DNA of 64,000 nucleotides from Lingula anatina (taxonomy: Eukaryota > Animalia > Brachiopoda). Within the stretch, counting starts at the first letter, position 1. The number at the start of each line of letters is the position of its first letter. This document shows positions 1 to 64,000 of the stretch, in pieces. The stretch lies in assembly GCA_051362555.1 (NCBI GenBank), contig CM120641.1, positions 32,804,401 through 32,868,400 of the forward strand. The letters are read 5' to 3'. A model generated the notes under the pieces. It did not search any database, was not told the origin of the DNA, and worked only from the letters and a program-made list of their open reading frames with translations. The translations under genes were made by a program, and so were the position numbers.

Positions 1-14430
<14,430 letters not shown>

Positions 14431-14954
14431 GAAAAAGGTACAAAAATGACCTGCTGTGCAGGATAGGCTCCCTCTCCATGGTAAGCTTTAGATGCCATTG
14501 GGAGGCAGTCAGATTTAGGAGGGGCAGATGGATGGATGTGACAACTCCATATTCTTTCTATAAAAGAGTTTATATTTCCAATATGCAGAACATTTCTTTG
14601 TAAAATATTGATTCTTTACATTAGAAGCATTTTTATAGTGTGCTAAGAAGAAACAATCCCAACCTTTCTATTTACCATAAAAAGAAGTCTTTCAGGCAGC
14701 TATGTGAATCCAAAAACATTGCAAAGGGGTGCTTTTTGTATGATAATAAATATAAAATATTGGTTTATTTTATTACAGTTTTTTCCACTTTTTTTCTTTA
14801 TTAATTTTTTTTTTAGATGTTTTTGAGACAATGATAATAATTTGGCCAGCTTACACATTTTGAGGCATGTAGTGTCTCAAAATCAAAATAATATTCCAGC
14901 ATAGTGTGTCCATTGAAAAATTGAGCCAAACACTACTATAGAGTTTGAGATGGA

Positions 14955-16200
14955 AAACAAGGCAGCAAAGCTGTCAAATGTACAGACAAAAAACAGAAAA
15001 TAAAGATGCAAAATAGGTCATTTTGTCAATTTTGATGCAATAATAAATAATGCTTATTATAGCACTGTCAGTCAACACTGAATTTTAATCATGCACAACA
15101 GGTAACATGGTCAATAACAGGAGTAGACCCAGAGATATTGCAAAATTTACCTGCATAATTATCACTGCTTCCTTATTATTAATCTAGCAGACTGGCTTAA
15201 TCTTTGGGAGTTTACAGGGAAATATCAACAACTGTGCTTTATGTAATCTCATTTAATAACCTATTAATTAGGCAAATGACTTTATAACTCTGAACTTAGC
15301 TTAGTGATACCCAAGGGAAATTTACAGACTGACCCTCTCAAAGGTCTTTCAGGCCCATAAGTCACATCTTAAGAAAAGCACAAAGTAATAATGCACAAAA
15401 TAGGATGCTGTCAATTCTGATGCAATACTATATTACGCTTAACTGCAAAGTCAACATCAAATTTAAATTATGCAAAACAGGTAATACCGATGAAAGTAAA
15501 AGCAGGCCCATGAGAGTTCAAGTTCATACTTAGAAAATGCCAGAATGAGAAAAATGAGAATTTCACAAAAAGTTGCGTTAATTCAATAAAAAATGATAAT
15601 CCAATAGAGCTGGTTTTCTTATTTGAGCTGTATGTCAATCCTAAGAATCATTCTTTTAAGCTAAAAAAAAAATAAGTAACATAGTTTGCTTTTTATCATA
15701 ACGTTTGTGATGACAGTGCACGAAGTTGGCTTTTTGTCAATTTTGATGCAATATTACATAATGATTAACTATAATTACCACCATTTATTTTTATTAATAA
15801 CGTAGTCATTTAGAAAATTTGATTACCACTGGGCTTCATGACCATGGGAGTTCCAAGTCCCACATTGAAAATGCCAATATATGAAAGATAACAACTTCAC
15901 AAACATGTACAACAGAAAAAGAAACCAATTAGATTGCTTTTCCAACACAGGCTGCATTTTAGACCTGTGTTTCTTTCCTGTAAGTTTTAAGAAGAGTAAG
16001 TAACATGGTTTTTCTTTAATGGTCACTATAAAAGCAGTGTCCAAAATAGAGGTTTCTTCATTTTCGTTGCAATATTACATAATGCATAATGACCATCAAT
16101 TTTAATAATGAAATAAAATTATCATGGATATTCAGACTAGCAAAGGTCTTCAAACCCATGGAAGTTCAAAGTCACACCTTGAAAATGTCGATATGTGAAA
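14955..16200 (+). mobile_element. 5' fragment of the large Helentron-associated non-autonomous repeat family
   Basis: Starts AAACAAG...GCTGTCAAATGTACAGAC, matching 41323 onward; further blocks match 36180-37250 and 42210-43250. Confidence 0.8.
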
Positions 16201-18275
16201 AATTTAAGGATGAGTGCAGATAACCATTGGCAAAGTGCCCATCGTCAATTTTTTAAATAATTTGCTATTATAAAGTTTATGCATATATTTGTTGTGTGAA
16301 AAAATATTATTTGGTTTGAGGCATCGTTTGAGCCATGAGGTATCGTATTTTTAATGAGTAATATGTGGGGGTGGAGGTAACCAGATTTACCTGTTGTATG
16401 CAGTCTAATATGAATCAGAGCAAGTTATTTCAGCATATATATTGCATAAATAATTTTTTCTAATGAAACTTGTCTTGTGGTGAAAAAAAGAGTTATATGT
16501 TAAATAATTGCGATGTGGCACAAGTAAATGGGAAAGTAATTGTTTTTTTTTTGTTTGTTTGTTTGTTTTTTTTTAATCCTAGAGAAGAGAGGGAGGGGTG
16601 GTGTATTACAATATTTTCTCACAGAAACCATCACTGATTTCACTCAACTGTATAAAAGTCTTGTAACTAGAAAAACTTGTATCAGCGTATTTATTAATTT
16701 TATATAACTTTTCTCACAGACCAGCATTTGTTGGTCTAAATAATTATATTGTTAACCAATACACATTTTGTACAAAGCCCTATAGAATAGTAAAAAATGC
16801 TAAAAGCAAAAGGCTGTTACAGTAACACAAAAAAATCATGTGTTAAAGCACTCTAAACACCTATTTGGAATGTTTCCATTAACCATACAATAAACAAGGT
16901 ATAAATTGTACCAAAATAATGATAAGGTAAAAGTAAAAACTAAATGAAAATATAGTACATATAATAACAGTAATGGCCAATAATCTGTATGACAATGAAA
17001 ATAAATCACCTAAAAAGTACTTCATATATGATAATGTATGTGATAAAGACCTTGTATAGAAAGCAATGCAAGAGTTATTTTATACAAAATATATAAATAT
17101 GAGAATAAAAAATGTATAATAAACAATAGATAATTAATCAGATGTGCTGTCTGAAACACTTTCTGCCTCGCTAATACTCTCACCACTTGATGTTGGTAAA
17201 TGCAAGAAGTTATAATGAGACTCTTTATAACTTCTTGGTAAATGTGAGGCATCCTATCTCCCTACCTCCCCCCCCCCCCCCCCCCCCACGCACACACACA
17301 CACACAAACACACACGCAAAAGTTTTTTTAAACCATGCCAGTTCTGAACTGTGAATAGGGGAACTATGGGTCGCTGCATGCCATCTTCTTTCAAGCAAAT
17401 CAAAGAAATGTTAAAATATTTAAGCAATTATAAATAGTAACTAAAACATTTTAATTTAAAAATCACACCAAGCATATTATCTTTTCGTTATCCTTTCTCC
17501 TTGCAAAATCAAAGCAACCAAAAAAACTGGACAACTCCACATAAATATTAATAGCAAAAATGTATTATCACTTTATCTTTATTGTCATCATCTGTGAAAC
17601 AAGATATGAAATGAAAGTTTCTTCAAAGTGCATTGTGGATCAGTGTATATTGTGGATAAGTGTTTCAGTGTACGCGGACAAGGTCGTTCAATGACGGCCT
17701 GGGGCAGGTTAGTAAACTTCAAGTTGATATCATGTCAACAAGATGCAAGGACACTGTCAATCACAATTAGGGGAGAGGCATGCGTGGTTTCCCTTCAAAA
17801 ACTATTATAGCCTAACATTGATTCTTCCCTCCGAAGTAATTGTGTGATTTTTTTCTTTTTAAACAAAAAAGTTAAGGTATGAAAACGCTGAATGTATTTC
17901 AAACGTAGGTGTATATACAATACAAATAATGAAATCTGTGTCTCACTCTCACACGACACCCCCGCGTCCAAACTGACAGGATGGTGGCGACAGCAACGCC
18001 CCCAGTCGACAATCTAAGATTGGAAGTCTATGAGCGATAGACTAATTAATGCCAAATTTCCGCATGACAACGATTTATAGACTCCCGGGAATTACTTTCC
18101 CTCAACGCTCTTTGTCGCGCTGGCGGTCAATGCAGCATTTATTTCAAAACAAGTTGACCGCAAATTAAGCACGATTTTGCACCTTCAAGTTCCGTGTCAC
18201 GTTTTCATATCATGCATCTTTTATTTCTACAAGTATTCTCTGCCCAAAATGCGTAAAAAAAGAGAGTTATCTTAC

Positions 18276-18390
18276 CAGGTTGTTTAGAAAACTTCTTTTT
18301 CCCCTGACTACACGTCTTCTCTCCCGTTCACCTCCAGGTTAAAATGACCACTCAGCTTCGCTTCTAACACCACTACACGTCACTTCCGGG
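18276..18390 (-). promoter_or_regulatory. Candidate housekeeping-type promoter with non-coding first exon
   Basis: CCGGAAGTGACGTG (ETS-CRE composite) on the minus strand at 18376-18389, local CpG enrichment 17950-18400, donor CTG|GTAAGA at 18276/18275. Confidence 0.5.
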
Positions 18391-19289
18391 CACAATCAGT
18401 CTTCTCCGATTCCCTTTATTAACACACGTAGGAACTGCAAGTCTTCAAAATGGTTGAATAAGTTTAAATCAGTGAAAAGGGATCCAAAAAATATTTTTTC
18501 ATTTTAATACTTATCATTCATCAGCTTTTGCATTTTCCATCTATTTTATCTCAGCTGCTTATGATAAGTGTTTAAATCATCAATTAATTCTCGTAAAATA
18601 TAAATAGTTTAAGTCATGAATAATCCTTAGATATACACCCAATGCATATTTTCAAAGATGCCAGTGTGTTATTGTGATGTTATACAAGTTGTTATTATTT
18701 TAACAAAAGTTAAAAGAAAATGATAAAAAAAAAAAAAAAACCAGACTAAGATATGGGTCCCGTGACAATCTTCCTTCTACAATTTAAGTGTGAATAACTA
18801 GTAACTATGAAAACAGGAACTCACAAACAATATTACAATCACCATTTACCGAATCTGTATTAATTATTACTTTCAACCTTAAAACATTTAAGTCAACCAT
18901 GAAACAATCTATAAGAGAATTGAATTGTGTTAATGGTATGGCAACTCCTGAGAACATCTTCAGTTATAATATAATGGCAGTGTTCCAAAACCACGATACA
19001 TATTAAATACAGGCTTGCTTAAATCTTAAACGGAAAGGAAGCATTATCAAGTGTTGCACCTGCTCAGCAAAGCTGCAAATTTTATTTTGCAGCATCACAA
19101 TTTCACTAGCACAAATCAGTAATAACTGTTAGTATATTTGTAACATATTTAATATTCGTCATTTGCCTCTAATCTTCGCTTAACATTATTAAAATATTAC
19201 CACACATATTTATGATAAATGTATGCATATTTGTAATAACTAAATTTTGTCATTTGCTACGGGAATGGGGGGGGGGGGGTCTTAAAAAT

Positions 19290-19793
19290 AAAAATTTTGG
19301 GCCGCAATTCCCACAGCAAATATGAAGGAGTACCAGTAGATAAGGCCGGTGCCATGAAACTGAGGGTCCGTGTGACAGAAAGTCCGTCCTCCATATAGTT
19401 AGGGTTAGTTTGACCTAAGTAGGTCAAAATCTAGGGCGAGGCTCACTTGTACAAATGAATGGGAAGCGGACTCTCTGTCATGGGGGACTTTCTGGTACAT
19501 GTCACCGGTGATGGCACAGAAATGGGAAAATTCTTGGTTTTGTCTAGTTTTGCTTGCATTATACATTTATATAAAATCTGATTCTCAAAATAAATGCAAT
19601 CGGCAAGTATTATGCTACAGGGATGGGAGTGAGGTGTTCTTAAGAATAAAAAAATTGGGCCTTAATTCCCTCAGCAAATATAAAATAGTGCCAGTAGATA
19701 AGGACAATAATGGCACAAGGATGGAAAAAATCTTGGTTTTGTCTAGTTTTGCTTGCTATATGCATTTATATAAAAAATTGGGCCTCAATTCCC

Positions 19794-19839
<46 letters not shown>

Positions 19840-19940
19840 GTGCCAGTAGATAAGGATAACAATGGCACAGGAATGGGAAAAAACTAGTTTTTTTCTCGTT
19901 TTACTTGTGTTATAGTCAAGAACATATACATTTATACACA
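19290..19940. repeat. ~120-bp diverged tandem repeat (3 copies); first copy interrupted by a small MITE (19346-19508), third has a poly(A) expansion
   Basis: Unit TTGGGCC..AATTCCC.CAGCAAA..AGT.CCAGTAGATAAGG..ATGGCACA..; the insert has CCGGTG.CATG / CATG.CACCGG ends and an inner TGACAGA.AGTCCG inverted pair. Confidence 0.75.
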
Positions 19941-20059
19941 ATGTACCCCTTCGTTAACATTAAGAGGTGTTGGGTTCTTAAATCTACAGTGGGATTTATT
20001 TAAGTAAGATAGTTACTTCTCTAATTTGACTCAGGAAAGTCTAGGTAACGGCTCGAGTT

Positions 20060-20220
20060 ATTCCTGGGGCTCCGTAACTTAAAAGCATGCGTATTGCGAA
20101 CGGCGATATCACATAGAGGCTACAGTGTATTACATGGGGCGAGCATGGGCAAGTAATGGAATCGAGGCGCTTGCGCTCGGTCGCAATGCGCGCTGCTTTC
20201 GAGTTACGGGGCCCGGGAGA
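20060..20220. mobile_element. Small GC-rich MITE
   Basis: CCTGGGGCTCCGTAACTTAAAAGC is an imperfect inverted repeat of GCTTTCGAGTTACGGGGCCCGGG. Confidence 0.6.
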
Positions 20221-23200
20221 GCAAAGTAACGCAGCACCACAGCTTTGTATCCAAAAACCAAAATTCAATTCATTACCTGGACATCGGCTAGTTTTATGGA
20301 AGAAATTGGAGTGACAGAAATAGTGACGAAATTGTAAAAGTTTAAGTGAGGCGAAAGAGGATAATTTCTACTAATGATTAAACGAGCATACATGCGAGTC
20401 CATTTAAATTTATTTGCAAGTCTCGCTTTTTTTTAGCGATCTGTACACGACCACTTTTTTTTTACAGAAAAAAAAAAAAAAAGAAAAATAAAATTATAGA
20501 ATATTTTTTATTCAACTATTATGTACAATTTTGAATATTTACAGTTGATTTAAAAAGGACTAATAATCAGTAATGAACTACGTAAACGCAATGAATTAAT
20601 ACATAGCAGTATTATCAAAAGTTCTAAGATTTTCCATCGTCTTCATCTAGCGTCGGAACGCACACAGTCCGATAATGCAGGTCTTATGGTCGGAAACTGG
20701 TACCAGATGCTCTCGGGCCGTGGGGAAAAACCCGTCTAAACCCTTCGTGGGGAATGCCGGGAAAGTGCCCACGCCCGGATAATTCGGTCCTTATAACATG
20801 ACTAAATCGGTTTCTATTGGCACGGCGCTGCGTACAGTTCAAGAATCGTCCCGTTTTAGACAGCATTGTGTGACGGAATAACCTTTGTGTTGACTAACTA
20901 TTCTCTATATATACTATACACGAGGTGAAGCATAAAAACTTATTATTAAAGTAATTCTTATAGAAAAAGGCACTGAAGCCAATAAATAACTATCAAGAGA
21001 CATAACAATTAAACAGAATCATTTTGACTTTATCTTGGAGAATTCATAAATAAAGTTAATCATTTTACAACTGCAAGCATCTTTCAAAACTTGATTATAG
21101 TTCTCTTTATGATAAAATGCAAACAGATTCAAGTAATATGATTATAACTCGGGAATATCAATGATTTCAACTAAACTTTGATATATAATTCGACTTAAAA
21201 TACCAGGTTTCTAAAATGTAACTTTGCACTGAAATCGCAACTACCTGCATGATACAAGTACAGAATAAAGCAAGCTTGCTTCAAAATATTTCGGATCTCA
21301 CATTACACTGTATGACCGCCCATGTAAATTTCAATCTGAATTTTTTTGATCCGGAGAAAAGGTGCATATGTGATGAAGTGGATGTATTTGTCAAGTATAA
21401 CACTTGAGAAAATCTGAATATTAGTAATGTGATCTCTATCTTGAGAGATGACAGCATCTCTCAAGAAGAGCAGACTGTACAAAAAATATAATGAAATATT
21501 TTCTCACACGTAAAATATTTCATTACAGATTTTGCACAATCTATCAATGTAAAATCTCTTCATGTAAAAGCGTTTACATGAAGTCAGATTTTACAAAGAT
21601 GTGAGGGTTTGTTAGTAAGGTTAGTGTGCAGGTTAAGACTTTTTCAAATGCCATACTGACAAACAGCTCCACATCATCAAAAGCACAAATATGAAAAATG
21701 ACCATCTCAGATTGAAACAAAACACAGACGACCACAAGTGGTGGGAATGTTTTTGTGAGCAAAAAACTATCTGCATTCAGAATGTGGATAAAGCAACTCT
21801 ATATTCAAATTTATTAATATAATAATTATAGCAACTGTAGAGGTAGACTTTTCCTACAGAAGCACACATCTTATTCAATTGATCTTGTATATGGAATGAA
21901 GAATTATCTTGAACCTCAGTTTTCTCTTCTGTTATTGAAATAAAATGGTTCACTGCATAAGGCATAAAATACAAATGAAATTTGATGCAATTTCACCTTG
22001 ACATGTTTGTGACCCATGAACCCCAAATATTCTCAGCATCCAAAAGACTGATACATTATTAGACTGTATTCCCACTACATTCAGTACTGTATATTGCCTC
22101 ATTACCATTCCACATTCTTTATATTTGTTTGCAGAACAAGCCGTGTCCTTCAACACCAAAACTCGTGGGATGTCCGAGCATCCATGAAAGTGTCCACAGG
22201 GCTCCTTGCTAACGCTGTACAGTGTTCAACATCTTGGACATTTGGTCTTGGGTCGACGTTATCTGACATCATGCAGGCGTAATTATTGGAAAACTCCCAA
22301 TTCGTAGCCTACAAATGAAATCCAACTTTTACTCAAAAGTATGAAAAGCTATATCGAAAGCTTGCAGTAACTGCAACAAAGAAAGTATATCACTGGTATT
22401 TACACACCGTTAACATTAATGAAAAGCTTGGTTCTTAAAATGATCAGAGCGTTATTTCCAAATGTACAGTGAAATATGCTTCCTTTATTGAAATATATAT
22501 ATATTAACTTTTTAGAGTAAGTAGACAGCAGTCTTCAAAAAATAAATTATTTCAAACATTTGACAAAAAAGTAAGAAAAGATGTTGCTATATTGAATATT
22601 GTAATGTTAGCCTACATGTTAAATTGTTGACTGTCTGTGCTACTTCTAATTCTACTGTTTGTTTACATAGGATATAGTTTTTGATCACTGTCAATAATAA
22701 GAAATGCCATAATACACCAATAATAATACTTAAAAAATTCAGAACCACTTTTCTTAAGTTGTTGATCCCCAATAACTTACAAAGTTATCTGTATAAAGAT
22801 CCCTCAATCCTGAAGAAGTGTTTCATCTGGAGGTTTGGTAGTTGCAATCTTCATTTTTAGAATCCACCACTTTTGGTAGCCTGCAAATTTAAATTATTAC
22901 TTCAAAATGTAATAAAAGTCAACCATTTGTATATGAAATGTGTTTTTAAAGTTTCAGCAGTTTGATGGGAAATAAATATAAAAAGCACTTTTGTCACATA
23001 CTTGGAAAAAACATTCAAGCGAAATATTTTGACATGCCACTGGCGACCTTCAGACTTAATGTCACAATGGGGTATTGCACAAATTAGTTTTAACGAAGGA
23101 AAAGGAACACTAACAGCATTTAAACGACTCTACTCAAAGACAAGTTTAAGTAAAGCCTGAACAATCTAGATCCAGCGGGAGGAGTGTACTAGTATTCCAT

Positions 23201-23529
23201 CAAGTGTTTAATTTGTGAAGGATTTATATGGGAGAGACAAAGAGAAAGTTGAACGTTAGAGTTAAAGAACACGGGAAGGAATAAGAAAGGGTACCGAAGA
23301 GGGAAAAATACACTACAGCCCAAGGTAGCCTTCTGCTACAACGAACCATCACAAAAAACATTGATTGGGAGAGTGCCAAGATTCTACAAAAAGAAAGTGA
23401 CTGGAGAACAAGAGGCGTAAAGGGAGGCATATAAACCAGGAAAATGCCTAACAATCTGAACAATATAGAGAGATGGAAATAAATACTCACTTCTACGGTG
23501 GCCTTTTATTACCACAACCACAGCACTGG

Positions 23530-24207
23530 AGGTGGGGGTGGTAGCTGCTAGTATACAATTTCTGGACCAGTGACAACGTCCCGGAGTCACATTGGTGGTG
23601 GGTGTTGGGGGCGGTAGCTCCAAGTATTCTGGACCAGTAACCACGCCCTAGAGTCACATTGGTGGTGGTGGGTGGTGGGGGCGGTAGCTCCAAGTAATCT
23701 GGACCACTGACCACGCCTCGGAGTCACATTGTTGGTGGTGGGTGGTGGGGGCGGTAGCTCCAAGTAATCTGGACCAGTGACCACGCCCCGGAGTCACATT
23801 GGTGGCGGTGGGTGGTGGGGGCGGTAGCTCCAAGTAATCTGGACCAGTGACCACACCTCGGAGTCACATTGGTGGTGGTGGGTGGTGGGGGCGGTAGCTC
23901 CAAGTAATCTGGACCAGTGACCACGCCCCGGAGTCACATTGGTGGCGGTGGGTGGTGGGGGCGGTAGCTCCAAGTAATCTGGACCAGTGACCACACCTCG
24001 GAGTCACATTGGTGGTGGTGGGTGGTGGGGGCGGTAGCTCCAAGTAATCTGGACCACTGACCACGCCTCGGAGTCACATTGGTGGTGGTGGGTGGTGGGG
24101 GCGGTAGCTCCAAGTAATCTGGACCAGTGACCACGCCCCGGAGTCACATTGGTGGTGGTGGGTGGTGGGGGCGGTAGCTCCAAGTGATCTGGACCATTGA
24201 CAACGTC
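23530..24207. repeat. 70-bp G-rich minisatellite, ~9.5 copies
   Basis: GAGTCACATT recurs at 23584, 23651, 23721, 23791, 23861, 23931, 24001, 24071, 24141. Confidence 0.97.
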
Positions 24208-25664
24208 CTGCAGAATATTGAGACTGTTGAGGATCTGAAAGTTGACGAATGGCATGTCAAAATATTTTGTATGAATGATAAGGTTTTTCCACATCTGTGA
24301 CAAATTAAAAGAGCTTTTTACCTGTGAAAAATGAGCACTGAATTTGCTAGAGTAAATTGTAAATAGAAAACAAATGCCTGCACCGAGTGACAGGTCCCAA
24401 ACATTCTTAAAACAATTGTCTAAGACCTTGCACAAAATGCTCAGTTTGTTGGAGTTGCACTGATAAAAGATTTGTATTATCTATACAATGAATGACAATC
24501 TAGTTCATTTACCCTTATCCTGTCCCATAACTTACCTTGAATGCTCTGTAATCACAACTACTGAAGGGCTCTTGAAACACTATGATATAGCTGACATGGC
24601 TTTCTCCATTTTAGCCTTGTTAACCTTGTTAAAATGGACCGTCATCAGGACAGGCGCTCGCCAATGCTATCTGCCTCAACTACAAAATAAAAAATTATAA
24701 GTCAAAAGTTTCCCTCTTTACTTCTCCCACCCAAATCCAATCTACTAACCATAAATATCTTAATCCTAGGAGTGGGTCATGGGTAAAAGACATTGCCTTC
24801 TGAATGTAAGCTGTCAAATTAATGTGGCTAACGGTTTTTAGTTTTTCAAGGTAAGAAAAATCACTTAAGTGTTTTGTTTTCCCCCAAAAACATGAGTGAT
24901 ATGTACCTTTTAAGGCTTGATAGGTTTCCATCTCTGTGAAACGCCATATGCTTCTGATGCTCCCCCATGCAGCCCCCTAACATACAGACCATGGCAGGAC
25001 TCAACCATGCACCAAGGATTGAATGCGACCCTCTTCTTGCACCTCTTTCAAAAAAGCGGGACTTTATCAGGAATTGCCCTAATTGAGTTCTGTAAATAGA
25101 AAGGAAAATTTGATTAGTTTTCAAAAATTGTATATCAAACGCAGTCTGCAGCCAGAAAAATTGTTGGAATCGGTAGATTTCCAGAATGTGTCAATTTGGT
25201 GACATGGCTGTTAGATTTTTTCTATAAGTATGAAGAAGAGCTTTTGATTTATTTTAAATGTAACTGTTACATCATGATTCGAGAAAAATGTCAAGGTCTT
25301 GTTAATACAAATATTAATGCAATCCAGTCTAGTCCTATTGAACTTTGTATTCGAACCAGTGAATCAAGATTCAGACATCTATATCTAGTTTTTAGGAAAG
25401 AAGGTGGACTGAATGGCCAGTAGGGTGAAAAGTTTATGGCACAGACTGCTGCTGAAAAATTAATTTTAGTGTATTGTTCTCGCCAGTAACACGGGTTACC
25501 TTGCAGGTTTTTCCGCCTCAGTGAAACACCATATGCTTCAGACGCTTCTCCAATGCAGCCTCTTCAACAGACCGTGGCAGGACTCACTGGCACCAAGGAT
25601 TGAGGGATGTATCGGAAGTGTGCACGTGGCCCTCTTCTCCTTGCAGTTGCCATGAAACGTTGGA

Positions 25665-26040
25665 CAGGACTCGCTGGACGCTTCCTAGTGCAGCCACCTC
25701 GTAGACAGACCATGGCAGGACTCGCTGGACGCTTCCCCAGTGCAGCCACCTCGTAGACGGACCATGGCAGGACTCGCTGGACGCTTCCCCAGTGCAGCCA
25801 CCTCGTAGACGGACCATGGCAGGACTCGCTGGACGCTTCCCCAGTGCAGCCACCTCGCAGACGGACCATGGCAGGACTCGCTGGACGCTTCCCCAGTGCA
25901 GCCACCTCGCAGATAGACCATGGCACGACTCGCTGGACGCTTCCTTAATGCAGCCACCTCGTAGACAGGCCATGACAGGACTCGCTGGACGCTTCCCCAG
26001 TGCAGCCACATCAGAGACAGACCATGGCAGGACTCGCTGG
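25665..26040. repeat. 52-bp GC-rich minisatellite, ~7 copies
   Basis: Unit CATGGCAGGACTCGCTGGACGCTTCCCCAGTGCAGCCACCTCGTAGACGGAC (25711, 25763, ...). Confidence 0.97.
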
Positions 26041-26207
26041 CACCAAGGAATGGTCAAAGTAGCTTAAGTGTAGATGTGGGACGTCTCCTTGCAGTTGTGT
26101 TCTGTCAACAGAAAGAAAAATGAATTAATGAATTTTCATACTATGTCAGCACTCTGCAGTCAGGCTTACCTTTAAGTGGTTTCCATCTCATTGAAACACC
26201 ATATGAC

Positions 26208-26478
26208 AAGACTCGCTGGACGCTTCCCCAGTGCAGCCACCTCGTAGACAGACCATGGCAGGACTCGCTGGACGCTACCCCTGTGCCGCCACCTCGTAGA
26301 CAGGCCATGGCAGGACTCGCTGGACGCTTCCCCTGTGCAGCCACCTCGTAGACAGGCCATGGCAGGACTCGCTGGACGCTTCCCCAGTGCAGCCACCTCG
26401 TAGACAGACCATGGCAGGACTCGCTGGACGCTTCCCCAGTGAAGCCACCTCGTAGAGAGACCATGGCAGGACTCGCTG
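26208..26478. repeat. Second array of the same 52-bp unit, ~5 copies
   Basis: Same unit as 25665-26040, separated from it by a 68-nt GT-AG intron candidate (26169-26102, minus strand). Confidence 0.95.
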
Positions 26479-26536
26479 GCTCCAAAGGATGGTCGAAGTA
26501 GCTTAAGTGTAGATGTGGGGTGTCTCCTTGCAGTTG

Positions 26537-27712
26537 TGTCCTGTAAACAGAAATAAAAACGAGATTAGATTTCTTTCATTTCTCAAACTTCCCTTCCAAA
26601 AAGAAAAAAAAATTACATACCTTAAGGAGTGTAGTCGAAGTCCCACAGGTGGCGCCCATCATCTTCTATGTCCTGTAAACAGAATTAAAAACGAGATTAG
26701 ATTTCTTTCATTTCTCAAACTCCCCTTCCAAAAAGAAAAAAAGATTACATACCTTAAGGAGTGTAGTCGAAGTCCCACAGGTGGCGCCCATCATCTTCTA
26801 TGTCCTGTAAACAGAAATAAAAACGAGATTAGATTTCTTTCACTTCTCAAACTCCCCTTCCAAAAAGAAAAAAAGATTACATACCTTAAGGAGTGAAGTC
26901 GAAGTCCCACAGGTGGCGCCATCATCTTCTATGTCCTGTAAACAGAAATAAAAACGAGATTAGATTTCTTTCATTTCTCAAACTCCCCTTCCAAAAAGAA
27001 AAAAGATTACATACCTTAAGGAGTGTAGTCGAAGTCCCACAGGTGGCGCCCATCATCTTCTATGTCCTGTAAACAAAAAATAAAAACGAGATTAGATTTC
27101 TTTCATTTCTCAAACCCCCCTTCCAAAAAGAAAAAAGATTACATACCTTAAGGAGTGTAGTCGAAGTCCCACAGGTGGCGCCCATCATCTTCTATGTCCT
27201 GTAAACAGAAATAAAAACGAGATTAGATTTCTTTCACTTCTCAAACTCCCCTTCCAAAAAGAAAAAAAGATTACATACCTTAAGGAGTGTAGTCGAAGTC
27301 CCACAGGTGGCGCCCATCATCTTCTATGTCCTGTAAACAGAAATAAAAACGAGATTAGATTTCTTTCACTTCTCAAACTCCCCTTCCAAAAAGAAAAAAA
27401 GATTACATACCTTAAGGAGTGTAGTCGAAGTCCCACAGGTGGCGCCCATCATCTTCTATGTCCTGTAAACAGAAATAAAAACGAGATTAGATTTCTTTCA
27501 CTTCTCAAACTTCCCTTCCAAAAAGAAAAAAAGATTACATACCTTAAGGAGTGTAGTCGAAGTCCCACAGGTGGCGCCCATCATCTTCTATGTCCTGTAA
27601 ACAGAAATAAAAACGAGATTAGATTTCTTTCATTTCTCAAACCCCCCTTCCAAAAAGAAAAAAAGATTACATACCTTAAGGAGTGTAGTCGAAATCCCAC
27701 AGGTGGCGCCCA
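26537..27712 (-). repeat. 132-bp tandem repeat, 9 copies; unit = 52-nt exon + 80-nt intron on the minus strand
   Basis: CTGTAAAC recurs at 26541, 26673, 26805, 26936, 27067, 27199, 27331, 27463, 27595; minus strand reads AAG|GTATGT...CTAAT...TTTTTATTTCTGTTTACAG|GAC. Confidence 0.95.
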
Positions 27713-28067
27713 CCAGTTTGCAGTCTGCTTCCTGGACCTGTAATAAAAAGAAACCTGGAAAGCATGGGAATATGCAATGACACTACGACTCCAGCCCACG
27801 ACAGCAAAAAGGTGAAGTATCCTGCGAAGATGACCGAGCGACGATTCCTCGTGGGGAGAAGCGAAGATTTTAGCTGGCCAGCTAAGAGAAACGCCGAATC
27901 CACCGTCTAGACGTCTGCGTGTGCAGGGAACAATTTGTCGAAGAGCGATGCGTTGACGTAGGATGAGTAGAAGATTCGGAGAAATGGGAGTCGACTCCCG
28001 TGTCCTTTGTGCTTGATACAGGGCGCAGCACATGGTATCCGTCCTGTTGCTCTAGATCTGTCCGCTG

Positions 28068-28153
28068 TTGAGTGAACGCACTTTTAAAATTTTGCGCTTT
28101 TATACCTTTGTTGACGTATAGTCACATGATGGCGTTCTTGTTGTCACCAATGG
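28068..28153 (-). promoter_or_regulatory. Pol II core promoter: TATA box, initiator, E-box, CCAAT
   Basis: Minus-strand TATAAAAG at 28104-28097; TCACT initiator with A at 28073 (31 nt downstream); GTCACATGA at 28121-28129; CCAAT near 28147; CpG-rich sequence downstream (27800-28070). Confidence 0.65.
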
Positions 28154-28663
28154 TCAACTTGTTCAAAGGGGATGGCCTTTGATAGTGATGCGCAAAGTTG
28201 GTAATAATATCTTATCAACATATACATTTTCTTTTATATTTTATATTTTGATTATTCTGCCTGTCAGTTTGTTTATAATAAGAGTAATAAGTTCTAAGCA
28301 ATGTCTGTGAAATGTGCAGGCAAATTTGATGAAAATTTCTGAGCAACATACCTTCTCCCTAAAATTTTTATAGGTACGATGTCCGTTAAGCTGGTAGCTG
28401 TGAACTTCTCGCAGGCTACTTTAGTGTGCGTGTATTTGAACACTGATCCAAAATGTGGATAATGTAATTTGGCGTAGGGTGACTGCATTTTTGAGGCAGC
28501 CTGAGGGAGTATGGTTGTTCTGATTGTAGTGAATTGTAGAGAGACAATTGGAAGTACACTGGACTTAGCATGTTCAGTCACCCAAGTACTCTGAAACACA
28601 TTTTGTAATCAGCTGACTTGTTATTCTGAAAAATGAAAAAACAAATTATATTGATTTACAAAA

Positions 28664-28983
28664 CTGGAAGATAGAAACAGTGGATCATATTACTTATGCC
28701 AGGCAGAAGAAACGACTGAATGTATATTTTTATATTCAAAACGTCTACTGATTTAGGTAATAATTAATAGCCTGGAAGATAGCAGCAGTGCATCATATTA
28801 CTAATGCAAGGCAGAAGAAACGAGTGAATGTATATGTCTATATTCAAAACGTCTACTGATTTAGGTAATAATTAATAGCCTGGAAGATAGCAGCAGTGGA
28901 TCATATTACTAATGCAAGGCAGAAGAAACGAGTGAATGTATATGTCTCTATTCAAAACGTCTACTGATTTAGGTAATAATTAA
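28664..28983. repeat. 108-bp tandem repeat, 3 copies
   Basis: CTGGAAGATAG at 28664, 28772, 28880. Confidence 0.95.
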
Positions 28984-31900
28984 CAACTGACGTCTCCCTT
29001 CATGGCGTCGGGTTATCAGTACTCCCACACCAGTAACATGAGTTATGAGTTGAGCAGAAACAGAAAAAGATTTTTTATAAAGATAATGCAAGTATATGTG
29101 TAGGCCCATTTATCTTTTTTTTATATTACTAAACGTAAGAATTGTTTGTCCAAGTGAAACTTTACTTACATCAGCCTAGCAACTAAATCTGACGTTTAAA
29201 CGTCTCCGAAAATAACTAGAATTTTTTGAATAACGCAATAATGCGGCCACCTTCGAGGTGTCGCCCGGTTTTTAAAAATTAAAAAAAGAAACTTTTCGGG
29301 GCGTCTTTTGTCGCGGGTCATTATTTTCAGTTGTTTGATGTTTTTTTGTAATATTTTAGCCATTGATAGAATCTATAATTCAGTTACATCCACGATTAGC
29401 TAGACGAAATGGTGTCAGGGAAAAGTCAAATTTTTTAAACGGCAAAAACTGCATTCTCTTAGAAAGCAATTAGCAAACATTCATTACTGTGAAAAATTCA
29501 ACCGAAGTTGAAGACAAAATGTGTCAAAAATAAACGTGCATGTCGTAATACCTATTTAAAGCAGTCTAATTTTTGTTAGTATTAAAAAACGTGTAAATAT
29601 TATCCACATAGGATATTTTTAAAGCCTTCGATATTTAAAATATTTAAACTTCCCATACTTTGAGGCATGCATGAGTCGGAAAATGTTTGCATAATTACAT
29701 AAAAAACTAGAATTATCTCTTTATGTGACCACAGTTTACTCATGTGCCTTACATCATTCCCTTAAACCCTTTCCCAGTATCGATTTCAGATATTTTTGAC
29801 ACATTTTGTCTTCATCTGAATCACGTGAACGTTATCAAGTGTCATAAGGCGTACATTACGAAAATATTTAGGTCTTGGAACGTGATTTGATGACTTTTTT
29901 AAATGCATATATATACAATTATAAATTTATAATTAAGTTATTTAATATCAAATTATAAGTTCTGACCGAGTTTTAAAATTTATTTTAGGAGGGGTAAAAA
30001 ACCCCAACCCCATCTAATATATATTGGATACATCCGTAGGCTTATGTCCTTAGAACTAGGCGTACAAAATGTGTCTTCTAGCTAAAGTTATTATTATGGT
30101 GTATGTGTAATTAAAAAAAACTACGTAAGAGTGACAATAGGTCATGTGTTTCGAATGCACCCCCACTCTCCGATCAGACATTGCTTTTGTATAATTCACA
30201 GTCCATCTTCGTTGTAGTTTGTGACTTTACGTCATTTCTTAGTGAAGCGGTGTTGTCCTCAATTTACCTTAAATGTCCAAATTACTAAGAAGAAACCACT
30301 TGCAAGAATTATAAGGCTTTTTATACTGCTAGGTCTATAGATGTGATACACACGATATTTTGCAACCCCACAAAATCTGTTTCTTAAAATTTTGGTTCCA
30401 CCACAAAGCTTAGCACTATCATTCTTTTTTGCTTTATTGATATATTTTCAGTACACAAATATCCATTGTCTGTTGCCCAATTTTGCACAAAATTAAGATA
30501 ATCCCCAAAACCTCATTAATTGTGTTTCCTCCATCCCAAAAAATATTAAAAATTTCTCCTCATAATTTAGTAGTGCACTGGCATCTACACAGTACATAAA
30601 TGTATCATTATAATAACGTCTTGTTCTTACTGATAACATAATTAGCTTAATTCCATAACAATTCTAAAATGTTAATAACAATGAAAATTCAAAGTAGATG
30701 GCAAGATTCTTATTGTGCTGATAAAGATAAAATATGTAAATTCAATACTGATTAGGTACTGTATACTGGCTCATTGAAAAAAGGGAACCGTTTCACAAAA
30801 AAATTAAGCTTAGACTGCTAAATCTGGATAGCCAACTATACAAAGTCAACTTTGCGATATTGTCTTACAACTACAATTTTTTAAGAATGATTGGTCCACA
30901 GTTGATGAGTAGAATATACATAAATGGGCTACTGACACCACTGCAAGTAAAAGACTTGCCAAGACAATCAAAATGTAAATCAAAGGAAAGTGAAAAGAAA
31001 GTAAAAAGACTGGAAAAAATGAGGCAAAATTGATAACTTGGTTAATGAGCGAACAATACTCTAGTTTTGATTAAATCAGAACTTTTCTTGCACCTTTTCT
31101 TGGGGAATAGGGGATTGGTGTAGTGAAAGCCCAACCTTAACCTTTGGATGTTATTCTCATTAAACATATGCATAAAAGACAAAATTTAGACCACAAATAG
31201 ATTCATGCAATCTACCAACCTTTTTTACAGTGAGTCATTGCAACTTATCAGTTATTTCTGGCCTAGGTTATCTGTAAGATTCTTAAAACTGTGAAGTGCA
31301 ACTTAGCCAGCTAAGTCTTTATAGGCTCAGATTTTAGACTACAAACCAGCTTCAAACATTTAGTAAAGCAAGTGCAAGGAATAGTTAGTTTGAAGGCTCT
31401 GCCTCCCCATAGGGTGAGAACAAACACAGTCACACTGTATGATACATTACAGAAAACATTGGTTAAAAATATACACTGGAATTTTACATTTTCACTAGTA
31501 TAGAATCAATTTGATTTCTAAAACTGACTTATTATAAAAATACTCCTGTCAATTTAAAACTTTTTCATAAAGCATATCTGAAATACACTGATAAAATGTT
31601 ATTAAAAATATCAAAATTTGATATTCACAGATAAAATAGGCTCAAGTCAAAATGATTAAGACAATTATTGAAGCATTATTCAAACCCCAATTTTGATTAT
31701 TTTCATACAATTAGTGATTCACAAGTTCTTTAACAGAGTTGTACCTAATCTGACTACATGATATCTATCAAAATCTCTCTAAAATCAAGTGACAAAAAAT
31801 GCCCACAGTTTCAAGCACCATAAAATATGGCTTAAGTAAGTAATATCCTCAATTGTTTCATAATAAACGTCATGTCACTTGAATGTACCATTCTCCAGAA

Positions 31901-32147
31901 AAAAAGATGAACTTGCAAGGTTTGATAAGTCTGCGTTTACAGGTAGATGTCATAGTTTAATATACATGAGGCAGCTTTATATCGTGGTCAACAATATTAC
32001 ATTATATCAGTTTCTCTAGCCTCCATGTCTTATTCGTCATAATATTTTGATTTTCAAATTCAGGGTCCCCTAGTAAAAGATCTTGCATTTCCTCTTGATC
32101 ACAGAAGAATCTGAGTTAAGAATACAGTTGAGAATACAGAGTTAAAA

Positions 32148-32253
32148 TTAGGCCTCTCCTCTCCACTCGGGGTCCTCTTGCAACTGAACCTGGCTGACAT
32201 CCATGGTTACATCTTGAAAAATAATATATTCCCAAAAAAGTTTAAATGGTGCA

Positions 32254-32291
<38 letters not shown>

Positions 32292-35200
32292 TAAAATCAA
32301 TAAATCTTGGACACATTACTTGTCGTACGTCTGAATAACATGACAGACAAGAAGAAAATAGTTGCTCTTGAAAATGGACTTTAAGTAATGAAAATGCAAG
32401 ATGACAGCTAGTAGATAGTACATGTGCATGCAATTTATTTGAAATTCTGACTTTTCAGTCCTAATGATTTAGATTATTTATAGCCAATAATCTGAGAAAA
32501 TAAAATATTCAACAGAAAAATTGATTGCAATAAATCCTGCTCGTACCTGACTGCTTAATATTCACTGCAGCAAACCTCTCTACGACATCGTCGAGCTGAT
32601 CAGTAGGGTCATCGTAATCACATCCTGTGTACGCTTTTTTCTCGAGGCAGTACTTAAGGAAACTACACCAAAGAGAAGTTGAAAATAAAGAAAGAATTGC
32701 CTACTTTCTTTTGTCTTTCTGTATGGACTTTCATTCACAATAAAAGAAAGAATTGCCTAGTAGACACTATTTTGTCTGTCAGTTTGGAGTTTAATTTACA
32801 TGTTTTTTAACTTTCCTTTTTTTTCTATTTTTTTTTTCATTTAACAGTCTGTCTGAACTAAAACATAATAGCTTTCTCTTTTTCATCTTTCTATCCTCTG
32901 TTTTTTTTTTTTTGTCAGTCTGTCTGAACAAACATTAAAAATTTAATTTATGAACTTTATTAAATCCTTAACATTTCTTTTTTTGTTGGTTTGTCTGTCT
33001 GTCTGAACAAGAGTTCTTAGAAACAATGAGATTAAATAAAGATTAAATAAAGGAAAAAAATTTTGAACCTAACATGGCTGATTTGTGTTTGGTTTGAAAA
33101 AGTCTTATAATTTGCTTACTGATCAAATAAATTAAAATAATTCACTTCACCTGTTCCAATGTTCATCTTGCGAAAGAAGAAACGGATTCCCTACAACAAT
33201 CAATAGGGCCTTTGCTCTTGTGATCGACACATTAAACCTCTGAAAAAAAAATTAATCCCACATGTAACTGTATGTGCGGGTGAACACTGAAGACAGTATA
33301 GTCTGAGACTAACTGTTCATATCTCTTCTGTGAATTCCGCATCACATGGCATAGTCTCTGCAGTGCCATAGTGGAAAGAAATGATGAAAATAGTATGGAC
33401 TATAGCTGTTTAAATAACCTTACATTTCAAAATATGTGTGTGCACATCCACATGTACAAAGTCTTATGAATTATGTGTTCACGCATGTACATATGCCATA
33501 GCACAATCATGGTAATGACACTATCTTTTCAATGGGCAAAAATTATCAAACTTTCAAATGTATACCTTTATAAACACACAAAGTATATAGTATTAGTGGT
33601 ACTCTTACTGCACAGATTAGAACTATAGAGTAGCTTACTTTTTTATTCTGTTGTGACCATCAAATAGGAATTGGGTAGGAGTATCAAAATTTTAAAAATT
33701 AATGGCCTAAAAAATACCGCATCTGTAAAATTCACGATTTCCCCCCCACTGAAAAAAAATCAAGTTATTACCATATGCTGAGGTGGCACTAGCAATTTTT
33801 TCTAAAGCCAAATTACTACTTTTTCATCACTTTTTTCTCCAAAATGGTTTAAATTTGACTAAAATAAGTCAAATCAACCCTATTTTGTTTAGCCAATTGA
33901 AGTCAGTTTTAGCATTTGGCTTAATTGGGCAGTGTTAACTCTACCCCAGTTTGTGTGTCCACATGCATAAGTGTACAAATGACTGACCTTTGGGTTCTTT
34001 AAAAAGCCCAGCTTGAACTCTGCGTCCAGAGCCAGGTAATCGGGGTTACTCCTCACGGTGGACACCATGATGACCCGTCTCTCCTGACCCTGAAATTCCT
34101 CCACACTGCCCACCTTTATGTCCCGAAAGTTTTTCTTGAACAGCAGTTGCCTCAGTTTTTGAACCTGTGGAGAGAATAAAAAGGGATGTCTGTGCATTTA
34201 CAGGCCCGTAACCAGCAATTTCAAAAGGGGGGTTCTTTTTCTGAAAAAGTGGACCTTTTTCCATAAAAACTTCATGTACCTAGATCAAATTTTACCCACA
34301 GTGGACCTTTTCCCAGCAAAAGTGGCAGTTCTGTAAAACCCCCGAACCCCCCCTGGCTATGCGCCTGATTTAATACTCATCCGTTACATTCAGCATTTAC
34401 TTTATCTTTATCTTATTTTACTAGTAGTTAGCCATAACTCTGAACAGGCTGCATATTGTTAGTACATTACATTATAACCAAGCTCAGGTGGATTAGTAAT
34501 TGAATTTGCCATGTGAGATGGGAGTGAGCAAATTCACCACAATTTTAATTTTAATTTTTTAAATTTTTCTTTATACTTTATCACATGTACACTTCTGTAG
34601 TTAAAGTAGGACTTTTCATAAGCCTAACAGTACCATATCTATAACATACTATTAACTCAGATGTATTGTGGCTGTACTTTAAGGTAAATGGAATGTTGGA
34701 CCTTTAAAGAATGTTGACTACTGGCTCTTTAGAGCTACGCCACATTCTTAGAATCTATTGCCCTAACTAAGCAAAAAGGCCCAGTTAATAATTGTAAACA
34801 AATTTGCAAAGTTTTACTAGGCAGCTTCAATTAATTGGCATTTGGCCTGAAGCCCGATTTGATATTGCAAACTGTTGTTAGTAACTTGAAAAGGGAGAGG
34901 GACTGGGGAGGGGTTGCCTGTATTCATCATGGAATAAGCTCTGTCATATTTCCCTCACTTGTTTTCTGTAGGGGGAAATAATTCCAATTTCATTCTGCAA
35001 GACTCGGATGCCTCTGGCCTCCAGTAGCTTCTCCACATATCCCAACACAATAGTTGCTTCTTCTGGATTGAAGAATGATGGACTCCTTTCCTCCCTCATG
35101 TCCTCCCCAACCACTCCATGGAATACAAAGGGACACCCCATTTTTGGTAAACCTTCCCAGTTGCAGAGGGACTCCCTGGCAAGTCGGTCAGCACAGGCTT

Positions 35201-35413
35201 CTAGCTCGTTGTCGTAGAACTGTTCATTTGGAAGCTTGAGGATAGCAGGATGTGATCTGTAGTTTTTGAGGAGTTTTGTAAGGAGGAATGGGTTGTAATG
35301 GCCTTGACGTTGGTACAGTACATCTTGATCGTCGTCATCTGAGCCAGGACTCGAACCACCCCTCTTCTTGTACACATCACAGTAGGTCATGTATCTTTCT
35401 AAGAGTGAGAGTC
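32148..35413 (-). CDS. MOV10: MOV10 (UPF1-like SF1 RNA helicase), last five coding exons only
   Basis: Exons 35413-34959, 34164-33988, 33239-33151, 32662-32547, 32212-32148 splice in frame without stops: GLSLLERYM..TKLLKNYRSHPAIL..SPSFFNPEEA..GIISPYRKQ|VQK..KVGSVEEFQGQER..STVRS..LGFLKNPK|RFNVSITRAKALLIVVGNP..YTGC..EDPEWRGEA*. The C-terminal EPEWR-type motif fits MOV10 better than MOV10L1 or UPF1. Confidence 0.92.
34201..34367 (-). mobile_element. ~165-bp MITE (CAGGCCCGTAGCCAG TIR family) in a MOV10 intron
   Basis: Same family, reverse orientation; ATTTA duplicated on both sides. Confidence 0.9.
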
Positions 35414-36159
35414 CTGTAAGACATTAAAATGATGAGACATTTCATATACATGTATAAATATATAAATGAAGTTATTCTTTATCAAAGAAACTAAATAACT
35501 ATGAGGTTCAAAAGGTTTTAATCTCACCATTATATGTACAAAAGAGATGAAAGAGACATTTTGTCAATGCTTAAGTACAAAATCTCTACTACCACATGTA
35601 AAAGTATTTCAGTGTTTGCAATTTTACCAGAGCTTATAGAACTACCAAAAAAAAACTGATCCTTGTCAAAACCTAGTCCTAGTCAAAAGAAAGACTTTCT
35701 TTTGTCAAATTTAAAATTATTGAAGGAATAATTCTTGGCACATCCATAGCAGTAAAAATGTTTCATTAATTGCATTACCTTTTATTTTACTTAAATCTTA
35801 GAAGCAGAAATCACTGGTCAATAAAAAGCTTTTAGAATAAGTCCTACATGTATATGATTTTACCAGACTCTCAAACACCTTTGTAAATATTATAGTTAAT
35901 CATAGTACTTTTGTCCACAATTTTCAACTTCACTTTTCTTTTAGTCATAGTCTTATTTCATTTTTATTTAAGCCCGAGGTAGTAATGTAACTTCCCCTTT
36001 TAATGCATTTCATAACACATACACTCACACACACTGGCAGATTAAAACTTTACTATTACTCATATTATCATTTTTATCATAATGGCTGTTGGGGGCATAT
36101 TATTATAATTAAATATATTAAAAACTATTATAATTATAATTATATATATTAAAAACTTA

Positions 36160-39100
36160 TTTGCAATATAAAACAAAATTTACCTGCATAATTATCACTG
36201 CTTCCTTATTATTAATCCAGCAGAGAGCTTAACCTTTGGGAGTTTACAGGGAAATATCAACAAGTGTGCTTTATGTAATCTCATTTAATGGCCTATTAAT
36301 TAGGCAAATGACTTTATAACTTTATAACTTAGCCTAGTGAGACCCAAGGGAAATTTACAGACTGACCCTCTCAAAGGTCTTCAGGCCCATAAGTCACACC
36401 CTTAAGAAATGCACAAAACAATAATGCACAAAATAGGAGACTATCAATTCTGATACAATAATACATTATGTTTAACTGCACAGTCAACATCAAATGTTTT
36501 AAAATTATGCACAACAGGTAACACCGACGAAAGTAAAAGCATAAGGCTTCAGGCCCATCAGAGTTCAAGTTTATACTTAAAAAGTGCCAAAATGAGAAAA
36601 ATGAAAATTTCACAAAAAATGCATAAATTTAATAAAAGTGATAATCTAATAGAGCTGGTTTTCTAATATGAGCTGTATGTCAATCCGAAGAATCATTCTT
36701 GTAAGACTAGTTGAAAAATTAGAAAGTAACAGTTTTCTTTCTATAACGTTAATGGTGGCAGTGTACAAGAGGTTTTTTGTCAATTTTGATGCAACATTAC
36801 ATAATGATTAACTGTATAAATACCACCAATTTTTAAATATCTACTATTAAAAACATGGACATTAAAAAAAGGTGATTACCACTGGGCTTCATGCCCAAGG
36901 GAGCTCTAAGTCCCACATTGAAAATTCCAGTATGTGAAAGATAAATATTTTCACAAAAAACCTCTATAACTTCCAGAAAATTAACTAATGAGACAGATTT
37001 TCCAACTGAAGCTGTATTTCAGTCCTATGTTTCTTTCCTTTAAGTGTAAAAAGAGCAAGTGACATGGTTTTCCTTTCACGGTCACTAAGGAGGCAGTGCC
37101 TAAAATAGGGTTTTGTTCAATTTTGATGCAATATTACATAATGCTTAACAGCATAATAACCATCAGTTTTTTAATGATAAAATAAAACTATCATGGATAT
37201 TCACAAAATGTGTCTAGCCCATAGAGTTCAGAAACACTTTGAAAATCCCAAAATCTAAACAAGAGAAACTGTATTAAAAAGAGTTTATTTCCATTTTCAA
37301 TACCTTTTTTACATGAAAAAAAATAATCGATTTACTGTCATTTTTATATGATCAATTAAAATATGTTGCCAAAGGAAAAATATCAATAGAACAAATTTAA
37401 ATGTCCAACTTGCTCCATTCTGAGATTCTTAACTTAGTGAATGATTGAATCTGACGAACTTCAATGATATGAGTTCCCTTCCATTTTTGATACTTTATTA
37501 CACAATGCACAATAAAAGGTGTACTGTCATTTTTATATAATCAACTAACAATATTTTTAAGAAGCAGAAAATGTCAAAACAACACTTTTACATATCTAAT
37601 TTGTTCCATATTGAGACTGTTAACATGCCTTAGAATTAAATCTGAAGAAAAGCCACTTATATGCAAAAAGGCTAATAACTTCATCAAAACTTAACTGATC
37701 AAGCTTATTTTCAAACTTGATCTGTATATTAGTCAGACTGATCACTCCTGTAAGTTTCAAGACAAAAGGCTGATTGGTTTTCCTTAAAATGTGTTATCAG
37801 TGTTGCATATATGCTGAATAATGGAAAAAAAACAGCATAACTTTAAATTTGTAAAAATAGTCCAATCAAGCCAATTTTTGAACTTGACCTGTGTATTATG
37901 AATGTTCATCAGTTCTGTAAGTTTCAAGCCAAAAGGTAAAATGGTTTTCCACTTATCGTGTTATCAGTGCTGCATATATGCTGAGAAAATGCAGAAAATG
38001 GTTCATTTTGTTAATTTTGATGCAATAATAAATCATGCCTACAATAGCACTGTCAATCAACACTGAATTTTAATCATGCACAACAGGTGACATCGTCAAT
38101 AACAGGAGCGGATCCAGAGATATTTTCTGACAGTATTCCAAATTATCTTTGTTGATCCATCCTACATTTTTGATGGTCTTCCAACAGAAAAAAAACAGAT
38201 ACCCATCAATATGAACTTTAAAATCTGAAAGACCCAGAAGACGGCCTCAATCCACCCCTGCAATAAGATTACAGTTTCAGGACCAAATTCACATAATGAA
38301 AATCCCAATATTTGAATAATGATGACAATGCATAAAATAATATTACATAATGTTTAAAGACATAAAAACCAATGCAACTGTTTATGTGGAAATACAGAGA
38401 ATGTGAAGAGCTTCAGGTGGATGGGAGCTGAAAATGCCAGTGTTTGAAAAATAAATTAAAAAGAAAACACAACAAAAATATCCCATTAAAGCTGCTATTC
38501 AAACTTTTAATCTTGCTGTAATAACATGATATGAATAACCCCAATGTGTTTGAGGATAATAAGGCACTGTTATTCAATATTTTTTTCTTTTGTTAACTTA
38601 TTTGCAATATTAAACAACATTTACCTGCATAATTATCAGATTCCTAATTATGTGACACAGTTAAGAGAGCTTAACCTATGGGACTTTACTGGGAAATCTC
38701 AACGTGTGTTTTATGTAATCTTATTTAATGGGCACTTGGAAATTAATTAGGCAAATGATTTTATAGCTCTGAATTTAGCTTGTGACTACCCCAAGGGACA
38801 ATTACCACCATCCATAAACAGTAGCCCCATATAGCACTCTATAGAGCTGCATTGCTTCCAGAACAGAAAACCATCACTCTGATTTTCCAACACAAACTGC
38901 ACGTCAGTCTTACAAAACTTTTCAGTAAGTTTGAGTATCATAAGTAACATGGTTTTTCCTTAATGGTCATTCCGGCAGCCATTTCCAAAATAGGGTTTTC
39001 TTCAACTTTTATGCAATATAACATAATGACCATCAATTTTTAATAATAAAATAAAAGTATCATGGATATACAGAAAATGTGACATGGAAAGGTCTTCAAG

Positions 39101-40256
39101 GCCATGGAAGTTCAGAGTCACACTTTCAAAATGCCAAAATGTACCTGTATACAAGAGATAACTGTATTGAATTGATTTTCTTCCATTTTCAACACCTTTT
39201 TTTCATATAACAAAGTAATCAATTTACTGTCATTTTTAAATGAACAACTGAGAAAATTGTTGACATAGGAAAAATATCAATAGAACAATTTTAAATGTCC
39301 AGTTTGCTCCATTCTGAGATTCTGAACATGGTGAATGATTGAATCTGACAAACTGTAAAGATATGAGTTTATTATTATTTCCATTTTTTTGACACTTTAT
39401 TACACAATTACAGGTTTACCATCTTTTTTATATAATCAACTAACAATATTGTTAAGATGCAGAAAATGTCAAAAGAACACCTTTACATATCTAATTAGTT
39501 CACAGATGAGATTGTTAACATGCCTAAGAATTAAATCAAAGGAAAAAACACTTATATACAAAAAAGGCATAACTTCACCAGAACTGAACCAATGGAGCTT
39601 ATTTTCGAACTCCATCTGTATTTCAGTAAGACTGATCACCCCTGTAAATTTCAAGACAATTGGCCAATTGATTTTCCTTGAAATGCGTTATCGGTATTGC
39701 ATACATGCTAAAAAAAGTGAAAAAACAGCATAACTTCCATAAAATTGGTCCAATCACGCTGATTTTCAAACTTGACCTGTGTATTATGAATAGTCATCAG
39801 TTCTGTAAGTTTCAAGCCAAAAGGTAAAACGGTTTTTCACTTATCGTGTTATCAGTGTTGCATATATGCTTAAAAAAAATGAAAAAAGAGCATAACTTCC
39901 ATAAAAATGGCCCGATCATGCTGATTTTCGAACTTGACCTGCGTATTATGTATATTCATTAGTTCCATAAGTTTCAAGCCAAAAGGTAAAACGGTTTTTC
40001 ACTTATCGTGTTATCGTTGTTGCATATATCCTGAAAAAAGTGAAAAAAACAGCATAACTTCCATATAGATGGCCATATCATGCTGATTTTCGAACTTTAC
40101 CTGCATATTATGAAAGCTCATCAGTTCTGTAAGTTTCAAGCCAAAAGGTAAAACGGTTTTTCACTTATCATGTTATCGGTGGTCAAAGTGCACGGCGACG
40201 ACAACAGACGCAGGTGATGGCTATATGTATAGACACATCTGTGTCTGTACATAAAA
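36160..40256 (+). mobile_element. Composite Helentron-associated non-autonomous element (HINE/DINE-1-like) with ~162-bp internal tandem repeats
   Basis: CATAACTTCC at 39729, 39891, 40053; GACGAC microsatellite then terminal hairpin TATGTATAGACAC-ATCT-GTGTCTGTACATA (40224-40253) followed by an A-run; internal blocks shared with 14955-16200 and 41323-44925. Confidence 0.75.
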
Positions 40257-41875
40257 AGTGCTCATTATTCATCATTTTGCGATATTAATTCCATCTTTGT
40301 TTCCTTCCTTTCTTGTAAGAACAAAACCACATATTATGGATACCAATCACTCAAAGTATTTATTCAAATGACTTAAATGGAAGTTGACTTCCTTCAATAA
40401 ATATTGCACTATTACAACATATGTATGGCTAGTTTTTACAGCACAAGTTGAAATTTTACTAACATGTAAAGTGGTACAAAAATGCACAAGGCCTTGTGCC
40501 TGAATAATTGGGAAAAATACTTCTGTCTAGATGATGCATCTCTGAACATGCATTTCTTGTTAGTATTAAAGACTGTCTATATAATTATCTAATTAAAAAA
40601 AGCCAGCAATCATGGATTTCAGCCGTGCCATAAATGCCAGTAAGTTGCATTTAAAACTTAAATGGAATGTATTTTGCAGCACCAACAAGATTAATTCTTA
40701 TTCATTAGCGATCATTAAAACTTTGTGTTTATAATAGAACTTAATATGATCATTACAATGGAAAGACAAAAAAATGCAAAGTTCATCTTCCTAACAAAAT
40801 GCCACAACCGAACTGAGACTTCAAAAAAGAAAAATCAAAGAAAAGAACAATTCATCCCCAGAAAAAAATAGAAAATACTGTAGCACACGGGCTGTATTTT
40901 CTTAATTATACAACTTGCACAATATTCACAAGTTTCAGGACTTTTCAGAAAGTAGCCTCAATACAAGTAGCAGCGGGGTCTAAGATAATAATTCTTACTA
41001 AACTAAGGCAGTAAATGAAACAGTCCTTGAAGGAAAGCTATAATCAAAGTTGATAGTAGTAACAAGTAACGATAAATTTGGTCTGCCAAGAAATAGGTTA
41101 TTCCAAACTTTCTTACATATCTATTTACATATTAAAATATGTTTCACTTAGAAATGCCAATGTTTTGATGTGGCTACCAGCTTCTATAATCTTAAATGTT
41201 GTTTAGCAAACAATGGAATGAGTTACATTCTTAATAAGGCTAAGAATGAAAAAAATACCTTCACCTTGTGTTTTTTGAAAAACAAAATACAAACACATCT
41301 TAGTCTACGACTTCATAAAAGAGAAACAAAGCTGTCAAATGTACAGACAAAAAACAGAAAATAAAGATGCAAAAAAAAGGCCATTTTGTCAATTTTGATG
41401 CAATAATAAATAATGCTTATAATAGCACTGTCAGTCAACACTGAATTTTAATCATGCACAACAGGTAACATGATTAATAACAGGAGCGGACCTTGAGATG
41501 TTTTCTGACAGTATTCCAAAGTATCTATGTTGATTCATCCTCCATTTTGATGGTCTTCCAACAGAAAAAAATAGATACCAGTCAATATAAACTTAATAAC
41601 CTGTCTTCCAGAAGACCCAGAAGATGGTCTCAATCCACCCCTTCAATAAGATTACAGTTTCAGGACCATGAGAGACCAAAGTCACATGATGAAAGTCTCA
41701 ATATTTGAAAAATGATGACAGTGCATAAAATAATATTATATAATGTTTAAAGACATAAAAAACAATACAATTGCTTATGTGGAAATACAGAAAATGTGCA
41801 GAGCCTCGAGTGGATGAGAGTTAAAAGTCACAAATGCAAGTGTTTGAGAAAAAATTGTAAAGGAAAATATAACAA

Positions 41876-42103
41876 AACTAGAAAACCACCGAGAGTGCAG
41901 ACCTCTGCCAAGGCAGCAATTGTTGATTATTATTGATTGATTATTGAGCCAGACCACCACTAAAAACTAATCATTGTCCTCTTTGGCCCAATTCTGACAG
42001 TTCCTGAAAATTTCAACAAAATCGGTCCATAACTTTTTGAGTTATGTTGATGACAGACAAACAAGGGTGAAAATATAACCTCCTTGGCAGAGCCTGAGGT
42101 AAA
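41876..42103 (+). mobile_element. Small DINE-1/HINE-like element (ACCTCCGCCAAGG family), nested
   Basis: AACTAGAAAA..GCAGACCTCTGCCAAGG ... GACAGACAAAC..GGTGAAAATATAACCTCCTTGGCAGAG; related copies at 55681 and 62747. Confidence 0.8.
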
Positions 42104-42144
42104 TATAATTTCAATGAAGCTGCAATTCAAACTCTTAATCTTTG

Positions 42145-42145
<1 letters not shown>

Positions 42146-42205
<60 letters not shown>
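42146..42205. repeat. (TA)n microsatellite
   Basis: ~30 TA units. Confidence 0.95.
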
Positions 42206-42207
<2 letters not shown>

Positions 42208-45182
42208 CAGAGCTTAACTTTTGAGAGTTTACAAGGAAATATCAACAAGTGTGCTTTATGTAATCTCCTTTAATGGCCTATCAATTAGGCAAATGACTTT
42301 ATAGCTCAGAAATTAGCTAAGTGATACCCAAGGGATATTAACAGACTGACCCTCTCAAAGGTCTTTCAGGCCCATAAGTCACATCTTAAGAAAAGCACAA
42401 AACAGTAATGCACAAAATAGGAGACTACCAATTCTGATGCAATAATACATTATGTTTTACTGCACAGTCAACATCAAATTTTAATTATGCACAACAGGTA
42501 ACAACGACGAAAGTAAAAGCATAAGGCTTCAGGCCCATCAGAGTTCAAGTTTATACTTAGAAAGTGCCAGAATGAGAAAAATGAAAATTTCACACAAAAT
42601 TGCATATATTCAATAATAAATGATAACCCAATTGACCTGGCTTTCTAATTTGAACTGCATGCCAATCCTAAAAATCATACTTGTAAGTTAAAAATAATAA
42701 TAAGTAACACAGTTTTCTTTTCATAATGTTTGCAGTAGCAATGCAAAAATATTGTTGTCAATTTTGATGTAACATTACATAATAAATTATAGAATAATTA
42801 TCACCAATTTTTGATTATTGACAATAAATAGCATGGACATGTAGAAAATTTAATTACCATTCGGCTTCATGTCCATGGGAGCTCCCATTCCCACAATGAA
42901 TATGCCAAAAAGATAATGAATATTTCACTCAAATGTATAACTTCCAGAAAAAGAAGCAAATTAGACTGCTTTTCCAACTCATTCTGCATTTTAGTCCTGT
43001 GTTTCTTTTTTAAAGGTTTGACAGTCATAACACGGTTTTCCCATAATGGTCATCATGGCAGCAGCACCAAAAATTGTGTTTTCTTCTATTTTGATGCAAC
43101 ATTACATAATGCTTAACAGTATAATGACCATCAATTTTTAATAATAGAATATTAGTAACATGGACATTCAGAAAACATGACAAGCAAAGGTCTTCAGGAT
43201 CTTGGAACTTCAAAGTCACACCTTGAAAATGCCAATAAGTGAAAAATTAAATTTTCACAAAAAACTGTTTAACTGCCAGAAAAAATTAACAAACAGACTG
43301 CATTGCCTACTGAAGCTGTATTTTAGCCCCATGTTCTTTCCTGTAAGTTTGAGAACAGTAATTGACATGATTTTTGTTAAATGGTCATCATGAGAGCAGT
43401 GCCCAAAATAGGGGTTTCTTCAAATTTTGATGCAATATTACATAATGTTTAACAGCATAATGACCATCAGTTTTTAATAATAAAATATTAGTATTATGGA
43501 TATTCAGAAAATGTGACTAGCAAAGGTCTTCAGGCCCATGGAACTTCAAAGTCACAACTTGAAAATGCCAAAATGTAAACAAGACAGCACTGTTCTGAAA
43601 TGTTTTTTTTTTTCCATTTTTAACATAAAACAAAATTAACAGTTTACTGCCATTTTTCTATGATCAACTAAGAAAATTGATGAGATGTGAAAAATATCAA
43701 TAGAACAGTGTCAAATGTCCAATTTCCTCCATTCTGAGTTTCTGAACATAGTGAATGATTGAATCTTACAAACTGCAATGATATGAGTTTATTTCCATTT
43801 TTGAAACTTTATTACACAATACACGATAACAAGTTTACCATCATTTTTACAAAATCAACTAACAATGTTGTTAAGATGCAGGAAATGTCAAACAAACACT
43901 TTTATTTATCTTATTAATTAAATAATGAAACTGTTAACATGCCTAAAAATTGAATCTGAGGAAATGTGAAACAAGACAGCACTATTCTGAAATGGGTTTA
44001 TTTCCATTTTTAACACTTTTTTAACATAAAACAAAATTAACAGTTTACTGCCATTTTTATATGATCAACTAAGAAAATTGATGAGATGTGAAAAATATCA
44101 ATAGAACAGTGTCAAATGTCCAATTTCCTCCATTCTGAGTTTCTGAACATAGTGAATGATTGAATCTTACAAACTGCAATGATATGAGTTTATTTCCATT
44201 TTTGATACCTTATTTCACAATACACAATTACAAGTTTACCATCATCTTTTTGTAATCAACTAACAATGTTGTAAAGATGCAGGAAATGTCAAACAAACAC
44301 TTTTACGTATCTTATTAATTATATAATGAGACTGTTAACATGCCTAAGAATTGAATCTGAGGAAATGCGAAAAAACAGCACAACTTATAAAATAATGGTC
44401 CGATTATGCTGATTTTCGAACTTGACCTGCGTTTTAGTAAGATTGATTACTCTTGTGAGTTTCATGACAACAGGCCTATGGGTTTTCCTTGAAATGTGTT
44501 AACAGTGTTGCATATATGCTGAAAAGTGAAGAAAACAGCATAACTACTAAAATAGAGGCCCGATCATGCCGATTTTCGAACTTGATCTGCGTTTTAGTAA
44601 GATTGATTACTCCTGTGAGTTTCATGACAACAGGCCTATCAGTTTTCCTTGAAATGTGTTAACAGCGTTGCATATATGCTGAAAAGTGAAAAAACAGCAT
44701 AAATTCTACAATAATGGCCCGATCATGCTGATTTTTGAACTTGACCTGCGTTTTATGAATATTCATCAGCTCTGTAAATATAAAGCCAAAAAGTAAAACT
44801 GTCTTCCACTTATGGTGTTAACGCTGAAAGTGCACGGCGACGGCGACATGATCGGCGACGGCGACGGCGACGACAGACGCAGGTGATGGCAATATGTACA
44901 GACACATCTGTGTCTGTACATAAAAATAGAAAATAAAGACATTACAAGAAGTTCATAACAACCCGTAGCTTAAATATTCAATAACATAATTTAGTTTTCT
45001 TTCTAAAGAAAACTTTAGTTTAAAAGATTCAGTAATTGATATTCAGTCAAAACTGATCAAATGCCACTTCTGAAATAAATGCATTAAATGAAATAAAGCT
45101 CTGGGTATACTATGAAAAAACAAAGAAAAACAGAAAACCAACTTTTATCCTATACATGTACATCTTTTGAAGAAGACCCTAT

Positions 45183-48100
45183 CTAATCAGTACTGATGAG
45201 ATCTCCACTGAAAGCCCCCGTTTGATTTCTAGCTGTATCTGTGCCTTCTTCTTCCTCCTCTTCATCCTCCTCATTGTCATTAAACTGGTTACTAGTGTCA
45301 TATGTGAAAGTACTTCTGGCCAAGTCCACTTCTATTGGGAACACATCCGCTTCTTTTAATACAACTTGACAGTCATTGTGATACTTGGACATGGCTGTGA
45401 CTAAACGTTGGAGCTGAAAGACTATGTCTTGAACTGCAATAAAAGAAGTATTTTCTGGTAAGTCACAAGAAGTTCCAAAAAAACCTACAATCACAACCTA
45501 TTAGACAATTTACAACCTTCAATGCTAGTAACTTATGTTCAAATACCAAAAAATATATAAGTAACATTTTACAGTTTTTTTTTGTGATGCTGCCATTAGA
45601 TAACATATTTAGATCTCATAAAAAAAATTCTCCTTAATAAAGTCCACACCCTCACCGTGTTTCTGATCCAGCAGCTCTATCTTGACCAGCACATCTGACC
45701 TCATTTTGGCAAACCTGGCCCTGGCCTCCTGTCTGCACCGCAGGATTAACCTGATATTATAAACAATACTTTCATACACGACTCCGTCAGTGTAATATGA
45801 AATATTTACACAAGAAAAGTACATTATCTCATAACACTGAGAAACAAAAGGCAGGTTTGTATTAATAGAGCTTCTGAATGGGGTCACTTTATCACGAAGG
45901 AATACACTGACAGACTTGATCTTTTCAGCTTTATGGCTACCTGTATTCATAATTCCCTGTCTCCACTCTGTACAGAGGTTCACCCAGGGCATTATAAGCA
46001 TATTCCTCATCATCCATCTCTTTGACTTTCAAGCAGTATGACTGAAATACAGCACAAATCATAAATAAATGCCTGCCATTCTTATTTTCTGTGCCAGAAA
46101 AGTTCTTTAATATCTAAATCAAAATGCCAACTACAAGAATAAATGTAGAAATTACACAAGTCAGATTATAAGTTAATTGAACACTTCACTTCTTAACATT
46201 ATTCTTTCTGCATATATCGCTAACCATCAAATTATTTAAGTGCTTTATATCCATGTGATAAAATGTATTAGAAGTCTTACCAAATACTCAAACTTTGCAT
46301 CTAGGTATTTCTTTAAAGTCAACCTGGTGTCTGGTACTGCTTTGTTCAAATACGTATTCAGATCTGCTACCATCTACAAAAGAAACAAAAATTTCCCATT
46401 CTGGTAACTGTATTCAGAATTCATGAAAAGCAGCTTGTCTGCATAAATCATCAATAATAAAACAAAGACTGTTGTTTGTTGTTTTTTTTTCAAACAAAGT
46501 TGTGAAATATTCAAGTTAAATAAAAAAAAACATTTACTATGAAAAACATACCGGCTTCACTGTTCTTAGCATTTTAATGGCATATTTTTCTATATCCCTG
46601 TGGGCTTCTCCAAACTTAGAAAATGCTTCACTAGCATTAGGCTGGGGTTCTCTGACGCCGATGCCTGCAAATGTTTCTCCAAAAGCTGGAAATAAATCAC
46701 AATACAGCAATCAAATTGTTTTCAAAAACATTCTTCTGATGTTTGAGTAACTATTACATGCAGTCTCCAAAAGAGAGTAAAACATTCCACAAAAAGCATA
46801 AAACTGCATGCTTAAACTGTTAAATAATTTGTAACAATGGAGAAAGTTCAAGGCATATATCTTCAATATCCATAATTCAAAGTCTTTATCCATAAAATCC
46901 TTTGTTACCTTTACTTTCTTAACAATATCATTAATTTTTTTATATTATTTGCCTCTAAGTATATACCATCGTGAGTTGGTGTCAGCTATCTAAAAGGCGA
47001 TTAAAAAATGTCTCTTTTTTTCCTGACAATTCATATCTCAATATTTCTTACCTTTGTGAGTTTGAGCCAGGTTAAAAAAGGCTCGGAGTAACTTCTTTGT
47101 GTGTTCCATCATTCCTTTGTACATCCCTGCTGTTCTCTCTAACTCTTCAAGCTTCTTCACCAGACCATCTGAAAACAAGAAATACATATGAAGGCTATAA
47201 AAACTTGACAAAAAAACTCCCAATGCAACAGAAACACAGTGCGAAACCATTCAGATTTTCACTAAATCAAGACTCTGTAATTACGTACTGTACATGTACA
47301 CAAAATGGTATGGTGTCATTTCTAAACCTCAAACACTTTTTGTTTCAGTAGCACAATTTTCCCTTTTTACTAATTGGACTGTTCTGTTGAAAGTGGCTCT
47401 CCCACTAAGGCTGTATTCCCAGAGCTTTTGGATTGATCTATCCCTGCGGGGAGTCTCACTAGATTACTGTCAGATAATCCAGCTTAAATGTCCGTCCCGC
47501 CTAATACAAGCTGTAAGGGGGTAATTAACTTTCATGTCCGCTCGGCTGACAGCTATTTAGCGTGAACCCCCAGGGAGTTAGGTCGATCTAAAGTAGATCG
47601 ATCTAATCTCTGGAAATGCTGTCTAAGAGGCCCTTTTCACATCAAGCTGTATACCTCACTTGACCGATCCCCTATGAATGCTTGAAAACCTAATAGCCCA
47701 GCTTTTATTTTGTAGAAGAATCACCTAAACAGAACCCTGCGCTTGACACGGCTATACATAATTAACTTAACAAAACAGAAAAAGCAAACTTGTGGAGAAA
47801 TTATCTAAGGGGGAAAATCCCTTGTAGCAGAGGTACATGTTAGGGCCTATTAAAGTGAGGGAGTCTAGATATTATAAGTATACTGATGGATGTGAAATAA
47901 ATTGTGGAATAAGTCAGATGTTGGAAAATTTTAACTAATCACCATACCATTGCAGAGGATGGCTCTGCTTAGTCCCAGTGCATCAGCTGTGCTGGAGCTC
48001 ATGCTTTCCACAACCTTGTGCTTCACCTTCTTCAACACTACACATGGATAAGAAAGATTATTAATCTCTGCCATTCATTATTCTTCATGCCATATTTTAC

Positions 48101-51100
48101 AACAAGAAAATAAATTAAAGATAAAAAAAAAAACTAAAGACCTTATTTGCAAGCTCCAATCAGTTTTTTTTCCAAAATAGTATTGAAATGCTTAATTATC
48201 CATCAATCAATCAAATTAGACACTAAGCTTCAATTAAAACAGCTAAGTTGATTTTGACCCAAATAATTACCCTGATATATAATATGTGTACAGAAACAAG
48301 ACCTGTTTTTTATTTCATATGCATCAAGTCACAGATGCAACCAACAATAATAACTTTGACTTTGACCCAAATAATAACCCTTATATATCAAATGTGTACA
48401 GAAACAAGACTTTTTCTTTATTTCACATAATTTTCTATTAAGTCACAAATGTAGGCACACAATAATTACCTATATCTAAGGTCTTCCCCTGTTTAGGATC
48501 AGCATGTAATTTATTGTAACTGATTGTGACCTCCTCCTGATGGAAATAAATACTATCATGTTAATGATATGCGAGAATTACATTTTTCTGATTGAATATT
48601 ATATAAGTAAATATAATAAACCACCACTTTTCCAGGAGGCCCGAGATCTTTCAAAATTACCAAAACAAACTCATAATATAAAATTGCAAGTTTTTCATGC
48701 CCAGCTACCAAATGTACTCAACAATATGCAGTCCATACATACACACATATGCATGCACACATAAGCTCACGCACATGCAGACACTCATCAACAGACAAAC
48801 CAGTCACCTCCATCCTATACATAAAGTGGTTCAAATCAGAATAGTACCACATGTACCTGAATGCTCTGTATCATTCTTGCCACCTCCACTTTGGTCCTTC
48901 CCTTCACAGACTGTCCATTGACCCCCACAATCTCATCCCCAGAAGCCAGGGTGCCGTCCTTGGCCGCTGGGGTGTTGTCAAATATCTGGACCACATACAG
49001 GCAGGGGCAGACAGGAGCCCCACCTCCTATGCTGATACCTATCAGGTTCTGGGCGTCCTTCTTCAGGGTGGCTGTCCCCGAGGTCACGGTCATCCCCCTG
49101 AAAGGAACATCCATATGTGGCAGTTGTGAATTAAAGTTTTCAGCAACAGGAACATCATCATTTTCCTCTCCCGGCCACTTAAGATCCTCATCCATCTTTC
49201 CCTAAAACTAGTGCACCCCTAGTGAAAGCTTACTGTATTCAGACAGTCATGAAATGATGTTATGTATAGGCATCAAGACGGGAACTTAACACCAAGGTCG
49301 TCTCACAAAGTTCAACAATGTAGGTAGGGGGGTCTTATCTTTACAGTATCAAGAACAATCAAAATGTCACGCTCTGAAAATTTTGTTGTTCATAGTCTAA
49401 TGACATGCACCTGTAAGAGGTGTGTTGAGGTGATAGTGGAGTGATATGCCAACATAATTAGTAAGTTGAATTGGATCATTTTGCAAGAAAGAGAGTAAGG
49501 TAGATGGAGAAAGATAGAACATAAGGAAACTTAATAACATAGTTCAAGTTTTAAGGAAATTATATCAAATTGACAAAATGAGTACTAAACCCCAAATTTA
49601 ACTCAAATCAAATGTTTGGAATTTTGAACAGTTTTAAATTTGCACAAGAAAACATTTCTTTATCAATAAGTTTTCTTGTGCAAAGCTAGAAATGGAAGTT
49701 AAGATTTTCAAAGTGAAAGGAAAGCAACAAAATAATCCAAATAATTTGATTGAACATTTTGAAATAAAAATAATTTAAAAAAAATTAATGTTAAAAATCA
49801 TATTTAAGAGCCACATTTGTGATTCACACAAGGCTCAAATTTTAGTCCATGCTGAAATAAGTTTTGAATGACTGGATTACATCTGATTCAATCATATTAA
49901 GAAAATCCAAATTGATCAGGTCACTGCATCAAGTAAGGCAATAAATCCACTTCTTAGAAACCCTAACTCCCTTTGATCAGATGGCACAAATCTGTTAAAC
50001 AACGCCCAACACCAATTAAGTTGGCATATAAAAGTTAGTTCTCATGCTGAAAGAGCATAAAAGCAAGAGTCCCAAGCCAAGAAATTTGGATGATCCGTAT
50101 ATATTATAGAAGCCCACATCCAGTATTATCATATAGCCTACCAGGTGTCCTCCCAAGGAAGAGCCCTGTGCTTGTTTTTGTCAGACCAGTAGTCGTCATC
50201 ATCATCCATTGTGGACACTAAATGGTACTGGCAATCCTTTGCCATATGACAGTCAATAACCCAGATCTAGTTTAACCTATTTTCCTCTGGATAAAATATG
50301 AATGGAAATCAAACATTGACTTTTCGGTAGAACAAGGCTAATACAAATGTAGACCTATTTCTGCAGTATGAAATGTGAAGCAAACTTGACATCAGGTTTT
50401 CTATGTCACTTTGCTTATTCAGCGCCTGCTGTGCTTACCACTGCATTCAGTTCAATGTAACGGCTGTTTCCACAAACTAAATTATAAATGCTAACCAGCA
50501 TTATACAGTGCACACATCTTAATATAAATATATATATATTGCTCCTGTCGCATTGTTTAAAATCTACTATACATGCATGTCCGCAGTACTGGGTAACAGC
50601 AATGGGTTATCATCTTTGAAAGTCTGTCAAAATATTCCTGTGTTGGATTACAATGGGGTTGTTTCATGTGAAAGGGGATGGATTCTTCTCATTATAACAA
50701 ACAATTTTGTGTTTCCAAACATTGGTGTGTACGTATTTTAACAAACAGCGTTTAAATCTGGGACACAGACACACCAGTCTGTTTTGCAGCTGTACATTAT
50801 GGAAACAAAAGCTCTCAGAATAGTATTGTCAAGTTTTTTTGCTCACCTCAGGGATCACTTACAGCACACAAACTAGATAAAAAATGTTGCAAATTTTGAT
50901 GGGTGAAGAAATGGGTTATTGTGCTTTACCATCATTTCTGTTTTCAACTTCAGTACAAAGTACAATCTCCCATACAGGTGAACTATACAAATCATCTTAT
51001 TTCAGAATTTAAATACCTGAAATACACTCTGCATTTCATAAAACAACATGGTGTAAGGAAATCCTGTCATCTGAGCATGTAATCACAGATGTTATGACCC

Positions 51101-54100
51101 AATCCTGTTTTGATTCCTTCAGACATGCATGACAGTGAAACCACAGTTACGTAGCTTTAGTTTCATTTCCCCATTCAGATTTGGCCCAGGGACCTAGCAT
51201 ACATAGTAGAAATTTCCAATGACCTAGTCACATGAACTTAAGGGACCATTCTCACAGATATTTGGATCAATCTATCTCACTGGAGAGTCTCACTAAATTG
51301 CTATCAAACTAACCAGCTTAAATGTCTGTCACGCCTAGTAAAACTGTTAGGGGGTCATTATCTTTACCCCTAGCTGATTCGGTAGGCATGCTAGACATTT
51401 AAGCCTCTTGAGCTGATAGCGAATTAGCGGGAACCCCCGGGGAGTTAGGTCGATCCAGATGGATCGATCTAAGTATGGGAACCACACCTTTCGTGGTGTG
51501 TAACGCACGAGAGATGATTTCATGTCATCGCTGTTTAACCACTGATTCAGGATAGCAGCGTGTTTTCCCAACTCTGTGAAGTTAAGTGTACTCTTCCCTA
51601 ATCATTTTTATATTCGTTTAATGTTACATTTTCCAAAATACGATGCACACAAGATCGGCCCCATGTTACAATTTTGATGCCTATGTCCCATTGTGGTTAC
51701 CCAGTACCATGTCCCAATGTTATTACCCAGTTACCAGTATCAGTGATAGAAATACATTACGTATAATTTACCAATCAGTCACAATGCTCATAAATAACCT
51801 GCATAATGCCAGCAATTGTCATATTGATCTACTAGTATGTTCAAATGTCAAAAATGACAATAGAAAATGCAAGTTTTATACATTTAAGTTTTTTTTCCAA
51901 AAAGATGTGTTAAATATATATCTACTGTACATGCAACAATTGTTTCACTCATTTTATGTTAATTCTGTTAATCTATTAATCTGACTGCATTCTGAGAGAA
52001 TCCCTGCAGAGTTGAATTAATGTACAATAGTTTCATTGGGAATGAGACCTTAAAGAGAAATTCACTCACACCTCAACCATCTAGTATATATGAAATCTTT
52101 ACTTCAGGGAAATAACAAGCACACTTTCTTGACCAGAACAGACTGTAATTAAAGATGCATATAAAGTCCGTTTTTTGCCACAAAAGCCAACCAAAAGCCA
52201 GCATACAGTTTCAAGTGGTATAACTAAGAGAATTACCAAAAGGCATCGTTTAATTTTACCCAAAAAAGTAATTTGAACAGATATTTCTGCTAGCATTCTA
52301 TGTTGTTTATCAATGGGGCAGAAAAATAGGTCATTAAAATAGGTTAAATTTATGACCAAAAATTTAAAGAAAAGAGCAGTCTAAAGCTTTTTTATGGCTG
52401 ATTGAGTGTTTTATTCAGTTTATCCATTGGCATTTCAAATTTATTTGAGTCGTATAAGGAACTAGTAGAAGTGGTTTATATATGTTACTGGGAATCCATG
52501 CTCTACCGATGCTCAGTTCATATGTACCTTTAAGCAGCACATAAAAATGCAGGAAGGGAGAGAGAGTAAACCAACCCAAATTGTATCAATTCACAGCAGA
52601 TTATTATTTCATGCAATAAGTATAACCTTGGTTTTTTATATTCTTTAAAAATATTGCAGTGTGATATGACTGAATAGTAAATGTCAGTAGCACAAACAGC
52701 AGCTGTAGGAATACAAGATAACTTGTATTACTGGGTGTGCCATGCATTTTCAATACATTAACTCTATTTATATGCAAAGACTTTGTTTTCTTTTTCTTTT
52801 GCATAATAAATATGAATTGATAAGCTTTATCCTTTTCAAACGGTAGCGTTAAGAACGCTTTATTGTTTCTATTTTGTTTTGGTGAAATACAAAAATAAAA
52901 TAGAAGCTTTGATAATATCCATCAATGATACAAGTGGCAATTTGCCATACTTAAAAAAAAGATACTAGAAAGAGGTCACACTGGCAAGAGTAAGCATAGT
53001 CAAGGACTAAAGCCTTTTAATGTTTTCTATATCTTATGCCTCTGCAAGAGAATGAGCAAATAAAGTATGGACTGATCTCATACTGTTTATATACTGTTTA
53101 CTATCAATCAAGATATTGTATTTTATTTCTCTGTCATTCCCATTTTACACTTTACATTTTCCCTGTTGTGCTTGAGAGCAAGGATCCTGAGAGAGCTGTC
53201 CATCTGCGCCAGCCATCATTTGCACGGTCAGTTTACTCAGAAAATGGCCAATATTTTCTACGACAGGCAAACAGCTTTATAATGAAATTTTGAAGATATG
53301 ACAGCTTGATTTATCAGGACGCATGGTTGGCCTAGAAAACCTAGAAAGTATTTTGATGTACCCAGATTATCTGATGAGTCAAGATGAAACAGTCAAGTTT
53401 ATCCAAGCCAACTAGATGCACGTGCACTACCGATATAATCAGTTAAATCCACAGTGGGTCATCGACCCCACATAACTGAGTGCTGCTCAGTAACCACTTA
53501 AAACCGATTTTGTTCTAGATTCTTCAGTGTCTTTGAGATCACCTGTAGCGCGGATATCCGGTTCAGACTTACTGGGGTATTTGTTGCTGATTCACTAAGG
53601 GTGCTTTCCCAGAGATTTAGATCGATCTAAAGATTAAGTTTTAGATTGACCTAACTCCCTGGGGGTTCACGCTAAATTGCAGTCAGCCGAGCGGGCACCA
53701 TAGTTAATTATCCCCTTACAGCTTTTAGTAGGCGGGACAGACGCTTAAGCCGGCCAAGCTGACAGTAATCTAGTGAGACTCCCCCAAGGGATAGATCGAT
53801 CTAAAAATCTATGGAAATGGGGTGTAAATTATGCATGCACAACCAATCGGCATAGAAAACCTTCTTTAAGCTTTAAAGCATTATTTCAATATCCATTCAC
53901 TCAAAGACCAAAACACTTGAGAATTTCAGAGAAATCATTTGAAAACACTTTAATTTGATGACATATTACATAACAAAGTAAATCCTGTTTCTGCTCTAAC
54001 TCACACTTTTTGTTCTCAAGCACAGCAATGAATGTATAAATCCTAAATAGGAATGATCAATTAAAGCAGAGAATTCCACCTAAGGCTAATAGTATGATGA

Positions 54101-55188
54101 AACTAAGAGGTATGGTTAAACTATTTACTATACACAGTGAACACCTAAAATACACCATGGATTAAATGTAATATGCTATATAATATGCTTATCAATCAAC
54201 CATATTATTATCATTTAAAATAGTAGCATAGTTTCTACAGGCTCTTCTTGAGTTTCTAATATGGCAGAGGACCCCATAATTGATCAACAAATCATGACGA
54301 TTTGTCAAATTATGTCATTAATATCAATTACCTAGCAATTTATTACAGTCTACCTAAAAAGTGTAACAGTGCAACACAACACAATACACTATAGATATGA
54401 TGCCAGACACGAGTAAACACAGGAAACCTTCAATCTCAAGAAAATAGGGTAATTTAGAAGCAAAATATATTACTACATGTAGGTATTGATAATGGTCCAA
54501 CTTTATAAATTGGTAAGATTTGTCCACCATATTGCAAAGAAGAGCCACATCTTCTTGAGTGATCAATATAGCAGACAACCCAACAATTCATTTATATAAG
54601 CAGATCGCACTGACATGTCAAGTTGGATCAACAATTTTAATCACTTAGTATTTAATTTTGCTTTTATATCACCCCATTTTCTTGGAAATGAGCGCTTTCC
54701 TGTGTTTACTCGCATCCAGTGAGGAGTTTGTTTCTTTTTCAGTGTAATGCACTGTATTGTGTATTACAGTACGACCCTACACCCTAGCCTGTAGGTCAAC
54801 TTAAAGGCCGTAAATTATAACAGATTAATAACATTTCCAGCTACGTGAAAGTGGGTCATTTACAGTACATCACTACATGATTTAGTGCAAATGGTAAAGA
54901 CACAGAAGTAATAAAATGCAATATCTGACTTCAGAATGATACTGTTACTAATGCACTTCTATTTCTGTTTGCTTTACATGATCAAAAAGATGATTATGTC
55001 GATGAACAGAGCTCGACATGTAATGTTATGATAACTGATATATGGTCGGATATACAGACCAGCGTCACAATTGCGTCAATCACTTTCTAGGTGTTTTCTT
55101 ATAAAATATCAAGCAGATATAACAAAACTTACATCTTATCTTCTTCTATTTCAAAATCCATTGTACTGATGTCTGTATCTGAGTACAT
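45183..55188 (-). CDS. PICK1: PRKCA-binding protein PICK1 (PDZ + arfaptin/BAR domain + acidic tail), complete
   Basis: Approximate exons: 55188-55133 (MYSDTDISTMDFEIEEDK), 49097-48857 (GMTVTSGTATLKKDAQNLIGISIGGGAPVCPCLYVVQIFDNTPAAKDG..), 48536-48470 (YNKLHADPKQGKTLDI), 48037-47948 (MSSSTADALGLSRAILCND), 47168-47052, 46685-46552 (IGVREPQ), 46373-46281 (LNKAVPDTRLTLKKYLDAKFEYL), 46042-45941 (SYCLKVKEMDDEE..LYRVETGNYEY), 45751-45656 (RLILRCRQEARARFAKMRSDV), 45434-45183 (QDIVFQLQR..DVFPIEVDL..EEDEEEEEE). Confidence 0.97.
47406..47626 (+). mobile_element. ~230-bp MITE (GATCGATCTA sub-terminal family, Tourist/Harbinger-like)
   Basis: Imperfect TIRs, TAA-like flanks; homologous to 51238-51490 and 53596-53827. 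Confidence 0.75.
51238..51490 (+). mobile_element. Second copy of the ~230-bp MITE
   Basis: Shares GAGTCTCACTA, CCAGCTTAAATGTC and GAACCCC.GGGAGTTAGGTCGATC with the 47406 copy. Confidence 0.75.
53596..53827 (-). mobile_element. Third copy of the ~230-bp MITE, reverse orientation
   Basis: GACCTAACTCCCTGGGGGTTCACGCTAAA and TAGTGAGACTCCCC are reverse complements of segments of the 47406 copy. Confidence 0.75.
54360..54770. mobile_element. Degenerate fold-back element in PICK1 intron 1
   Basis: CGAGTAAACACAGGAAA (54410-54426) is the exact inverse of TTTCCTGTGTTTACTCG (54696-54712), with weaker pairing on both sides. Confidence 0.55.
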
Positions 55189-55680
55189 GGACCCCCTAAA
55201 TTGTAATCAATACTGTTGTACTCTCAATTTTTCATCTTCTCGGCGACTTCTCACAGCTATAGGGGGCACACAAGTCAAGAAAGGACAGTCCCGTGCTTAG
55301 GGCTACTCACACGACCACTCTTTTCTTCCAAGCCGATGCTGCCTCTTGGAAATATGATGCACGGGGATTGAGGTACGGGGAAGAACTTATCAAGCTACTT
55401 AAAAATATCAAATCTTATTAAATCTACACTGCCACCATACCAAGTCTCTAAGTTGAGGTGATTCTTGTGTTTACTATGTGAAGGTTTTCGACAGACACAT
55501 TAAAGGTCTGTCATATGACGGTAGCGTTAATAGTTTCAAACATTTTACTTCTATTCGTGTATCAAAATCATAGATATGAAAGTTTTCAAAAGACACTATA
55601 AAATCGTAAAAAGAATATATCTATAACTATCAGACTAACTGTCTGAAATTTTAATTCAATTTATTTCCATCGTGTGGATT

Positions 55681-55908
55681 TTTACCTCTGCCAAGGAGGT
55701 TATGTTTTCACCCCTGTCTGTTTGTTTGTCATCAACATAACTCAAAAAGTTATGGACCGATTGTGATGAAATTTTCAGGGTAGGCAGGAAATGGGTGAAC
55801 TTAGAAGTGATTAGTTTTTGGTGGTGATCCGGGTCAATAATCAATCAATAATCAATAATAATCAAAAATCGCTGCCTTGGCGGAGGTCTGCGCTCTTGGA
55901 GTGCTTCC
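55681..55908 (-). mobile_element. Small DINE-1/HINE-like element (ACCTCCGCCAAGG family)
   Basis: TTACCTCTGCCAAGGAGGTTATGTTTTCACCCCTG...CCTTGGCGGAGGTCTGCGCTCT. Confidence 0.85.
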
Positions 55909-56810
55909 CCCCCCCCCCCCCCCCCCCTTTTTTTTTTCGTTAATGAACATTATGCATGAGTACTAAGTTTTGGTCTAGCTGATCCTGTAGCATGTAGCTA
56001 AATACGCCATAAAACCGAAAAAAACATAGGCCTATACAGACTAACAATAGTCTAAAATAGTCGAACTGGTTATTGTTATTTAGATATAAGAAAAGTGTCG
56101 AATTTGAGAAAAAATAGCAAAGACGAACAGCCTATTCTTGGCAATACGGTGAGCCCGAGATGGCCTAAGCCTACCTGACTACAATGAATCTAACCTTTTA
56201 AAAGGTACGAGCATTACCTGGATATTGACAAAACGCACAGATATTAAGAATACAAGCGGAAAAGCACTTCTACGCCCTTCCTAAATTATAGATACACATA
56301 ACCTGGTGGGAATACAACATCGTAAATATCTCTTAGATTAGCGAGCATCTCAAAATAGCTTAAATGCTTCCAGGGTAATTGAGAATGATAACACGGGGTT
56401 TGAGCCGAAAATGAAAGGGAATCCTGCGTGTCATTTCAGCTGAAATCATTTTGCACAGGCCAAACTTCCTATTTTCCAGAGAGGGAAATGGGACCGTTTC
56501 AAGCCGCTTGCCCTTTCAGAAGCTTCTGGTTTTTTGTCAGTGCTGTGTGCGAGCAGTTCTTTTTCGTGAACACTACGGTCAGCTGAAGTTGGAAGAAGCA
56601 TTGAAACTCGTATATTTCCAGATTCAAATTTCACGAAATCGGGTGACATCAGCATGGTTCCTTCTGTTCCGGTTAAGTAATTGCGATTATGTCAAGGGAA
56701 GGTTTGAGAACGGGCAGGTGGTGCACGAAGGATGCTAATGCCCATCTCTATGAATACAGGCAGACACGTAGGTCAGTCAGCTGCTAGATCAAGGCAGCCT
56801 TTCGGTGAAA

Positions 56811-57791
56811 ATGAAGTTGTTTGCCGCAATTTTCATACCGCTCTTGGCATTTGCAGGTAAGTCCAGAGTTATGCTTATAAATAGTTAGATAATTACAGGG
56901 CTACTAATTTCAAGGCGAGTTTTTAACGGCTACTGCTAGAAGGAAATATTCTCTATGAAAATTTAACTGGATTTTGTCGTCGTTGTAATTTTACTCGTCG
57001 ACCCTAGAACGAAATTAATGTTGGCAAATCATTGATGCACTGTAAATAAACATCCATTGGCTGTCAGGTTGAGTGCATCGATAAATGATCTTTGGAATTT
57101 TTCCAAAATGTGCACGCGGAGCAATCAAGCAGTTAATGGAAATTTTAATGTCAAAATTTCTACCCAATTAGTCTATGCTGGTCTCCAAAAGACAAGTGAC
57201 ATGCTTTTTGAACAATAAAATCGTAACTGTCTTTCTAATAATAAAGTAAAATCAGTGCACGTAAGCGTTCTATTAGCTTAGATGAAAATATATATAAGAA
57301 GAAAAAACGCACGCATTTAAAAAGTATGCTGGAAGTATGCTGGAACCACAAAAAGCCCCAGGAGAAAGTATTTAAGTTTTTTATCCCATCTATAATTCCA
57401 CGACATGTCTCTTACTTAAATTCTAACATATGTGAAGTGACATGCATAATAACAATATTGTCATGTCATTTTTAGTTTGCGAAGGAAAGCCGCTGAGGGT
57501 GGACACTCTAGAAGATGACGGTGAGATTGACTCAACAGTTCAAGAATTCGTTCAAACCACAGTCGGTGTTCTGCCCTCCCTGATAATAAAAACTTGACTC
57601 AATCCAAGCATGTATATGTTTATAACTCCTTGACTCATGCAAAGAAATACGAAAAAAAGTGCCGAAGTTCCATTAGTTTTATTGCCTCAGTTTACCTGTT
57701 AGGATCTGTTCACACACGGGGCTATCTCAGTTCGAAACTCTGTCTGACGAAATCGGGTTTGAAGAAAGCATAAAACACAGTGGCGGGTCCA

Positions 57792-57822
<31 letters not shown>

Positions 57823-60800
57823 TGTGTGTGTGTGTGTGTGAACGAATCAAGACCAAATAAAGAAATATTTCCGTCCCTATGACCAATATATTCAATATAG
57901 TCAGAATTTCCCCGTCAACTTTTTTCCAATGTCGCCCGCCACCCACCCAGTAGCAAAAAAACCTGGATTCTTCAGTGGGCATCCCATCGTGTGTGTGAAT
58001 GGGTCAGGCCCGTAGCCAGGGGGGGGGGGGGGGGGGGTTCGGGGGGTTCGAAAGAACCACCCTTTTTGCTGGGAAAGGTCCACTCTGGGTAAAATTTGAC
58101 CTATGTAATTGAGAATTTTATGGTAAAAGGTCCACTTTTTCAGAAAACGAACCCCCCCCTCTGAAATTGCTGGCTACGGGCCTGTGGGTCCTTCTCCATA
58201 GATTCATAATCAACTTTTATTTGCTTCTGTTTGTTTAACACACCCAAATAAAGAAAGTAATCTAAACGCTTATATTTATCTATTCCACTTTTATTGCGTT
58301 TACGGTCCAGTATTTATCCAGTGCGAACGTAACCAGTTTGCTTGTGCAGATAACGTCACGTGTATAGCCGCTATGTGGGCGTGTGACCAGGACCCGGACT
58401 GCCCAGATGCGTCAGATGAAAAGAACTGTGGAAGTAAGTAACAGTGTCTTAACTGTTTGTTCTAGATTGTCAAAAAAATGTTAAAAAGTCATAAGCTGCG
58501 AATGCAATGTAACCAAGAGATATGTGGAGTAGTAAGAAAAGAGAAACCGAAGAAATCAAAAACACATAAAAAATGCAAAGCCGTTTATTCTTAATTCTGT
58601 ACTTATGTAAATAAAAAAGCAAAGCAAAACAAAACAAAAATAACACATCAACAGAATTGAAGAAAACTGCCAGATAAAACAGTGTGGATGTTTTTTTCCC
58701 ACCACGCAGTTGTAGACGGCTCGTGCAGTTACTATGAATTCACGTGTGCCAACAAGCAAGAGTGCACTGCCAAGTGGCACGTGTGTGACGGCGACAAAGA
58801 CTGCACCGATGGATCAGACGAAGAGGACTGTGACGGTAAATATAGCTAACCCCTGAAATCTTTCCTTTTCAGCATCTTCATATTCAGAGGTGCCTCTAAA
58901 ATTCAGGTGCTGAAAAAGACATTTAACGAGTTTTTGACCCTAAAAAAATCAACGACTTATTCTAGGATATTCTCCATAGCTAAAATAAGTCCTGTGGGAT
59001 GTTGTTACTATATGTTATCTAAAAAGAAAGCTGGAAAATTTTGAAATATTCCTACCTAGCATTTCGTAAAAAATATCAGTCACACCCGGTAGCTTATATA
59101 ACTAAATATACAATCAAGTAAAGGGAAATTTCTTGTAAATGTGAAAACAGGTATTGTATCTGACAGCCATTCCATGAATGCATTTATTCACCTTGAATAG
59201 ATTACTTACTTTTTTCATTATATTTTATTTCCTTAAGTTACCACATGTGCGCCGTACGAGTTCCAGTGTGCCAATAAAAAGAAATGCCTTAGCAAGACTT
59301 GGATGTGTGACGGCGATGACGACTGTGGAGACGGGTCTGACGAAAAGAACTGCACAGGTGACTTGTTCCTCACTTTCTGAAGTTTTAACTCTATCTTTTC
59401 AAGATACGAAAAATATATTAATTGTGAAATGTGTCTCTAAATCCTGGACAATAAGCCTCTTTTCATTTGGCATTCCTGCCTTTGAAAATCTTCGAAAACT
59501 AATTTTTATGTTTGTAAAACATATTCTTAGCCTACTCAACTCATTTGCTCCCCCAATTCCATATCTATTCTTGATGGATTCCTTTGACTGGATCAAAGAT
59601 ATTTTTGTCTAATTGTTTTCAGTGGTTGGGACCACGTGTAGCTCGTGGGAAATCAGCTGTCCTAACTCTGACCGTTGTATTTCCCGTACTTACATATGTG
59701 ACGGGGACGACGACTGCGGAGACAACTCGGACGAAAAGAACTGCACAGGTTGGTGTTGATTTAAATTTAAAATCCCCTGAAAGGGACAGTATACTGAATT
59801 TTGGCTCAAGAAAAAATACTGTCAACAAAATATATTTCTAGGCTGTGCAAAAGGGCATGCTTTCTAAAAGAAAATCAGGAATATTTCAAACAATGAAAGC
59901 CCTTGATACTTCCTCTTCAAACTTTATTTAGTTTCAACAAAAAGAGAAATGGATATTATTTCATAATATTTTATAATAATAATAATAATAATTTATTTGG
60001 GAATTATTCTTAAAGATCCACATTTTTTACATAGTCTTTTTTTTTCTCTTCCAGTTACTCTCGGGAATGGCTGTCTCGTCCACCAGTTTGCTTGTGCTAA
60101 CAAAAAATGTGTCCCCAGCATCTATCTATGTGACGGAGACAACGATTGCCGGGACGGTTCGGATGAAACCACGGATGTTTGCGTCAGTGAGTGAATACAA
60201 TCGAACTGCATATAGTTTTAGTGCACAAAGGTTTGGTTATTATTTATTCATTCTTAGGATATTGTGACAAGCCTTGGGTTTTGACTGGTTAACGTATATT
60301 TGGCATGAACTGACCATCATAATTGGTAGGTTTCCCCTTCTCTTATTGCATATCAAAGAAAAAACAACAGACGCTGATACACCATACCTTTCCTCTGGTC
60401 TCTATTTTCCTGTTGTTTATCATTTAGATGTCCATGGTAACCGCACATGCGACAAGGACGAGTTTCGTTGTCAGAACAAGCGCTGCATAGATGTGGGTTT
60501 CCGCTGTGACGGAGACAACGATTGCGGGGACAGCTCTGACGAAGCGGATTGCCCACGTGTGTCACTCATTTTATCTACATCATAACATATTACACTTTTT
60601 GACATATTCGTTCAGGATTAACAAAATTGCCTCACGTAGTCTTATTTTAACAGTGCATTCTCATTGTACAATGATTTTTACCATCACACACTCTCTCTGT
60701 CTCTCTCTAGCCCCAACGTGCAGAGCAGGCCAATTCCAGTGCGGTGACGGCAAATGTGTTCCAGGCTTTTATAAATGTGACAACGACAAAGACTGTGATG

Positions 60801-63461
60801 ATAATTCCGACGAGTTAGGATGCCCGAGTAAGTATCAAATAATGGCCTGCTTCCTTGAGATGTATATTTATTAAAAGTTTTTCAGTAAATCAACGCACTT
60901 AGAAAAGAAATACAAAGAAAGGCATTTCATAAGAATATAAATGAGCAGCTCATAAACACATAAATCGCTTTTAAACAAGGGAACGCAAGCTACCATCACA
61001 TTAGAGATAAAAATGTTTATGCTATAGTCAAGACCTGTCAATGAAAATTTTGCTCTGTTTTGTAATTATATGCATGACATTTTTTCTTGGGATGGGGGTT
61101 GAGGGGTAATAGGAGAACTTTTCGAGGGAATCAGAGAAAAAATTTATAAAATATGTATCTGATGTATCACCTGTAATCATGAAAGGTGGGGGTCTAGAAC
61201 GCATGTAAATTGTGTTATTCCAGCCACACCAACACCTACCTGTAGAACAGGCGAATTTCAGTGCGGAGACGGTAAATGTATCCCTGGCGCTTATAAATGT
61301 GACAACGACAAGGATTGTGCTGATAATTCCGACGAGCTAGGATGCCCAAGTAAGTGTCAAACTTTTAAGAAAATAAGTGGTTGGTTGCATAAAGAGGGGG
61401 AAGGGTTAGAAAAATCTGAATAAAACATTTTATTAAATGGCTCTTTAAAATAAATCTTTTAGACTTAACACCGATCATCCCTAGCAAGCACATTCTCCCA
61501 TCTTCATTTAAGCGAAAGATTTTACGTAACATTTTCTCGTTTCATAATTCAGAATGTACAATTTCTTGATACAGACGTGTGCCAAAAATATGAACGTAAT
61601 ATTTATTATTCTAAATCAACAACCACGTCAGCTCCAACGTGCCCATCCAGCCAGTTCACTTGCAGCAATGGGAAATGCATTCTAAATGAATGGGTTTGTG
61701 ACAATGATGATGACTGTGGAGATAAGTCAGACGAACAAAACTGCACAGGTTTCTTTCTCTCTTTTCGTTTTAAACACGAAATTATAGTGGAATAGCCTAC
61801 AATAGTTAGCCAGGTGCAATGTTAGTATTTTTATTTTTATGTTGCTTGTTTTTCCTTGGGGTGGGGGGTAGGGTGGGGTGGGGGTAATAGGAGAACTTTT
61901 CGATGAGAATCAGAGAAAAAAATATATAAAATGTGTATAATCTGTAATCATTAAGGTGAGTGTCTAGAACGCATGTAAATTGTGTTATTCCAGCCACACC
62001 AACACCTACCTGTAGAACAGGCGAATTTCAGTGCGGAGATGGTAAATGTATCCCTGGCGCTTATAAATGTGACAACGACAAGGATTGTGCTGATAATTCC
62101 GACGAGCTTGGATGCCCAAGTAAGTACCAAACCTGAAAAAAGAAACTTCAGAAAATATAAGTGACTGGTTACATAGAAAAATCTGAATAAAATATTTAAT
62201 TAAATGCCTCTTCAAAATAAATCTTTAAGACTTGTCCCTTGCACCGATCTCCCCTAGCAAACACACTCTCATCTTCATTTAAGCGAAAGATTTTACTTAA
62301 CATTTTTTTCTCGTTTTATAATTCAGAATATACAATTTCTTGATACAGACGTGTGCCAAAAATATGTATGTAATATTGAATATTCTATCTCTGCAGCCAC
62401 GCCAGCGCCGACGTGCCCATCCAGCCAGTTCACTTGCAGCAATGGGAAATGCATTCTAAATGAATGGGTTTGTGACAATGATGATGACTGTGGAGATAAG
62501 TCAGACGAACAAAACTGCACAGGTTCTCTCTCTCTCTCTCTCTCTCTCTTTTCGTTTTTTAACACGGAGTTAAGTGGTATACAATAATTTACCAGGTGCA
62601 ATGCCAGTATTTTTATTTTTATATTTTGCTTAAAAGAAATTGAATTGAAAATTTTCCTCAGTTTACTCGAAGCGATGAGCTGGTTCATTCTTACAGGAAT
62701 GTTGCAATACATGTTGAAAGCAAACAAATCGTAAAGAGACTAGACATTTTACCTCCGCCAAGGAGGTTATGTTTTCACCCCTGTTTGTTTGTTTGTCTAT
62801 CTGTCTGTTTGTCTGTCTGTCTGTTTGTCATCAACATAACTCAAAAAGTTATGGATGAATTTCGATGGAATTTTCAGGGTAGGGTTAACTTAGAAGTGAT
62901 TAGTTTTTGGTGGTGATCCGGATCAACAATCAATCAATAATCAATAATAAAAAAAACTAAGTTATGGACCGATTTTGATGAAATTTTCAGGAACTGTCAG
63001 AAGTTGGCCAAGGAACAGATGATTAATTTTTGGTGGTGATCCGGATCAATAATCAATCAATAATCAAAAATCAAAAACTGAATCATTATAGAATGAAAAT
63101 TTAGGGGTGAAACGGCATTGGGTGGAGATTTTGCTGCCTTGGCGGAGGTCTGCGCTCTCGGAGTGCTTTTCTAGTTACCAATGTTTCGTGACGTTTCGAC
63201 ACCACTTCAAAGGTCCTTGGTCAGGTTGCTGCCTCGTAGATGTGAACTTCTTAAAAAACAATTTACTTCTTATAATCATTGCACAAGAGACAGCAAAAAA
63301 CCTATTTTGTTGAATGATCTGATTGTCTGTTTTAGTTCTCCTCAATGGATATTGTCGCTCTTCTGAGTTCACCTGTGCCAATAAGGAATGCGTCCCCATT
63401 GGTTACGTGTGCGACAGAGACAAGGATTGTTCTGATGGGTCAGATGAAGTGAATTGTACTG
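56811..63461 (+). CDS. Secreted or membrane protein with signal peptide and at least 12 tandem LDL-receptor class A repeats; 3' end lies beyond the window
   Basis: Exon 56811-56856 [15 protein letters not shown]; exon ~57476-57520 [15 protein letters not shown]; twelve phase-1 LDLa exons starting near 58311, 58710, 59238, 59623, 60055, 60428, 60711, 61224, 61632, 61994, 62397, 63336, each with six Cys and a CDxxxDCxDxSDExxC-type motif. Confidence 0.9.
57792..57840. repeat. (GT)n microsatellite inside a probable small MITE (~57701-58004)
   Basis: ~24 GT units; flanking TTCACACACG / CGTGTGTGTGAA inverted ends. Confidence 0.8.
58005..58184 (+). mobile_element. ~180-bp MITE (CAGGCCCGTAGCCAG TIR family)
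   Basis: Perfect 15-bp TIRs; TGGGT duplicated on both sides. Confidence 0.9.
61100..62620 (+). repeat. Recent ~775-bp tandem duplication carrying two LDLa exons
   Basis: Exons at 61224 and 61994 are near-identical, as are 61640-61748 and 62414-62522; introns are also alignable. Confidence 0.92.
62747..63176 (-). mobile_element. Small DINE-1/HINE-like element (ACCTCCGCCAAGG family) with internal duplication and (TGTC)n
   Basis: TTTTACCTCCGCCAAGGAGGTTATG...CCTTGGCGGAGGTCTGCGCTCTCGGAGTGCTTTTCTAGTT. Confidence 0.85.
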
Positions 63462-64000
63462 GTAAGAAAATAAACATTATTGTAAACATAGAAAACAACA
63501 GTGAGTTTTCATGGGTGGAGTGGGAGGAAACATGCTATGCCAGTTTGCTTGAATAGCGAAGTGAAATGTAAGTGGACAAGCAAGGGAAAATATAATCCAA
63601 GCAACTTGTTGATATTAAAGGGATAATAACTCTTCGTATGAGATCTATATTTCACAATAAAAACATTGTGAATAACTCATAGAAATAGAATATATTCTGT
63701 TTTACCATAAAAACGGCAGTTATAACTATAAATTCTGATATTTGAGCTTGTCTTTAAACCACGTGACCTCCATTGATAACTATACTCTGTTAAAATCTCT
63801 TAAGAGATTTTAACAAAAAACCAAACTTTTTAGAAAAAAACCAGGGACTAACTTTGAATGTAAAAATGGATTTATTAACCATTGGTAAGTATGGGAAAAT
63901 TGTTGTTTACTCCAGGAAAATTCATTTTTTGGCCGAAACGAAGAGTTATTATCCCTTTAAATATTTAGCATGTTCAAAACAAATACAAAAAAAGAAATTA

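Follow-up and report, generated by a model that had tools for sequence, protein, structure and literature searches.

A young, high-copy family with a partly spliced, repeat-built transcription unit in Lingula anatina

In this study, we analyzed a minus-strand transcription unit in a 64,000-nt stretch of the Lingula anatina genome (contig CM120641.1, positions 32,804,401 to 32,868,400; hereafter the window). The unit has a candidate architecture of 16 exons and 15 GT..AG introns, and its features are listed in Table 1.

Architecture and transcription of the unit

The sequence bears out the approximately 16 minus-strand exon candidates of an earlier note on this DNA. GC content is 0.44–0.59 in 14 of the 16 candidate exons (0.37 in exons F and G) and 0.26–0.36 in all 15 introns. 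Four RNA runs (X13, X16, X19, and X20) yielded 233, 2, 44, and 33 reads per 9.5–12.4 million, an approximately 100-fold range between samples. These 312 reads were compared in the promoter, exon 1, and microexon region; their likeness was 99% or higher in 52, 95–99% in 172, and 90–95% in 88. Transcription runs on the minus strand and starts near the TATA/Inr promoter that the earlier note had described and that matches in sequence, with the Inr-like A at 28073 located 31 nt past the TATA start at 28104. Sense depth in X13 is 11.5, 4.1, and 2 over bins 27999–28112, and depth in X19 and X20 is zero in bins 28075–28302. At the shared 3′ modules, the strand bias in X13 is 58.4 versus 1.4 (20640..20830) and 46.4 versus 0, as measured without a control gene of known strand.

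The earlier note held that its model would fall without spliced reads across the predicted junctions; microexon joints were spliced in three of the four runs. The joint 27594>27543 was spliced in 6, 0, 8, and 9 reads of X13, X16, X19, and X20, respectively (counted in RNA alone, without a DNA control), and microexon joints were unspliced in 45, 0, 2, and 10 reads. Intron retention is frequent. No RNA joint was found at an acceptor-like site at 27737, and the intron ending there was rejected, so that exon 1 extends from 28073 to 27675. Exon F has an X13 sense depth of 5.9–10.7, compared with 0 in three bins of intron F–G, and exon G has a depth of 10.5–15.2 at 22030–22335. The acceptor of this last exon is more likely 22308 than 22370 because the depth is 1.55 in bin 22336–22437 and 14.9 in bin 22234–22335; the likeness of X10 DNA relatives ends nearby at 22321. 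The E–F and F–G joints were absent among the 15 joints listed of 42 in the reads.

Table 1 Features of the transcription unit and its surroundings in the window
Feature	Position	Strand	Basis
Whole multi-copy element, approximate extent (ends unmapped)	20000..30000	-	depth, haplotypes, CpG
108-bp tandem repeat (x3) upstream of promoter	28664..28983	.	repeat search
Divergent RNA upstream of promoter, variant reads	28380..28660	+	X13 only, depth up to 14
TATA box (from 28104) and Inr-like start (~28073)	28073..28104	-	sequence; X13 sense depth
Exon 1 (399 nt), first-ATG ORF at 28033	27675..28073	-	sequence and RNA; like Lingula LOC106172600 models
Array of nine 79–80-nt introns and eight 51–52-nt microexons, 132-bp unit	26541..27674	-	repeats and spliced joint
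Exon A, predicted (371 nt), intra-exon 52-bp repeats	26170..26540	-	splice motifs, GC step
Exon B, predicted (602 nt), 52-bp repeats, paralogue of A	25500..26101	-	sequence
Exon C, predicted (183 nt), diverged A/B paralogue	24907..25089	-	sequence
Exon D, predicted (144 nt)	24536..24679	-	sequence
Inverted repeat, 5′ arm, over exon E acceptor	24227..24320	-	BLAST and RNA duplex
Exon E, predicted (804 nt), intra-exon 70-bp repeats	23491..24294	-	sequence; reads compared over last 65 nt only
Inverted repeat, 3′ arm, inside intron E–F	22979..23061	-	BLAST and RNA duplex
Exon F (100 nt)	22781..22880	-	X13 sense depth
Exon G, acceptor most likely 22308, 3′ end undefined	21800..22308	-	X13 depth and likeness limit of X10 relatives
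Three tandem near-perfect hairpins, 6-nt direct repeat flanks	21433..21598	.	fold z -9.7, 0/200 shuffles
GC-rich module, common to many more relatives, transcribed	20640..20830	-	read depth

The unit contains three tandem arrays (132 bp x8.9, 52 bp x15.2, and 70 bp x9.3). Splice sites, which the earlier note took to bound all three repeat classes, do lie within the 132-bp unit, whereas the units of 52 and 70 bp are both located inside exons. The exon resemblance that it had also noticed was significant for the tails common to exons A, B, and C (three of three pairs, p = 0.001, 1000 shuffles); the likeness between the microexon and the inner part of exon B (p = 0.009) is modest, as this was one of nine microexon comparisons. 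The 52-nt modules and the 70-bp unit are unrelated. Exon D was compared with another module once, through its tail and that of exon B, and the likeness was not significant (p = 0.08). Structure beyond that of shuffled sequences was not found in the repeat units (z = 0.57, 1.32, and -0.55), and the 80-nt and 68-nt introns were rejected as mirtrons (z = -0.90 and 0.84).

The inverted-repeat arms around exon E align over 87 nt at 74% in BLAST, and their RNA duplex is predicted at -75.5 kcal/mol, compared with -25.7 ± 4.2 for shuffles (best of 500, -39.9). X13 sense depth drops from 17.7 to 1.8 across the 3′ arm. Some relatives lack all or part of the hairpin block, as indicated by the joints 21421>21618, 21427>21517, and 21428>21480, and the GC-rich module reaches a summed X6 DNA depth of 29817.

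Copy number and extent of the family

The stretch represents a single copy in a high-copy family that is very young and is accompanied by older subfamilies. In the X6 DNA data, five contigs of 222–577 bp tile 20778–23450 with 0, 0, 2, 0, and 5 substitutions at a depth of 2047–2248, and the three diverged relatives listed have depths of 59, 77, and 104. The resulting 22- to 38-fold ratio is a rough guide, since it lacks a single-copy control and depth does not equal copy number. X6 depth above 2000 continues down to 20500. The X10 DNA data contain other subfamilies at depths of 28–502, and their summed depth is 559–1424 in exons F and G versus 130–239 in the middle of intron F–G.

Multi-copy sequence spans 20500–23555 (DNA depth) and 27543–28660 (many read haplotypes). 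The feature reaches at least 20500 and at least 28660, beyond the bounds of 21500..28153 given in the earlier note. CpG observed/expected is 1.25–1.36 at 20001–21000 and 29001–30000, compared with 0.20–0.33 in the flanking host genes, and this step alone suggests the approximate outer limits of an element of approximately 10 kb.

The repeat content of the Lingula genome has been given as 22.2% and 31.7%, with recent repeat expansion (PMC4595640, PMC13121700). No description of the family was found in the main text of these two genome papers, and their supplements or repeat libraries may list it. A literature search returned nothing for four LOC identifiers and two accessions, nor for a multicopy lncRNA.

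Coding potential and homology

Splicing to the first microexon would give the exon 1 ORF 121 codons, and without splicing it has 150. It begins at the first ATG, which is 40 nt downstream of the start and has an A at -3. Two RefSeq models, P0004 and P0005, share both this ATG and the exon 1–microexon junction with the window copy; in-frame gaps of one and three codons distinguish the two models. P0005 is identical to the window ORF at 95 of 96 amino acids over the first part, and the frame differs after codon 96. Synonymous differences amount to 11 of 24 against an expected 25–29% (p = 0.02–0.06), and the other frames have 7 of 24 each. In expressed copies, the ATG is lost (3/6, 2/2, and 1/1 reads), a Trp is changed to stop (5/5 reads in X19), and deletions of 1 nt and 7 nt occur (8/15 and 4/22 reads in X13). 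The codon periodicity of the ORF frame is -0.038, compared with -0.012 to 0.043 in all 18 held-out host exons. Exons D, F, and G score as non-coding-like, the head of exon E lies at the 99th percentile of the non-coding null, and frame 1 of exon F joined to exon G from 22308 gives approximately 85 codons with one internal stop. A single-sequence fold of P0004 was uninformative (mean pLDDT 43).

All protein matches are automatic "uncharacterized" models of Lingula anatina, located on four scaffolds of different length; the exon 1 ORF had no match outside Lingula among nine candidates. Pfam detected no domain in 92 peptides of 19850–30600, where the frames of exons D and F are too short, apart from two antisense hits (DUF6717 and FERM_M on the repeat frame 27096–27740) that exceeded the cut-off and were rejected because no single stretch passes. 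The same peptides contained no transposase or reverse-transcriptase remnant and no RepHel ORF; a control exon gave AAA_12 at 1.6e-22. The PHROGs search was blank. Rfam returned no match at E ≤ 1, and a second search gave nine matches (E 0.32–6.7) far below gathering scores. Exon A matched none of 363 candidates in a search of longer proteins. Exon E, compared with 1.84 billion proteins, gave four matches, each summed from 4–11 weak stretches: one was to a Mycoplasma protein of 4741 aa and three were to long repeat proteins (PKD/LVIVD, fibronectin III). All four were rejected. Exact DNA patterns were not found in metagenome, viral, or prokaryote genome contigs. A 16-residue match of P0004 to viral contigs was judged to be chance, and its atlas matches (0.94, bacterial hypothetical proteins; DUF6431 on 22–55% of lower-row members) are a mere lead on which Pfam is silent at E ≤ 10. 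The earlier note recognized no known family, and Pfam, Rfam, and protein searches, the last run in depth outside exons D, F, and G, also name none; no alignment to a known protein gene, which it held would mark a decayed pseudogene, was seen, the matches being to uncharacterized Lingula models.

Search for mobile-element ends and possible origin of the family

The canonical Helitron 3′ end (CTRR with a 16–20-nt palindrome approximately 11 nt upstream, then T) had two matches in the whole window (9195 and 62740) and none near the element, which lowers the probability of a Helitron without excluding it, as the ends are unmapped. For Helentron ends (11–15-bp subterminal inverted repeats with a 3′ palindrome outside), a comparison limited to 19850–20520 versus 28660–30600 gave two pairs, neither with an outer palindrome; controls gave 10, 10, 2, and 2 pairs. 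The rolling-circle label of the earlier note thus did not gain from either search, while the internal tandem-repeat array expected of Helentron/HINE elements is present. Among 111 candidate terminal inverted repeat pairs between 18400–20520 and 28200–32300, none of the best 40 combined a complex arm with a target-site duplication over 4 nt. Terminal direct repeats of the LTR, LARD, or TRIM type were not detected by self-BLAST of 14500–32300 against the window, and a comparison of the flanks gave one shared 14-mer. One hammerhead-like core at 24648 in exon D was rejected, since stem I is unpaired by eye and Rfam is silent. Within the analyzed region, no terminus, target-site duplication, empty site, or autonomous partner was found.

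We propose, with a probability of roughly 0.55, that this young multi-copy family, with its minus-strand, partly spliced, repeat-built RNA, is a non-autonomous transposon of approximately 10 kb that moves as DNA, and that the RNA is probably non-coding. Copy number and likeness are the sole grounds for mobility, which is likely; the near-identical copies could also have arisen elsewhere, by segmental duplication or within a tandem array. Among the readings offered by the earlier note (modular lncRNA, short-ORF mRNA, and cargo of a large mobile element), mobile cargo gains most because the family to which the stretch belongs is young, high in copy number, and exceeds the transcript in size; the short-ORF mRNA receives weak, mixed support. 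Copying would take place at the DNA level, as introns and upstream sequence are multi-copy and there is no LTR to rebuild the promoter, and the mobilizing enzyme would be encoded elsewhere. By elimination only, the best guess for this partner is a rolling-circle (Helitron/Helentron-type) element, at about even odds within the transposon reading. The exon–intron and intra-exon units may multiply by slippage or unequal crossing-over, free of coding constraint; all three unit lengths are 3n+1, and therefore no frame is kept. In a fully spliced RNA, the reading frame would meet a stop in the first microexon with 14 junctions still to follow; this would make the RNA a target of nonsense-mediated decay, which would leave intron-retaining RNA in excess, and the inverted repeat over the exon E acceptor would mask that site.

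The foremost alternative, although unlikely, is a lineage-specific short-ORF gene family, in which exon 1 and the first microexon encode a 121–136-aa protein and the rest is a spliced 3′ UTR under decay control. The start context, the ATG and junction shared by P0004 and P0005, their in-frame gaps, and the synonymous excess speak for such a gene. However, searching predicted proteins favors in-frame gaps, the window copy is out of frame with P0005 beyond codon 96, and the losses of ATG, stop change, and deletions in expressed copies, together with a frame that is not coding-like and matches confined to Lingula among the nine candidates, argue against it. Next in probability, and again unlikely, is a host lncRNA or small-RNA precursor family that spread by segmental duplication and gene conversion and was kept for an RNA function, its modules binding proteins or seeding silencing. 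Near-zero divergence in many copies and the amplification of different subfamilies in X6 and X10 fit selfish bursts better, the hairpin block is absent from some relatives, and the repeat units are neither structured nor related to an Rfam family; the wide expression range, the broader sharing of exons F and G than of their intron among X10 relatives, the strong hairpins and long duplex that could feed Dicer, and the lack of transposon ends in the searches above are what recommend it. A new mobile-element class appears doubtful: a self-spreading multi-exon lncRNA gene without TIR, LTR, or Helitron ends, active in Lingula, whose exon–intron modules would be amplified because the element profits from its RNA, which could act as a decoy or scaffold for factors of splicing, decay, or silencing, or could guide the mobilization of the element itself.

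Penelope-like elements retain introns, and intron-retaining polyA RNA covers most of the Lingula element, with some 3′ modules far more abundant than the body. A non-autonomous retroelement (Penelope-like or LARD-like) moving via unspliced RNA is nevertheless improbable, given that no direct or inverted terminal repeat or reverse-transcriptase remnant was found, that the hammerhead-like core was rejected, and that the multi-copy sequence reaches upstream of the start. Least probable of all is a decayed protein-coding gene, either of the host or for a transposase, with exons D–G as relics. The F–G frame and the exon E head hint at one, but exons D, F, and G do not resemble coding sequence, the exon E matches are summed stretches, and Pfam and PHROGs are blank, the D and F frames being too short for Pfam.

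Helentron non-autonomous elements (HINE, DINE-1, and oyster Cg_HINE) are described as dispersed, non-coding invertebrate elements with internal tandem arrays and palindromes (PMC4067079, PMC7492417). The Lingula element shares these arrays and palindromes, but it lacks a subterminal inverted repeat pair with an outer palindrome, or a microsatellite, near its presumed ends, and it carries three unrelated or distantly related arrays in a spliced Pol II unit, one of them composed of exon–intron units. Bat Helitrons such as HelibatN3 are reported to have spread captured promoters and splice donors as non-autonomous DNA elements from which transcripts are made (PMC4778049). The Lingula element would likewise spread a promoter and splice sites, and is transcribed; unlike in HelibatN3, no hairpin and CTRR end was found in the region, the entire multi-exon transcript is internal, and no host source gene was found. 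Internal tandem arrays are also described in tandem-repeat MITEs, e.g., DTC84 of Donax (PMC3879986). An inner 1.3-kb segment around exon E resembles DTC84 in that inverted arms enclose the 70-bp array; it is not an abundant independent MITE, because DNA depth at the 3′ arm is not much above its surroundings, and terminal inverted repeats with a target-site duplication were sought for the whole element and not found. Firre, Xist, and Rsx are spliced, repeat-module Pol II lncRNAs without a conserved ORF and are single-locus host genes. The Lingula RNA is similarly spliced and built from repeated modules, whereas its family is dispersed in many near-identical copies.

Such families breed false lineage-specific genes, as five RefSeq protein models at four loci come from this one. 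With its young copies, older subfamilies, and population-specific bursts, the family forms a natural series for directly counting the births of exons and introns through tandem duplication. It would represent a new transposon type if its ends prove non-canonical. Provided that it is mobile, this large, active element has kept its TATA promoter together with 15 introns and has no recognizable protein, which raises the question of the purpose of its RNA.

Architecture and transcription of the unit

Sixteen candidate exons totalling 3527 nt can be placed on the minus strand with 15 GT..AG introns between them, matching the roughly 16 exon candidates proposed in the earlier note, and the three tandem arrays described there measure 132 bp x 8.9, 52 bp x 15.2 and 70 bp x 9.3. 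GC content is 0.44-0.59 in 14 of the 16 exons versus 0.26-0.36 in all 15 introns, and the RNA length of every repeat unit is 3n+1 (52, 52 and 70). The likeness among exons is clear for A, B and C, which are paralogous with shared tails (3/3 pairs, p = 0.001), and modest between the microexon and inner B (p = 0.009, one among nine microexon comparisons). The 70-bp unit is unrelated to the 52-nt modules.

RNA from four read runs was mapped on 27543-28660, and X13, one of them, also on a second region, 20500-23555. The first region received 233, 2, 44 and 33 reads in X13, X16, X19 and X20, respectively (per 9.5-12.4 million). X13 behaves as a stranded library; its first mates are nearly all plus-strand over 27543-28074, apparently reporting minus-strand RNA by the mate-orientation convention. 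Read depth fades over 28040-28075, in line with the predicted TATA/Inr start. The spliced transcript anticipated earlier is seen as a microexon-to-microexon joint, exactly 52 nt back, counted in the RNA runs only at 6, 0, 8 and 9 reads; the RefSeq protein models P0004 and P0005 have the identical junction. Retained-intron joints number 45, 0, 2 and 10 in the same runs, and X13 depth is ~144 on the collapsed intron versus 11-25 on exon 1 (~9x), the ratio that retention of most of the nine introns would give. Downstream, X13 depth is 6-11 on exon F and 10-15 on exon G and drops to zero over three bins in the middle of intron F-G, a pattern consistent with splicing; the 15 joints listed, of 42, include no RNA joint. 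Depth across intron E-F is 17-34 as far as ~23060, and X13 sense reads run on to 20690.

The inverted repeat around exon E pairs at -75.5 kcal/mol versus -25.7 +/- 4.2 for shuffles. Folding gave the repeat units as unstructured, and Rfam returned nothing above chance, consistent with the earlier failure to recognise a known family. The hairpin block is flanked by 6-nt direct repeats and is absent or shortened in some relatives, so the hairpins are not essential ends.

Features of the unit and its surroundings (gene names are presumed from ORF translations)
Position	Strand	Feature
1-14430	+	Presumed fatty-acid synthase gene
14900-16250, 36200-44900		Separate dispersed repeat family (internal units 160, 330, 400 bp) common to the intergenic region and helicase gene introns
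18270-18400	-	CpG-rich promoter-like stretch, donor near 18276, presumed ETS-type motif; read as an unannotated gene start directed at the synthase 3' end
19330-19915		Segment duplicated in tandem, with 39 consecutive A at 19799-19837
20064-20216		Short element whose inverted ends are GC-rich, presumably a Harbinger-like MITE, adjacent to or within the large element's lower end
20720-20775		kB-like motif cluster in the GC-rich module of highest DNA depth; 2 of the window's 6 relaxed matches
21433-21598		Three hairpins in tandem, fold z -9.7
24320-24227, 23061-22979	-	Inverted repeat; exon E acceptor under the first arm
27954-29190		4 of the window's 15 TGACGT (CRE half-site) matches (27954-28118, 28988, 29190); two promoter-adjacent ones read TACGTCA
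28352-28627	-	Possible upstream exon (acceptor near 28627, donor 28351); low X13 sense depth, overlapping plus-strand RNA
29506-29817		27-bp inverted repeat (96%) around 258 bp, and a third, incomplete copy near 30070; either a MITE or a subterminal structure is possible
~32150-45500	-	Presumed MOV10-like helicase gene; AAA_12 confirmed by Pfam scan, the sole neighbour-gene identity so confirmed
near 49000		Presumed PICK1-like PDZ exon
from 58000		Presumed LDL-receptor-repeat gene; at 58380-63460, at least 12 class A repeat exons, some recent duplicates (94-95% identity)

A young multi-copy family

The unit is multi-copy, young, transcribed and partly spliced. Only 52 of the 312 RNA reads on 27543-28660 are 99+% alike, and many haplotypes are present. 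In the DNA run X6, 20778-23450 is tiled by five contigs that carry 0-5 substitutions and reach depth 2047-2248; depth is 59-104 for the three listed contigs that are diverged, and summed depth exceeds 2000 down to 20500. We read this as roughly some tens of near-identical copies, an estimate taken from raw depth. Other subfamilies, 85-96% alike, are present in a further run, X10, at depth 28-502, and related gene models come from four loci, whose scaffolds measure 36 kb, 346 kb, 687 kb and 1.67 Mb. Exon 1 differs between P0004 and P0005, 'isoforms' of one RefSeq locus, in both substitutions and gaps, which suggests two tandem unit copies there. The unit sits between the synthase and helicase genes, and undepleted CpG (o/e 1.25-1.36 at 20001-21000 and 29001-30000 versus 0.20-0.33 in host genes) suggests an insert of ~10 kb. 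Recent repeat expansion in the Lingula genome is described in the 2026 genome paper (PMC13121700).

With end criteria from PMC4067079, PMC7492417 and PMC4778049, a search limited by the unmapped true element ends found no Helitron 3' end, Helentron subTIR with palindrome, TIR with TSD, or LTR. Placed by behaviour and without the end signatures of either, the element would work like a HINE or a promoter-carrying Helitron.

Coding potential and competing explanations

The longest ATG-started frame in the joined exons is 136 codons (model with exon G from 22370). A Pfam scan of 92 of the 94 stop-to-stop peptides (two identical repeats dropped) and one control gave no credible domain in the 92, in agreement with the earlier impression of no known family, and PHROGs was blank for 12/12 peptides. 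Every convincing protein match is a Lingula anatina RefSeq model, one with 95/96 residues identical, which makes this species the most probable source of the window, itself animal DNA. The sole matches of exon A are three Lingula models of mixed frames; those of exon E were rejected as noise from repeat proteins.

The exon-1 ORF is the sole serious coding candidate. It contains 24 of the 40 listed differences (28 more are unlisted), of which 11 are synonymous versus 7 in each other frame; 25-29% is expected (p = 0.02-0.06, treating neighbouring changes as independent). This excess favours a short-ORF gene family, but expressed copies include cases of a lost start codon, a stop and two deletions that shift the frame, the codon periodicity score is non-coding, and the protein search found no relative outside Lingula; we consider such a family unlikely, though the likeliest of the alternatives. 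A host lncRNA or small-RNA family ranks next and is likewise doubtful. An intron-retaining retroelement seems very unlikely, and a decayed gene the least probable.

We favour, with a probability of roughly 0.55 for the reading as a whole, an element that would be copied at the DNA level in trans, since introns and upstream sequence are multi-copy and no terminal redundancy was found. Modules would be gained by slippage or unequal exchange, free of frame constraint; the spliced RNA would decay, because its reading frame would end upstream of 14 junctions; and the inverted repeat would mask exon E.

Non-autonomous elements bearing tandem arrays and Helitrons spreading promoters are already known. 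In the literature covered, mostly at the level of search listings, no precedent emerged for an element of ~10 kb that contains an entire 16-exon unit arisen through duplication of exon-intron modules. That this family represents a new element class is possible, at rather long odds.

What the first reader, a model, noticed from the sequence alone, without database searches (positions are those of the whole stretch)
26537..27737. Tandem array whose 132-bp unit is a complete microexon plus intron
Seen (minus strand): exon GACATAGAAGATGATGGGCGCCACCTGTGGGACTTCGACTACACTCCTTAAG (52 nt) followed by an 80-nt intron GTATGT...CTAAT...TTTTTATTTCTGTTTACAG. There are nine introns and eight microexons, highly identical, and every copy keeps GT, the branch-like CTAAT and the terminal CAG. 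The exon has a stop in all three frames (TAA, TAG, TGA). Splicing would turn a 132-bp DNA satellite into a 52-nt RNA repeat, the same period as the neighbouring exonic minisatellite, and release nine near-identical introns. Inference: variable exon skipping could tune RNA repeat number, and identical splice sites could allow back-splicing to circular RNA.
Basis: partly seen in the sequence, partly recalled or inferred. Interest (0 to 1): 0.75.

Follow-up and report, generated by a model that had tools for sequence, protein, structure and literature searches.

The report
Brachiopod repeat RNA keeps its introns
In a lamp shell (brachiopod), a likely non-coding gene contains nine head-to-tail copies of one short intron with a tiny exon between them; RNA reads show these introns can be cut out but are mostly kept while later introns are removed, which would likely hold the RNA in the nucleus.

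Summary
The array is real: nine 79-80-nt GT-AG introns and eight 51-52-nt exons on the minus strand. The flanking MOV10 is 98% identical to Lingula anatina. RNA reads show exon-to-exon joints at the predicted sites in 3 of 4 runs (6, 8, 9 reads). But intron depth is close to exon depth: about 4%, 20% and 18% of junction reads are spliced (depth ratios allow up to 22-37%). Two unique downstream introns are 91-100% spliced in X1/X2. So the main poly(A) RNA carries a 132-nt repeat, not the proposed 52-nt one. It is a roughly 4.4-kb, likely non-coding RNA built from three repeats (132x9, 52x15, 70x9), with three look-alike RefSeq loci on other scaffolds. The shared 52-nt period has no sequence homology. 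Best reading: a young whole-cassette duplication, akin to 'mirage' minisatellites; its unused donors likely favour nuclear retention (inferred). Skipping, circles and function are untested; an intronless DNA copy is not excluded. The scan noted mirages in this genome and a similar fungal RNA before. New variant of a known kind.

The parts
26541..27674 (-). Array of nine 79-80-nt GT-AG introns and eight 51-52-nt exons (132-bp unit); introns mostly retained in poly(A) RNA, spliced in a minority
   Evidence: RNA joints and depths; shares
27675..28220 (-). 5' part of the transcript, running unbroken into the array. RNA depth rises at about 28030-28070, with two-read depth up to about 28220. Its last 39 nt are a near-copy of the microexon's 3' end. 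The AG before 27737 is not seen used as an acceptor.
   Evidence: depth table; no joint listed into 27737; no sharp start listed (table 6)
26170..26540 (-). Exon A, with five copies of the 52-nt minisatellite; reached in reads directly from an unspliced last array intron (10 reads of a variant allele or paralog in X1)
   Evidence: (loose ends at 27591); its 3' donor is predicted only
26102..26169 (-). Predicted 68-nt intron; its 3' end resembles the array intron
   Evidence: (score 42 vs shuffle max 35; blastn E 0.012); not covered by a read lay
25500..26101 (-). Exon B, a duplicate of exon A with about eight further 52-nt repeats
   Evidence: 5' ends align, score 116 vs shuffle max 29; RNA depth and donor use
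25090..25499 (-). 410-nt intron, efficiently spliced
   Evidence: 29 (X1) and 19 (X2) junction reads; mean intron depth 0.6 and 1.8
24907..25089 (-). Exon C, a diverged copy of the A/B module
24680..24906 (-). 227-nt intron, spliced but partly retained
   Evidence: 3 (X1) and 15 (X2) junction reads; shares 0.32 and 0.79
24536..24679 (-). Exon D
24235..24535 (-). 301-nt intron, efficiently spliced
   Evidence: 26 (X1) and 27 (X2) junction reads; intron depth near 0
23491..24234 (-). Exon E, with 9.3 copies of a 70-nt C-rich repeat that is in the RNA of X1 and X2; 3' boundary predicted
   Evidence: collapsed depth 151 and 181
22781..22880 (-). Predicted exon F
   Evidence: splice signals only; no reads laid
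21800..22370 (-). Predicted last exon, with the only AATAAA/ATTAAA between 22370 and 20600 at 21815
   Evidence: no reads laid

Best explanation
The array is a young head-to-tail amplification of one complete exon-plus-intron cassette near the 5' end of a spliced, likely non-coding brachiopod RNA; its introns can be spliced but are mostly kept, so the main RNA carries a 132-nt repeat whose nine unused splice donors likely hold it in the nucleus. Shown: transcription on the minus strand, use of the predicted splice sites in a minority of reads, retention in the majority, near-complete removal of two later introns, and a gene built by repeated duplication of exon modules. Inferred: origin by unequal crossing-over or slippage, as for mirage minisatellites; lack of a protein product; U1-dependent nuclear or chromatin retention; and a minor form in which neighbouring introns are removed together, giving the 52-nt repeat. 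I do not claim that the array is under selection; the retention may be a by-product of packing 52-nt exons between 80-nt introns.
For:: exon-to-exon joint (goes back 52, three letters fit either side, as AG|G requires) in X1 6 reads/6 starts, X7 8/4, X9 9/7; depth 10 nt inside the intron 148, 33, 42; first mates on + in stranded X1 (RNA on minus); introns 25499-25090 and 24535-24235 have 29/19 and 26/27 junction reads in X1/X2, with intron depth near zero; in X1, array 6 vs 148 against 29 vs 2 for the 410-nt intron, Fisher p=1e-25 (rough, as depth stands in for unspliced reads); the array donor matches the consensus at 7 of 9 positions, against 6, 6 and 8 for the three downstream donors seen spliced, so a weak donor does not explain retention; exons A, B, C share 5' and 3' ends. 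Non-coding: stops in all frames of the microexon; longest ATG frames 150 aa (retained) and 136 aa (spliced); reads carry 1-, 2-, 7- and 8-nt indels in exons; no credible Pfam family; the three RefSeq look-alikes match the window in shifting frames. Consecutive splicing: the longest short side of a joint is 51-52 letters in all three runs; simulated chance under independent splicing 0.009. U1 sites retaining RNA on chromatin: 10.1101/310433 (abstract and passages; mammalian cells).
Against: No cell-fraction, long-read or DNA data were available, so nuclear location is untested. Reads come from other individuals and probably from paralogs (many reads 90-95% alike), so shares are pooled over loci. 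One unique intron (227 nt) is also partly retained (share 0.32 in X1). Depth ratios give a higher spliced share (intron/exon 0.63-0.78) than junction counts. X4 gave only 2 reads. No sign of selection among copies and no unusual RNA fold (z -0.9 to +2.1). Skipping the whole array would open a 255-aa frame in this haplotype, though read indels at 27924 and 27970 lie inside it.
Confidence: 0.55

Rival explanations
1. The array introns are simply the last to be spliced (detained). Retained reads are nuclear intermediates, and the final exported RNA is the fully spliced 52-nt-repeat form.
For: Joint reads look consecutively spliced (side 51-52; simulation p about 0.009); splice signals look strong; spliced share differs between runs (X1 vs X7+X9, p=4e-4).
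Against: The retained form dominates steady-state poly(A) RNA in all three informative runs. The difference between runs may reflect alleles or paralogs rather than regulation.
Confidence: 0.15
2. The junction reads come from an intronless 52-bp tandem copy elsewhere in the genome (processed copy, other allele or paralog), and this array is never spliced.
For: The family has several loci; loose ends show the microexon in contexts absent from the window; an intronless copy would also give back-to-back joints; no DNA run and no genome were available (table 5b not given).
Against: The missing 80 nt are exactly the GT-AG interval, which a processed copy would itself owe to splicing. The joint recurs in three samples of two studies. 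In X7 a different upstream exon is joined to the same acceptor (4 reads).
Confidence: 0.12
3. One reading: splicing is the normal fate, and exon skipping or back-splicing tunes a 52-nt RNA repeat matched to the neighbouring minisatellite.
For: The joint exists; identical sites make skipping and circles possible in principle.
Against: Spliced reads are a minority; array depth per copy is about that of unique sequence, so wholesale skipping is not dominant; no homology and no significant pairing between the two 52-mers. Only poly(A)/oligo-dT or unspecified libraries were laid, so circles were not sampled.
Confidence: 0.1
4. The RNA makes a product: short peptides (each spliced junction creates a 30-codon ATG frame, and the 52-nt minisatellite is open in all frames) or small RNAs from the introns, as in snoRNA host arrays.
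For: RefSeq annotates three related loci as uncharacterized proteins; non-coding hosts with repeated introns exist in mammals (PMC8162545, passages).
Against: Those models read the shared modules in different frames; only 3 hits, all Lingula, among 266 candidates of 87-279 aa; no Rfam match in the window; the intron has no significant fold and its ends do not pair; the introns are mostly not excised.
Confidence: 0.08

Closest known systems
'Mirage' minisatellites of amphioxus Adh3 and globins BflGb6/BflGb9 (PMC3087553; passages read)
   Same: Tandem copies that carry splice signals, near-identical by concerted evolution; units up to about 160 bp; attributed possibly to unequal crossing-over.
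   Different: Mirages copy one exon-intron boundary in coding genes and are reported not to disturb regular splicing. Here the unit is a whole exon plus a whole intron in a likely non-coding gene, it stays in the RNA, and its sites are used in a minority.
SmPoMuc exon-2 repeats of Schistosoma mansoni; spidroin and SOWgp exon-intron repeats (PMC2576457; passages read)
   Same: Head-to-tail units of one small exon plus intron, over 93% identical, in a multi-locus family.
   Different: Those are about 1-kb units with an in-frame 27-bp coding exon. Here the unit is 132 bp, the exon has stops in all frames and the introns are mostly retained.
SNORD116 host transcript (PMC8162545; passages read) and rat Bsr/RBII-36 (title seen in that reference list; details recalled)
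   Same: Non-coding gene made of tandem exon-intron units; the host RNA accumulates near its transcription site.
   Different: Their introns carry box C/D snoRNAs and are excised to release them. The 80-nt intron here has no Rfam match and is mostly kept.
FIRRE with its exonic RRD repeat (PMC4820808; passages read); Xist-type repeat lncRNAs (recalled)
   Same: Spliced RNA made largely of repeats (about 60% of the model); repeats as candidate nuclear-retention modules.
   Different: RRD copies are dispersed exonic local repeats with a tested role. Here the repeats are tandem, one of them includes its own intron, the family has several loci, and nothing functional is tested.

Membership tests
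Mirage minisatellite | Tandem repeat spanning an exon-intron boundary with splice signals | tested here: met
   Each unit spans both boundaries
Mirage minisatellite | Spare copies do not disturb regular splicing and are left out of the mRNA | tested here: not met
   Copies stay in poly(A) RNA and their sites are used in a minority
Mirage minisatellite | Copy number varies between haplotypes | not testable with these tools
   No DNA run or genome held; depth ratios too coarse
Coding exon-intron arrays (SmPoMuc, spidroin type) | In-frame exon encoding a protein repeat | tested here: not met
   52-nt exon with stops in all three frames in 7 of 8 copies
Coding exon-intron arrays (SmPoMuc, spidroin type) | Near-identical exon-plus-intron units that are spliced | tested here: met
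   97% matches; joints in 3 of 4 runs, minority only
snoRNA host arrays (SNORD116 host, Bsr) | A known snoRNA in each intron | tested here: not met
   No Rfam match at gathering score; 80-nt intron without significant fold; an undescribed small RNA is not excluded
snoRNA host arrays (SNORD116 host, Bsr) | Non-coding exons | tested here: met
Mirtron | Intron folds as one hairpin pairing its two ends | tested here: not met
   Two separate weak hairpins, z -0.50 and -0.94
Repeat-built nuclear lncRNA (FIRRE/Xist type) | Spliced RNA made largely of internal repeats, without a conserved frame | tested here: met
   non-coding status is inferred, without ribosome data
Repeat-built nuclear lncRNA (FIRRE/Xist type) | Nuclear or chromatin localisation that depends on a repeat | not testable with these tools
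   No fractionated RNA or imaging
Repeat-built nuclear lncRNA (FIRRE/Xist type) | Sex-linked or chromosome-wide regulatory role | not tested
   Tissue and sex of the runs are not given; X4 has 2 reads against 231 in X1, cause unknown

The most novel reading that the evidence does not exclude
A lamp-shell family of repeat-built nuclear lncRNAs in which a tandem exon-intron array is a built-in localisation switch: kept, it displays nine U1 sites in a 132-nt repeat and tethers the RNA on chromatin; spliced out together, it becomes a 52-nt repeat and the RNA is released, with the ratio set by tissue or stage.
Probability: 0.15. Interest if true: 0.75.

Novelty: new variant of a known kind. Interest (0 to 1): 0.42.

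Why it matters
It is an RNA-backed case of a minisatellite whose unit is a whole exon plus intron in a likely non-coding gene, and it shows that nine strong-looking introns can stay mostly unspliced while later introns are removed. That makes it a natural test of how short exons between short introns limit splicing, and of whether retained donors keep an RNA nuclear outside vertebrates. It also points to a multi-locus, repeat-built RNA family in Lingula that RefSeq lists as uncharacterized proteins. If the array is neutral, it is one more product of a genome prone to duplicating splice junctions, and of modest interest.

Tried and rejected
No whole genome is held, so paralogs and an intronless copy could not be searched in DNA. 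No RNA holder was listed in the index; nine raw-read runs of the same species label were offered, of which five were laid (X1, X4, X7, X9; X1, X2, X7, X9), each read to about 6-30%. Rfam: 0 matches. Folding of intron, exon, unit and both minisatellites: none better than shuffles. Pairing between the four repeat units: none significant in 10 pairs. Homology of the microexon to the 52-nt or 70-nt minisatellite or to exons A/B: not above shuffles. Pfam hits of the plus-strand 215-aa frame across the array have no stretch passing on its own and come from repetition; RNA there is minus-strand. An upstream exon at 28624-28352 spliced to 27737 was my first model; no such joint is listed and the RNA runs unbroken into the array. 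FASN homolog search did not name the lineage. Two loose-end motifs are not in the window. Earlier scan notes: none near, none by sequence, none in relatives. Literature: ten searches; the Lingula/brachiopod lncRNA listings (20 of 32 and 12 of 20 titles shown) held nothing on this locus, and two searches returned no paper. Zhuo et al. 2007 on introns from tandem arrays is not held; only its title was seen, in PMC3087553's references. No supplements were read.

Full report
1. Observation. The array is as described: on the minus strand, nine introns of 79-80 nt alternate with eight exons between 27674 and 26541. Every intron starts GTATGT, holds CTAAT and ends TTTACAG. Seven exons are identical 52-mers with a stop in each frame; copy 6 is 51 nt and open in one frame. 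The exon-exon junction is not in the window.

2. Setting. The window is animal DNA: fatty acid synthase (to about 14.4 kb, plus), this locus (about 28.1 to 21.8 kb, minus), MOV10 (35.4 to 32.1 kb, minus), a PDZ protein that I read as PICK1 (label recalled), and LDL-receptor-like repeats. The MOV10 piece is 98% identical to the Lingula anatina protein and 68% or less to the other 63 hits, so this is a lingulid brachiopod. No whole genome is held.

3. Is it spliced? Four RNA runs were laid on 27520-28663, which holds one unit, so that reads of all copies pile up there. X4 gave 2 reads; X1, X7 and X9 gave 231, 45 and 59. In stranded X1 the RNA is on the minus strand. An exon-to-exon joint at the predicted sites is listed in all three: 6, 8 and 9 reads from 6, 4 and 7 starts. 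It is the only joint listed besides the unit-length ones (14, 2 and 6 reads that pass unspliced from one unit to the next). So the predicted splice is seen.

4. How often? Depth ten bases inside the intron is 148, 33 and 42, which gives spliced shares of about 4%, 20% and 18%. Junction reads need anchors and are undercounted; intron-to-exon depth ratios of 0.78, 0.63 and 0.68 set upper limits of 22-37%, and those ratios are themselves lowered by the edge of the stretch. Intron depth is 7.6-9.3 times the unique upstream depth, close to nine retained copies per molecule (5.3 times against X1's downstream exons). Control (24136-25725): the 410-nt and 301-nt introns have 29/19 and 26/27 junction reads in X1/X2 with near-empty introns (91-100% spliced); the 227-nt intron is partly kept (32% and 79% spliced). 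The same lay detects 52-nt go-back joints by the dozen in the minisatellite, so the tool is not blind to them.

5. The spliced minority. The longest short side of a joint is 51-52 letters in each run, exactly one exon. With independent splicing, some reads should extend into retained introns on both sides; my simulation gives 0.13, 0.37 and 0.19 per run, 0.009 together (a first, looser version gave 0.07, 0.25, 0.09). This hints that neighbouring introns are removed together. An intronless DNA copy would look the same, and no DNA run was available.

6. The gene. RNA starts at about 28030-28220 and runs unbroken into the array; my first idea of an upstream exon spliced to 27737 is not borne out. 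Downstream lie exons A and B (52-nt minisatellite, 15 copies), C, D and E (70-nt repeat, 9 copies), and two predicted exons. The retained model is about 4.4 kb, roughly 60% repeat, at a rough 9-16 reads per kb per million in X1 and about 2 in X7 and X9. Exons A, B and C share their ends, and the array intron's 3' end resembles two later introns: the gene grew by serial module duplication, and the array is the youngest burst. The microexon and the 52-nt minisatellite are unrelated in sequence and do not pair better than shuffles.

7. Coding? Longest ATG frames are 150 aa (retained), 136 aa (spliced) and 255 aa (array skipped). Reads carry frame-breaking indels in exons (1 and 7 nt at 27970 and 27924; 2 nt at 24580; 8 nt at 24915; 1 nt at 25683-25687). 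A search with the minisatellite frame found three proteins among 266 candidates, all L. anatina RefSeq 'uncharacterized' models, on scaffolds of 36, 346 and 687 kb, while MOV10's is 1.67 Mb. They read the shared modules in different frames. I take them as paralogs (or haplotigs) of a non-coding family; this is inference. One model, P0124, appears to translate through a short retained intron (weak match to the array intron, E 0.14).

8. Mechanism. Most likely (0.55): a cassette duplicated head to tail by unequal crossing-over or slippage; each copy kept working splice sites; 52-nt exons between 80-nt introns splice poorly (inferred; a predicted pairing of the purine tract with the pyrimidine tract is a second candidate but not significant); the main RNA keeps nine good donors, which in mammalian cells hold RNAs on chromatin through U1 (10.1101/310433, abstract and passages). 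Transcription, minority splicing and majority retention are shown; origin, cause of retention and nuclear location are inferred. Selection is not shown.

9. Known kinds. It works like a mirage minisatellite in origin (PMC3087553, passages) but is not one, as the copies stay in the RNA. It has the anatomy of SmPoMuc repeats (PMC2576457, passages) without coding, and of snoRNA host arrays (PMC8162545, passages) without a known snoRNA. It resembles FIRRE in being repeat-built (PMC4820808, passages), with localisation untested. Ten paper searches showed no account of this locus; the library lacks most subscription journals, and no supplements were read. The scan's own notes report many mirages in this genome and a fungal non-coding exon-intron array; I did not check them, but the first gave me the mirage lead.

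10. Verdict. Observation confirmed, interpretation partly supported, new variant of a known kind, interest 0.42. The boldest open reading, a splicing switch between a chromatin-held 132-nt form and a released 52-nt form, has probability about 0.15 and would deserve 0.75.

Noticed in passing
window 28380-28663 and upward, plus strand: In stranded run X1, reads of the opposite orientation start at about 28380-28570 and reach depth 14 at the end of the laid stretch: a divergent plus-strand transcript heading into the 108-bp x3 repeat (28664-28983) and towards the MOV10 3' end.
   Followed up: no
window 27715-27757: X7 and X9 have almost no depth at 27715-27753 and X7 shows reads joining 27757 to 27607: those individuals seem to lack the first partial unit, so the 5' edge of the array differs between alleles or paralogs.
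   Followed up: partly
window 27596-27600 (loose ends): The microexon occurs in reads behind two upstream sequences that are not in the window: a different exon joined at its acceptor (X7, 4 reads) and about 104 unrelated letters before the last bases of the intron (X1, 4 reads).
   Followed up: partly
window 25665-26479: The 52-nt minisatellite is open in all three frames on the RNA strand, and reads show many more unit variants than the window holds (loose-end agreement 0.6-0.9), pointing to hypervariable alleles or more loci.
   Followed up: partly
P0123, P0124, P0125 (RefSeq LOC106164805, LOC106153014, LOC106173768): Three 'uncharacterized proteins' of L. anatina are probably mis-called frames of the same repeat RNA family.
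   Followed up: partly
window 24620: Ten X9 reads leave the window sequence inside exon D and continue for a median 87 letters unlike the laid stretch; X7 and X9 lack the 70-nt repeat altogether.
   Followed up: no
window 15000-16200 and 36500-44840: Dispersed repeat family with internal 160-162-bp tandem units; looks like a transposon-borne satellite (label recalled).
   Followed up: no
window 18400-18270, minus strand: A short CpG-containing stretch ending in a GTAAGA donor, possibly the first exon of another transcript between this locus and FASN (seen).
   Followed up: no
window 58380-63456, plus strand: At least twelve single-module LDL-receptor class A-like exons, some recently duplicated with their introns.
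   Followed up: no
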